From the IMG/VR virus record IMGVR_UViG_3300045988_054873: 37,747 bases of DNA, one strand, 5' to 3'. The notes under the pieces were generated by a model that was not told the origin of the DNA, did not search any database, and saw only the letters and a program-made list of their open reading frames with translations. The translations under genes and the position numbers were made by a program. Within the stretch, counting starts at the first letter, position 1. Each line of letters begins with the position of its first letter. Shown here one piece after another: positions 1-37,747 of this stretch. The DNA comes from a virus.

Positions 1-99
1 CCTGATTTCTGCCGGAAAGTCTCTGTATACCTCATTCATGTCTACTCTACCATTAATTCCCGGAACAGAACCATCACTGGAATACTGCCAGATATCATA
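1..99. repeat. Terminal direct repeat, identical to 37649..37747 (circular-assembly overlap or terminal redundancy)
   Basis: cctgatttctgccggaaagtctctg...ctgccagatatcata occurs at both window ends (99/99 by eye). Confidence 0.95.
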
Positions 100-594
100 G
101 GATCCGGATATACCTACCGGTTTCTGGCTGGAATACCGTGCAACCCACTTCGTAAAGCGATCCAGTTTGTTCCCGATGTACTTCTGGTACCAATACTGGC
201 CGGAATAGATGCCGCACCAGTAACCGGCAGCCTCGATAATGTCGCCAAATACAATTCCGTTCTGGACTGCCACCGACTCTGTGCCTCGCTGTTCCAGATC
301 GTAATAGATCGGATAGGACATCTTGCCTTTATACGGAGCAACCAGTCTGAGGGCATGTGCTGCCTCGCTCTTAGCCTGTGCCGTGGTCTTGGCATATGAA
401 TAGATATACACACCCCACGGAATTCCCAAGCGTGTACACTCATCTGCGTTGCGTTTGAACTGCTTGTCGTCCTGGGATGCGATATTGTCTCCGTATCCGC
501 ATCGGATAATTGCGCCCTGGATTCCGGCCGCTTTGACCTTGTTCCAGTCGATCACACCATTGTGATAACTCACGTCTACGATTAATTTACTCAA
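1..594 (-). CDS. Endolysin, 5' portion: GH25 muramidase domain (gene continues across the circular junction into 37648..36824)
   Basis: Manual minus-strand translation from TTG at 594 (SD AAGGAGG 604-610; the start overlaps the upstream stop, TTGAGTAA). Translation: LSKLIVDVSYHNGVIDWNKVKAAGIQGAIIRCGYGDN...IPWGVYIYSYA...YPIYYDLEQ...WVARYSSQKP...YDIWQYSSDGSVPGINGRVDMNEVY, which are GH25 hallmarks. The ORF runs off base 1, so it is absent from the supplied track. 594+825 nt = 1419 nt (472 aa), in frame. Confidence 0.85.
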   Translation of the reverse strand, partial: MSKLIVDVSYHNGVIDWNKVKAAGIQGAIIRCGYGDNIASQDDKQFKRNADECTRLGIPWGVYIYSYAKTTAQAKSEAAHALRLVAPYKGKMSYPIYYDLEQRGTESVAVQNGIVFGDIIEAAGYWCGIYSGQYWYQKYIGNKLDRFTKWVARYSSQKPVGISGSYDIWQYSSDGSVPGINGRVDMNEVYRDFPAEIR

Positions 595-763
595 ACCAAC
601 CGCCCTCCTTCAACTCTGCTTTCTTCTGTTCAATCTCTGCTGCATGATCCGCCTCGAATTTCTGCGCCTCTTCCAGAGTCATTTCTTCGAGCTCTGCAAC
701 TTTCTCCGCTGTATAACCGTAAGCGAAACTCTTTACGATTTCCTGTACTGTCTGCTCTGTCAT
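587..763 (-). CDS. Hypothetical small acidic protein (58 aa), translationally coupled to the endolysin
   Basis: ATG at 763 preceded by AAAGGAG plus 6 nt. MTEQTVQEIVKSFAYGYTAEKVAELEEMTLEEAQKFEADHAAEIEQKKAELKEGGWFE. Its stop overlaps the endolysin TTG start. Confidence 0.6.
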   Translation of the reverse strand: MTEQTVQEIVKSFAYGYTAEKVAELEEMTLEEAQKFEADHAAEIEQKKAELKEGGWFE

Positions 764-784
764 TTTCTGCTCCTTTCTTTGCAT

Positions 785-813
785 ACAAAAAGAGAGCCAA
801 CATTTGACTCTCT
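785..813 (-). terminator. Intrinsic terminator-like hairpin (minus strand)
   Basis: Minus-strand RNA AGAGAGUC-AAAUGUU-GGCUCUCU followed by UUUUGU (8-bp stem, one G-U). It lies immediately upstream of the SD of ORF 587..763. Confidence 0.6.
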
Positions 814-822
814 AAAAAATGA

Positions 823-851
823 TTGATATTTACTAATATATGCCATATAAT
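823..851 (+). promoter_or_regulatory. Sigma-70/SigA-type promoter for a plus-strand small RNA
   Basis: TTGATA (823-828), 17 nt, TATAAT (846-851). Confidence 0.55.
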
Positions 852-857
852 ACAAGT

Positions 858-952
858 AGAAAGAGCAATCGCCCACAAGGTGGGTTGACCTCGAATTATA
901 TGGTATATAGAATCACCACTCCTTCGCTCGCCAAAGTTCCGGGGTGGTTTTT
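858..952 (+). ncRNA. Putative ~95-nt antisense small RNA (type I antitoxin candidate)
   Basis: Runs from the promoter at 823-851 to the stem CCACTCC(916-922)/GGGGTGG(941-947) plus T5 (948-952). Contains hairpin CCCAC-AAG-GTGGG (872-884). No convincing ORF or SD. Convergent with the 30-aa peptide ORF. Confidence 0.35.
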
Positions 953-967
953 CTATGCTTTAAAACA

Positions 968-1060
968 TTATCTGATAAACGTAAAAACGAATGTCAGCAA
1001 TGCAAGAACGAACATGCCAAACGCCATAAGGTCGTTGAAATCAAAATGATTATTGTCCAT
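968..1060 (-). CDS. 30-aa hydrophobic peptide, holin-like type I toxin candidate (TxpA/BsrG-like)
   Basis: ATG at 1060 with SD GGGGGTGG 5 nt upstream. MDNNHFDFNDLMAFGMFVLALLTFVFTFIR has a single TM segment. Below the 60-aa cutoff of the ORF track. Confidence 0.5.
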   Translation of the reverse strand: MDNNHFDFNDLMAFGMFVLALLTFVFTFIR

Positions 1061-1125
1061 CAGCACCACCCCCATTCTATGTAGAATAGAGGTCAGCCAC
1101 CCTGCAACACGATTGCTCTGAATCT

Positions 1126-1154
1126 ATCTTATCATCATTTCTGCGTTACTTCAA
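1126..1154 (-). promoter_or_regulatory. Promoter-like element for the peptide mRNA (extended -10)
   Basis: Minus strand TTGAAG (1154-1149), 17 nt, TAAGAT (1131-1126) preceded by TGa. Lies directly after the holin stop. Confidence 0.4.
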
Positions 1155-1158
1155 TTTA

Positions 1159-1452
1159 TTATTCTTCTTTTCCTGCCTGCTTAATAATCTGATTCACATA
1201 CGTACTCAATCCGGCCGTTAGAATACCCTGAACGATCGAAGTGAATACCGCCATTGCCATTTCCTGACCGGTTCCGATCGGGCAACTCGCCCAGACCCAG
1301 ACAGCACACAAAGCGATTCCACATCCACCAAGAATCAACGGGATATTCTTATCAGCTACGGCCTGTGCTTTCTTCAAAGCCATTCCGACAAAGTACAGCA
1401 CCACTGCTACAACTACCAGTTCCGGTTTAATATAATTCATAATCTGTTCCAT
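1159..1452 (-). CDS. Holin (phi LC3 / phage_holin_5-like)
   Basis: 97 aa. MEQIMNYIKPELVVVAVVLYFVGMALKKAQAVADKNIPLILGGCGIALCAV... has multiple TM helices and a charged C-terminus. The N-terminal motif is typical of the LC3-family holins, and the gene sits in the lysis region. Confidence 0.8.
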   Translation of the reverse strand: MEQIMNYIKPELVVVAVVLYFVGMALKKAQAVADKNIPLILGGCGIALCAVWVWASCPIGTGQEMAMAVFTSIVQGILTAGLSTYVNQIIKQAGKEE

Positions 1453-1461
1453 GTTGTTTTC

Positions 1462-1836
1462 CTACCTTTCTTTTTCTTTCTTCTTAAGATGCAGCTCTTC
1501 AATCTCGTGCATCATCTTCGTTATCATCCCATTACCTCCCAATTCATGATACGCCTCGTACATTTCACAGAAATTCTGGTATGCATAGGACGGAATCTCT
1601 CCGATCTTCATGTACTTGTCATGATACTCGATCAGTTGGACCCGTAGCAGGAGCATTGTACCCTTGCTGTTGGCCAACCTTTCCTCTGCCTCCTTGGCGA
1701 TGCGATCATTTCTTTCCTTGGCATCTGCGATCTTCTGTTTTTTCTGCTCCTGAAGGAGCCAAATTATGTACCCCATAATGGCAGTTAAAAAGATCGGCAG
1801 GGCAATGAGATAAGTTTGAAACAAAAACTCTTTCAA
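1462..1836 (-). CDS. Membrane-anchored coiled-coil protein (N-terminal TM), function unknown, possibly lysis-associated
   Basis: TTG at 1836 with GGAAGGAGG 6 nt upstream, directly after the Tal stop. (M)KEFLFQTYLIALPIFLTAIMGYIIWLLQEQKKQK... The longer track ORF (to 2010) overlaps Tal and lacks an SD. Confidence 0.6.
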   Translation of the reverse strand: MKEFLFQTYLIALPIFLTAIMGYIIWLLQEQKKQKIADAKERNDRIAKEAEERLANSKGTMLLLRVQLIEYHDKYMKIGEIPSYAYQNFCEMYEAYHELGGNGMITKMMHEIEELHLKKKEKER

Positions 1837-1849
1837 GCTTGCCTCCTTC

Positions 1850-4800
1850 CTAATTTGGGAAAAATATGACGCTGAATTTCCACTGCTCCAATGTTTTTGC
1901 AGCACCACTGTTCTGGTAGAATCTTCCAGTGATCGTATTGCCTTTTGATACAGGGATGGCGATACATCCCGACGACCAAAGCCTTGCCGTTGATCCTGTA
2001 GTGGTTTCAAAGTTCATATATTCAGCCCCATTCAATAGCAACCCGGCAATTCTTCTCACCACGCTAGAAGTTCCCATACCAGAAAATAGTCCTCCCAGCG
2101 AAACAAGCGCGTATCCGTTGCTAGGTACGTTATAAACCGCAACATTTGAAAAACTACCATTTGCTAAAGATACATTTGTTCCGGACTTGCTATAAAATTT
2201 AGGGAGCCTGTAATGTGCTCCACCAAGTGTCTGTCCGGAACTATTGGTAACATCTCCCCCTTTTGCTTTGATGCCGCCGGTTACGTAAAATGATCCATCT
2301 GTCAGTTGCAAATACGCATCCTTATACGTCCCACTTGAATTGAAACCATACATCCGAAGCGTATTATTACAAGAACCAATATAGCCAGTCAGCCCCTTGT
2401 TTCCTGATGGAAATTTAAGGTGACCATTATCTCCGGCAGATCCCCGAGGATTGATGGTGACATCAGAGTCCATGACAGCGCCGGATTTATTCACCTTATT
2501 ATTAAAAGATGTAGGAGTAATGCTCACTTTGACTTTGTCGCTATCCTGAAGTAATATCTCTCCTCTTCCTACTGATGTCCCAGCTGGTATTATATCCTGC
2601 ATACTCGTCTGTGCGCCAACCGCTAACCCATCATTTCCTAATGTTGACATTGTTCCATCTGAATTTGTTATAGTAATTTCTCTTAACGATGGATTAAGCT
2701 CGATAGTTGTAATATTTGTGATGCTCGGCATTTCATCATTGATCGTATATTCCTCTGTTTCAATCGATAATACTCCGTTTTCAATTTTCGTTAATCCCTC
2801 AAATACGTACCGTTCATCTTCTTTGTGGAACTTATTGTTAAACACCGATCCGTTAATCTCCACACCATTGATCTGCCCGGCATTAACAATCCCAAGATCT
2901 GCCGTGATCGCAGACAACTGATCCACTTCGATGTTCTCCGCCACGAACTTATACAACTGCCACGCACTTCCATCCCATCGGTAAGTTGCATTCTGGATCA
3001 GACCTTCCACGGTTCCGGTGTGTTTCCACAACATTCCTTCCGTCTTTTCTTCCGGTTCTGTATCAGACACTTCGATTTTTCCGGCATCTCCTTTTTCACC
3101 CTGATCCCCTTTCGGTCCTTTGATATTTCCGATATATGCCCACTTTGCTACGTCTGCCGCACCGGCACGCACACAGGCATACAGGTTGCCGGTAAATGGA
3201 TTCACATACCGGTCATTGACTCTTGCGTCACTGATTCCTGACTCTGGGAAGATCATTCCGTCTGTACTGGTTCCCAGCAGCTTATCTCCGGCATACCATT
3301 CACTGCCACGGGTTCCATCCTCTCCTTTCAGCGTTGGCGTGGTCTGTTCCCCGTTTTTATCTGTGATCGTCAGGGATGTGTCCGGATTCACCTTGATGAT
3401 CGGACTGACTCCATCCTCTCCGGCTTTTCCCGGTTCTCCGTCTGCGCCTTTCTCTCCGTCGTTCACATTGCTGACCGTCACCTCATACTGTCCCCGGAAG
3501 ATTCCACCGGAATCCGTTGCTTCAAACCGGTAGGTCACTTTGTCTGGCACATCCGCAGCGTTCACTGTGACCTCTGCACCTAAACTCAGTTCTTCTCCAT
3601 CCTTATACCATTGGATATTGAACTGATCCGCAATGTTCAGACCACCATTCTTCACAACAGCTATCAGCGTGGTAGAACCTTCCCCATTCTTGAACACGAT
3701 CCCATTACTGGAGATCACCGAACAGGTATAGACTCGATTGGCAGCAATCAGATTATTGACCTGCTGCAACAGCTCCGGATCAATCTGGGACTGCAGTTCC
3801 TCATAATTGGAGAATGTCGTCTTATTTTTTGTCTCATCTGTCAGGCTTTCTACCTGCTCTTTCACTCGTGCCTGCAAGTACAGTGGCGGATTGAACTCTT
3901 CGTCGATAATCGTGAAAGTATCCCCCACATGAGCATCCACATATCCTTCCACTTCATAGCTCAGCTTCGGCACGCATCCTTTCTTCAGCTCCGCCAGTGC
4001 CTGACCGTATAAGGTATTCACGTTGTCCGTATCATAATTCCAGACCTTTGCGATATACCGGTCATTGGCCGAGCTCAACAAATTGGACGGAAAACGGTCT
4101 CTTGCCTGTGGTGCCAGAATGTTCCTGTTGCCTGCGGCGGTCATGTATTCTACGTTTCCATTTTCATCATATTCCGTCTTCGCCAGACTGGTAACAGTTA
4201 AGTTATCCCGACCAAACGGCCGGATTGCCGTAAACAGTTCCGTAATATCTGACGTCTTAGTAATGCCCTCGATATTAACACCGTACCGCAGACGTTCATC
4301 CGTCCGGTTCTGACCAATCCCCTGCACGGTATCCGAGTGCTGCTTATAGACATTCAGCACAATCTTCTGGAGCGAAAAGTCCGGATTCAATACCGGCACA
4401 AACTCCGCCTCTGCTGAAAACACATTAGCCAGAGAAAAGATCCGGGCAAGGATCGTATCGGATCCCGTCCATTCATGGCTGATCCGTTTGTCTGATACCT
4501 CATTAATTCCCAGCGTGACCGTCTTCTCCCAGTCAAATACTGCCAGGTATTCCGCAAAAGACATGGCTTTCGGGGCCTTGTATGCCGTGTTCTCTTCATT
4601 GAGCAACTCAAAGGACAACGAGTACGCCATTACGTCCACAATTTCCTCATCCTGCGTGGACTGGACAATGTTCAAGTAATAATCCCGGCCGTCTTTCTGG
4701 AAAGCCAACTTGTTTCCTACGGTCAGATACTGAGCATCCTCATGGTCTGCCGGCGCCTTGAACGAAAAGGTATTCGCCGTCCCTTCCAGGTAAGAATGTA

Positions 4801-4900
4801 GCTCGTCATCATAATAATGCAGTGCATCCGGCGCTTCATTATCCATGCGCGCACACACCACATCATGCGTGCTCAGGATCGTTATTCTGATTGATTCCAT
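1850..4900 (-). CDS. Tail-associated/minor structural protein (Tal-like N-terminus) with collagen-like segments and a C-terminal receptor-binding region
   Basis: 1016 aa directly downstream of Dit. The N-terminal ~380 aa resemble the prophage-tail/minor-structural-protein family. G-X-Y runs are GEKGADGEPGKAGEDG, GEDGTRG and GPKGDQGEKGDAGK. Confidence 0.8.
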   Translation of the reverse strand: MESIRITILSTHDVVCARMDNEAPDALHYYDDELHSYLEGTANTFSFKAPADHEDAQYLTVGNKLAFQKDGRDYYLNIVQSTQDEEIVDVMAYSLSFELLNEENTAYKAPKAMSFAEYLAVFDWEKTVTLGINEVSDKRISHEWTGSDTILARIFSLANVFSAEAEFVPVLNPDFSLQKIVLNVYKQHSDTVQGIGQNRTDERLRYGVNIEGITKTSDITELFTAIRPFGRDNLTVTSLAKTEYDENGNVEYMTAAGNRNILAPQARDRFPSNLLSSANDRYIAKVWNYDTDNVNTLYGQALAELKKGCVPKLSYEVEGYVDAHVGDTFTIIDEEFNPPLYLQARVKEQVESLTDETKNKTTFSNYEELQSQIDPELLQQVNNLIAANRVYTCSVISSNGIVFKNGEGSTTLIAVVKNGGLNIADQFNIQWYKDGEELSLGAEVTVNAADVPDKVTYRFEATDSGGIFRGQYEVTVSNVNDGEKGADGEPGKAGEDGVSPIIKVNPDTSLTITDKNGEQTTPTLKGEDGTRGSEWYAGDKLLGTSTDGMIFPESGISDARVNDRYVNPFTGNLYACVRAGAADVAKWAYIGNIKGPKGDQGEKGDAGKIEVSDTEPEEKTEGMLWKHTGTVEGLIQNATYRWDGSAWQLYKFVAENIEVDQLSAITADLGIVNAGQINGVEINGSVFNNKFHKEDERYVFEGLTKIENGVLSIETEEYTINDEMPSITNITTIELNPSLREITITNSDGTMSTLGNDGLAVGAQTSMQDIIPAGTSVGRGEILLQDSDKVKVSITPTSFNNKVNKSGAVMDSDVTINPRGSAGDNGHLKFPSGNKGLTGYIGSCNNTLRMYGFNSSGTYKDAYLQLTDGSFYVTGGIKAKGGDVTNSSGQTLGGAHYRLPKFYSKSGTNVSLANGSFSNVAVYNVPSNGYALVSLGGLFSGMGTSSVVRRIAGLLLNGAEYMNFETTTGSTARLWSSGCIAIPVSKGNTITGRFYQNSGAAKTLEQWKFSVIFFPN

Positions 4901-6433
4901 TTATATATACGCCTCCCTTATTCTTGCTGTGATCGTCGGGGCCGGACTGCTGAAGGAAGAATAGTAGAACCGCACCTTCGTTTCTCCCGGCGGCACCTTA
5001 AAATATTTGGAACCCAACACTTCATCATCCAGAGACGGGATCCCATCCACATAAACCTTTGCCGCACTTCCCTCGATGCTGACCTTACTTCCTGCCCGGT
5101 ACCGGTTTGGAATATCATACAGATAAGTCACGTTGTCTTTTCGGAAAAAGGTGTCCCGAAAATACATTCTGGTTACAAGGTTATTAAGTCCACGATCTCC
5201 AAACTGCCCCGCGCATAACGTCAGTGTTAACGCCTTCGTATTCTTCAGTGCCGGATACCGGAACTGATATTTCTGTCCTGCAAAATAGAACTCAAACAGT
5301 TCTCCCATCTTCCGGATATAAATGTTAGAGCCGCCGTTTCCGGTGCTTGACCAGTTGGTCGGCTCATATTTGATTCGCTTGATCTCTTTTTCCTGCACCT
5401 GCATGACCATAGATGCCGTATTATCCGTGGTGCTCCGTTTTACGAAATGCATGGAAGCCAGATGCTTGCCACTGGCATCTCCAATAACCATCTGCAAGGT
5501 TCCGGTTTGAGGAACCAGACCAGTCTCTGCTGCAATCCTTGTCTGCGCCAGAAAACTGGATGCGCCTGTCTGTCCGCTTGAATCAGCCGGAAGCGTGATC
5601 GTCTTCGTTGCTCCATGCCAGGAGGGACCGGAACCTACATTGGTGAGCCCCAACCAGTCCATTCCTTTTAAGACATATCTTCCCCAGGTTCCGTTCTTCG
5701 GATATTCGGAATGACCGCCATCCCACATACCCTGATTATCGGTCATGGAAGCATAGTCCTCATAATTCTTATAACTGGCCAGAATCTGCGACTTCTGCCT
5801 TGTCTCCTTATCCACCTCGTCAGCATTTCCCAGTTGGATTGCACCATACTCTGACACGATCCCGAGGTAACCATTTTCGTGATTGTGAGTAATCTCGTAA
5901 TCCACTGCCGCCGAAACCGAACCGTCATTGACGATCGTCACTTCCAGAATCCCGTCACTGTTTGCCTCCGCCGTGAAACTCTTCTCGTCCACTGCATATT
6001 TACGTGGATCCGTGCAGTAAATCACAAAGGTTCCCGTCACATTTAGCTGACCTTCCGGTACACTGCCGACACCTTTCTTTGTCCCGATAAAATACTTGTC
6101 CGGCTCATCCAGAAAGACCAGTCTTGCCTGTTCAAATTCCAGAAGCGCGCACAGCTTGTTGTATCTCTCCCGAAATTCTCTTGGCGAAGAAGACAACAGC
6201 TGATACGTCACCGTAATTTCTCTGGGCGGTCTTCGCTTGTATCGGTACTGGGAACCGGTCATGTGGCCGATCTCCAGCTCCCCAATCTCAGACTCTAGCA
6301 ATTCCCGGCCGCTGACGCTCAGCGTGGTATAGCCTGCGACCTCATTCTCTATATAAGTTCCATTGATGCTCAGAGCCTCCGCTGGGAGACTCTGGCTTTC
6401 CGGATCACCGATCGTATCTGTAAATTTATACAT
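4901..6433 (-). CDS. Distal tail protein (Dit) with extended C-terminal region
   Basis: 510 aa between the tape measure and Tal. The N-terminus (MYKFTDTIG...LSINGTYIEN...GYTTLSVSGRE) is typical of the siphophage tail-component family. Confidence 0.7.
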   Translation of the reverse strand: MYKFTDTIGDPESQSLPAEALSINGTYIENEVAGYTTLSVSGRELLESEIGELEIGHMTGSQYRYKRRPPREITVTYQLLSSSPREFRERYNKLCALLEFEQARLVFLDEPDKYFIGTKKGVGSVPEGQLNVTGTFVIYCTDPRKYAVDEKSFTAEANSDGILEVTIVNDGSVSAAVDYEITHNHENGYLGIVSEYGAIQLGNADEVDKETRQKSQILASYKNYEDYASMTDNQGMWDGGHSEYPKNGTWGRYVLKGMDWLGLTNVGSGPSWHGATKTITLPADSSGQTGASSFLAQTRIAAETGLVPQTGTLQMVIGDASGKHLASMHFVKRSTTDNTASMVMQVQEKEIKRIKYEPTNWSSTGNGGSNIYIRKMGELFEFYFAGQKYQFRYPALKNTKALTLTLCAGQFGDRGLNNLVTRMYFRDTFFRKDNVTYLYDIPNRYRAGSKVSIEGSAAKVYVDGIPSLDDEVLGSKYFKVPPGETKVRFYYSSFSSPAPTITARIREAYI

Positions 6434-6444
6434 CCTGTGACCTC

Positions 6445-9400
6445 CTATCGTTTTCCTGTGATATACTTCCTGACTTTTGCGTCATTATTGTTCTTTTCCT
6501 GGACGTATCTGGCAGTGCCGTAACCGACCTCACGACCATCCATATCCACTCTGGTTTCCAGATGGATCGTCCGCTCTTTCACCTCGTCCAGTTTTTCCCG
6601 AATGTTCTGTAATTCTGCTACGATACTGCTTCCGTCATCCTGATATGCCATATTCAGGCTTCCGTATCCTGCAAAGCTGTACTGCATCCGTGTACCACCA
6701 AAATCAGCAGCCAAAACAGGCGTTGCGGCATTTGCCAGCTTCTTGCTTGCTTTTTCCACATAAGGCAGCATTTTCAGGAGTCCGTTTCCAAGTCCTTCCG
6801 ATCCCCATGCACCTATCTTTTCCAGTACCTTAGACGGTGATCCGATTTTCAAGGCACTGCTGATGGTTGTTGCTACCCGGTTCGCAATTCCTGCCGCTGT
6901 CGCATACACAGAGCCACTTCCTGCCACAAGACCGTTTCGGAGTCCTGCCATAGCAAACAATCCCATTGAATACAGTCTGGAACTCAATCCGCTGAACGTT
7001 GACACAATCCCGTTCACACCTGTAACACAGACTGCTTTTGACAACGTCATTCCTGCACGAATCGCAGCCGTAAAGGTTGTCATTCCTGCACGAACTTTGT
7101 TCTGGATATTATTCATTTTAGTGCTGACGGTGCTCTCAATCTTACTGAACGTAGATTCGAATGAGGTTGCCGTATTTGCAAGACCGCTGGCTGCTGACGT
7201 ATTGATACTGCTCATCGCAGAATTCACATTATTCGCCATCGCCTGATAATCTCCGCTGGCCGATGCATTTGCCGTGCTTGCACTGCTGACCACATTGGAC
7301 GCCAGATCGTTCATATTTGCCGCACCTGTGCTGCTGATTCCTGACAGACTTCCGGTTACTCCAGCAAGCATGGAATCCGCAGCAGATGTTGCACCGGTAC
7401 TCATTCCATCAAATGCAGCCTGGACGCTTTCCGCCATCTGTGTCGCATTCAGAGTTGCCGTTTCGGTTGTGGCGGATGTATTTGCCTGGACACTCTCCGC
7501 CATTTCCTGAGTCTTCTCTTTTACCTTTTCCGATCCCTCGTCAGTCTTTCCGGTGATCTTATCCCACAGACCACCGAACAGATCTGCAATCCCATCAAAT
7601 ACAGAACTCAACACTTCCGGAATCGCATTCACGATTCCAAGAGCCAGATTTTTAATGATGTCCCAGCCTTTTTGCACAATATCCGGTAACATGGACGCAA
7701 TACCGGCAATGAACGATAACATCAGCTGGAACGCCGCAGTTATAATGGCCGGCAGATTATTAATGATTCCATTGGCAATCGATGCCAGCAGGTCCATTCC
7801 TGCTGTGATCATCTGCGGAAGGAACGTAACAATCGTTGTGATCAGATGATTCAGCACTGTCAGGATCGTTGCTCCGATGTCCTGACTCTGAATTCCTTCC
7901 ACAAATGCCTGAAGCACCTGAATTCCAAGAAGGATAATCTGAGGAATCATGGTAATAATTCCCATCACAAACGTTGCAATCGCATTTACTGCCGCCGGTA
8001 AGATCGTTGGCAAATTCGAAATCAGCCCCTGAACCAGCGCCGCAATAATCTGAAGCCCTGCCGACATAATCGCCGGAAGATTTGCAGTGATTGCATTTAA
8101 CAGATTTACCAAAAGCTCTGTTCCGGCACTTATAAGGGTTGGAATGCTGCTCACGATTCCCTGCGTCAGGTTCTGGATGATCTGAGGACCATTTTGCGTT
8201 GCCATTTTCAGCATTTCATTGATCTGTGTTCCGAACTGAGTCTGGAGTACACCCATTCCGGCCAACGCCACACCTACAATCGCTGCCGGCCCCACCGTCT
8301 TCATGGCAAGGCCAAACACCGTATTCAGTGCAGAGCCTAATTTTCCCAGACCGCTGACTCCGATTTTGGCAGAATTTCCTGCTGCAGTTCCAATTGCCTT
8401 CAGGTTTCCGCTGATCTTGCTTGCATATCTCTGCAATCCTGCCAGTGGAGACTCTGATCCGAAATCAAACATGCCTTTCATTTTTCCCTGCATTCCACTT
8501 GCAGCAGAAACCAGTTTCCCCTGAACCGCCTTCATCCGTGTTGTTGCTTTATCCCCGAACCCTCCAATCTTTTCAAATGCTTTCCCGAAAGGTCCCGGCA
8601 AAGAAGTTGCGATCTGACCGGCATTGCTCAACATTGTCTTGAAATTCCCGGCAAGTTGTTTCGGTGCTGCCGTCACTTTCCCTGTCAGAGAAGACAGACT
8701 GGCCTTCATTCCTGACACCATTCTCTGCACCGGGTTCCCAGAAGATACCCCAATATCCTTATACGCTTTCTTCATTGCGTCTGACATCGACATTCCGGAA
8801 CTCTTGTACACATTTGCAGCTTCCATCACATCTTTTTTGAGAGCGTTTTTTGTCTTACCGCTCTTCTTTGCGATCTTATCAAGTCTCCGCTCAAAGAAAT
8901 CCGTTTCATTTGACACCTTACCGATTCCAGTTTTTAATTTTTCAGCTCCCGCGGTGGCTGCGTCCAATGTTCCCGGCAATAAGTCCAATAACGGCATGAC
9001 TCCTGACATCACGACCGCTCCTGCAAGTGTTGCTCCTAGCTGTGGTAGCAAAGCACCAACATTCGACAGATTCTTAATCCCGTCCGCCACATTATTCAGC
9101 ACACTCTCCGCCGTGTCTCCGAACTTCTTGATGGACTCCCTCATGGTCGGGAACCCATTCTTTTTCAGCATCTCGTCCACTGCGTTGATAATACTTAAGG
9201 TTCCACGGGTAACAGCCGCACGCATATTATCGAAGGTGCCGCTCCAGCTTGCACCGGCTTCTTTCGCTGCTCCGGAGATTTTCTGGACTCCATTGGTTCC
9301 TTCCATCATTGCAGTTTCCACTGTAGACAGGAATTCATCTGCCCGGATCTTGCCTTTTGACAGATCATCCTGCACCGATGCAGAGTCTCGTCCAACAGCC

Positions 9401-9972
9401 TTCGCATACATTCCGACCGCATCAATTCCAACATCAAACAATCGGTTCAGCTGATCCATCTCAACCGTTCCCTTGGTTCGCATCTTACCGATGGCATCCG
9501 CTACCATTTCCAGCTGTTCATTGGTGCCTTTGCCGTAAAACGCTACCGCATCCGCCCAGGCACCGACTGACTTCGTCGCCGATTCCAGACTCATACCACG
9601 GGTCACAAAGTTCTGCGTTGCTTTCGCTGCCGCATCCAAACCGTAGGCTGTTCCCTTAGTGATACCCTTTAATTCTTCCAGTGCACCACTGGCTGCATTT
9701 GCATTTCCTGTGATGGTCGTGATCGTCCGGTTAAATTGCTCCATGGTGTCCTGTCTGCTAAACGCAGAGGAAACGGAACTGGACAGAAGATTTGCACCGG
9801 CGGAAAGAGCCTTGAACACTCCGATACCGGCGGCGATCCTGCCGATAGCTCCGGTAGCCTTGTTCACACCGTCAGAAATTCCGCTGATGCTCTTTTGCGC
9901 ACTGCTGAACGTACTGGAGAAGTTCTTGTCTACCGCACTGAGTACCGCCTTTACACTATAACTTTCCGCCAT
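6445..9972 (-). CDS. Tape measure protein
   Basis: 1175 aa, Ala/Gly/Ser-rich with long hydrophobic helical repeats (…LPAIMSAGLQIIAALVQGLISNLPTILPAAV…). Follows the G/GT chaperone genes. Confidence 0.9.
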   Translation of the reverse strand: MAESYSVKAVLSAVDKNFSSTFSSAQKSISGISDGVNKATGAIGRIAAGIGVFKALSAGANLLSSSVSSAFSRQDTMEQFNRTITTITGNANAASGALEELKGITKGTAYGLDAAAKATQNFVTRGMSLESATKSVGAWADAVAFYGKGTNEQLEMVADAIGKMRTKGTVEMDQLNRLFDVGIDAVGMYAKAVGRDSASVQDDLSKGKIRADEFLSTVETAMMEGTNGVQKISGAAKEAGASWSGTFDNMRAAVTRGTLSIINAVDEMLKKNGFPTMRESIKKFGDTAESVLNNVADGIKNLSNVGALLPQLGATLAGAVVMSGVMPLLDLLPGTLDAATAGAEKLKTGIGKVSNETDFFERRLDKIAKKSGKTKNALKKDVMEAANVYKSSGMSMSDAMKKAYKDIGVSSGNPVQRMVSGMKASLSSLTGKVTAAPKQLAGNFKTMLSNAGQIATSLPGPFGKAFEKIGGFGDKATTRMKAVQGKLVSAASGMQGKMKGMFDFGSESPLAGLQRYASKISGNLKAIGTAAGNSAKIGVSGLGKLGSALNTVFGLAMKTVGPAAIVGVALAGMGVLQTQFGTQINEMLKMATQNGPQIIQNLTQGIVSSIPTLISAGTELLVNLLNAITANLPAIMSAGLQIIAALVQGLISNLPTILPAAVNAIATFVMGIITMIPQIILLGIQVLQAFVEGIQSQDIGATILTVLNHLITTIVTFLPQMITAGMDLLASIANGIINNLPAIITAAFQLMLSFIAGIASMLPDIVQKGWDIIKNLALGIVNAIPEVLSSVFDGIADLFGGLWDKITGKTDEGSEKVKEKTQEMAESVQANTSATTETATLNATQMAESVQAAFDGMSTGATSAADSMLAGVTGSLSGISSTGAANMNDLASNVVSSASTANASASGDYQAMANNVNSAMSSINTSAASGLANTATSFESTFSKIESTVSTKMNNIQNKVRAGMTTFTAAIRAGMTLSKAVCVTGVNGIVSTFSGLSSRLYSMGLFAMAGLRNGLVAGSGSVYATAAGIANRVATTISSALKIGSPSKVLEKIGAWGSEGLGNGLLKMLPYVEKASKKLANAATPVLAADFGGTRMQYSFAGYGSLNMAYQDDGSSIVAELQNIREKLDEVKERTIHLETRVDMDGREVGYGTARYVQEKNNNDAKVRKYITGKR

Positions 9973-10312
9973 GCTCTCCCCTCCTTCTCATATATTCTCT
10001 GTACCTTGCCGCTGCTGAATTGGTTTCGTCCTGCTTTTCTTTCTTCCCCTTGAATCGATCCAAGATCTTCTCATAGTCGAAGAACTGCTTGAAGGTCCTG
10101 TAAACCGGCTTCGTCTTCTTTCCGGATTTCCGTTCTGCCTTCACTTCACGGTTCAGCCATGCCAGCTCGTGCAGATGGAACTCCGTATCGAACTGGCGCA
10201 GGTTATAGGCTTCCATCCGGATCCGGTATTCATAGAAACTCATTTCCTCTGCCTCTTTCAGAGTTCGGATTCCAAGTCCCCGGAAACAATTCACCAGCAA
10301 CTCCTGATACAT
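9956..10312 (-). CDS. Tail assembly chaperone, T segment (expressed as a G-T fusion by -1 frameshift)
   Basis: This frame stays open upstream to the slippery site at 10414-10408 and is -1 relative to ORF 10330..10698. Basic C-terminal region. Position is canonical. Confidence 0.65.
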   Translation of the reverse strand: MYQELLVNCFRGLGIRTLKEAEEMSFYEYRIRMEAYNLRQFDTEFHLHELAWLNREVKAERKSGKKTKPVYRTFKQFFDYEKILDRFKGKKEKQDETNSAAARYREYMRRRGEHGGKL

Positions 10313-10329
10313 TTCTTCCGAGCTTTTCT

Positions 10330-10698
10330 CTACGCTACTGTCTTCCCGTTCTCCAGTTCCTCCAGACCTTCCATGAGATCCTTCACTTTCAGACGAGTAG
10401 CATTCGAGTTTTTTAACTCATCCATGACCTCCTCGAACAGCTTCTCGATGTCTGCGTGATTCTCCACGTATTCGTCCACGCTTTCCTGATTTGGGCGTTT
10501 CTTCTCTGTACAAGTGCTGAGATACAGAACCTCTGACAACTTCGTCGCATCATATCCAAGCAACAACGGAACGATCATTTCCAGACCTGCTCCGAACTTC
10601 ATGTTCTCCCGCTCGATTTCATACTTCTTATCCAGTTCCCGGATGAATTTGATCCCGAAATGCACTTCGTACTCTGTGCCTTTAATCTCCATTACCAT
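10330..10698 (-). CDS. Tail assembly chaperone (gpG-like)
   Basis: 122 aa, acidic, located between the major tail and tape measure genes. Confidence 0.7.
   Translation of the reverse strand: MVMEIKGTEYEVHFGIKFIRELDKKYEIERENMKFGAGLEMIVPLLLGYDATKLSEVLYLSTCTEKKRPNQESVDEYVENHADIEKLFEEVMDELKNSNATRLKVKDLMEGLEELENGKTVA
10408..10414 (-). promoter_or_regulatory. Programmed -1 ribosomal frameshift slippery heptamer A_AAA_AAC
   Basis: Minus strand GAG TTA AAA AAC in the zero frame (L95 K96 N97 of the G protein). The -1 frame has no stop from here to 9956. Confidence 0.6.
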
Positions 10699-10714
10699 AA
10701 TGTTTTCCTCCCAT

Positions 10715-10741
10715 CAAAAAAGGGCGTATCGCTTACGCCCC
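10715..10741 (-). terminator. Intrinsic terminator after the major tail gene
   Basis: Minus-strand GGGCGUA-AGCGA-UACGCCC followed by UUUUUU. The stem overlaps the major tail stop codon. Confidence 0.7.
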
Positions 10742-11263
10742 TGTCTTCTGTGTATCTGTGAATACATAGTCTGCAGCTTCCTGCTGTTCCTCTGTCACAG
10801 TCACATATCCTGTTTTTCCGTTTCCGTTACATCCAAAGGTCAGGGAAATCTCTACCATGTCCTCTGCATTGGATGTCTTTTCCAGTTCTGTCAGATAGCC
10901 CTGGAAATACATTCCTTTGAATTTCCCGGAATTTGTAGTCGTTCCCTTTTCTTCCAGATTGACTTCCCAGATCTCCAGAAGCTGGTCGTTATCCAATGCG
11001 GTTTCCAGTTTCTCGATCAGTGTGTCTCCTTTTGACAGGATGCTGGTGGCTGTGATCTCTACCTCTGCCACGCCCGGAGTCCGAATGGAGCCGTCCTTTG
11101 TAGCAGTGGAATCTGCATCCTTACTCTTTGTTCTTCCGTTTTCCGTGGTAAATGCAAGCTGCATGGCATCTTCGGTTGCCGATTCCTCTTTTACCCGATA
11201 CAGATAAATGATTTTCTTTCCCTGTACCGCCTCTGCAAATAACTGCAATTTGCTAAATCTCAT
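10733..11263 (-). CDS. Major tail protein (phi13/TP901-1-like)
   Basis: 176 aa in the position upstream of the chaperones. ...IIYLYRVKEE...LAFTTENGRTKSKDADSTATKDG... The N-terminus carries MRFSKLQLFA. Confidence 0.75.
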   Translation of the reverse strand: MRFSKLQLFAEAVQGKKIIYLYRVKEESATEDAMQLAFTTENGRTKSKDADSTATKDGSIRTPGVAEVEITATSILSKGDTLIEKLETALDNDQLLEIWEVNLEEKGTTTNSGKFKGMYFQGYLTELEKTSNAEDMVEISLTFGCNGNGKTGYVTVTEEQQEAADYVFTDTQKTGA

Positions 11264-11276
11264 ATTCTTTTCCTCC

Positions 11277-11672
11277 TTAGCTGAATTTAAATTCTATGTT
11301 TAATATTCCATGTAACAATGCCTCACTGGTGGTGTTGTCCGGCAGAATCTGCTGATTCACGTCTCCCACTGACCAGGCATGGTTCTCCGTATGTTCCAGA
11401 GTCCGGCTGACCTGCTTAATCATCAGCAGACACTTGGAAACCGTTCCACGTTGATGTGGATCGTTGTGCCAGACGTTGATTGTCTGATAGACGGAGCCGA
11501 AGACTGCCGTCTTGTTTGCAGCATCGACCTGTTGGGATTCTGCCAGATACACAAACGGATAAGTCGTTCCTTTTGGCGGGAGCACTCCGTCATACACGGA
11601 AATCCCTTCCTGTTCAAACGCCTTACGTAACTTCACCAGCAATGCGCTGAATAATTCCTGTTGTGGATCCAT
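11277..11672 (-). CDS. Tail completion/terminator-like protein
   Basis: ATG at 11672 (SD GAGGGGAAGG). 131 aa, located between the gp10-like and major tail genes. An alternative GTG start lies at 11687. Confidence 0.5.
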   Translation of the reverse strand: MDPQQELFSALLVKLRKAFEQEGISVYDGVLPPKGTTYPFVYLAESQQVDAANKTAVFGSVYQTINVWHNDPHQRGTVSKCLLMIKQVSRTLEHTENHAWSVGDVNQQILPDNTTSEALLHGILNIEFKFS

Positions 11673-11683
11673 CTGCCTTCCCC

Positions 11684-12016
11684 TCACTTCACCAGTTTTT
11701 TCATATCGTTTACAAACTTATTTTTCTGCTCATTGAATGCCGGTCCCACAAAGGGCTGCGCATCCATATACCGGGTTCCATATTCCTGATAGGGCGCATA
11801 CTCTACCGTCGGCGCAATAGTTGCCGTCAGACCGGAATCTGTCAGATCCAGACCAATACTCCTCCGCAACGTTCCGGTATCCACCGGAGCTTTTTCCTGT
11901 GCGTTTCTCTGGAGATCTGCACCATTCTTCTGTACCACAGTCCGGACAGCTTTCAGATCCATCCTCTTATCCAGTCCGGTTCTCAGTTCGTTCATTCCTG
12001 TGATCTTTATCCTCAC
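11684..12016 (-). CDS. HK97 gp10-family head-tail joining protein
   Basis: 110 aa. ...APVDTGTLRRSI...YAPYQEYGTRYMDAQPFVGPAF is the family motif. Confidence 0.8.
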   Translation of the reverse strand: MRIKITGMNELRTGLDKRMDLKAVRTVVQKNGADLQRNAQEKAPVDTGTLRRSIGLDLTDSGLTATIAPTVEYAPYQEYGTRYMDAQPFVGPAFNEQKNKFVNDMKKLVK

Positions 12017-12318
12017 TCCTGTACCTCCGACACCACATAAATCTGTTTTGTCCGGAGTCTCCGGCTCATATCTATGGTGTACAATTTTTCACCGATACGG
12101 ATACAGTCAAAAGGATCGTCATAATGGTTCTGTAACTGGATTGTCAGACTCCCCTGACTGATCTTCCCATACAGAAGCTTCATCCGTTCCTCTCCAGTAT
12201 CCTGAATGGCTGCCATCTGTTCCACTTCGGAGATCTTCGGCTCCCCGTAGTTTCCGGTTGCAGGATCATAGGTTCCCAGTTCCACCGTTCTCATGTAGAT
12301 TCTGGTATCATATCTCAT
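12013..12318 (-). CDS. Head closure / head-tail adaptor protein
   Basis: 101 aa. Assigned by synteny and by the pattern ...IRIGEKLYTIDMS... Confidence 0.6.
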   Translation of the reverse strand: MRYDTRIYMRTVELGTYDPATGNYGEPKISEVEQMAAIQDTGEERMKLLYGKISQGSLTIQLQNHYDDPFDCIRIGEKLYTIDMSRRLRTKQIYVVSEVQE

Positions 12319-12644
12319 AAGAATCTCACCTTACCCTTTGATGCATCCTGTTGTCTGTCCAAAAAATCCTGAATATCATCACGATACCCAGAGAAATCAT
12401 CGGTGGAAAACGACTGACTCTCCCCTTCAACGGTATGCGCCGACAAGCCTTCGGATCCAATCCGGTTGTATCGGATCACAGATACTTCCAGAATGATATA
12501 GTTCAGTTCTTCCGGTGGCTCAATCCCGCCAAGCAGACTCTTCAATCGGCTCTTGGTTCCTGACAGAATCAGGTTCAGTCGCTTGTCCAGCGCTTCGTCC
12601 GTTTCTTCCGGCAAGCCAAGCAGACTTTTCAAATCTTCCAGCAT
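12315..12644 (-). CDS. gp6-like head-tail connector (DNA-packaging) protein
   Basis: 109 aa. MLEDLKSLLGLPEETDEALDKRLNLILSG... is typical of the family. Lies downstream of the capsid gene. Confidence 0.65.
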   Translation of the reverse strand: MLEDLKSLLGLPEETDEALDKRLNLILSGTKSRLKSLLGGIEPPEELNYIILEVSVIRYNRIGSEGLSAHTVEGESQSFSTDDFSGYRDDIQDFLDRQQDASKGKVRFL

Positions 12645-12657
12645 CTCCTCACCTCCG

Positions 12658-12888
12658 TCAGACCTCTACTGCTTTCGCAGGATCCATGTTCGGTTCTGCC
12701 CTTTCTGACTGTTCCGGTTCGTCCTGGATCTTCGCAATCAGAGGCATCCCTCTTTTATTGTCTGATCCGGACAGTTCTCTCAAGCGCTCCTCTGACACCG
12801 AAATACCCTCACGGGGGAAAATGTCCCCCGGATGATATTCATGATCCGCATCATGGAGATCTGTAAAATATTCCATCACCTGATACAT
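12658..12888 (-). CDS. Hypothetical protein (76 aa) downstream of the capsid gene
   Basis: ORF with coding-like composition. No recognisable motif. Confidence 0.5.
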   Translation of the reverse strand: MYQVMEYFTDLHDADHEYHPGDIFPREGISVSEERLRELSGSDNKRGMPLIAKIQDEPEQSERAEPNMDPAKAVEV

Positions 12889-12899
12889 GCGAATTCTCC

Positions 12900-14108
12900 T
12901 TAATCTCCAGCATTGACTGTAACAGCCACATCACCGGACTTCACGGCTTTGTAGTTCTGATCACATTCCACTACAGTAATGTGGTGTGTTGCCGTGGAGC
13001 TAATCTCGGATTCTCCATCCCATTTGCTCCAGTTTTTCACATTCATTCCGTAAGTCACGGAAGTAGCAGATGCCGCATCCTTATACTTCCAACAGTTTCT
13101 CGGAGACTGCAGCTGTTCTGATACAGACAGCTTTGTCTTTCCCGTCTCGCTTCCTGCTTCGGATGTTACGGTCAGGGTTCCAAGTGTCTGTGTATCAGCT
13201 CCGCCAACTGCGATATAAGCAATTGCATCCTGATACTCGCAGAACAGTCTCAGGCCCATGATTGCAAACATATCAGAGATAGCTCTCTCATAAGTTCCCT
13301 GCGCATGGAATCCGATGAAGCCTGTTTCAGTATCAGTTGTATACTGAAGTCCTGCTTTCACAAACTCAGAGTCGCCTGGATCTACGTAGTATGCAACCAG
13401 GTTGTTCAGCGGAGTCGCTACAACCACATTCTCCGGAATCTCAGAAGAAACAAACACGACATCTGCTCCCATGAAATCCGTCACATACTTAAATCCAAAA
13501 GCGGTCTGAAGAGTAATGTCAGCAGCACCGATGTATTTATACACGTCCAGTGTGTTCACCCAGAGCGCCACACCAGTTGCAGTTCTCTTCATTTTCTGGA
13601 ACTTGTCCACAACTTTTCCGATCGCCATAGCAACAGCCATCTGCCAGGTGGATTCGTGCCCCACAAGAGAGCCTGCTTTCAGCTGCGTGTAGAATTTTCC
13701 AGTTACCACATTGATCAGATCAGACTTGAATTCATCATCCGTGGACTGAACTGCAGCATCATAGCCTTTTTCTGCAATCGCTTCCAGAGATACTCCCTTT
13801 CTGTACTTTTCGATGCGGATTGTATCGAACGGCACTTCTTCCACCTGGTACTGAGACAGCGGAATTTCATCTCCTTCCGCTACCGCACCGCTCTGCAGTG
13901 TTCCGGTAACCTTTTTGGTCTTTAAAGTAGAACCATTCTCCTTTTTGATCATCCGGGTAATACCCATAACATCCAGCAACGCCTGTAAGTTTTTGCTAAA
14001 AGATGTTACAAAATCAATTTCTCTCGCTCTTGTCTGAACCTGTGCTGTTCCGGTCATGTTGTCCGGAGCTGCAAAAATCTGTAAACCGAATTTTCTATTC
14101 TTATTCAT
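12900..14108 (-). CDS. Major capsid protein (HK97 fold) with a C-terminal Ig-like extension
   Basis: 402 aa following the scaffold gene. N-terminus MNKNRKFGLQIFA. The C-terminal ~90 aa (TLGTLTVTSEAGSETGKTKLSV...) look like an Ig-like decoration domain. Confidence 0.85.
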   Translation of the reverse strand: MNKNRKFGLQIFAAPDNMTGTAQVQTRAREIDFVTSFSKNLQALLDVMGITRMIKKENGSTLKTKKVTGTLQSGAVAEGDEIPLSQYQVEEVPFDTIRIEKYRKGVSLEAIAEKGYDAAVQSTDDEFKSDLINVVTGKFYTQLKAGSLVGHESTWQMAVAMAIGKVVDKFQKMKRTATGVALWVNTLDVYKYIGAADITLQTAFGFKYVTDFMGADVVFVSSEIPENVVVATPLNNLVAYYVDPGDSEFVKAGLQYTTDTETGFIGFHAQGTYERAISDMFAIMGLRLFCEYQDAIAYIAVGGADTQTLGTLTVTSEAGSETGKTKLSVSEQLQSPRNCWKYKDAASATSVTYGMNVKNWSKWDGESEISSTATHHITVVECDQNYKAVKSGDVAVTVNAGD

Positions 14109-14126
14109 AATCTTCCTACCTTTCTT

Positions 14127-14777
14127 CTATTGAAATAATTCCAGATTTTCAGCAATCAGTTTCTGTCTCTCTGACGGATTCTTAATTGCCAGAATCTGTT
14201 CTTTTGTCATAGTTCCCTTGCCACCTGAACCTGCTCTTGGAGTTTTTCCCTTTAAAGTCTGCTTTACTTCGGCCAGAACTGCCTCTTTAAACAGCTTCGC
14301 AAAAGACTCTACCGCTTTCTTTGTTCCATCAGCATCGTCTGTGATCAGATGTCCAAGCAATTCATCCGGAAGGTTAATCTCTTCATCCTGAAGCATCTTT
14401 CTTGCAGTCTTTGCCATATCAGAACGATTTGACTGCTTCTGAAGATCTGCGAGCTGCGTTTTCAGCTTGTTCATTTCATATTCCGTCTTCTCTTCCTTGG
14501 TCATCTTCGCCAGTTTCTCCGCTTCCGACAGTTTGTCATCTGTCAGTGCCTGCCATTTCTCCTGTGCATTGGTCACTGCAGTCTTGACTGCTTTCTGGAC
14601 TCTGCGGTCAAACTCTGCCTGATTCCCTTCCCCTTTCAGGAAGTCGTCAAATGACATCGAACCATTTCCATTGTTTCCTTCGCCATTTCCATCCCCTGTT
14701 CCGGTACCGTCACCGTTTCCGTCTCCGGATCCGCCGTCGTCTCCATCACCTTCCGCAAACAGCTGCAAATTTGTCAT
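14127..14777 (-). CDS. Scaffolding protein
   Basis: ATG at 14777 (SD GGAGA). MTNLQLFAEGDGDDGGSGDGNG... is followed by a Lys/Glu-rich coiled coil. Lies immediately upstream of the capsid gene. Confidence 0.75.
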   Translation of the reverse strand: MTNLQLFAEGDGDDGGSGDGNGDGTGTGDGNGEGNNGNGSMSFDDFLKGEGNQAEFDRRVQKAVKTAVTNAQEKWQALTDDKLSEAEKLAKMTKEEKTEYEMNKLKTQLADLQKQSNRSDMAKTARKMLQDEEINLPDELLGHLITDDADGTKKAVESFAKLFKEAVLAEVKQTLKGKTPRAGSGGKGTMTKEQILAIKNPSERQKLIAENLELFQ

Positions 14778-14905
14778 TGGAATTCTCCAACCACCATAAA
14801 AGTTGTTCATGTGTTTCATACATCTATCCTTTCTGGCCCACCCCATTCACTGAAGCCCAGGGCATTCCGTCGAATCATAGTTTTACGTCATTTCGGACAC
14901 ACCCG

Positions 14906-15193
14906 TTACACAATCCGGACACACTCCGGAAATTCATAGGACACCATACAGATGCCAATGAAAAAGGAATCCACCAGAAGACAACCTTCCTCTGACAGAT
15001 TCCTGTATTTTATATCAACCCATCCGGGCGACATTTCGTATTCAATTTTGTCCGCCGACAAGTCTTCCAACGTCTGGATCAGCGTCTGCGTCAGAACCGT
15101 AACCGCAGCACATACCACGTCGGATCCTTCCGGCGCATAATTTGCATGGCCGGATATCGTAATTCCATCCAGCCTCACGCTTACCTCAATCAA
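14906..15193 (-). CDS. prp: Prp-family cysteine protease (ribosomal-processing protease L27-type, DUF464)
   Basis: TTG start (SD GGAGTGG). 95 aa. ...ISGHANYAPEGSDVVCAAVTVLTQT... carries the conserved GHA...D(I/V)VCAA His/Cys dyad. Confidence 0.75.
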   Translation of the reverse strand: MIEVSVRLDGITISGHANYAPEGSDVVCAAVTVLTQTLIQTLEDLSADKIEYEMSPGWVDIKYRNLSEEGCLLVDSFFIGICMVSYEFPECVRIV

Positions 15194-15247
15194 GTCACAC
15201 CACTCCTTTTTCTTCCGGTCGTTCCATGCCGGTGGGAGATATAAGGA

Positions 15248-15457
15248 TCACCGCCTTTCTATCGACATCCGATTCCCGTCAAAATGTATCGCATCCCCGA
15301 TTCTTGCCATTTCATCCCCAATCCTCACTCCCTTCAGTACAGATTTCCCATCATCGAACGTATACAGAAACTTCACGCCTTTGTAGCTGATCCGGTTCGC
15401 CAGCCACTTCGGAGCAATCCGGTCTGCCACATCAGTCACGATATATGTCGCCTTCAT
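15248..15457 (-). CDS. Hypothetical protein (69 aa)
   Basis: The ATG at 15457 overlaps the stop of the upstream micropeptide (ATGA). MKATYIVTDVADRIAPKWLANRISYKGVKFLY... Confidence 0.5.
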   Translation of the reverse strand: MKATYIVTDVADRIAPKWLANRISYKGVKFLYTFDDGKSVLKGVRIGDEMARIGDAIHFDGNRMSIERR

Positions 15458-15525
15458 CGTCCTGTCCGTGCCAGGATAATGATGGCAATACAAATGATTA
15501 AAATATTAATGGTTGATGTTGCCAT
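15454..15525 (-). CDS. 23-aa hydrophobic micropeptide (candidate)
   Basis: SD CAGGAGGG plus 8 nt, then ATG at 15525. MATSTINILIICIAIIILARTGR. Its stop is coupled to the next ORF. Confidence 0.3.
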   Translation of the reverse strand: MATSTINILIICIAIIILARTGR

Positions 15526-15553
15526 GATTTCATCCCTCCTGTCTGAAAATGCG

Positions 15554-15589
15554 CATAAAAATACCACCGGTCTTTTCTGATCAGTGGTA
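15554..15589 (-). terminator. Intrinsic terminator after the moron cassette
   Basis: Minus-strand UACCACUG-(12-nt loop)-CGGUGGUA followed by UUUUUAUG. Lies just downstream of the stop at 15602. Confidence 0.55.
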
Positions 15590-15601
15590 CAGTTTCTATC
15601 G

Positions 15602-15934
15602 TTAAATAAATGGTATCATATCTTTTACGTCTTTTAATGTTTTCTTCGCTTTCTCAATCAATGAATTTTCAAATAAATACTCTATCCCTTTCGGAGTGAT
15701 AATAGCCTCCTGCAAATCGCCAAAAAGCACTCCGTCCTTCGTAGGATTAATCACAACTCCTTTTACATATTCCTCATTGATCAAACTTAAAAGGATATAT
15801 GACCAGTAATTCTCCGGAATATTATAAGTCGACGCAACTAAATGCGCAGGTTCTGGCTTTTCGCCTGCTTTTAAACAATCGTAAAGGTACTTCAGGACTC
15901 GATATACTATTACAAAATAATCATTTTGAGCCAT
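15602..15934 (-). CDS. YjcQ-like winged-helix protein
   Basis: 110 aa. MAQNDYFVIVYRVLKYLYDCLKAG...LINEEYVKGV...ITPKGIEYLFENS resembles the YjcQ family of Bacillus prophage regions. Confidence 0.5.
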   Translation of the reverse strand: MAQNDYFVIVYRVLKYLYDCLKAGEKPEPAHLVASTYNIPENYWSYILLSLINEEYVKGVVINPTKDGVLFGDLQEAIITPKGIEYLFENSLIEKAKKTLKDVKDMIPFI

Positions 15935-15963
15935 TTCACCATTTTCCTTCCTTTGCGTAGAAA

Positions 15964-16146
15964 CTACTCTACAAAATCCGGCAATTCTTTTTTTGATTTT
16001 AATGCCCTTTTTATATCTTTTACATAATCCCCATATGAATCTTCTCCATACTCCAATTCTATGTAACTATCAGGAGTACGATCGAATAATTCAAAATATT
16101 TATCATATAATTCTTTTAATTCTTGCGTCATTTTCCCGTACCACAT
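15964..16146 (-). CDS. Small acidic protein (60 aa), candidate immunity protein for the MuF C-terminal domain
   Basis: Its start overlaps the MuF stop (TAATG). MWYGKMTQELKELYDKYFELFDRTPDSYIELEYGEDSYGDY... Confidence 0.5.
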   Translation of the reverse strand: MWYGKMTQELKELYDKYFELFDRTPDSYIELEYGEDSYGDYVKDIKRALKSKKELPDFVE

Positions 16147-17780
16147 TATTTCATCAACCTCCTGATTCTCTGCTCAATTTCTTGGCTCATTTCTGGGAAT
16201 ATTTTCTTTGCCATTTCCAATGCTTTACCATCCGTATAAAACATACGTCCATACTGAGCCCAGCTTTCTTTTTCCAAGCGTCCAGACTTTTTCCAATAGT
16301 CGGTCTTGTGCGAATATCCCATTAATATATCTCCATTCGACATACCGTTCAAAATATCGGAAATCCCTCGGTACTCTTCTTTGAATTTTATTCCATATTT
16401 GCTAACCTCAAACGCTTCTGGATATTTTAAGTATAACATTTCTTCTATGCTTTTTCCATATCCTTTTGCTTGATTCCGTAGACGTCTATAATCTTTCTGA
16501 ACGGAGTTCTCTAACACCCCATTTTCCACCAAAGCATATGTATCATCAATTTCATGAAACAGCTCATGCGCTATCGTATCCGATCTTGCATCTTTTGATA
16601 AATATACTTTCTTCTCTTTTGCCGAATAATATGACTTTCTGCCACTTGATCTTGCAATCTCAGTTCTACTCAACGATTGTTTTAACAATGTCTTCACATC
16701 TTCATTCGATACTGTCTTCAGACTTTCTTTAAAGTTCTTCTTCTGTTTTGAAACGCCTGTAATTCTGTTCACTAACCGTTGTCCAATCTCTGATTCATAA
16801 GTCTCTTCTTCATGTAATTGTTTCCAATCTTCAAAATTTAATCCATGTTCTTTATAGCTGTTTATCCACTCTTCATAAGCCTCATCGTCCATATATGCTG
16901 CAACACTACAATGACATCCGGGATGCATTGGCGGAGCATTCTCTCCAGGCATCATATCATCTACCATGAAATGCTTTCCATCAAGTGCCTTGCATACCGC
17001 ACACGCATCACTGTTGCTACAGGCAATATACTCATACTCATCAAATCCATTTCTGACAAAAGACTGCTTCTGAGCCTCTGTCTGCACTCTTGCAAGCTCT
17101 GTCGTCATGAGCCTCTGCGCATTATAAGCACTGACACCGAATCTCTTCTCCAGATGCTTTGCAAGTTTCTTCGGATTCTGTCCTCTGATCAGTCCTGATG
17201 CAAGTAATCCTTCCAGCTCTGCCTTGAGCATGCCCTGATACATCCAAATACGATCCGAATATGTCGCATTCTTAAACGATGCATTCACAATTGCATGAGC
17301 GTATTTTTCATTCTTAAGAACCGACTTGCCAAGGATACCGGCTTGTCTCTGGAACTCTTTCAGCATTCTGTCGGTCAGCTTCTTGTCGAAATATTTCTGC
17401 ATCTCATCAAACCCAGACACCATCTCAAGACCGATATTTGCCTTCAGGAGTTCCAACCGGTTCACCTTCATGGTCAGATTATAGATCTGCATCTCTTCGT
17501 TTGCCTGATCAGAAAGATCTTTTGTTTCAACATACTTCTTTGCTTTTCGTTCGTATGCTGCGATATCCAGCTTGCTTACTCTTTTTTTTGCCTCAGCCAT
17601 TGTGATGCCTTCTTTAGCAGCGTACTTAGTATAGAATCCGTTGATTTCTTTGTTGATCTCATCCATCATATCGGCATAGATCTCTTCAATATTTTTCTTG
17701 TACTGCACCTCCGAGATCTGGTTTTTCATGGCGTTTTCAGCCTCTCGTTTCTTCCAATACTCACTACTCTTCATTGCCAT
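16146..17780 (-). CDS. Head morphogenesis protein (SPP1 gp7 / Mu F family) fused to a ~235-aa C-terminal HExxH domain
   Basis: 544 aa. The MuF core is ...TTELARVQTEA...CSNSDACAVCKALDGK...PPMHPGCHCSVAAY. The C-terminal extension contains AHELFHEID (HExxH at 16551..16568). Confidence 0.8.
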   Translation of the reverse strand: MAMKSSEYWKKREAENAMKNQISEVQYKKNIEEIYADMMDEINKEINGFYTKYAAKEGITMAEAKKRVSKLDIAAYERKAKKYVETKDLSDQANEEMQIYNLTMKVNRLELLKANIGLEMVSGFDEMQKYFDKKLTDRMLKEFQRQAGILGKSVLKNEKYAHAIVNASFKNATYSDRIWMYQGMLKAELEGLLASGLIRGQNPKKLAKHLEKRFGVSAYNAQRLMTTELARVQTEAQKQSFVRNGFDEYEYIACSNSDACAVCKALDGKHFMVDDMMPGENAPPMHPGCHCSVAAYMDDEAYEEWINSYKEHGLNFEDWKQLHEEETYESEIGQRLVNRITGVSKQKKNFKESLKTVSNEDVKTLLKQSLSRTEIARSSGRKSYYSAKEKKVYLSKDARSDTIAHELFHEIDDTYALVENGVLENSVQKDYRRLRNQAKGYGKSIEEMLYLKYPEAFEVSKYGIKFKEEYRGISDILNGMSNGDILMGYSHKTDYWKKSGRLEKESWAQYGRMFYTDGKALEMAKKIFPEMSQEIEQRIRRLMK

Positions 17781-19185
17781 TTACGCCTTCTCCAAGTATT
17801 TTATTGAAAACATCGACCGGTTCCTCCCCATTTCTTTCCGCATATTCTTTTATGATGGTTATCATTTCCAATATAGAGTTTTCATTTCTTCCAAGCACCA
17901 TGTACTCTGCTTTTTGATTTTCTTCCTGTTGTATTCGATCAATTTCTCCCTGCACATTGTCCACTACAGACAGTACACCAAGCTGTGTCTCTTGTGATAC
18001 GATTCCATCCAAGTTGCCGGCGATCTGACTCTCTTCCAGTACATTCGATGGAATATTCGGTGTGAAATGCGGATGAATCTTCACCCAGGCATCTTTTTTC
18101 ATTCCAGAGACCGGATTTGAAAAGATTAGCCGGTATCTCCGGTTCATTCCGGAAGTGAATTTCCGTTCTTTCGTCTTTTCCAAGTTACTCATGGCCTGCA
18201 GCTTATACTTCATGGCAATACCGGAGCTTGTCCCAAAGTTCTCATCTGAAATATTCGCAACCATGCTAATCTGGAAGATAAGCTTTTCTAATCGATCAAT
18301 CAGATGTTCCTGCGTTGTGTCTCCGTCCGGCTTCTGAAGGAAATCCACAATCATCTGCTCCGCATCTCCGTCAAAATTGATGATTCGGTCATCTCTCACA
18401 TACTTCAATTCATCTTCTTCTAGCAGAGGGCCTAAGATCGTCAGGTAGGCATCCGCAAAATAATCCACATCATTTGCCTTTTCGCTGATAGCCTTGTTAT
18501 AGGCATTGATCATGGTCAGCACCGGCTCAAAGATTCCCATTCGCTCCCTGTTCTCAACATACTCCGTGGCAGGCACTCCGTCAAAGCCATGCAGCTTCTC
18601 ATCTTCTTTCCAGACAAGCTTGCCTTTGATTGTGAACCAGCGTACTTTTTCTTCGTCAGACAGGCTACCGTGCAGGACCTGATCCGCATCAACGTACAAT
18701 CTCACAAAATAGCGTTCTCTTTGTAAGACGGAATCATCGTAGATCATGAAAGCATCCATCGGACTCAGGTAAGTAATGCAGATGTTGCTTTCCTCGTCCA
18801 CGTAATACATTTCATAGCCTTTCCCAAAGATACTGCAGATCTTGGACAACTCCGCATTGTTGTCATCCTGATCATTGTACTGATCCAACAATTCTACATA
18901 GTTCTTGACGGCTTCATCGCCATCATCTACCTGCAGTTTGATCGGATGCCCAATAAAAAAGCCGTTCATCGTATCCACGATATACTTGGCAAAATTTACT
19001 GCGATCCGGTTGTCCGGTTTCCATTTTGGCTTTTTAGCTTCTCTGAAGATCGGATACTCCGTTTCGTAGGCATCTTGTAACTGCCTGTACCGGAAGGAAC
19101 ATTCAGCAGCATGCCTGGCAATAAATTCATTCAGTTTGTTGTCCGTCAGTTCTTCCTCTGACGGCAGTCTATATAAGTTCTGCAT
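17764..19185 (-). CDS. Portal protein (SPP1 gp6-like)
   Basis: 473 aa between terL and the MuF gene. ...DNRIAVNFAKYIVDTMNGFFIGHPI... is the family motif. Confidence 0.85.
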   Translation of the reverse strand: MQNLYRLPSEEELTDNKLNEFIARHAAECSFRYRQLQDAYETEYPIFREAKKPKWKPDNRIAVNFAKYIVDTMNGFFIGHPIKLQVDDGDEAVKNYVELLDQYNDQDDNNAELSKICSIFGKGYEMYYVDEESNICITYLSPMDAFMIYDDSVLQRERYFVRLYVDADQVLHGSLSDEEKVRWFTIKGKLVWKEDEKLHGFDGVPATEYVENRERMGIFEPVLTMINAYNKAISEKANDVDYFADAYLTILGPLLEEDELKYVRDDRIINFDGDAEQMIVDFLQKPDGDTTQEHLIDRLEKLIFQISMVANISDENFGTSSGIAMKYKLQAMSNLEKTKERKFTSGMNRRYRLIFSNPVSGMKKDAWVKIHPHFTPNIPSNVLEESQIAGNLDGIVSQETQLGVLSVVDNVQGEIDRIQQEENQKAEYMVLGRNENSILEMITIIKEYAERNGEEPVDVFNKILGEGVNGNEE

Positions 19186-19186
19186 C

Positions 19187-20431
19187 TTACAGCCCTCCCT
19201 TGATATTTCTGTTCAGTCTGGCCGGAGCTTTTCTCTCCTGCTCAATGGAATAGCGTAGCATTGCCATTGCATCATCAAAAAATGGAACTGGTTCCTCCAG
19301 ATAAGTGTTTGTACGCTCATCCTTCTTCCACTTCCATTGTTGGATTTCCTTTATGGTGTTTACACAGGTCGGGTAAATGTGGATCCTGTGCTGTTTCAAA
19401 TAATCGATTTGAGCATGAACACTGTTCCGTTCCTTATTGACCGGCTTTGCCCTATATCCCGCTTTCTTCCACATCTTGATTCGATCCGGCTCTGCGGAGT
19501 CACACCACATATTAAGCCTTTTGTTAAATTTTCCCTCAGCCAACCGAATGATCTCATCCGTATCCATCTCGTACACATACAACTCACGGCACAGGAACAA
19601 CTCCCCATCCTTGAATCCAACCTCCCCAATACAGTTTGCATGGTTGAAACCAAAGTCCTGTGCATTGACCATATAGTCAAAGCGTTCCGGGCTTCGATCG
19701 AATTCTTCTACGACATAATTCTTCAGGATCAGACCGGCAACTTCGCCCCATTCACCCAAACCATAGACTCTGTATCCTTCAGGATCCACTTCCTTACGTC
19801 GAAGCATACGTCTGTGATACGCCTCATCGATGAACCGGTTGTTCTCGTAGGTAGACTGATGCGTCAGAACGTCTGGATCTTCTCGGTCAAAGAATACTTT
19901 CTTGATCCAATGATGTGCCGATACCGGATTGAACGTCAGTCTGATCTGGTAGAACTGTCCCTGTGGAAGCTCCCCTCGCAAACGGTCATCGATAATCTCA
20001 AAATCCGACTGCATGATCTCCGTGGCTTCTTCAATCCAGACATCCGTAAGCTTCCCTCGCTTAAAGGTAATAGATTTCAGCTTTTCCCGCTGTTTCTCAT
20101 CATTCATCCCTCGAAAGATGATCTTGTTATGATTGCTCTTACACTCCAGCAACATGTTAGAACTGTTGATATACCAGTACCTCTTGTACTGCTCGCCAAA
20201 CATACGAAAAATAGCACCCTGCAACTCTGCAAAAGTGCTATCTCTATTCGTGACATCTGCCTTTCGGACACACAGAAGATTGCGCCCCGGATCATTCATC
20301 AGGCGCAAAATATAGTGCTGCGCCGTGTCCATGCTCTTCCCAGATCCGGCGCTGCCACGCATCACGATGTATCGTTTCTTACTGCGATCAACTTCTTTAA
20401 AGCAGGCATTTGCCTGTAAATTTATATTCAT
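19187..20431 (-). CDS. terL: Terminase large subunit (PBSX/XtmB-type)
   Basis: 414 aa. Walker A is RGSAGSGKS. DVWIEEATE is Walker B-like. The C-terminal region is nuclease-like. Confidence 0.9.
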   Translation of the reverse strand: MNINLQANACFKEVDRSKKRYIVMRGSAGSGKSMDTAQHYILRLMNDPGRNLLCVRKADVTNRDSTFAELQGAIFRMFGEQYKRYWYINSSNMLLECKSNHNKIIFRGMNDEKQREKLKSITFKRGKLTDVWIEEATEIMQSDFEIIDDRLRGELPQGQFYQIRLTFNPVSAHHWIKKVFFDREDPDVLTHQSTYENNRFIDEAYHRRMLRRKEVDPEGYRVYGLGEWGEVAGLILKNYVVEEFDRSPERFDYMVNAQDFGFNHANCIGEVGFKDGELFLCRELYVYEMDTDEIIRLAEGKFNKRLNMWCDSAEPDRIKMWKKAGYRAKPVNKERNSVHAQIDYLKQHRIHIYPTCVNTIKEIQQWKWKKDERTNTYLEEPVPFFDDAMAMLRYSIEQERKAPARLNRNIKGGL

Positions 20432-20877
20432 CCAGTATCATCCTCACCGTAGTCAATCGTGATGTTGAGGTCCAGATCAGTATCCATGTCAACCTTGTCA
20501 GTATACAGTCCATACCGCTTTCCAAGCAGTTCAGCAGCCTTTAGCCTGTCTTTCTCTGATGGTGCTTTCTCTATCGCCCTCGCTGTGCTGCATCCGTCGC
20601 CTATTCCTTCCACAACGATTTCTTCCGATGTGGATTCTCCACGCATGACGCTTGTCAGGTACTCGATTACTTCCTGGGCATCGGCCGTCTTTTCGTTGTG
20701 GATTTCTTCCATCCGGTCATCTATATATTTTTGAACCTCAGCATTTCTGAGCAATCTCCCTCCATTTGTTGCCGCCACAACATCATTTTTTATATTTTTA
20801 TAAACTGCCTTGTAAGCCCGGGTGGCGTTACAATCAATCAGGTACTCATCACAAAATCTTTTCTGTTTTTCAGTCAC
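20428..20877 (-). CDS. terS: Terminase small subunit (Terminase_2-type)
   Basis: GTG start (SD GGGAGGTG). MTEKQKRFCDEYLIDCNATRAYKAVY... is the canonical terS N-terminus. Confidence 0.85.
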   Translation of the reverse strand: MTEKQKRFCDEYLIDCNATRAYKAVYKNIKNDVVAATNGGRLLRNAEVQKYIDDRMEEIHNEKTADAQEVIEYLTSVMRGESTSEEIVVEGIGDGCSTARAIEKAPSEKDRLKAAELLGKRYGLYTDKVDMDTDLDLNITIDYGEDDTG

Positions 20878-20904
20878 TCAGACTCACCTCCCATTCACTC
20901 CAAT

Positions 20905-20931
20905 AGAAAAAGGCAACCCTTTCGGATCACC
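20905..20931 (-). terminator. Strand-specific GNRA-tetraloop hairpin plus U-tract in the terS leader
   Basis: Minus-strand GGUGAUCC-GAAA-GGGUUGCC followed by UUUUUCU. Three G-U pairs mean it forms only in the minus-strand RNA. Confidence 0.4.
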
Positions 20932-21013
20932 TTCTTCTGAGAGCTTTTCATCTATGAAATTTTTGGCTTTTTAACATACTAGCACGATTTTAGCGAACAT
21001 TGCCGAACATTTT

Positions 21014-21484
21014 TTAATTTTCTTCAATTTTTTCAAAATATCTTTTGTTCCGCATCCGGCAACTGTCTTCCGTGTACTTGATCCGGCGCTTAGGGAAGAC
21101 CTGATTCATTCGGAGTGCGACCTGATACCATGTCAGATTATCCAGATAATACAGCCGGAACATCATCCGCAGCTCACTCTTGTCAATTCCGTCTATGTAC
21201 TCCTCCACCTGGATCTGCTTTTCCAACAGGTCACTTTCCAGAAGCATCAGCTTCGCTTTCCGCTTCTTCAGCAGACCGATCCGGCGATTGATCTCCATAT
21301 TCGGAAAGCCTTTGATCTTGACCGTCCGCAGCGGCTTCTTTCCTTTCTTCCCGCAAGTCACGGAATCTGAAACAATGGTCTGGCTCAGCTGATTGATCTT
21401 TTTCTGATCATCCTGGATTCTTCTCCTCAAGTCTTTAATTTCTTCCAACATGTCTACATACTCAACCAGAATGTTTCTTTCCAT
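21014..21484 (-). CDS. Late-gene transcriptional regulator (sigma-70 region-4-like / ArpU-RinA-type)
   Basis: ATG at 21484 (SD GGAGGGAG). N-terminal coiled coil and C-terminal ...FRLYYLDNLTWYQVALRMN... HTH. Lies immediately upstream of terS. Confidence 0.55.
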   Translation of the reverse strand: MERNILVEYVDMLEEIKDLRRRIQDDQKKINQLSQTIVSDSVTCGKKGKKPLRTVKIKGFPNMEINRRIGLLKKRKAKLMLLESDLLEKQIQVEEYIDGIDKSELRMMFRLYYLDNLTWYQVALRMNQVFPKRRIKYTEDSCRMRNKRYFEKIEEN

Positions 21485-21704
21485 CGGTCTCTCCCTCCAA
21501 GTCCGCCTCAATGTCATACTTCTCCGCCAGATATCCGATCAGCGTTCGGTGCTCCAGTTGTCTCCCCTGCGCCTGCACCATGCTCCCTGCCTGATATGCC
21601 GGTCTGCGAAACCGTTCTCTGGCTGCCTCGTCTACTCTCTTTTCAAAGACATCGTCCTTGCGGAGTTTATCATATGCCTTTGTTTTCTTGTCTCGTCCTC
21701 GCAA
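21462..21704 (-). CDS. Hypothetical basic protein (80 aa)
   Basis: ORF only. No motif recognised. Confidence 0.45.
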   Translation of the reverse strand: MRGRDKKTKAYDKLRKDDVFEKRVDEAARERFRRPAYQAGSMVQAQGRQLEHRTLIGYLAEKYDIEADLEGETDGKKHSG

Positions 21705-21710
21705 TCATAT

Positions 21711-22100
21711 CTACCTCCTTGATTCCAGGTTCTCTTCGTCAGTTACCTCGCGGTATCGTTTTGGTAATGGCATCCAGGCATTGACGAATATGCCATACTT
21801 TGAATAGGGTTCGTCATCATCTCCCGGATAGAAGCTGCCACCCTCATCATCTTCTTCATATCTTGCGATATCTACCATTGTTGCATTTTCAAACGATACA
21901 AGGATATAACTTTCATCCTTCGGTGTTTGCTCAGTTATCGGAATCCATTTGCTAGGGACATTTGTGTCCTTAGCGTCAACAGATTCTACTTCTTCCAAGA
22001 TGCAAGATATATCATCGTCCAGTGTTCCGTCTTCTCTTGTATGCTTGTCTATTGCTTTTATTACATCCATTTCAAGCAAACATCTATCTTTATTTCTCAC
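21711..22100 (-). CDS. DUF551-like protein
   Basis: The C-terminus ...KWIPITEQTPKDESYILV...FVNAWMPLPKRY matches the DUF551 pattern. The GTG at 22100 overlaps the upstream stop (GTGA). An alternative ATG lies at 22121. Confidence 0.55.
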   Translation of the reverse strand: MRNKDRCLLEMDVIKAIDKHTREDGTLDDDISCILEEVESVDAKDTNVPSKWIPITEQTPKDESYILVSFENATMVDIARYEEDDEGGSFYPGDDDEPYSKYGIFVNAWMPLPKRYREVTDEENLESRR

Positions 22101-22312
22101 TTTTGCTCTACCTCCTTCCATCGTTTTTCAAAATCCTCTCTTGGTATCATGAAAGTTATATTTTTTCTTGATAGCTTAACATGCATTCCACCTTTTTCAG
22201 TTACATCCCATTTCTGCTGTGGAAAGCAATGTATCATCACTTCTGCATCACCAGAAAATGTTGCTACCCTGTACATTATGTACGTTTTAGTCCTTGCTTT
22301 CATTTGCTCCAC
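22097..22312 (-). CDS. Hypothetical protein (71 aa)
   Basis: ORF in the operon with coupled ends. Confidence 0.45.
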   Translation of the reverse strand: MEQMKARTKTYIMYRVATFSGDAEVMIHCFPQQKWDVTEKGGMHVKLSRKNITFMIPREDFEKRWKEVEQK

Positions 22313-22766
22313 CTTTTATCAACTCAAACCTGTATTTCTGTTTTGCATCTGGATATTTCTTCCGGTCAACCTCACTCACGAACATACCGTATGGTCTGCA
22401 CCAGATAGATCCGTCTGTATATTCATACACCACATAAAACTGTCCCGGTGCTTCCGTGTTTTGACCAATAGCAAGCACTTTGACTGTGTTTCCTTTGAAA
22501 TGCTTGTATACTTTTCCGATTTCAACTTTCCGATCAGTTTCTACAGGATATTTGTTCGGAAAATACTTTTCACAATCTGCCAGATCACAATTTTTATCTA
22601 ACAGTGGATTTCTTTCACTCCAATCAGATACTTCTGTTTCTTCAACGTGTACGTGGCGTGGAAATAGTCCACAATATCCATTGAAAAGAAAATTTTCCAT
22701 TGATTCTTTATCGTAATACTCATTTTCCGTCACAATATATCCGCTCACCTTAAATATCTTCGCCAT
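22287..22766 (-). CDS. DUF1653-domain protein
   Basis: The C-terminus KVYKHFKGNTVKVLAIGQNTEAPGQFYVVYEY...WCRPYGMFVSEVD...YRFELI matches the DUF1653 pattern. Confidence 0.6.
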   Translation of the reverse strand: MAKIFKVSGYIVTENEYYDKESMENFLFNGYCGLFPRHVHVEETEVSDWSERNPLLDKNCDLADCEKYFPNKYPVETDRKVEIGKVYKHFKGNTVKVLAIGQNTEAPGQFYVVYEYTDGSIWCRPYGMFVSEVDRKKYPDAKQKYRFELIKGGANESKD

Positions 22767-23139
22767 TTTTTACACCGCCTTTCACAAGTTCTTCCAGTTC
22801 GTGCCCTATCGGTTTCCACAGATGCAAGCAGTTTTCTGATATGTTCACATATTCCGATTTTTTCGGATGAATCTGATACGCTTCTTCCTCGTCCCTGAAG
22901 AAAATATCTTTCAGCGCACACATATCATCCCATGACGGAATCCTGTATCTATGTTTTGGTGATACACTTACGTGTTCATATCCATCCTCATTGTTTCCAA
23001 ACGCAACAGAACACGTTCCGCAATCCGGCAGCTTAACAAAACCGTACATAATACCACCGATTATTTTTATATCCCACACTTTACCGCTTTCCATGATCTC
23101 TTTATATGCTCTCATTTCATCCTCACTGTCATTCTTCAT
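22750..23139 (-). CDS. Hypothetical phage protein (129 aa)
   Basis: ORF with the motif ...HVSVSPKHRYRIPSWDDMCALKDIFF...YQIHPKKSEYVNISENCLHLW, which recurs in phage proteins of unknown function. Confidence 0.5.
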   Translation of the reverse strand: MKNDSEDEMRAYKEIMESGKVWDIKIIGGIMYGFVKLPDCGTCSVAFGNNEDGYEHVSVSPKHRYRIPSWDDMCALKDIFFRDEEEAYQIHPKKSEYVNISENCLHLWKPIGHELEELVKGGVKNGEDI

Positions 23140-23557
23140 AATTCATTACAATTTTAATTACTTTTACAAGTACTTTTTGAATCTGGTCATAAATGTGATG
23201 ATCGTCACTTCCAAAGTGTGAATACAGTCTTGCATCTTCTTTTCCTCTGCCATAGCAATCTTCCATAAATTCAAAGCAGTATACATCATCTTCCTGAATG
23301 ATTTCCCCGTTTTCTCTCCATTCGTAGAGAATGCGATTTTCCACCATATCATTTACAACATCTTCAGAATCTTTATCGTCATTCAAATGTCGTACACAGC
23401 AATCAATATATCCAAGCTTGTCGCAATATCTATATTCTTTTGCCGTTTCTTCCGTATATCCCTTGAATGACTCTATGATCTGCTCTTCAAAATCTTCCGG
23501 CAGATTAAAAACATCTACAATCACACCTCTCGGCAACTCTACACTATAACTTCTCAT
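23129..23557 (-). CDS. Hypothetical acidic protein (142 aa)
   Basis: ORF only. Confidence 0.5.
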   Translation of the reverse strand: MRSYSVELPRGVIVDVFNLPEDFEEQIIESFKGYTEETAKEYRYCDKLGYIDCCVRHLNDDKDSEDVVNDMVENRILYEWRENGEIIQEDDVYCFEFMEDCYGRGKEDARLYSHFGSDDHHIYDQIQKVLVKVIKIVMNYEE

Positions 23558-23852
23558 TTACTCCACCTCCCACAATCTCGATTGCTTTCCCAAATGCTTC
23601 GAATCTTCCCTGACTTCTTCCGTCACAAAAGATCTCTTCACCATCACAACATCCGCTCTCGTCGCAATTATCCGATCTGTCCTGTTCTGCTTTCTTCAAT
23701 TTTTCCAACCGCTCCACAACTTCATCCACATCAAACCCTATCGGTTGCGAATTCACTGCATCAATAATATCTTTCTGTGTATGTCCGATTCCATTTCCAA
23801 TATCCCACGCTTTTATGTATTCAACTAACGTTTCCGCATCAATCAATCTCAT
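23544..23852 (-). CDS. Hypothetical protein (102 aa), Cys-rich acidic centre
   Basis: ORF only. Confidence 0.5.
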   Translation of the reverse strand: MRLIDAETLVEYIKAWDIGNGIGHTQKDIIDAVNSQPIGFDVDEVVERLEKLKKAEQDRSDNCDESGCCDGEEIFCDGRSQGRFEAFGKAIEIVGGGVNEKL

Positions 23853-23974
23853 ATTTTTCGCACACCTCCAACTTCTTCAAGTCCTTGATAAGCCACTTCC
23901 ATACGTTTCCCATCTTTTATAAGTTCGATATAATCTCCTTTGTAAATCTTCGTCAAAAACTTCTTAAGTTTCAT
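23849..23974 (-). CDS. 41-aa ORF (candidate), coupled at both ends
   Basis: SD GAGGTGGAAG. MKLKKFLTKIYKGDYIELIKDGKRMEVAYQGLEEVGGVRKI. Overlaps the neighbouring start and stop codons. Confidence 0.3.
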   Translation of the reverse strand: MKLKKFLTKIYKGDYIELIKDGKRMEVAYQGLEEVGGVRKI

Positions 23975-24185
23975 ATACTTCCACCTCTTTTCCAACGCTT
24001 TTACAAAAGTCTAAATAATCGTCAACAGCGTTTTCAAATTCACTCATGAGAACCCAAAAATTTTTGGCTTCATAATTCACCAAATCTCTTGTGTTTTTGA
24101 TCTTTCCGTAATAGCATCTATCGTCAAAACTAAATTCTATTGTTCCTGTATAGCCCCGGTATGGAGCGAAATATCCAATAAACAT
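23964..24185 (-). CDS. HicB-like antitoxin N-terminal-domain protein (no DNA-binding domain, no adjacent HicA)
   Basis: 73 aa. ...YRGYTGTIEFSFDDRCYYGKIKNTRDLVNYEAKNFWVLMSEFENAVDDYLDFCKSVGKE matches the HicB-like pattern Y-G-x-(V/I)E-x-S-x-(E/D)D...GK...DL(I/V)xYE...AVDDYLxxC...GKE. Confidence 0.55.
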   Translation of the reverse strand: MFIGYFAPYRGYTGTIEFSFDDRCYYGKIKNTRDLVNYEAKNFWVLMSEFENAVDDYLDFCKSVGKEVEVYET

Positions 24186-24186
24186 T

Positions 24187-24861
24187 TCACGTACCTCTCA
24201 ATCCAGATTTCACATTTTCAAGTTTCTCTGCAATATCACCAGACATTTCAGATATCTCTGTAGCGTCCGTATTACGCCCTGTTTTCGATTTTCTACCGTC
24301 ATCCATACAAACTATAGCCTTTTCGTTTTTAAGACGTAATAAAGCCGAATACGATGTTTTATTCACATCCTCAATTCTGTGTTGGATATCAGATGGCATT
24401 TTGTCGAAATCTTTCTGCTTTTCTGCTAGTGCTCTGTATACTCTTCCGAACTGTGCCGAAACAACTCCCTCGTTGTAATCTTGATCCAGTGCCCATACTC
24501 GCAACTGAGATGGTGATCCAACCGCTTTCTGGATAATTGGTGGAAACTTCTCAAATTCTTCCACTGAGTAATAACCGCATCTGCTAAGAGAACTTCTTAC
24601 GATCGCCCAAGCTTCTGTTTCCGAAAGTAGTTCTGGCTGAGTAACGACTTGAATTTTCTCAATCAGTTGTCCAGGTGTAGGAGCAAATCCACTTGTACTT
24701 GTTTTCAAATACATCTTCAATGCAACGCTAACTTGTTCGTATGTGTACTCTGACATAGCATCTGCCCAAGTAGCTGCTGCCAGTTCTGTATCAATTGGCT
24801 TATAGTTTGGATAAGTCACCATGAATACCGCTATCAACTTTCTTGCATCTTTAATTGTCAT
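24187..24861 (-). CDS. Helicase loader-like protein (SPP1 G39P-type)
   Basis: ...AVFMVTYPNYKPIDTELAAATWADAMSEYTYEQVSVALKMYLKTSTSGFAPTPGQLI resembles the G39P loader family. Follows the replisome organizer. Confidence 0.55.
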   Translation of the reverse strand: MTIKDARKLIAVFMVTYPNYKPIDTELAAATWADAMSEYTYEQVSVALKMYLKTSTSGFAPTPGQLIEKIQVVTQPELLSETEAWAIVRSSLSRCGYYSVEEFEKFPPIIQKAVGSPSQLRVWALDQDYNEGVVSAQFGRVYRALAEKQKDFDKMPSDIQHRIEDVNKTSYSALLRLKNEKAIVCMDDGRKSKTGRNTDATEISEMSGDIAEKLENVKSGLRGT

Positions 24862-25699
24862 TTTCCGCATCCCTCCTTATCTGCTCCATAAGGTTGTCAA
24901 ATTGTTCTTCTCTCGAATCTTTTTTCCATGACGATTTTTTATTTGCATTTTTCAACTTATCCCAGACAATACCCTGATAACCATTCGATATACTTTCGTT
25001 AATAACGTTTGTAACAGCTTCATCACCAAACTGACTCGACTTATCCGATATTGTTTTTAAAAGTGTCCGAAGTCCCATCTCTTTGTATTTAAAATTTCTC
25101 TCTTCCTTGTAACCGATCCAGTTGTTTACTGCTTCTAAAAGGTAGTCAGATATATTTACTTCTAAAAGTAATTTATTTAATAAATCTTTATATTTATTTC
25201 TTTTATTAACAGTATCAGTATCAGTAACAGAATCAGATACAGTATCAGTAACAGTAACAGATGTATCACTACAATTTGTATTGATACAAGTTGTATCGAT
25301 ACCGTATCCAGAATGATCACCATTATAGATTTTTTTCAGATAATCTCTGAACGAATCACACTTAATATTTTCGATTTCTCTCAGTAATGGCTTTCTAAAT
25401 TTTTCTGAATTAGTCCAATTATATTTGTGCCAATTTAACAGTAAAATTTCCTTTGTTTCATCAGAAAATCTAACCACGTTATGCACAAATTCAAAACGTC
25501 TTATAAGGTTTTCAATACTGTCTTTACTGTACCCTGTTTCATTTGCAATTTGCTTAAGGCTAATTTCATAACAACCGCTTAAATTAGTGTGAGGATTGGT
25601 GAACAAGTACAGATAAAAATACTTGTCTTCCGCCGTAAAATCATCAGTAACTTTTCTGTCTGTCCAAAATGTCATTGATACGGTTCTGTATATCGCCAT
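24851..25699 (-). CDS. Replication initiator / replisome organizer (DnaD-related, DUF4373-like N-terminus)
   Basis: ATG at 25699 (SD GAGGAGG). MAIYRTVSMTFWTDRKVTDDFTAEDKYFYLYLFTNPHTNLSGCYEISLKQIANETGYS... The central T/D/S/V low-complexity linker is encoded by hexamer repeats. Confidence 0.65.
   Translation of the reverse strand: MAIYRTVSMTFWTDRKVTDDFTAEDKYFYLYLFTNPHTNLSGCYEISLKQIANETGYSKDSIENLIRRFEFVHNVVRFSDETKEILLLNWHKYNWTNSEKFRKPLLREIENIKCDSFRDYLKKIYNGDHSGYGIDTTCINTNCSDTSVTVTDTVSDSVTDTDTVNKRNKYKDLLNKLLLEVNISDYLLEAVNNWIGYKEERNFKYKEMGLRTLLKTISDKSSQFGDEAVTNVINESISNGYQGIVWDKLKNANKKSSWKKDSREEQFDNLMEQIRRDAENDN
25150..25302. other. Candidate replication origin inside the initiator gene (AT-rich block + hexamer iterons + palindromes)
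   Basis: 25150-25208 is roughly 85% A+T by eye. Nine consecutive [A/T]CAG[T/A][A/T] hexamers span 25209-25262, with the 12-mer ACAGTATCAGTA at 25209 and 25239. Palindromes are GTATTGATAC (25278-25287) and GTATCGATAC (25293-25302). Confidence 0.4.
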
Positions 25700-26003
25700 C
25701 TTGCACCTCCTCAAAATAAAATCTAATCGGTTTATCTGCTATTTTATAATATTTACTTATCATTCGCCCTTGATGATTCTTTGCAAGTAATTCAGATAAC
25801 TTTTTACGAAATTCTTCCACAGAAAGAGTTCCCTTGCTCATATTGCAATCGGGACACGCCGGGACTAAATTATTGTGTTGTTTTCCGTTTTTTCTTTGTG
25901 CTAAATAATGGTCTATATGAAAATTATTTGCATCTAAATCACAGCCACAATAAAAACATCTTCCGTTAGTTATTCCGTAAATTTTCTTTCTGTTTAAAGT
26001 CAC
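25644..26003 (-). CDS. HNH endonuclease
   Basis: GTG start (SD AAAGGAG). ...GRCFYCGCDLDANNFHIDHYLAQRKNGKQHNNLVPACPDCNMSKG is the HNH motif with two CxxC pairs. Confidence 0.8.
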   Translation of the reverse strand: MTLNRKKIYGITNGRCFYCGCDLDANNFHIDHYLAQRKNGKQHNNLVPACPDCNMSKGTLSVEEFRKKLSELLAKNHQGRMISKYYKIADKPIRFYFEEVQDGDIQNRINDILDRQKSY

Positions 26004-26032
26004 TTCCTTACACTCCTTTCAAGTTCTGGTAT

Positions 26033-26197
26033 TCACTCAAATACCCCCAGTTCTTTTATGGTGTCCACACAAACACCGAATCTATTTAAGACTTGATTTC
26101 CACCATTTGGCGGTCTGTCATAGGCACAGTCTTTGTATGGACAGATAAAGCAGTTCGGGTACTGGCAGTATGTAGGTTTGGCATTTCTTTTTTCCAT
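26033..26197 (-). CDS. 54-aa Cys-rich ORF (candidate)
   Basis: MEKRNAKPTYCQYPNCFICPYKDCAYDRPPNGGNQVLNRFGVCVDTIKELGVFE. Weak SD (GGGGA). Fills an otherwise empty 218-bp gap. Confidence 0.3.
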   Translation of the reverse strand: MEKRNAKPTYCQYPNCFICPYKDCAYDRPPNGGNQVLNRFGVCVDTIKELGVFE

Positions 26198-26221
26198 GTT
26201 TTTCCCCGCTTTCTGCTAATT

Positions 26222-26932
26222 CTAATTCGGGTACAGTGCTTTTAAAGAAAGCTTAATCACAAAATCCATTGATTCCTGTTTTGTAAATCCAGCTTTCTCA
26301 AGATCACTCCGAATTTCATACATTGCTTTTGCAAAATCTTGTGTTTCTTTTTTTGGCTCTTCTTTTTCTTTATCGCCAAATACAGTCTTATACGCTGCTC
26401 TAATTTCTTCGTCGGACATTTTATATGTTCCATCCGGATATTTTGTTTTGAAATGTACACCTCTGCCACAACGGCATTTTCTTCCTCCTAAGTCGCAATC
26501 ACTACACTTTTTTGAAAAATCACTGCAATATTTGTAAAGTTTATCTCTCATTTCCTTTACACTGATTTCATAGCTAACCCCCATCAATCTTTCAAATGCC
26601 AATTTCGCACCGATGTAAAAATCAAATTCATCATCCGGGTGACACCTTGCAATAGCCTTTGATCTAGAAACTTTATCCAACGCGATCACCTGATTTTCTT
26701 TTCTATAAATCACGATGGTTTCATTGATACTTTCAATTTCTTCTGGTTCGAGAAAACAAGACAATCCACGTACTTTATCAGTAATAAGCAAAAGTTTTCC
26801 GCCAGAACAAATACCATCAATTTTCACAGCTTTCCCAATCAGATAATCCATCTCGCCTTTTTTATTCCAGCCATCCGGTCTTTTATTAAACTTCTTTACT
26901 CTTACATAATCTCCAACTTTAAATTTGCTCAT
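26222..26932 (-). CDS. Hypothetical protein (236 aa)
   Basis: ORF. N-terminal KOW/SH3-like stretch, then central ...AIARCHPDDEFDFYIGAKLAFERL... No function assigned. Confidence 0.55.
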   Translation of the reverse strand: MSKFKVGDYVRVKKFNKRPDGWNKKGEMDYLIGKAVKIDGICSGGKLLLITDKVRGLSCFLEPEEIESINETIVIYRKENQVIALDKVSRSKAIARCHPDDEFDFYIGAKLAFERLMGVSYEISVKEMRDKLYKYCSDFSKKCSDCDLGGRKCRCGRGVHFKTKYPDGTYKMSDEEIRAAYKTVFGDKEKEEPKKETQDFAKAMYEIRSDLEKAGFTKQESMDFVIKLSLKALYPN

Positions 26933-26960
26933 AAAGCACCTCTTTCCATAAATTAATCAA

Positions 26961-27383
26961 TTAAAAAGGAAGTTCCTCGTCGATATTGTCCGGGATATCC
27001 ATGAAACCATCACTGTCAGTCATTGCAACAGGTGGTTCCTGTGTATTTGCACTCTGCTGATTTGAATTTTTGCTTTCAGCAAACTCAAATTCTCTCATAA
27101 TGAACTGGACTGTATTTACTTTTGTACCATCATTCTTTGTGTACTGGTTTTGATTTGCTTCACACTCTGCCAGAATCTTAGTTCCTTTTCTCAAATATTT
27201 TTCGACTGTTTCAGCAACTTTGCCAAATGCAACCATATTAAAGAAGTTGGCTTTTTTGTTCTTACCAAATCCAGAATCAACAGCTAAACCGAAATTAGCG
27301 ATTGCCATTTGACCGTTTGCTCCGTTACTGTATCTCACTTCCGGATCTCTTGTAATGCGCCCCATAAAAATGACTTTATTCAT
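26961..27383 (-). CDS. ssb: Single-stranded DNA-binding protein
   Basis: MNKVIFMGRITRDPEVRY... is an OB fold, with an acidic C-terminal tip DIPDNIDEELPF. Confidence 0.9.
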   Translation of the reverse strand: MNKVIFMGRITRDPEVRYSNGANGQMAIANFGLAVDSGFGKNKKANFFNMVAFGKVAETVEKYLRKGTKILAECEANQNQYTKNDGTKVNTVQFIMREFEFAESKNSNQQSANTQEPPVAMTDSDGFMDIPDNIDEELPF

Positions 27384-27657
27384 CGTTTCCACCATCCTCC
27401 GGAATGTTCATAAATGGTTTATCTGTAAGTTCTACGTTTGCAACGTATATGCGATTAATACTGTTTGGCATTACGTTGAACGTAACCTCAGAATCAAACA
27501 AAACACTCTTAAATCTCAGTGCTCCGTTTCTTCCGAAACCAAGAAATGTTCCAGTAAAGCATTTTCCGATAGCTTCGAAAACCACCGTATCTCCCTCTTT
27601 AATTACCTGATTATCCGTTGCCATAGCGGATATTGTTGTTTCTTTTTTAATCTGCAT
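27376..27657 (-). CDS. Hypothetical protein (93 aa)
   Basis: ORF only. Confidence 0.5.
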   Translation of the reverse strand: MQIKKETTISAMATDNQVIKEGDTVVFEAIGKCFTGTFLGFGRNGALRFKSVLFDSEVTFNVMPNSINRIYVANVELTDKPFMNIPEDGGNDE

Positions 27658-27693
27658 TTTCTACCTCCTCAATTTCTATAATGATCCGTGGAT

Positions 27694-28647
27694 TTATACA
27701 TACCTGTATATAAATCCTTTAAACTTTTCTTTCTTTCCATTGCAACATTCGATCACGCCACTTTTACAGCAATTATTTTGTCTAGCTGCTTCTGATGCAC
27801 TGGGATAAGTTGCAATATAATTCATTTTTAAATCATATTGATTAACTGGTTTCCTTAAAAAAACTTTTCTGCTTTTAACAGCCAAATCCTCAAATTTTGT
27901 ATATCCCTTTGTTATTCTTGATTCAATGGTATTCAAATTAACACCTGTTATTTCCGAAAGTTCTTTTGGAGAAATGAATTTACCTTTGTAAAATATCAAT
28001 CTCTTTTTAGTTGTTTCCTTTTCAAGAGCGTCTTCTAAAGAATACCCTCTTTCCAAGCGTCCTTTCAGGGTCTCTAGTTTTAAATTGTGCTCTGTCGCAA
28101 TATCGACAAGTAATTTCTTACACCCATCAATTTGATAATACCTATTATTTCTTTTATTTCTGGTTTGTTCATGTTGAGTAACCCACCTACAGTTTTCCGG
28201 GCAATAATTTCCATTATTATCCACTCTATCAATAGTTAAATTATCTGAATAGCCATTACGAATAGACCACATATAGAAATTTTCAAACCCATCTTCAGTA
28301 TTGTCCCAATCTTCACATACAGATATACCCCTTTCTCCATACAAGGCATAATTGTCAGAATACTCTTTATTACATCTGGTTCGCATATTATTCCATATTC
28401 TATATAACCTTGTATTTGATAAATTATGTTTGCTAGTAGCTTTTTTACGTTGTTCTTTTCCATAACACCCGCAAGATAATGTACTTCCGTATCTCAGTTG
28501 ATTCCCTCTTACCCAAACGACATTACCGCAAGCGCAATTACATTCAAAATAAGCGTTTTGATTTTTAGTTCCTTTTCTTAATTCATATTTTCCAGTAGCC
28601 ACTAATCTTCCATATCTAGTGCCTTTTGGTATAATTTTTACTGGCAA
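27694..28647 (-). CDS. HNH-type homing endonuclease-like protein with a C-terminal NUMOD/IENR-like DNA-binding module
   Basis: 317 aa. ...LTIDRVDNNGNYCPENCRWVTQHEQTRNK is an HNH_3-type motif. The C-terminus is ...YPSASEAARQNNCCKSGVIECCNGKKEKFKGFIYRY. Confidence 0.7.
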   Translation of the reverse strand: MPVKIIPKGTRYGRLVATGKYELRKGTKNQNAYFECNCACGNVVWVRGNQLRYGSTLSCGCYGKEQRKKATSKHNLSNTRLYRIWNNMRTRCNKEYSDNYALYGERGISVCEDWDNTEDGFENFYMWSIRNGYSDNLTIDRVDNNGNYCPENCRWVTQHEQTRNKRNNRYYQIDGCKKLLVDIATEHNLKLETLKGRLERGYSLEDALEKETTKKRLIFYKGKFISPKELSEITGVNLNTIESRITKGYTKFEDLAVKSRKVFLRKPVNQYDLKMNYIATYPSASEAARQNNCCKSGVIECCNGKKEKFKGFIYRYV

Positions 28648-29048
28648 TTCATCACTTCCACTTCAATTACAATTTTTGGATTTTCTCTACATAATTCCGT
28701 ATGGAATTCACTATCATAGACATGATCCCATGAATCATTTTTTATTACTCCAGCTAGTTGTAGTGCATCAAGAAAAGACTTGTCAACGCTATATAGATTT
28801 GTTCTATCATGCCTTTTGTCCTTTGCGTAAATCCAATAAATACATCGGATTGGTTTATCAATTTTAACGCCTTTCATACACTTATTAATTGCGCGTAAAC
28901 ATATTTGATCATTTGACCTTTTCACCGGATTTCTATACCTTTTAGTTCGGTAATCATAGATCTTCCCATCCAAAAGTTCATTAAGTCCTTTTATCGGGAA
29001 TCTACCGCACTTATTCGGTATTTCTACTGTATATTTAATAGCAGCCAC
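28638..29048 (-). CDS. RusA-like Holliday junction resolvase
   Basis: 136 aa. ...KRHDRTNLYSVDKSFLDALQLAGVIKNDSWDHV resembles the RusA D-x-(D/T)-N...K...DAL...(D/N)D catalytic region. Confidence 0.5.
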   Translation of the reverse strand: MAAIKYTVEIPNKCGRFPIKGLNELLDGKIYDYRTKRYRNPVKRSNDQICLRAINKCMKGVKIDKPIRCIYWIYAKDKRHDRTNLYSVDKSFLDALQLAGVIKNDSWDHVYDSEFHTELCRENPKIVIEVEVMNCQ

Positions 29049-29053
29049 CTCCG

Positions 29054-30184
29054 TTAATCTGGAATATAATCTTCCTCTTTAGCTTCAATAACTTGTCCAT
29101 TCTTCATGGTGTACCACGTATTATCTTTGATTTTTTCTCCGTCAACTCTGACCATCATAGAGCCTTTAAATGTCCATGATTTTTCTCCCAAGTAGTAGCC
29201 ATCATTCTTTTCCCATTCAGCAAATACCAAGGTAGCACCAATTACACCTTTTGCCCTAGATTCATGCCCCCAAGCAACAGCAACACTATTTTCGTGATCT
29301 GCAATAGTAGATCCGCGATAACCAGTATTGGAAGACGCTCCACAGTTACCTGTGTTGGAAGATGCTCCATAGTCACCTGTATTGGAAGACGCTCCACAGT
29401 AACCTGTGTTGGAAGATGCTCCCCTGTAACCTGTATTGGAAGACGCTCCACCGTCACCTGTGTTGGAAGATGCTCCCCTGTAACCTGTATTGGAAGACGC
29501 TCCCCTGTAACCTGTATTGGAAGACGCTCCCCTGTTACCTGTATTGGAAGACGCTCCACCGTCACCTGTATTGGAAGACGCTCCCCTGTTACCTGTATTG
29601 GAAGACGCTCCACCGTCACCTGTATTGGAAGACGCTCCACTGTCACCTGTATTGGAAGATGCTCCACAGTCACCTGTGTTGGAAGATGCTCCACAGTCAC
29701 CTGTATTGGAAGATGCTCCATAGTCACCTGTATTGGAAGACGCTCCCCTGTAACCTGTATTGGAAGACGCTCCCATGTAACCTGTATTGGAAGACGCTCC
29801 ACAGTTACCTGTATTGGAAGACGCTCCCCTGTTACCTGTATTGTGTTTTTCTCCTGAATCTTTTGCTCTTTCCGTGGTATATTCAATAGCAGCTTTTACT
29901 AAACCAGCTATTGAAATTTCTGCACCGATTTTAATTTTGGTCGATGCTAATTTTGAATCATCATTTCTCTTTGAAATTTCACCGCTTTGTTCAACTTCAT
30001 GAAATACGCTTTGATTTGGTGAGAAGTAATTAAAACAATCCAAAGGATATTCACATGCATGAAATCCATAATTGCAACAACTAGCTGAGTCAGTCTCATA
30101 CTCTTTTCCTTCCTCGTACTGAAATCCACCACAGCAAGTCATATCCGTATTGAATCCCTTGTAAGATTTTATAATTTCTTCCAT
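29054..30184 (-). CDS. Repeat protein: Cys-rich N-terminal domain + 19 x GASSNTGxx nonapeptides + C-terminal domain (function unknown)
   Basis: 376 aa. The N-terminus is MEEIIKSYKGFNTDMTCCGGFQYEEGKEYETDSASCCNYGFHACEYPLDCFNYF. The repeats vary only at positions 8-9. The C-terminus is ...ENSVAVAWGHESRAKGVIGATLVF...DNTWYTMKNGQVIE. Confidence 0.8.
   Translation of the reverse strand: MEEIIKSYKGFNTDMTCCGGFQYEEGKEYETDSASCCNYGFHACEYPLDCFNYFSPNQSVFHEVEQSGEISKRNDDSKLASTKIKIGAEISIAGLVKAAIEYTTERAKDSGEKHNTGNRGASSNTGNCGASSNTGYMGASSNTGYRGASSNTGDYGASSNTGDCGASSNTGDCGASSNTGDSGASSNTGDGGASSNTGNRGASSNTGDGGASSNTGNRGASSNTGYRGASSNTGYRGASSNTGDGGASSNTGYRGASSNTGYCGASSNTGDYGASSNTGNCGASSNTGYRGSTIADHENSVAVAWGHESRAKGVIGATLVFAEWEKNDGYYLGEKSWTFKGSMMVRVDGEKIKDNTWYTMKNGQVIEAKEEDYIPD
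29315..29842. repeat. Tandem 27-bp repeat array (19 full units + 1 partial)
   Basis: The plus-strand unit is NNNGTN-ACCTGT(A/G)TTGGAAGA(C/T)GCTCC. The 21-bp core is invariant except for two synonymous sites. The array is open in several frames on both strands. Confidence 0.95.
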
Positions 30185-30192
30185 ATTTCCCC

Positions 30193-30894
30193 CTATTCTT
30201 CAACAATAGTAGCTTCAACATCTATTGAATTGCTATCATCATCCTTAAGCAGATCATTCAGATTTGTCTGCTTTTCTGGTTGTTGATTAAAATCATTATC
30301 AAGCATCTCTTCTTTTGTATAAAATCCGCTCGTAAGTTCCGGGCAATTAAGATTTGCAAAAAAACTAGCCGAACGATATCTGAGCATTAATGCTGGAAGT
30401 GTTTTCCACTTACTACCATTCTTCTTTGTCCATCCTTCTGCTTCTGCCATATCCATAGTTACTTTAATGCCGTCTACACGGCGACCATCTTTAGTTGTCC
30501 AACATCTACAAGAATATGGTTTTCCAGACTTTTCTTCTTCCTCAAATTGCAACTCCATATCGTACTTCCCAGATGCATTAATCATGGCAATCAAAAAACT
30601 GGATTTCCATGATATTTTTCCCTGAATCATGTACATATTCTGCATGACTGTGAACGGGTCAATATTCATTTTCTGAGCCTGAGAAATGGCTACCATGCAG
30701 TTAGCTTCGTTCCTCTGGAAATGTTGAGGAACGATTGTTGATTGACTGAGAGCCTGAGCCATTTTCCTTGCCATAGTAAAGCTATCAGAACTTCCATAGA
30801 TACTATGCTCAAAGTCAGCTACCATGTTCACGTGTTCTGATTTTGTAGCAACCTCTTTTTTTTCTTCCTGAATAACTGGTTTATTTTCTTCCAT
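30193..30894 (-). CDS. recT: RecT/Red-beta-family single-strand annealing protein
   Basis: 233 aa. ...MNIDPFTVMQNMYMIQGKISW...GSKWKTLPALMLRYRSASFFANL parallels conserved RecT/Bet blocks. Paired with an exonuclease gene. Confidence 0.65.
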   Translation of the reverse strand: MEENKPVIQEEKKEVATKSEHVNMVADFEHSIYGSSDSFTMARKMAQALSQSTIVPQHFQRNEANCMVAISQAQKMNIDPFTVMQNMYMIQGKISWKSSFLIAMINASGKYDMELQFEEEEKSGKPYSCRCWTTKDGRRVDGIKVTMDMAEAEGWTKKNGSKWKTLPALMLRYRSASFFANLNCPELTSGFYTKEEMLDNDFNQQPEKQTNLNDLLKDDDSNSIDVEATIVEE

Positions 30895-30897
30895 TTT

Positions 30898-31305
30898 TTA
30901 GTCCCCCATAAAACAACATTTTTGTAATAAATGAAGACAAAGTGTCATATAATCTTCTACTTGTTTATCGTTTGGATATCCGTCATTGTAATGACTGATC
31001 GCTAACAGGGTGTCACAACCAGAGCAAGATCCATAATAGGTATTTGTATAAACGTAATCAGAAACACTTGGTTGATACGTAGCTATATGAAGTAAAAATA
31101 TTTGCGTACCCTGATAATCCCCATCATCAATAATTGAGATGTTTTTTGTGTCAAATTTATTATTTACATTCGGATTAATTACCTTTTCAAAAAGGGCTTT
31201 AACAAGTGACTCGTATGATGTATACTTTTCTTGCTTTGTAGTTTTAAGAAACTTTTCTAAGTCACCTTTGTTTTTCTCCCAATATGTTGTAAATTCTTTA
31301 ATCAA
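30898..31305 (-). CDS. Hypothetical protein (135 aa) between the exonuclease and RecT genes
   Basis: ORF. Contains YYGSCSGCDTLLAI. No function assigned. Confidence 0.5.
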   Translation of the reverse strand: MIKEFTTYWEKNKGDLEKFLKTTKQEKYTSYESLVKALFEKVINPNVNNKFDTKNISIIDDGDYQGTQIFLLHIATYQPSVSDYVYTNTYYGSCSGCDTLLAISHYNDGYPNDKQVEDYMTLCLHLLQKCCFMGD

Positions 31306-32147
31306 TCTTCTCCCTCGCTTTCTACATAGCCATGTGCCTTTTTCATCCAGTCCGGTAAGCCAAGACTGCTTATCTGAACCTCGTCACGGAATCCCATGTA
31401 ACCACACCAATCATCTTTAGCAAGACACTCTTTGTACATTTCCAGAAGTGCCAAACGTGTATCAGCCCCAGAATGCATAAAATATTCATCTGCCTGTAAT
31501 ACATTGCATAAATATGGTGGGGTCTTCTCCTGAGCAACGAAAACAAAAATGTAATCGTCTCCGGTGACAGCTTTCATACCGTTACAGTAGTGTGCAGCTT
31601 GAATGTCGTAATTCAGTCGTACAGCATCTCTCATAAACTTCTGAGTGTCAGCCGACTGGCAAGTCTTTAAATCAACTATAATAGGTTGCTTTCCGACACT
31701 TCCGTAACTATCCGGTCTGCACTTGCAATACAGATCTGTTGCTTCATCATTCCAGAAGAAACTCTCTTCGTGGAATCCATATATAAGTTTTTTTACGTAA
31801 GGTGTGGCGTACAATGCATTCCTCATATCATCCAAAACCTGTAATGTGTCCTGTGTGATAATTTCCAGTCCGTCACTTTCTGCAACGAACTCAGCCCACT
31901 CTTCTTTTCCGGCTTTTGTTCTGCGGTCAATGTTCGGTGCCACAGCAAATTCATTGTAGAAATCCGATGGTTCTAAGCAGTATTTGTGGTACGCTCTTCC
32001 AAACTGCAAAGACGGTGTATCTTTGCTTTCTGGATGGTCATAGTAGTATTTATAATGAGCCATACTCTGAGCCATCCTCTTAATATCGGTAGAAGAAAGT
32101 CCGGCTCTTGACCTATATTCTTCATTTGAGATCTTTAATCCAGGCAT
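31302..32147 (-). CDS. PD-(D/E)XK exonuclease (RecE/DUF3799-like)
   Basis: ATG at 32147 (SD GGAGGGG). ...FGRAYHKYCLEP...CRPD...IIVDLKTCQS...YDIQAAHY is the PD-(D/E)xK pattern. Confidence 0.7.
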   Translation of the reverse strand: MPGLKISNEEYRSRAGLSSTDIKRMAQSMAHYKYYYDHPESKDTPSLQFGRAYHKYCLEPSDFYNEFAVAPNIDRRTKAGKEEWAEFVAESDGLEIITQDTLQVLDDMRNALYATPYVKKLIYGFHEESFFWNDEATDLYCKCRPDSYGSVGKQPIIVDLKTCQSADTQKFMRDAVRLNYDIQAAHYCNGMKAVTGDDYIFVFVAQEKTPPYLCNVLQADEYFMHSGADTRLALLEMYKECLAKDDWCGYMGFRDEVQISSLGLPDWMKKAHGYVESEGED

Positions 32148-32326
32148 ATTCCCCTCCGTAAATCTTCCAGGCATCTATCGCAAATCCAATCATCATCAAC
32201 ACAAACCGCTGATTCCTGTTGGATTGGCTCGTTGCAGTACGCACAAACCGGAAGATTCTTTAATCTATCTTCCATTTCCGCATCATATCTGTCGAAGTCC
32301 CTATGCGGATTGTCCGTCAGAATCAT
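32135..32326 (-). CDS. Small zinc-ribbon-like protein (63 aa)
   Basis: Contains CAYC...CDRC pairs. Confidence 0.5.
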   Translation of the reverse strand: MILTDNPHRDFDRYDAEMEDRLKNLPVCAYCNEPIQQESAVCVDDDWICDRCLEDLRRGICLD

Positions 32327-32615
32327 CAGATTTACGCTCCCTTCTTCTTTTGGCTACATCCAAAATCTTTTCCAAATACTCAACACAAGAATTGTAAACA
32401 ATGTCACTACACTCCTTGTTCAGTGAGAAGTAATAAGAGTTGTCAGACCTTGCACTGTAGTCCTGACCATGCTCCTTTACATACACGAGCAAATAATTAC
32501 CGTCTCCCTCTATCGAAAAGCAAACATACGGAAATCCTTTCTCACAATTAGATACTGTGGAAATATCCATAGCAAGCGACATAATTCTTTCAGCGTGTGT
32601 CTTAGCAAATAACAT
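32301..32615 (-). CDS. Hypothetical protein (104 aa)
   Basis: SD GAAAGGAG. ORF only. Confidence 0.5.
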   Translation of the reverse strand: MLFAKTHAERIMSLAMDISTVSNCEKGFPYVCFSIEGDGNYLLVYVKEHGQDYSARSDNSYYFSLNKECSDIVYNSCVEYLEKILDVAKRRRERKSDDSDGQSA

Positions 32616-32634
32616 ATCTTTCTCCTTTCAATTC

Positions 32635-32748
32635 TTAACAAAATAGGTGTACCAGTAAGCACATTGCCATCAATGCAACAAAGAAGAATGTTGCAAACAG
32701 AAACGTTACCACAAGGCATCCTATCTGATTCAATACTCTATTTTTCAT
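32635..32748 (-). CDS. 37-aa single-TM peptide (candidate)
   Basis: MKNRVLNQIGCLVVTFLFATFFFVALMAMCLLVHLFC. SD GGAG plus 5 nt. Overlaps the stop of the upstream peptide ORF. Confidence 0.35.
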   Translation of the reverse strand: MKNRVLNQIGCLVVTFLFATFFFVALMAMCLLVHLFC

Positions 32749-32845
32749 TGTTTCTCCATCCGCTTGCCAATGCTGCGACTACGATAGCAAGCAATTCTAC
32801 TCCGATAGTTGTAAGAACTCCCATCCAAAATGGATTTACGTACAT
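32738..32845 (-). CDS. 35-aa single-TM peptide (candidate)
   Basis: MYVNPFWMGVLTTIGVELLAIVVAALASGWRNNEK. SD AGGAGG plus 8 nt. The start abuts the Bro stop. Confidence 0.4.
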   Translation of the reverse strand: MYVNPFWMGVLTTIGVELLAIVVAALASGWRNNEK

Positions 32846-32846
32846 T

Positions 32847-33581
32847 TCACATACCTCCTATTCTCATTTGTGCGTTACACTCATTGATCTGTTCTTCCAG
32901 ATATCGAGGGAGTTCGTAGCAATCAATGAAATCATGCACATCTGCCAGATATTTCCTCTTGATACTCTTATAGGAAGATACCAGTCCGTACTCCCGTTTG
33001 ATCTGCGTGTAAATATCAGAAAATACCTGTCCTCTAACGCTACTGTCCTTGTATGCTTCGCTATCTTTGCCACCAAGGACGTTTACCACTCTCCGCTTTA
33101 CGTGCTTAGAAACCTCTTCAATTTCACAGCCGTACAGTGGCATATCGTTTTCCAGACTGTAAATCTTGTCTTCCACCTTATCTACACGCTCGTTCAATTC
33201 CGTGTTTCCCTGTGCAAGCAATTTAATCTGTTCAAATGTTGTCAGTTGCTTCTGATAACCTCCGGTCTTTCTAATCGCCGGAAGAACTTCACTTGTCACC
33301 CAGTGTTTAAATCTCTTTGCTGATTCCAACTTACTGCCGAAAATCAAAGCATATAAACCAGATTCGTTAATTACTGGCGTATTCTGCATTCTTCCGATGG
33401 AATCCTGAATTGGGACTTCATCTTTATCCTCTGAATCAACATGATCCTGAATAGCTTTTGTTGCTCTTTCATATCCCAAAGCTTCCGCTACGTCTTTTCC
33501 TATAAAATAAGTTTCATTATTAAGTTGTACAGTTCGGATTTCTCCAAACTCTTCATTATTAAAAATCTGTAAATCGTTCAT
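32847..33581 (-). CDS. Bro-N domain antirepressor-like protein
   Basis: 244 aa. MNDLQIFNNEEFGEIRTVQLNNETYFIGKDVAEALGY...RFKHWVTSEVLPAIRKTGGY is a Bro-N domain. The C-terminal domain is helical. Confidence 0.75.
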   Translation of the reverse strand: MNDLQIFNNEEFGEIRTVQLNNETYFIGKDVAEALGYERATKAIQDHVDSEDKDEVPIQDSIGRMQNTPVINESGLYALIFGSKLESAKRFKHWVTSEVLPAIRKTGGYQKQLTTFEQIKLLAQGNTELNERVDKVEDKIYSLENDMPLYGCEIEEVSKHVKRRVVNVLGGKDSEAYKDSSVRGQVFSDIYTQIKREYGLVSSYKSIKRKYLADVHDFIDCYELPRYLEEQINECNAQMRIGGM

Positions 33582-33592
33582 GGTACTCCTTT

Positions 33593-34030
33593 CTACATTC
33601 CAGCACCCCTAAATATAACTACCATCGAAGGAAATGGGGCTACGTTTTTACTATTCCCAAACTTCAAACGTCCCCTCAAGAATCTGATTTCTGAACGATG
33701 CTGGATATAGTCATGAAAATATCTTGTGTCTGTTCTTGCTGGTATCAACATAACAACAATCGTGTTATCTTTCGTGCCTTCTCTGTATGCCTTTTTAACC
33801 CAGTCTGTAATTGTTCTACCATACGGAGGATTGCAAAACACGCGATACCCACCCCAGTCCTTTGAAAGACCATCGTCTTCCTTCGTGAAATACTTTTCAC
33901 ACTTGTGATTCTGTTTGTCAGCGCAAGGATCAAGGTTGAAATGAAATTCCTGATCAAGTTCTTTGAAGAAGTCATCAGGTGTTGACCACTGATCCGTCTT
34001 GCTACTGTACATAACATTGATATTTGCCAT
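33593..34030 (-). CDS. dam: Phage Dam-type DNA N6-adenine methyltransferase
   Basis: 145 aa. ...DQWSTPDDFFKELDQEFHFNLDPCA...VFCNPPYG...ARTDTRYFH carries the NPPY catalytic motif. Confidence 0.8.
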   Translation of the reverse strand: MANINVMYSSKTDQWSTPDDFFKELDQEFHFNLDPCADKQNHKCEKYFTKEDDGLSKDWGGYRVFCNPPYGRTITDWVKKAYREGTKDNTIVVMLIPARTDTRYFHDYIQHRSEIRFLRGRLKFGNSKNVAPFPSMVVIFRGAGM

Positions 34031-34038
34031 TTTCCCTC

Positions 34039-34404
34039 CTAATCACCAATAAGTAACATAAGTGTTCCGGTTGGTGCTTCTCCCCTATGCATAAAGCATG
34101 GATCATTATAGTTATAACCAAATCTCTTATCGTATGTTTTTAGTTTAATCATCCATTCTTGTTCCCTTGTTGGATTCCTGTGATTGTGCTTATCTCCGGA
34201 TGCTCTTTCTTCGACAATCTCAAACACAAAATGATTTTCTCCATATTTGTTAAAATCTTCTTGCATTAGTTTATTGATATGCCTATTAGCTTTAAGATTA
34301 TTGATATGCAGTTTTTTACGGAATCTAGGTTTTGTAGTGCGTCCGACATAACACTTTCCATTTGATATACACTTTAATAGGTAAATGTATTCTGTCTCAT
34401 TCAT
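34039..34404 (-). CDS. GIY-YIG nuclease domain protein (catalytic domain only)
   Basis: ATG at 34404 (SD AAGGAGG), overlapping the cro-like stop. MNETEYIYLLKCISNGKCYVGRT...R...H...E...GYNYN. Confidence 0.7.
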   Translation of the reverse strand: MNETEYIYLLKCISNGKCYVGRTTKPRFRKKLHINNLKANRHINKLMQEDFNKYGENHFVFEIVEERASGDKHNHRNPTREQEWMIKLKTYDKRFGYNYNDPCFMHRGEAPTGTLMLLIGD

Positions 34405-34630
34405 CTTTCCCCACCTCCTTGTCCACAAACTCTGAAATATCAACGTCTAGGTATTTTGAAATAGCAACCATGACATCTACCTTCGGCTTGCTTTTATCTC
34501 TTTTCCAATCGGACAAAAGCATTGGAGAAAATTTCAAATCTGTTGCTACTCTGTAAGGCGTAATGCCTTTACTCTTAATGATTTTTTCAAAGCTTGAATA
34601 AGAGTGAGCATATTTCTTTTTTTCGCTCAA
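34397..34630 (-). CDS. Cro-like XRE-family HTH protein
   Basis: TTG start (SD AAAGGAG plus 8 nt). 77 aa. ...GITPYRVATDLKFSPMLLSDWKRDKSKPKVDVMVAISKYLDVDISEF. Confidence 0.75.
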   Translation of the reverse strand: MSEKKKYAHSYSSFEKIIKSKGITPYRVATDLKFSPMLLSDWKRDKSKPKVDVMVAISKYLDVDISEFVDKEVGKDE

Positions 34631-34645
34631 TTTCTATACTCCTTT

Positions 34646-34673
34646 CCTTAAAAATATATTGCTTTTATTAAGG
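34646..34673. promoter_or_regulatory. Operator-like palindrome CCTTAA-N16-TTAAGG
   Basis: CCTTAAAAATATATTGCTTTTATTAAGG. Overlaps the -35 of the plus-strand promoter. Confidence 0.45.
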
Positions 34674-34687
34674 AAAACCGTTATAAT
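34659..34687 (+). promoter_or_regulatory. Plus-strand promoter (toward the repressor gene)
   Basis: TTGCTT, 17 nt, TATAAT. Confidence 0.5.
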
Positions 34688-34757
34688 ACGAGTTGCCAAA
34701 CAAATTTATAACAAACCAAAAAAGCCTAGGTTTTAAAGTTTCCCTTAATCTAGGTCT

Positions 34758-34786
34758 AGTATATTATGCTTTTCCTTAAAAGTCAA
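34758..34786 (-). promoter_or_regulatory. Minus-strand promoter (toward the cro-like/early operon)
   Basis: Minus strand TTGACT (34786-34781), 17 nt, TATACT (34763-34758). Confidence 0.5.
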
Positions 34787-34800
34787 TAACATTTTTAAGG
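34774..34800. promoter_or_regulatory. Operator-like palindrome CCTTAAAA-N11-TTTTAAGG
   Basis: CCTTAAAAGTCAATAACATTTTTAAGG with perfect 8-bp arms. Overlaps the -35 of the minus-strand promoter. Confidence 0.5.
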
Positions 34801-34828
34801 TTTTCCATAATTTTTACAGGAGTATTTT

Positions 34829-35170
34829 ATGTACGAACGATATCAGAAATTACTAGACGAAAAAAATTTAAAAAATTCAGATGTTGCTAAAGGAAGTGGC
34901 GTATCTAATATGACTCTTTCTGATTGGAAACGAGGGAAAACCACACCCAAAACAGAAACCATTCAGAAAATTGCAGATTTTTTAGGCGTATCAGTAGACT
35001 ATCTTGTAAATGGCGAAGAAAAAGAAATATCAGCACCAGACCAGGCAGATTTATGGATAGCAATAAGAAAAGATAAGAAATTATTAGAAGCATTAGAAAA
35101 ATATATGAGCCTATCGGACAAAAAGAAAAAGCACGTCATTGATACGATAGACGTGCTTAGTGAAGAATAG
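34829..35170 (+). CDS. XRE-family HTH repressor-like protein (no S24 peptidase domain)
   Basis: 113 aa. ...LKNSDVAKGSGVSNMTLSDWKRGKTTPKTETIQKIADFLGVSVDYLV. The only plus-strand gene, divergent from the cro-like gene. Confidence 0.8.
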   Translation: MYERYQKLLDEKNLKNSDVAKGSGVSNMTLSDWKRGKTTPKTETIQKIADFLGVSVDYLVNGEEKEISAPDQADLWIAIRKDKKLLEALEKYMSLSDKKKKHVIDTIDVLSEE

Positions 35171-35265
35171 TATAAATTTTTGAATTAATATGTAAGTTAG
35201 TACAGGAAGTTGCCTATTATTAGACTTATTTTAAAAACAGTTTAAAATATGGTGGCTTTTTTGTG

Positions 35266-35577
35266 TTATTCATCATAGTCCTCCCGTATTATATCCTCAG
35301 TAATCTTGAAAATGTAAATAAGAATGTCTTTACGATTTACACTCTTAACCATTTCAACGATTTTGTTTCTGTACTCTTCTTTTTCGTCCACAAGAACCCC
35401 TCCCGAAAATCCGCACAACTTGATAGCGATAAAGTGATTATAGAACATTTGTTCGCTTATATCAAGAATTGACATAAGATTATCAGTAGTATAGTATAGA
35501 ATGTTAGTATGAGGGACGGAAGAAACGCCAATAACTACCGCCCCTCGCCAGAACTTGATATCCTCAACTGAGGACAT
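35266..35577 (-). CDS. Hypothetical protein (103 aa) in an AT-rich cargo region
   Basis: ORF with protein-like composition but no obvious SD. The antisense 69-aa ORF (35263..35472) is the alternative. Confidence 0.4.
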   Translation of the reverse strand: MSSVEDIKFWRGAVVIGVSSVPHTNILYYTTDNLMSILDISEQMFYNHFIAIKLCGFSGGVLVDEKEEYRNKIVEMVKSVNRKDILIYIFKITEDIIREDYDE

Positions 35578-35638
35578 CTATATTTTAGTACAGAAATCAT
35601 GTTTAGAAAAGGAAATTATATCGACAAAATATACATTA

Positions 35639-36073
35639 TTAAGGCTTAAATCTGTATTTTGGCTTTTCTTCTTTGAATAGCCAGTATCTAATATAATCAT
35701 CTAATACAATTCCTATTAAAGAAAGAAAATACCATATAGCGCAAAACGGCAAGCATATCTGACCAAGTATATTCAATGGCATATTGCTATAGTCCCAGAC
35801 GTGCCATCCAAAAATAATATTCACGATAAATCCGGTGATAAATTCCAGGCACGTTATAATAAGCGCACCGATCGCCATCTGTTTCCAGATAAGCATATCC
35901 CACTCTATATACTCGTTAATGCACCCTATAAGCCAAAAAGAAAGTCCACCCACAAGAAACATCGTCCAGTGCGTATAACCTCTGTATATGACCTCAATAG
36001 ACGTGTAGAGAAAGCCACCAATAGCAATAAGAATCAGTGGCTTTAAAACCCTACGCACGTGCTCTAGCAGCAT
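35639..36073 (-). CDS. Polytopic membrane protein (~4 TM), resembles the 'putative ABC-transporter type IV'/CmpB-like family
   Basis: 144 aa. ...GGFLYTSIEVIYRGYTHW...GWHVWDYSNMPLNILGQICLPFCAIWYFL. The WDYS...G.ICL motif is recalled from that family and is not verified. Confidence 0.55.
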   Translation of the reverse strand: MLLEHVRRVLKPLILIAIGGFLYTSIEVIYRGYTHWTMFLVGGLSFWLIGCINEYIEWDMLIWKQMAIGALIITCLEFITGFIVNIIFGWHVWDYSNMPLNILGQICLPFCAIWYFLSLIGIVLDDYIRYWLFKEEKPKYRFKP

Positions 36074-36815
36074 AAATATCTGCCAATACTTCTGACTGGT
36101 ACTCAGTAGGAATGTACATACCGTATGTCACGGATTCCACACTTTCTTTATCAGTCATGCTATTGATGTAAATTCTAAGGTCATGGAAGTATGTAACCTG
36201 AGTTGTTACAAACTCCAATGCTTTAGCGGTAATTAATGCCATGTCTGCGTTACTGTAATACTTACAGTGTTCAGAGTTATCAGAAGTATGCCATGGTATC
36301 TTTTCCTGTCCGTTCAGAACCAGTGTCTGCAATCCTAAGAGTGAGGTCTGGTCTTGATCTTTCAAATCAAATCTTTCAACCGTTCCGTCTGTCAACATAA
36401 CGTCAACGCCACTCTGAATCACTTGTTGTTGTTCACCGTTCATTTCCATGGTTTTCCAGTCTTTAAGTTCTTCAAGAGTAGGTTCTGGATCCGGCTCTGG
36501 TTCAGGAATCGGTTCTGGTTCTGGCATTTCTGGAATTGTAGGTTCGATGTATTCATATTCTTCACCTGGAATTTCTGTATATACGGAACCATCATTTGAA
36601 TACTGTACAGACTTAGCGTCTTTCTGGTAGACAGTTGTAAAACCATGGTAAGTATCACCGCCAATATCGTTCTTGCAATCTCCATCAAGGAAAAGGTCAA
36701 ATCCATCAGTTTTGACTACTGCTTTCTTTTCAAATTCAACAGATACTATATTTCCACAAGGCAATACAGAAGCCTTGTAGACCTCTGTATCACCAACATA
36801 TCTTAAATATGCCAT
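36051..36815 (-). CDS. Phage protein with a Pro/Glu linker and a DUF4376-like C-terminal domain
   Basis: 254 aa. PEMPEPEPIPEPEPDPEP linker. The C-terminus is ...ERFDLKDQDQTSLLGLQ...IPWHTSDNSEHCKYYSNADMALI... Confidence 0.55.
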   Translation of the reverse strand: MAYLRYVGDTEVYKASVLPCGNIVSVEFEKKAVVKTDGFDLFLDGDCKNDIGGDTYHGFTTVYQKDAKSVQYSNDGSVYTEIPGEEYEYIEPTIPEMPEPEPIPEPEPDPEPTLEELKDWKTMEMNGEQQQVIQSGVDVMLTDGTVERFDLKDQDQTSLLGLQTLVLNGQEKIPWHTSDNSEHCKYYSNADMALITAKALEFVTTQVTYFHDLRIYINSMTDKESVESVTYGMYIPTEYQSEVLADIYAARARA

Positions 36816-36823
36816 ACGTCCTC

Positions 36824-37747
36824 CTATCTGGTTTCAAACGCCTCAATACGTAATGCCTGACCGACTGTTCCAAGCGTTGATACTCCGTCAGCCTTTGTCC
36901 ACGGTGTCCATCCGTAGTCCTGAATGTGTGCACGGTATTCAAAATCGCCCTCAAAGCACAGACATTCAATCCGCTTGCTTTCTCCGGTTGTACCAATTAT
37001 GGTATCGGCAGTAACTACACCATAATCAACCCATCCGTCTGTCTGCATATGTGCTTTTGCTTTAATGGTATTTCCACACGGGTCAATCTGCAATGCTTCC
37101 ATCCGGTAACTCTTTCCAGTCGTACCTACTACACATCCATCCGGTACCCAGTCTTGCCATCCAACTTTCTGCGCGTGACCACGTACCACCAGTTTAGGCT
37201 TCTTGATCTCAATAGCTTCAAGCTGCTTATATTCTCCCGGCATACCAACAAGATCACCAGAGAATCCCCACTTACTCCATCCATAGGTTTTCTGATGTAC
37301 TCTGTATGCCAGTTTTGATGCACAGATCAGCTTTAATGCTTCAAGCCGTCTGCCCTCGCCTACTGTTCCAATGACCGTATTTTCATCAACATTTTCAAAC
37401 AACTTATCACCAATACCACGCATATGTACCAGTACATCCAGTTTTTCTGCAAACTTGATTTTCAGTGCTTCAAGTCTTCTACTCTGTCCGGTACTTCCTG
37501 CCATTTGTCCGTCACATTTCCAAGGCAACCATCCGGCTTTCCGGGCGTGCACCTGATAGGAAATCTTACCCTGTGTATCAGTCATATCCTGCATTGTTCC
37601 GGTGCTATCATTTACAGTACCATCTGCATCTTTTTTGGTGCTACCACCCCTGATTTCTGCCGGAAAGTCTCTGTATACCTCATTCATGTCTACTCTACCA
37701 TTAATTCCCGGAACAGAACCATCACTGGAATACTGCCAGATATCATA
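36824..37747 (-). CDS. Endolysin, 3' portion: linker + six ChW (clostridial hydrophobic-W) cell-wall-binding repeats (same gene as 1..594)
   Basis: Repeats of about 45 aa with the pattern Y-x-(V/A)-H-x-x-x-x-GW-x-x-W...G-T-x-G-x-x-x-R-(L/I/M)-E-A. Examples are ISYQVHARKAGWLPW...GSTGQSRRLEALKI and EYRAHIQDYGWTPW...GTVGQALRIEAFE. The Met at 37687 in the track is internal (residue 186). Confidence 0.85.
   Translation of the reverse strand, partial: YDIWQYSSDGSVPGINGRVDMNEVYRDFPAEIRGGSTKKDADGTVNDSTGTMQDMTDTQGKISYQVHARKAGWLPWKCDGQMAGSTGQSRRLEALKIKFAEKLDVLVHMRGIGDKLFENVDENTVIGTVGEGRRLEALKLICASKLAYRVHQKTYGWSKWGFSGDLVGMPGEYKQLEAIEIKKPKLVVRGHAQKVGWQDWVPDGCVVGTTGKSYRMEALQIDPCGNTIKAKAHMQTDGWVDYGVVTADTIIGTTGESKRIECLCFEGDFEYRAHIQDYGWTPWTKADGVSTLGTVGQALRIEAFETR
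37649..37747. repeat. Terminal direct repeat, identical to 1..99
   Basis: See 1..99. Confidence 0.95.

Follow-up and report, generated by a model that had tools for sequence, protein, structure and literature searches.

A probable bsrG/SR4-like type I toxin-antitoxin cassette inserted between the holin and endolysin genes of a Lachnospiraceae phage

The viral DNA analyzed here (IMG/VR record IMGVR_UViG_3300045988_054873; 37,747 nucleotides, hereafter the window) carries a gene for a true holin, a 97-aa Phage_holin_5_2 protein in a Pfam search, followed by a small ORF and an endolysin gene. The holin stop codon is separated by a spacer of 395 nt (1158–764) from the ATG of the small ORF, which is most likely the one at 763–761 (MTEQT...). 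A previous reading made from the sequence only had described this gap as 374 bp long and not empty; it is indeed occupied, but its length to the likely ATG is 395 nt. Phage L002 holds 47 nt at the same site, its holin being 99% identical and its downstream genes 93% identical to those of the window. Since L002 is a near-identical phage with a clean empty site, the 395-nt segment (764–1158, no strand assigned) is an insertion, and the comparison of holin–endolysin spacing in related phages, proposed earlier as a check, came out in favour of this view. At another locus (L004), a different gene comes directly after the cassette terminator. The window also encodes an HTH repressor and an anti-repressor, and the phage looks temperate. 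No recombinase was found in the window by tblastn with the integrases and the resolvase of related loci; as the window ends within the endolysin gene, a recombinase may be encoded beyond its end. No tRNA or tmRNA genes are present in the window.

On the minus strand, a putative toxin promoter (1154–1126) starts 5 nt past the holin stop codon and comprises the −35 hexamer TTGAAG (1154–1149), a 17-nt spacer and the extended −10 element TGATAAGAT (1134–1126). The transcript is predicted to start near 1119, which would give a 5′ UTR extending from 1119 to 1061 (minus strand, AGAGCAAUCG...). An ORF follows (1060–968, minus strand, with its stop codon at 970–968) that encodes the 30-aa peptide MDNNHFDFNDLMAFGMFVLALLTFVFTFIR and is preceded, 5 nt before the ATG, by the SD sequence GGGGGTGG, also given as GGGGGUGG (1073–1066). 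At the other edge of the cassette, the minus-strand intrinsic terminator that had been placed near 813–785 was recovered by the terminator scan at 813–791 and is given here as 813–786 (AGAGAGUCAAAUGUUGGCUCUCU followed by UUUUUG, 10 pairs). It sits between the holin and the endolysin operon and is likely the 3′ end of a toxin mRNA of about 334 nt. The plus strand carries a convergent promoter, TTGATA-17-TATAAT (823–851; scan score 11/12), and, as predicted from promoter and terminator signals and from its fold, a small antisense RNA of about 95 nt (858–952), which in the models ends in the expected terminator hairpin (ACCACUCC...GGGGUGGU, 915–948, overlapping a U-run at 948–952) and has a predicted 5′ hairpin at 869–888. 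The ORF with its SD, both promoters and the stem of the small RNA thus lie where the sequence-only reading had them. A second plus-strand site, TTGACC-17-TAGAAT (885–913), was rejected as its spacing is lost in locus L001.

We considered the possibility that there is no functional gene pair at this locus, the segment being a decaying remnant or a mere terminator or spacer in which the ORF and the 'promoters' occur by chance. The window taken alone is compatible with this: a single-sequence promoter scan returned 2 promoter-like sites against 2.4 expected from shuffles, and the fold of the small RNA had a z-score of −1.3. Because these motifs are not above chance in the window alone, their significance was drawn from about 140 unique related cassettes, gathered with degenerate DNA patterns; the counts below refer to 142 unique cassettes, which are haplotypes and not phylogenetically independent. 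In these relatives, substitutions follow a coding pattern, the signals are conserved and two helices show compensatory changes, which makes a chance arrangement highly improbable.

The toxin promoter of the window scored 8/12, under the scanner threshold. At its position, the pattern TTGnnn-16..18-T[A/G]nnnT was present in 103 of the 142 unique cassettes, with a 17-nt spacer in 82 of these matches and TG before the −10 hexamer in 87; the hexamers are conserved among relatives while the spacer sequence is variable. The plus-strand promoter was even more widely kept, TTGnnn-16..18-TAnnnT being found at the same place and on the same strand in 133/142, here too with a variable spacer sequence. 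The far terminator occurs with covarying stems in loci L001, L004 and L112, among others, but only in 30 of the 142 unique cassettes by strict criteria. This rules it out as a universal part of the cassette and makes the 3′ end of the toxin mRNA uncertain in most relatives. In some members, a hairpin in the middle of the cassette carries a U-run in the mRNA sense as well and might end the transcript ahead of the 3′ partner of the long-distance helix described below.

The reading frame of the peptide evolves under coding constraint. Outside the search pattern, variability at the three codon positions was 0.03/0.03/0.26 and 0.16/0.01/0.28, and the indel that distinguishes the ORF of L004 is in frame. 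The window, L001 and L004 share a 5′ UTR that is 100% identical, in contrast to their ORFs, which differ. A program-made ORF listing prolongs the toxin ORF to an upstream ATG at 1075; the frame upstream is not kept among relatives, and therefore the start is likely at 1060. The dominance of third-position variation, together with this unconserved upstream frame, indicates that the ORF is coding. A 35-aa reading of it has been deposited as DAN45097.1 ('putative Holin-like Toxin'), and a near-identical peptide is RUMGNA_03001 (EDN76542.1) of Mediterraneibacter gnavus ATCC 29149. In the annotated records examined, the peptide is 'hypothetical' or unannotated.

The peptide has a polar N-terminus, a single hydrophobic helix and a basic C-terminal residue; it is shorter than 60 aa and contains the LMxxFG core (DLMAFGMF followed by VLALLTFVFTFI). 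Among 17 family variants, residues D7, F8, D10, L11, M12, F14, G15, M16, F17, L21, L22 and T23 are invariant. The earlier suggestion to compare it with the Hol_Tox family was followed: the window peptide alone scored 21.3 bits (E = 2.5e-4) against Pfam PF16935, slightly under the curated cut-off of 23.3, and all 17 variants matched this model, no other family being matched meaningfully. The best variant (E = 4.3e-7) reached an E-value close to that of TxpA, which has a score of 31.3 bits; BsrG reaches 34.5 bits against the same model. A comparison of the peptide profile with PDB sequences gave nothing meaningful, and BLAST with the region and tblastn with the peptide against deposited phage genomes returned only holin-level matches or none.

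The predicted small RNA is fully complementary to the toxin 3′ UTR. Its 3′ end falls 16 nt short of the toxin stop codon, so that the predicted overlap (end at 952, stop codon at 970–968) is restricted to the 3′ UTR. Relatives were aligned with a hand-specified structure, a covariance model (R1) and a model-based alignment; RNAalifold on a plain MAFFT alignment had given a poor consensus in which the divergent terminator arms were misaligned. The covariance model found the RNA in 110 places, and its strong matches were all antisense and downstream of the peptide gene. Compensatory changes affected all 8 helix pairs of the terminator (94.8% of cells paired), whose loop, CAAAGU, and U-run are nearly invariant. 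No Rfam family matched: a search of positions 400–1700 with Rfam 15 (E ≤ 10) gave only chance matches, the top one, ncr952, lying on the wrong strand and reaching 17.7 bits where the threshold is 100. The alignments thus point to an antisense RNA that is complementary to the toxin mRNA and whose gene has a promoter and a terminator of its own.

The small RNA had also been proposed to carry an anti-SD sequence, and inspection confirmed that CACCACUCC (914–922) is complementary to GGGGUGGUG over 9 bp with one G-U. Since the arms of a perfect hairpin read alike on either strand, the small RNA has as its 5′ arm the very sequence that is the anti-SD of the mRNA 3′ UTR, and the match cannot be told apart from a mere consequence of the terminator stem. 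The complementarity is weaker in divergent clades, in which the stems read CCUUCCC or UCCCCC.

The two ends of the predicted toxin mRNA are complementary to each other. An inverted repeat relates 862–892 to 1089–1119 (31 nt, 71% complementary) and another relates 899–913 to 1074–1088 (80% complementary); within them lie the three imperfect inverted-repeat blocks that had been noticed before. The 3′ arm of the resulting long-distance helix (862–892, minus strand, GAGGUCAACCCACCUUGUGGGCGAUUGCUCU) belongs to the toxin 3′ UTR and is predicted to pair with nucleotides 1–31 of the mRNA and to be the target of the 5′ end of the small RNA as well; the 5′ arm corresponds to mRNA nucleotides 1–33 (1119–1087). 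Across relatives this helix was 95% paired, 8 of 10 pairs had changed on both sides and none of 500 shuffles scored as high, the slide controls being 28–50% paired. We considered the possibility that the identity of the arms resulted from gene conversion at the DNA level or from a shared protein-binding site. Yet, read in the sense of the toxin mRNA, 39 mismatches were G·U and only 4 were A·C, indicating that pairing acts on the toxin-mRNA strand and making both explanations unlikely. Judging from this covariation, the toxin mRNA folds back so that its first 33 or so nucleotides are paired with a stretch of its 3′ part located inside the antisense target. The 5′ end of the small RNA (AGAGCAAUCG) and UUGACCUC are repeats of the toxin leader. 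This mimicry of the 5′ UTR and the mutual complementarity of the two UTRs, which had been called unusual, are therefore real, but they are not unusual, as they correspond to helix P1 of bsrG mRNA (PMC3834814).

In folding models, the full-length toxin mRNA reached −107.9 kcal/mol (z = −5.7). In partition-function folds of 75 members, the 5′ end was predicted to become more accessible once the 3′ UTR was blocked (unpaired probability 0.52, against 0.06 without the block), the corresponding value for the SD staying near 0.13. A local leader hairpin, ACCUCUAUUCU/AGAAUGGGGGU (1094–1068), which appears in the short fold, would cover the SD. The SD is thus predicted to be paired in every modelled state, which leaves toxin translation unexplained and counts against a bsrG/SR4-like reading.

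Such permanent sequestration of the SD would suit a gene expressed under special conditions only, and the peptide could then be an antisense-regulated small membrane protein that is not meant to kill its own cell but would serve superinfection exclusion, abortive infection or modulation of the host membrane in the manner of ComI, a 30-aa competence inhibitor. The NCBIfam ComI model matched the peptide weakly, with a score (15.6 bits, E = 0.01) far under its cut-off of 55, and Hol_Tox genes are common accessories of temperate Staphylococcus and Streptococcus phages. On the other side, addiction-type loci are typically carried by plasmids and found in tandem arrays, both of which were encountered in this family; the RNAs are organized as in bsrG/SR4, a proven toxin system; and TxpA and BsrG are toxic when overproduced (PMC2887945; PMC3834814). 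We therefore regard a membrane protein with such a role as improbable.

The genomic distribution of the cassette bears on its role. It was found in 49 viral contigs and, among the matches listed, in 117 of 120 genome loci, mostly of Lachnospiraceae; it is also carried by Enterocloster plasmids, some Phascolarctobacterium contain copies, and one genome (L188) has a tandem array of 7 units, an arrangement seen for other type I loci. Besides M. gnavus ATCC 29149, cultured candidate carriers are Enterocloster bolteae with plasmid pCbo51 and Hungatella hathewayi DSM 13479. Its other neighbours include integrase, resolvase, small terminase, tail-fibre and Gp15 genes. A holin gene lay directly upstream on the same strand in 20 of the 48 viral contigs with upstream sequence, and an endolysin gene downstream in 17 of 42. 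The corresponding figures for species-representative genome loci with flanking sequence were 0/112 and 0/97 among the matches listed, and only one listed genome locus had a GH25 match anywhere in 8 kb. The lysis-cassette position, which had been presented as an unusual trait, therefore recurs in one set of phages and is ruled out as a general property of the family. The cassette found in the holin–endolysin gap is, by these comparisons, a real self-contained, mobile and autonomous unit.

If the peptide were an accessory of lysis, it would act as an additional pore-former or timing device in the lysis programme of the phage, the small RNA silencing it in the lysogen and the terminator modulating read-through into the endolysin operon. 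The recurrence just described speaks for this, the more so as it involves two holin families (Phage_holin_5_2 and Phage_holin_1) and several endolysin types (GH25, Amidase_2, Amidase_3 and ChW-amidase). The cassette is also co-oriented with the late genes, so that late transcripts would include the toxin ORF, and no promoter was visible between the cassette terminator and the endolysin operon, either in the promoter scan or in the sequence. Precedents exist in hokW-sokW of prophage Sp5, as outlined in PMC8621323, and in Tmp1, the founding Hol_Tox member, which is reported, as cited in PMC11357604, to complement a lysis-defective phage. Yet the near-identical phage L002 lacks the cassette, which is thus dispensable for lysis; the genome loci listed have neither holin nor endolysin next to it; and it is also found beside non-lysis genes, on plasmids and in a tandem array. 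Furthermore, in a PHROG search the peptide matched only families of unknown function, none of them connected with lysis, and belonged to no canonical holin or lysis family. We consider a lysis accessory unlikely. There is likewise only a small chance that the cassette was co-opted into lysis control where it is sited between holin and endolysin. The toxin ORF would in that case be part of late transcripts from the holin gene, and a constitutive small RNA and a strong terminator would control both the production of the extra pore-forming peptide and the passage of transcription into the endolysin operon, so that a selfish toxin-antitoxin module would at the same time act as a switch for lysis timing.

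The explanation that we favour, and hold to be probable, is that the segment is a bsrG/SR4-like type I toxin-antitoxin cassette acting as a mobile accessory module ('moron') of a temperate Lachnospiraceae phage. The type I assignment is supported by the empty site in L002, the coding ORF, the Hol_Tox matches and the conserved or covarying RNA signals, and this comparative evidence bears out the txpA/RatA and bsrG/SR4 layout first suggested for the inserted cassette. The weak extended −10 promoter just past the holin gene would drive synthesis of the ~334-nt mRNA for the 30-aa Hol_Tox membrane peptide. The free mRNA would be closed, its first ~33 nt being paired with its own 3′ UTR and its SD being engaged by ACCACCCC of the 3′ UTR or by CCUCU of the local leader hairpin; in this closed state, it would be expected to be stable but poorly translated. 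The stronger, near-consensus convergent promoter would produce the ~95-nt RNA, a perfect complement of the toxin 3′ UTR. If SR4 is taken as a guide, the first contact between the two RNAs would take place at the conserved terminator loop. The growing duplex would displace the 5′ arm of the mRNA, leaving the SD in its local hairpin, and would presumably offer RNase III a long double strand, so that the toxin mRNA would be both silenced and degraded. If the small RNA were lost, for instance upon loss of the element, synthesis of the peptide would follow, with damage to the membrane; such a pair could serve prophage or plasmid maintenance, or defence.

Most work on type I systems concerns Enterobacteria, Bacillus, Staphylococcus, Enterococcus, Helicobacter and Clostridioides difficile. 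With the present cassette, a large family of coherent sequence is defined in gut Lachnospiraceae, spread over phages, plasmids and chromosomes, and its many natural variants provide unusually clear covariation for the 5′–3′ lock and for the antitoxin terminator. From outside Bacillus, this covariation lends the bsrG/SR4 mechanism an independent line of evolutionary support. The covariance model may be used to annotate gut phage and MAG data, and the cassette itself might serve as a maintenance or counter-selection module in gut Clostridia that are difficult to manipulate genetically, and as a marker of accessory-gene ('moron') insertion sites in the late operons of phages.

Several known systems share part of this organization. 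The 'holtox' genes of temperate Staphylococcus and Streptococcus phages (PF16935; PMC6507118, PMC11357604) are likewise variable accessory Hol_Tox ORFs near the lysis module, but these reports deal with the ORF only, without an antisense RNA or an mRNA architecture, and with different hosts. In the Gram-negative systems hok/Sok and aapA1/IsoA1, the full-length toxin mRNA is also locked by pairing of its ends, with a closed ribosome-binding site; the antisense RNA, however, binds the 5′ leader of a 3′-processed mRNA, whereas here it would bind the 3′ arm of the lock, and the toxin families are unrelated to the cassette peptide. The hokW-sokW system of E. coli O157 prophage Sp5, which is reported to help phage release on induction, resembles the cassette as a type I pair on a prophage and as a precedent for a link between such a peptide and lysis, but its toxin family and host are different, and the outline in PMC8621323 makes no mention of a holin–endolysin position.

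The txpA/RatA pair of the B. subtilis skin element and EF3263 of Enterococcus faecalis also resemble the cassette, combining a Hol_Tox peptide with a 3′-overlapping antisense RNA on mobile or excisable elements. RatA measures 222 nt. TxpA has 59 aa against 30 for the peptide described here, and the cassette peptide family aligned weakly with TxpA profiles (hhalign probability 24%). An RNA of about 110 nt has been detected opposite the EF3263 3′ UTR, and Clostridiales were already known to contain TxpA-like sequences (Fozo et al. 2010, PMC2887945). T1TAdb places BsrE/G/H and TxpA/RatA among the families whose antisense RNA also overlaps the ORF; here, in contrast, the predicted small RNA stops 16 nt past the stop codon. 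RatA binding has, furthermore, been reported to leave the SD helix unchanged (PMC3834814).

The best match is bsrG/SR4 of the B. subtilis prophage SPbeta, with some differences. The peptide is shorter (30 aa vs 38 in BsrG) and lacks the Lys-rich tail, the predicted antisense RNA of ~95 nt does not reach the ORF whereas SR4 is 180 nt long, homology between the RNA sequences is undetectable, with no Rfam match, and the host is a member of the Lachnospiraceae, not Bacillus. Both loci are prophage-borne and associate a Hol_Tox-type peptide with a convergent antisense RNA, predicted in the case of the cassette, that covers the mRNA 3′ end. In bsrG mRNA, helix P1 joins nucleotides 1–35 to 232–262 and is opened by SR4, which makes nucleotides 1–33 single-stranded and lengthens the SD helix (Jahn & Brantl 2013, PMC3834814). 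In the cassette too, the partner of the 5′ ~33 nt would lie in the 3′ part of the mRNA, immediately ahead of the terminator and inside the antisense target, a location that necessarily makes the antisense RNA resemble the leader, and the SD would again be held in a helix. In the folding models, the 5′ arm would be released once the 3′ UTR is blocked, which mirrors the probing result obtained with SR4, and the conserved terminator loop fits the first contact between SR4 and bsrG mRNA, which takes place through the SR4 terminator loop (PMC3834814).

At the cassette end of the window every gene lies on the minus strand. A tail-fibre gene at 4900..1850 is followed by genes for a 126-aa membrane protein (about 1842..1462; PHROG 4105, unknown function) and a 97-aa holin (1452..1159; Pfam Phage_holin_5_2, E = 3e-27); next after the gap come a small ORF (MTEQT..., ATG most likely 763..761) and a GH25 endolysin gene, which begins at 594 and extends beyond the window end. 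A divergently oriented HTH repressor (34829..35170, +) and an anti-repressor (32847..33581, -) suggest that the phage is temperate. At 33593-34443, a GIY-YIG homing-endonuclease-like ORF of 134 aa (34443..34039, -) lies immediately upstream of a 145-aa ORF (-) matching a DNA methyltransferase profile at positions 58-203 of 345 only; a methylase gene may have been interrupted or truncated there by a homing endonuclease.

The elements that the sequence-only reading had placed in the holin-endolysin gap were all recovered at the coordinates it gave. They comprise the 30-aa ORF (1060..968) with GGGGGTGG 5 nt upstream of its ATG, the toxin promoter TTGAAG-17-TGATAAGAT (1154..1126), the opposing promoter TTGATA-17-TATAAT (823..851; promoter scan score 11/12), a plus-strand hairpin with U-run (915..952) that folds as predicted, the minus-strand terminator (813..791), the inverted repeat 862-892/1089-1119 (31 nt, 71% complementary) and a second complementary block, 899-913/1074-1088 (80%). 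In this one sequence such motifs do not exceed chance (two promoter-like sites in the region versus 2.4 expected from shuffles), and the sRNA fold, with z = -1.3, is unremarkable as well. The argument for the cassette is therefore a comparative one, drawn from its relatives.

Of 80 IMG/VR loci with related holins, L001 (91% identity) and L004 (89%) share the gap sequence. The most telling locus, L002, has a holin 99% identical and downstream genes 93% identical to those of the window, but lacks the cassette: its holin stop codon lies 47 nt from the MTEQT start, versus 395 nt in the window. In L004 a different gene immediately follows the cassette terminator, so that the edges of the module match the coordinates first given for the cassette (785-1158). 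Judged against L002 and L004, the cassette is an insertion.

Further relatives were retrieved with a degenerate DNA pattern for DLM[A/S]FGMF. This gave 51 viral loci on 49 distinct contigs, all encoding the peptide, and at least 117 family loci in species-representative genomes (117/120 among the matches listed). Genome carriers among those listed are mostly Lachnospiraceae (Dorea, Blautia, Mediterraneibacter, Enterocloster, Lacrimispora, Hungatella, Faecalicatena, Sellimonas), and some are Phascolarctobacterium.

The peptide is 27-35 aa long in the family, with a polar, variable N-terminus, a short, variable tail and an invariant core, D-F-x-D-L-M-x-F-G-M-F-x-x-x-L-L-T. Variability per codon position, in codons outside the search pattern, was 0.03/0.03/0.26 and 0.16/0.01/0.28, and relatives do not keep the frame that lies upstream of the SD-proximal ATG. 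By these comparative signatures the ORF is genuinely coding, with 1060 as its likely start. The window peptide matches Pfam Hol_Tox at a borderline level (E = 2.5e-4, 21.3 bits; cut-off 23.3), and all 17 peptide variants match (best E 4.3e-7); the same model gives TxpA 31 bits and BsrG 34 bits. The label 'hypothetical' is attached to close relatives, in M. gnavus among others. The window peptide (968-1060) also weakly matches NCBIfam ComI (E = 0.01, 15.6 bits; cut-off 55), the competence inhibitor of 30 aa from B. subtilis plasmid pBS32; this hints at a hydrophobic core common to ComI-like and Hol_Tox peptides. That the peptide has a non-suicidal membrane function is, in our judgement, quite unlikely.

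Signals on both strands recur in the 142 unique cassettes. The sRNA promoter, TTGnnn-16..18 nt-TAnnnT, is in place in 133 of them with a variable spacer sequence; the toxin promoter is weaker, being found in 103, of which 87 carry the TG extension. A covariance model of the sRNA, built from 33 sequences with the structure set by hand, gave 110 matches in 100 sources (852..958, +, in the window), and the strong ones are all antisense to the peptide gene, just downstream; the sRNA matched no Rfam family. In the terminator helix, 94.8% of positions were paired and 8/8 pairs had changed on both sides, in an alignment fitted to the model and thus somewhat biased toward structure; 0/500 shuffles reached these values, and slid controls were 29-58% paired. 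While the stem covaries, its loop (window 925-936, +) is nearly invariant (CAAAGU; sRNA ..GCCAAAGUU.., mRNA ..AACUUUGRC..), as is the U-run that follows. The mRNA-side loop holds UUUG, which fits the YUNR U-turn, a motif common in antisense recognition loops. Weak model matches (29-33 bits) fall on the toxin leader in four loci, L098:535-649(+), L117:7979-8065(+), L125:7174-7262(+) and L193:3280-3413(+), and in several loci the similarity of the two arms reaches back into both promoters. These sequence similarities suggest that the antitoxin gene originated as an inverted copy of the toxin gene's promoter and leader.

Nucleotides 1-10 of the predicted toxin mRNA covary with a block of the 3' UTR, as in AGAGCAAUCG with CGAUUGCUCU, GGAACAACCG with CGGUUGUUCC, GGACACCG with CGGUGUCC, GGCAAUCG with CGAUUGCC and GGAACAAUUG with CAAUUGUUCC. 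This helix reaches 95% pairing in the cassette alignment, and 8/10 of its pairs have changed on both sides (0/500 shuffles as high; slid controls 28-50% paired). Its inner eight positions comprised 423 Watson-Crick, 39 G·U, 4 A·C and 6 other mismatched pairs over 59 distinct, phylogenetically non-independent haplotypes. We considered the possibility that DNA-level homogenisation of the repeat causes the pairing. The 39:4 excess of G·U over A·C makes this unlikely and places selection for pairing on the toxin-mRNA strand. That the cassette has no function is a reading we regard as very improbable.

Because of this pairing the toxin mRNA must run through the sRNA gene; in the window it would measure about 334 nt and end at the strong terminator 813..791. 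Strict criteria detect no far terminator in 112 of the 142 unique cassettes. The predicted fold of the 334-nt RNA (-107.9 kcal/mol, z = -5.7; 0/100 shuffles as stable) pairs nt 1-33 with the 3' UTR, the SD with ACCACCCC in the 3' UTR and the start-codon region with the ORF end; in a version ending at 900, the SD is shut in a local hairpin, ACCUCUAUUCU/AGAAUGGGGGU. In partition-function folding of 75 diverse members, the mean unpaired probability of the SD was 0.14 in the free mRNA, 0.13 with the 3' UTR blocked (sRNA bound) and 0.13 after truncation behind the ORF, and that of the first 8 nt was 0.06 in the free mRNA and 0.52 with the 3' UTR blocked.

The sequence-only reading had called the location inside a lysis cassette unusual; this location did not prove general. 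A holin lies directly upstream on the same strand in 20/48 viral contigs and an endolysin downstream in 17/42; the holins belong to two families, the endolysins to several types. Other viral cassettes follow tail-fibre genes or lie between Gp15 and a ~1000-aa protein, and further neighbours include a small terminase, integrases, a resolvase and a DNA ligase. Among the matches listed, these holins were upstream in 0/112 species-representative genome loci, these endolysins downstream in 0/97, and GH25 matched anywhere in 8 kb in one genome locus only. The lysis cassette is therefore one of the sites at which a mobile module has repeatedly inserted, and lying there does not define the module. We think it rather unlikely that the cassette is a lysis accessory. 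Homologues (102 aa) of the 126-aa pre-holin protein (1462-1842) directly follow the cassette in L102, L117 and L125, viral loci in which it is placed after a tail-fibre gene; the cassette thus also inserts at the tail/lysis module boundary. In the window, an intrinsic terminator (within 764-813; 10-bp stem and U-run) and the antisense promoter both lie between the holin and the small-ORF/endolysin operon, and between terminator and operon only a ribosome-binding site, no promoter-like site, was found. To reach the endolysin operon, late transcription must therefore get past the terminator, by read-through or antitermination. In L002, which lacks the cassette, there is no terminator between holin and downstream genes.

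Copies also occur on mobilizable Enterocloster bolteae plasmids of 44-51 kb: pCbo51 (NZ_CP053230.1, L252:3001-3264, 82% identical), NZ_CP022465.2 and NZ_CP069521.1, in stretches without an annotated feature in the PLSDB table. Enterocloster aldenensis NZ_BAABZL010000002.1 (L188:1000-3350) carries seven tandem units spaced about 330-345 nt, each with an sRNA-model match, encoding MGYSFQDLMAFGLFLLALLTFIFNNRK twice, MKHFDFKDMMSFGMFILALLTFIYLICH three times, MKHFDFKDLMAFGMFILALLTFVFTYIR and one degenerate peptide (..MAFLECSLALL..). A 154-aa ORF (L188:440-904) adjoins the array, and a gene of that length, annotated 'metal-dependent hydrolase', adjoins the pCbo51 cassette. Phascolarctobacterium (Negativicutes) MAGs or isolates L146, L179, L196, L206, L235, L241 and L242 have members differing in SD context and tail (e.g. 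MKNYDFKDLMSFGMFLLALLTFIRLMVQ); the long 5'/3' inverted repeat is kept in L146, L179, L241 and L242, and the sRNA model matches L146, L179, L196 and L206. The family may thus have spread horizontally outside Lachnospiraceae, or these copies may result from errors in MAG binning. L190, L243, L232 and L250 are among the few genome loci that lack the long inverted repeat. Viral contig L105 (IMGVR_UViG_3300029352_000075) shares toxin gene and leader with L094, and has unrelated sequence without an sRNA-model match downstream of the peptide gene (about 2780-2870); it looks like an orphan toxin, produced either by recombination or by misassembly.

The comparisons, which show an insertion, a coding ORF related to Hol_Tox, conserved promoter and terminator signals on both strands and two covarying helices, support the proposal of a type I toxin-antitoxin-like cassette, and a bsrG/SR4-like one is the best-supported reading and a likely one. 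By analogy, both RNAs would be transcribed with the predicted ends, contact would begin at the loop, and the sRNA would displace the mRNA 5' arm, RNase III would cleave the pair, the peptide would be toxic, and the cassette might serve maintenance or defence. In bsrG/SR4, a system of prophage SPbeta whose behaviour was determined experimentally, helix P1 of the bsrG mRNA pairs nt 1-35 with nt 232-262, just before the terminator; the SR4 terminator loop is the site of first contact, and SR4 binding leaves nt 1-33 single-stranded while the SD helix grows from 4 to 8 bp. SR4 acts both by inhibiting translation and by promoting decay through RNase III (PMC3834814). The predicted opening of the cassette's 5' arm when the 3' UTR is blocked resembles this behaviour. 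Unlike bsrG/SR4, the cassette has a shorter peptide, an RNA of about 95 nt (predicted) that stops short of the ORF, no detectable RNA sequence homology and a different host clade. T1TAdb gives sequestration of the SD by an anti-SD, long-distance pairing of the 5' and 3' ends and antisense RNAs on the 3' side as standard determinants of Gram-positive type I families. TxpA-like ORFs were known in Clostridiales from Fozo et al. (PMC2887945), who also detected an RNA of ~110 nt opposite the Enterococcus homologue's 3' UTR. The 5'-UTR-mimic design, earlier flagged as unusual, is textbook bsrG architecture (PMC3834814): an antitoxin antisense to the 3' arm of P1 therefore resembles the 5' arm, and a 'leader-mimic' sRNA is a direct consequence of the known design. 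The cassette probably belongs to that known type I design; its value lies in the family it represents, which is large, widespread among gut Clostridia and unannotated, and which covaries unusually cleanly.

Follow-up and report, generated by a model that had tools for sequence, protein, structure and literature searches.

The stretch of DNA analysed here, referred to below as the window, is the 37,747-nucleotide virus record IMGVR_UViG_3300045988_054873 of IMG/VR, whose packaging and head module has the gene order TerS-TerL-portal-MuF, with the MuF/gp7 gene adjoining the portal gene (Table 1). The core of the MuF protein matches Phage_Mu_F (Pfam PF04233, residues 190-293, E 1.9e-19) and TIGR01641 (phageSPP1_gp7 in NCBIfam, E 5.2e-29), and the same 544-aa ORF carries the motif HELFH, in line with the preliminary description of the locus as a MuF head-morphogenesis protein with an HExxH extension. 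The motif had been placed at 16551..16568, which is essentially right, the peptide AHELFHEID being encoded by 16545-16571 on the minus strand. The window encodes an Ant-type anti-repressor and RecE/RecT; no recognisable integrase was found in it. Relatives reside in bacterial chromosomes, where one of them (L017) adjoins an integrase.

Table 1. Features of the MuF locus and its downstream neighbours, in coordinates of the window
Feature	Position	Strand	Remarks
MuF/gp7 ORF	16146-17780	-	544 aa
MuF/gp7 core, residues 1-319	16824..17780	-	ends at the conserved junction ...AAYMDDEAYEEWINSYKEHGLNFEDW
Variable C-terminal extension, including stop codon	16146..16823	-	residues ~320-544
HELFH motif (H405, E406, H409)	16554..16568	-	from the translation
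60-aa acidic protein	15964..16146	-	pI 4.66; candidate cognate inhibitor/immunity protein
YjcQ-like gene	15602..15934	-	PF09639, E 3.7e-22; phrog_3675
Intrinsic-terminator-like hairpin and U-run	15554..15590 (approx.)	-	from folding
81-aa ORF	15248-15493
Prp-type protease	14906-15193		PF04327

Among cultured phages the nearest relative is Dorea phage DO134P1, whose MuF protein shares about 70% of its amino acids with that of the window as far as residue ~319, after which the two are unrelated. Identity with the MuF protein of locus L002 is likewise about 70% up to this residue, and nucleotide homology ends at 16828 in the comparison with L001 and at 16822 in that with L002. Comparison with relatives thus places the breakpoint at residue ~319 (~16822-16828 in the window) instead of near residue ~300, where the core had been thought to end; the ORF does run on past the core, by 225 rather than ~235 residues. 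This extension consists of a helical linker (residues ~320-352) and a zincin-like HExxH domain (residues ~353-544). The extension is not conserved among gp7 homologues: of the MuF matches in 847 phage records, just one spans 80% or more of the protein, and the HExxH domain alone gave a single weak match. The family phrog_4728 ('head morphogenesis') spans the whole architecture of MuF and extension, and some PHROGs that match the MuF core carry the label 'head maturation protease'. A group I intron, considered for the split MuF gene of L014, was dismissed, there being no Rfam match.

No match to the HExxH domain was obtained in Pfam or among PDB sequences, the latter also searched with a profile, and NCBIfam returned only a weak match to a 34-residue CLCA_X motif (E 0.0038); by Pfam and NCBIfam it does not qualify as a recognised toxin domain or as one common to other polymorphic-toxin families. 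In an AF2 model (pLDDT 90.2), strands 75-78, 85-87 and 92-95 precede helix 101-116, on which HELFH lies; the model thus has the zincin-type arrangement of HExxH on an alpha-helix after a beta-sheet. Foldseek against the PDB, proposed earlier as a check of the extension, gave top matches that are all zincins (ArdC, lethal factor, IrrE/PprI and selecase), yet none of them is significant (best E 0.56, TM below 0.4). Loci were collected by scanning IMG/VR and genomes with the peptide patterns AHELFH and YRGISD, and conservation of HExxH in the scanned loci is therefore partly by construction. Unbiased support comes from a profile search that gave 64 representatives with pairwise identity of at most 50%: HExxH, whose variation among homologues would have spoken against the initial reading, is invariant in 64/64, as are D475, H491, Y495, W496 and E505, with conserved stretches around these residues (YRGISD, GYGH, YW and ExWAQxGR), and D412 and D430 are kept in at least 90%. 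The catalytic-type motif of the domain is thus strictly conserved, and E505, D412 and D430 are candidate third metal ligands.

A search of 1.84 billion representatives gave 776 relatives of the domain at E<=1e-3, and in every case it forms the very C-terminal end of the protein. The N-termini of 64 long representatives include 32 with PF04233, 22 with PF06152 and one with the polyvalent-protein domain LPD3, on a polyvalent protein of 1151 aa, and none of the 64 carries the domain on a non-MuF polymorphic-toxin delivery scaffold. It is essentially confined to the C-terminus of MuF-superfamily proteins encoded beside portal genes. Apparent fusions to portal, terminase and SSAP (P0002, P0003, P0007, P0020, P0037) were set aside as assembly or gene-call chimeras because their junctions are abrupt, as where a portal N-terminus is joined straight to '...PGCHCSVAAYMDD'.

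The 60-aa acidic ORF begins, as first described, on the MuF stop codon: its ATG overlaps the TAA (TAATG), through which it is translationally coupled to MuF, and AGGAGG lies 11 nt upstream. A homologue follows the HExxH domain directly in 87/88 loci (79/80 from IMG/VR and 8/8 from genomes), the lone exception being a contig that stops 44 nt after the domain, and in most of them start and stop overlap as in the window. The small-protein family comprises at least 151 clusters, all of ~60 aa and stand-alone. Its pI is 4.05-5.3 throughout, and small protein and domain diverge in a correlated manner (r 0.63, Mantel p ~5e-4). AF2 predicted three helices (pLDDT 74), for which Foldseek found no match in the PDB. 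Partners have nevertheless been exchanged between variants, as indicated by a window small ORF that is 90% identical to the L003 type beside an HExxH domain that is 97% identical to the L018 type, the small ORF of L018 being only 75% identical to that of the window; this speaks against a tight specificity of each pair. No promoter is evident for the small ORF itself, predicted sites being no more numerous than in shuffled sequences, which makes the scan uninformative on independent expression. Being a late gene, the small ORF may be silent in lysogens, and a classical immunity role is less convincing for that reason.

Comparison of related loci indicated that domain and small ORF move together. 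Both sit on unrelated MuF cores (PF04233 and PF06152), the C-terminal domain being 45-58% identical to that of the window in proteins whose N-terminus shows no detectable similarity or no more than 21-28% identity; conversely, the N-terminus can be 70% identical where the C-terminus is unrelated. Three alleles, namely HExxH and two distant JAB-like variants, occupy backbones that share 92-96% identity among themselves and, in protein sequence, about 70% with the MuF core of the window. The JAB-like and Ntox50 alleles each bring their own small ORFs, and beside the JAB-like one the 60-aa ORF is left as an orphan (L002/L004). The alignment of L002 with L003 shows 92% identity as far as MuF codon ~318 and 95.8% from a point 5 nt 5' of the small ORF; these breakpoints enclose 990 bp in L002 (JAB-like domain and two small ORFs) and 672 bp in L003 (HExxH domain). 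A further orphan occurs in the prophage L110, where the order is MuF-Ntox50 (E 5.3e-35), a 71-aa ORF, an HExxH-domain tail of 47 aa (E 1.9e-12) and the intact 60-aa ORF. Orphans may be retained for a purely mechanical reason, since an insertion pushes out no more than the 5' part of the earlier cassette. The pair of domain and ORF behaves as a cassette, the signature of polymorphic toxin/immunity loci, and the earlier suggestion of such a locus gains support from the strict linkage, the co-divergence, the allele swaps and the orphan beside Ntox50; comparison bore on each of the three refuting outcomes named at the outset, and none of them spoke against it.

Other elements that had been assigned to the unit lie outside it. 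The YjcQ-like gene is genuine (PF09639 at 78.7 bits, gathering cut-off 23.3), but it follows the small ORF in only 6/88 loci, which rules it out as part of the cassette; in L002, L003 and L005 it is absent and Prp directly follows. It is a moron that was inserted independently, between small ORF and terminator. The terminator, reported at 15589..15554, was recovered as a hairpin of -16.4 kcal/mol (z -3.4, with 1/200 shuffles as stable) followed by UUUUUAU; a consensus terminator scan did not detect it at 15554-15590 because of its loop. It is not private to the insert, since L002 and L003 retain a 33-bp core of it (15543-15575) with 88% conservation at a distance of 14 nt from the small ORF, and it is backbone sequence that normally stands directly 3' of this ORF. 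The visual impression that ~15600-16850 is more AT-rich than its flanks was correct: GC over 15554-16850 is 0.35, while the packaging and head genes on either side have 0.43-0.50 (small ORF 0.30, extension 0.36, MuF core 0.43). This is the sole low-GC patch of the structural module; across the whole genome it ranks at the 9th percentile and no lower, as the early region (22-35 kb) is equally AT-rich, so that low GC is only partly useful as proof of foreign origin. For the 81-aa ORF, no homologue was recovered from any of the related loci.

To our knowledge, the MuF cargos that have been studied experimentally are nucleotide-modifying only (Apk2 and the EFV ADP-ribosyltransferase). MuF polymorphic toxins of temperate Firmicutes phages were described by Jamet et al. 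2017 (PMC5576092), and a MuF toxin with downstream immunity has been shown experimentally for Apk2/IapK/Aph1 of an S. pneumoniae prophage (PMC12226406). The locus is a member of this known class and not a new kind of system: it shares the N-terminal MuF beside a portal gene, the variable C-terminal domain of predicted enzymatic function, the small ORF (<150 aa, here 60 aa) immediately downstream, the setting of relatives in prophages of gut Clostridia and Firmicutes, and allelism with Ntox50, a domain listed among MuF toxins. It differs in that the HExxH domain is without a Pfam or NCBIfam model and confined to MuF-type scaffolds and one LPD3 protein, whereas Jamet et al. 2017 (PMC5576092) report other polymorphic-toxin scaffolds for about 75% of the MuF toxin domains. 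Metallopeptidase domains are reported there for 20% of MuF toxins, a group that may include the HExxH family.

The window protein also resembles gp7 of Bacillus phage SPP1, the prototype short MuF, in its homologous core and its place after the portal gene; gp7 has no C-terminal cargo, in contrast to the 225 extra residues here. Orphan toxin-tail/immunity modules are a feature of CDI (cdiA-CT/cdiI) and Rhs loci. The concept of such polymorphic-toxin modules was set out by Zhang et al. 2012 (PMC3482391), and L110, with a displaced 3' toxin-domain fragment and intact partner downstream of a newly acquired toxin-immunity pair, resembles them, as does the conserved junction just ahead of the variable region, although delivery here relies on a phage head protein among late phage genes and not on a secretion system. 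With the metallopeptidases of polyvalent proteins in phages and conjugative elements, ArdC-type enzymes included (PMC5512222), the locus shares an HExxH zincin-type domain on proteins that accompany invading DNA, ArdC as the top weak PDB fold match, and one family member in an LPD3 protein. It departs from them in its dedicated small partner gene and in having no significant sequence or structure match to them (Foldseek E 0.56). The domain contains what we take to be a lethal-factor-like motif, HExxH with an invariant Glu much further along, in an ExxAxxxR-like helix, and an invariant Tyr ahead of it. Anthrax lethal-factor gluzincins (Tox-ALF of Zhang et al. 2012) are represented among the weak Foldseek matches by lethal factor itself, but at TM 0.3-0.39 and E above 0.9 and without a sequence-profile match; the spacing from HExxH to Glu is about 96 residues here.

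We consider it probable that the MuF C-terminus bears an exchangeable effector cassette, made up of a zincin-like metallopeptidase domain and a co-translated 60-aa partner. By analogy, MuF would anchor the protein to the portal, so that a few copies would be packaged and ejected with the DNA, a step with precedent in SPP1 gp7 and in what Jamet et al. 2017 (PMC5576092) and Iyer et al. 2017 (PMC5512222) proposed. The small acidic protein would bind and block the peptidase in the cell that makes the phage, while in a newly infected cell the peptidase would arrive without its inhibitor and cleave a cytoplasmic target. Cells or prophages expressing the small protein, orphan copies included, would be protected, and the outcome may lie either in inhibiting the growth of competitors or in a benefit for the phage that infects.

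That benefit could be the whole function, with the injected peptidase cleaving a host defence or regulatory protein as a host-takeover or anti-defence effector, or modulating the choice between lysis and lysogeny, and killing no competitor; the small protein would then be a safety catch during assembly. We view this as possible though unlikely. It is consistent with the family member in the 1151-aa LPD3 protein, polyvalent proteins having been proposed as injected counter-defence (Iyer et al. 2017, PMC5512222), with weak structural neighbours that include the antirestriction metalloprotease ArdC and the regulators IrrE/PprI, with the Tad2-like anti-Thoeris gene that Dorea phage DO134P1 has in the same genomic slot, and with the protease-like (JAB) nature of the alternative alleles. 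Translational coupling of the small ORF inside a late operon also fits, as does the expectation of Jamet et al. 2017 (PMC5576092) that peptidase cargos are only moderately toxic. The structural matches are, however, not significant in Foldseek, and the orphan small-ORF arrays, like the allelism with the bona fide RNase toxin domain Ntox50, fit toxin and immunity.

We regard roles in capsid structure or processing as less likely still. That domain and small protein have a structural or assembly function, such as a capsid-internal module and chaperone of a MuF subfamily, would agree with the near-exclusive association of the domain with MuF cores, the coverage of the entire architecture by PHROG 4728, the lack of an evident promoter for the small ORF in its late operon and the exchangeability of partners between variants; it is made highly improbable by close relatives (flanks 92-96% identical) with no domain or with unrelated ones, by absence of the domain from almost all 847 MuF-encoding phage records, by the persistence of intact orphan small ORFs where the domain is gone, and by an invariant HExxH and Glu signature indicative of catalysis. 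We attach the least weight of all, next to none, to a peptidase that processes capsid proteins or MuF itself within the procapsid, whether in head maturation or as an autoproteolytic 'releasing' enzyme. Papain-like releasing peptidases are listed for the MuF system (Zhang et al. 2012, PMC3482391) and the 'head maturation protease' label of some MuF-core PHROGs points the same way, but the domain is the most C-terminal element, leaving nothing downstream to release, and it is dispensable in close relatives. The phage already has a Prp-type protease, along with a scaffold and a major capsid protein that both carry LQxFA-type N-terminal motifs, and a dedicated inhibitor gene would be unexpected for a maturation protease.

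A narrower form of the exchangeable effector cassette would be a MuF-specific system of injected protease and dedicated inhibitor, in which the protease cleaves a host defence or regulatory protein and orphan inhibitors guard against superinfecting relatives. We find this version doubtful; if true, it would be an experimentally undescribed layer of protease and anti-protease in phage-phage and phage-host conflict in gut Clostridia. The locus appears to define a sizeable protease-type cargo family restricted to MuF proteins, set in phages of gut Lachnospiraceae and Clostridia, with its 776 relatives and at least 151 partner-protein clusters, and we flag both the domain and the 60-aa family as currently without a Pfam or NCBIfam model. 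Nature also supplies an allele series that can serve as controls (HExxH, JAB-like with an orphan small ORF, and Ntox50 with an orphan small ORF), and together with the obligate partner these alleles make the locus a tractable case for the study of cargo packaging and injection, of targets and of inhibition by the small ORF. Orphan copies of the putative inhibitor gene are present in prophages and in prophage remnants, for example species-wide in [Ruminococcus] lactaris.

All components of the segment as first described, namely the MuF-HExxH reading frame, the coupled 60-aa frame, the YjcQ-like gene and the hairpin, were recovered from coordinates, profile matches and folding (see table), and every gene of the packaging and head stretch, from TerS through the major capsid protein, lies on the minus strand. 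The AT-richness noted by eye was also borne out, with a GC of 0.35 across the segment versus 0.43-0.50 in adjacent late genes; as the early region (22000-35500, GC 0.32-0.38) is equally AT-rich, this dip is remarkable only inside the structural module. The window carries an Ant anti-repressor but neither a tRNA nor a recognisable integrase, and the phage is possibly temperate.

Coordinates of features in the window and in related loci
Feature	Locus	Coordinates	Strand	Remarks
TerS	window	20428-20877	-	
TerL	window	19187-20431	-	
Portal, SPP1-type	window	17764-19185	-	
MuF protein, 544 aa	window	16146-17780	-	PF04233 and TIGR01641; domain at residues 190-293
AHELFHEID motif	window	16545-16571	-	translation
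60-aa ORF	window	15964-16146	-	ATG overlaps MuF TAA; AGGAGG 11 nt upstream
YjcQ-like gene	window	15602-15934	-	
Hairpin and U-run	window	~15554-15590	-	-16.4 kcal/mol, z -3.4
81-aa ORF	window	15248-15493	-	phrog_13199 (unknown function); TTG start; between terminator and Prp
Prp-type cysteine protease	window	14906-15193	-	PF04327
DUF4355 scaffold protein	window	14127-14846	-	
Major capsid protein	window	12900-14108	-	
Ant-type anti-repressor	window	32847-33581		early region
RecE/RecT-like genes	window	31302-32174, 30193-30894		early region
HNH endonuclease	window	27694-28647		early region
DnaD-like loader	window	24851-25714		early region
Alternative JAB-like MuF C-terminal alleles	L002, L004; L001	3006-3995 (L002); 5940-6630 (L001)		HNHP...S..D motif
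[Ruminococcus] lactaris remnant	L011-L013	5001-6071		5'-truncated HExxH domain (153 aa), intact 60-aa ORF, 120-aa ORF; remnants also at L102 and L106
Tad2-like gene (Thoeris anti-defence 2)	L001	6700-7194		PF11195, E 3.5e-25; annotated hypothetical
121-aa stand-alone ORF	L018	5399-5764		HEIIH motif; weak BSP/SprT-like matches

The C-terminal extension is not a conserved part of MuF/gp7 homologues. When 50,697 phage records were searched by tblastn, 847 matched the whole MuF protein, but only one match reached at least 80% coverage and nearly all stopped within residues 312-342; the last 245 residues alone gave one weak match in these records (Flyfo myovirus, 28% identity). The nearest cultured relative, Dorea phage DO134P1 (L001, OP172779.1), is ~70% identical through '...EEWLNSYKEHGLSYEE', aligned to window residues 302-317, and unrelated beyond. 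DNA homology with this phage and with metagenomic relatives stops at 16822-16828, which moves the breakpoint from the originally proposed residue ~300 to codon ~319 and leaves the long extension in place.

The HExxH domain within this extension has no Pfam, NCBIfam or PDB-sequence match in either single-sequence or profile searches. A word-based search nevertheless found 47 homologues, and when 1.84 billion representatives were searched with a profile there were 776 matches at E<=1e-3 (106 at E<=1e-30), in which the domain is invariably at the extreme C-terminus of proteins mostly of 450-670 aa. Conservation of the HExxH residues held up among 64 long, diverged representatives (pairwise identity at most 50%), all of which retain H405, E406 and H409 together with D475 (YRGISD), H491 (GYGH), Y495, W496 and E505 (ExWAQxGR); D412 and D430 are kept in at least 90%. 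This is a real conserved domain despite the missing database match. In an AlphaFold2 model from a 42-sequence alignment (pLDDT 90.2), the HExxH-bearing helix comes after three short strands, as in the zincin topology. Foldseek against the PDB returned nothing significant (best E 0.56), the top non-significant matches all being zincins (ArdC metalloprotease domain, anthrax lethal factor, PprI/IrrE and selecase). These comparisons weakly support a zincin fold class, and the domain is probably a divergent, gluzincin-like metallopeptidase. Among predicted viral structures the best matches were C-terminal regions of further 'minor capsid proteins' (14-17% identity), and phrog_4728 ('head morphogenesis') spans the domain.

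The family of the 60-aa ORF comprises at least 151 clusters, all of stand-alone, unannotated proteins of ~60 aa. A homologue lies directly 3' of the HExxH domain in 79 of 80 IMG/VR loci, the remaining contig stopping 44 nt past the domain, and in all eight loci from GTDB species genomes; its start overlaps the MuF stop in most of these loci. As the scans were seeded by the peptide patterns AHELFH and YRGISD, these counts are unbiased for the 60-aa ORF and biased for HExxH. The proteins are all acidic (pI 4.05-5.3). Mean pairwise identity is 0.40 for partner and domain alike, indicating equal average rates of divergence, and divergence in one tracks that in the other (r 0.63, Mantel p about 5e-4). 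AlphaFold2 predicts three helices (pLDDT 74) for the 60-aa protein, and nothing in the PDB matched this fold.

Comparison of related loci indicates that the HExxH domain and the 60-aa ORF form a mobile cassette. The domain sits on two unrelated MuF-superfamily cores (PF04233 in 32 and PF06152 in 22 of the 64 representatives) and is 45-58% identical to that of the window where the N-terminus is only 21-28% identical or undetectable by BLASTP; in one locus (L007), the DNA match to the window covers 16763 to 15964 only. Two metagenomic phages, L002 and L003, share 92% identity through MuF codon ~318 and 95.8% from a point 5 nt before the 60-aa ORF onward. The swapped interval is 672 bp with the HExxH domain in L003 versus 990 bp in L002, where a different domain with a HNHPGSSVPSLAD motif is followed by two paralogous small ORFs. 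This motif resembles that of JAB/RadC, Prok-JAB being matched below threshold (E 0.035). The window is itself mosaic, its MuF gene being of the type of a further related locus, L018 (HExxH domain 97% identical), and its 60-aa ORF of L003 type (90% versus 75% identical for L018).

Orphan partners accompany some of these replacements. After the small ORFs of its JAB-like domain, L002 retains a 60-aa ORF 90% identical to that of the window, and the very same 60-aa protein (P0051) is found as cognate in one setting and as orphan in another. A third allele, in DO134P1, has a very distant HNHP-motif domain, behind which lie a 46-aa ORF and then a Tad2-like gene; the two JAB-like variants scarcely align with each other (26% over 38 aa). 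The small ORFs following JAB-like alleles (60 and 57 aa, or 46 aa) are also acidic. Prophage L110 (24 contigs) encodes a PF06152 MuF with Ntox50 (E 5.3e-35), an RNase domain recognised in polymorphic toxins, as its fusion partner; after it come a 71-aa ORF, a 47-aa 3' remnant of the HExxH domain (E 1.9e-12) and an intact orphan 60-aa ORF. A displaced toxin tail with an orphan partner is likewise seen in CDI and Rhs loci, and the L110 arrangement places the HExxH/60-aa pair in one allelic series with an accepted toxin/immunity pair. Truncated HExxH domains with intact 60-aa ORFs also persist in prophage remnants of [Ruminococcus] lactaris, Faecalimonas and Clostridium sp. ASF356; the [Ruminococcus] lactaris remnant is chromosomal, between ornithine decarboxylase and HAD/polA genes, and is indexed in >1000 blocks of the assembly collection.

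The remainder of the segment lies outside this cassette. The YjcQ-like gene, which the preliminary description had included, follows the 60-aa ORF in just 6 of 88 loci and is absent from L002, L003 and L005, where the 60-aa ORF leads through the conserved hairpin region to Prp; it is therefore a separate insertion at an insertion hot spot. The hairpin, though real, is not private to the segment; it is backbone sequence normally closing the MuF/small-ORF unit. The Tad2-like gene of DO134P1 occupies the same slot, between MuF cassette and scaffold gene, apparently a hot spot for genes of accessory or anti-defence function. The 121-aa ORF of L018 lies between terminator and Prp, where the window has its 81-aa ORF (itself without homologue in ~100 related loci examined), and would add another small zincin-like gene to this hot spot.

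The locus shares the architecture of MuF polymorphic toxins (MuF N-terminus, variable C-terminus, small downstream ORF, packaging module and, for related loci, a Firmicutes prophage setting), in keeping with the toxin/immunity-like reading first proposed; it departs from that class in that the HExxH domain is neither a recognised toxin domain, given the lack of a Pfam or NCBIfam match, nor, among the 64 representatives, shared with other toxin scaffolds. Under this reading, MuF would tie the HExxH protein to the portal, so that this protein enters the capsid and leaves it together with the DNA, a step resting on the precedent of SPP1 gp7 and on published proposals (PMC5576092, PMC5512222). The acidic, co-translated 60-aa protein would block the peptidase within the producing cell, the peptidase would attack a target in the cytoplasm of the cell infected next, and copies of the 60-aa gene would protect cells carrying them. 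A classical immunity role in lysogens is weakened by the lack of an evident promoter for the 60-aa ORF and by the swapping of partners between variants, and the cargo may instead be an anti-defence or host-takeover effector. A structural or maturation role for the domain is unlikely because near-identical phages lack it and, for maturation, because the phage already encodes Prp and has LQxFA motifs in its scaffold and capsid proteins. Protease-carrying MuF proteins are a known concept, metallopeptidase cargos having been reported in 20% of MuF toxins (Jamet 2017, PMC5576092); what is new is the unannotated family of HExxH domains, the 60-aa partner obligately linked to it and an allele series with orphans.

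The LQxFA motifs lie near the N-termini of the scaffold (MTNLQLFA/EG) and major capsid protein (FGLQIFA/AP), and are similar to the sites that Prp cleaves in S. aureus phage 80alpha; a Gly/Asp/Asn-rich low-complexity stretch immediately follows that of the scaffold. In a PF06152-type phage (L014-L016, 3156-5920), the MuF core (277 aa) and the ORF of the HExxH domain (241 aa) lie on either side of a NUMOD4 and HNH_3 homing-endonuclease gene; Rfam gave no intron match, and this may be a split gene or an intron/intein-like insertion. Database fusions of the HExxH domain to the N-termini of portal, SSAP, small- or large-terminase proteins (P0002, P0003, P0007, P0020, P0037) have abrupt joins and were set aside as likely assembly or gene-call chimeras, which, if trusted, would yield false domain architectures. 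The sole non-MuF context found was P0101 (1151 aa), with an LPD3 'large polyvalent protein' domain at 674-771 and the HExxH domain at 899-1151.
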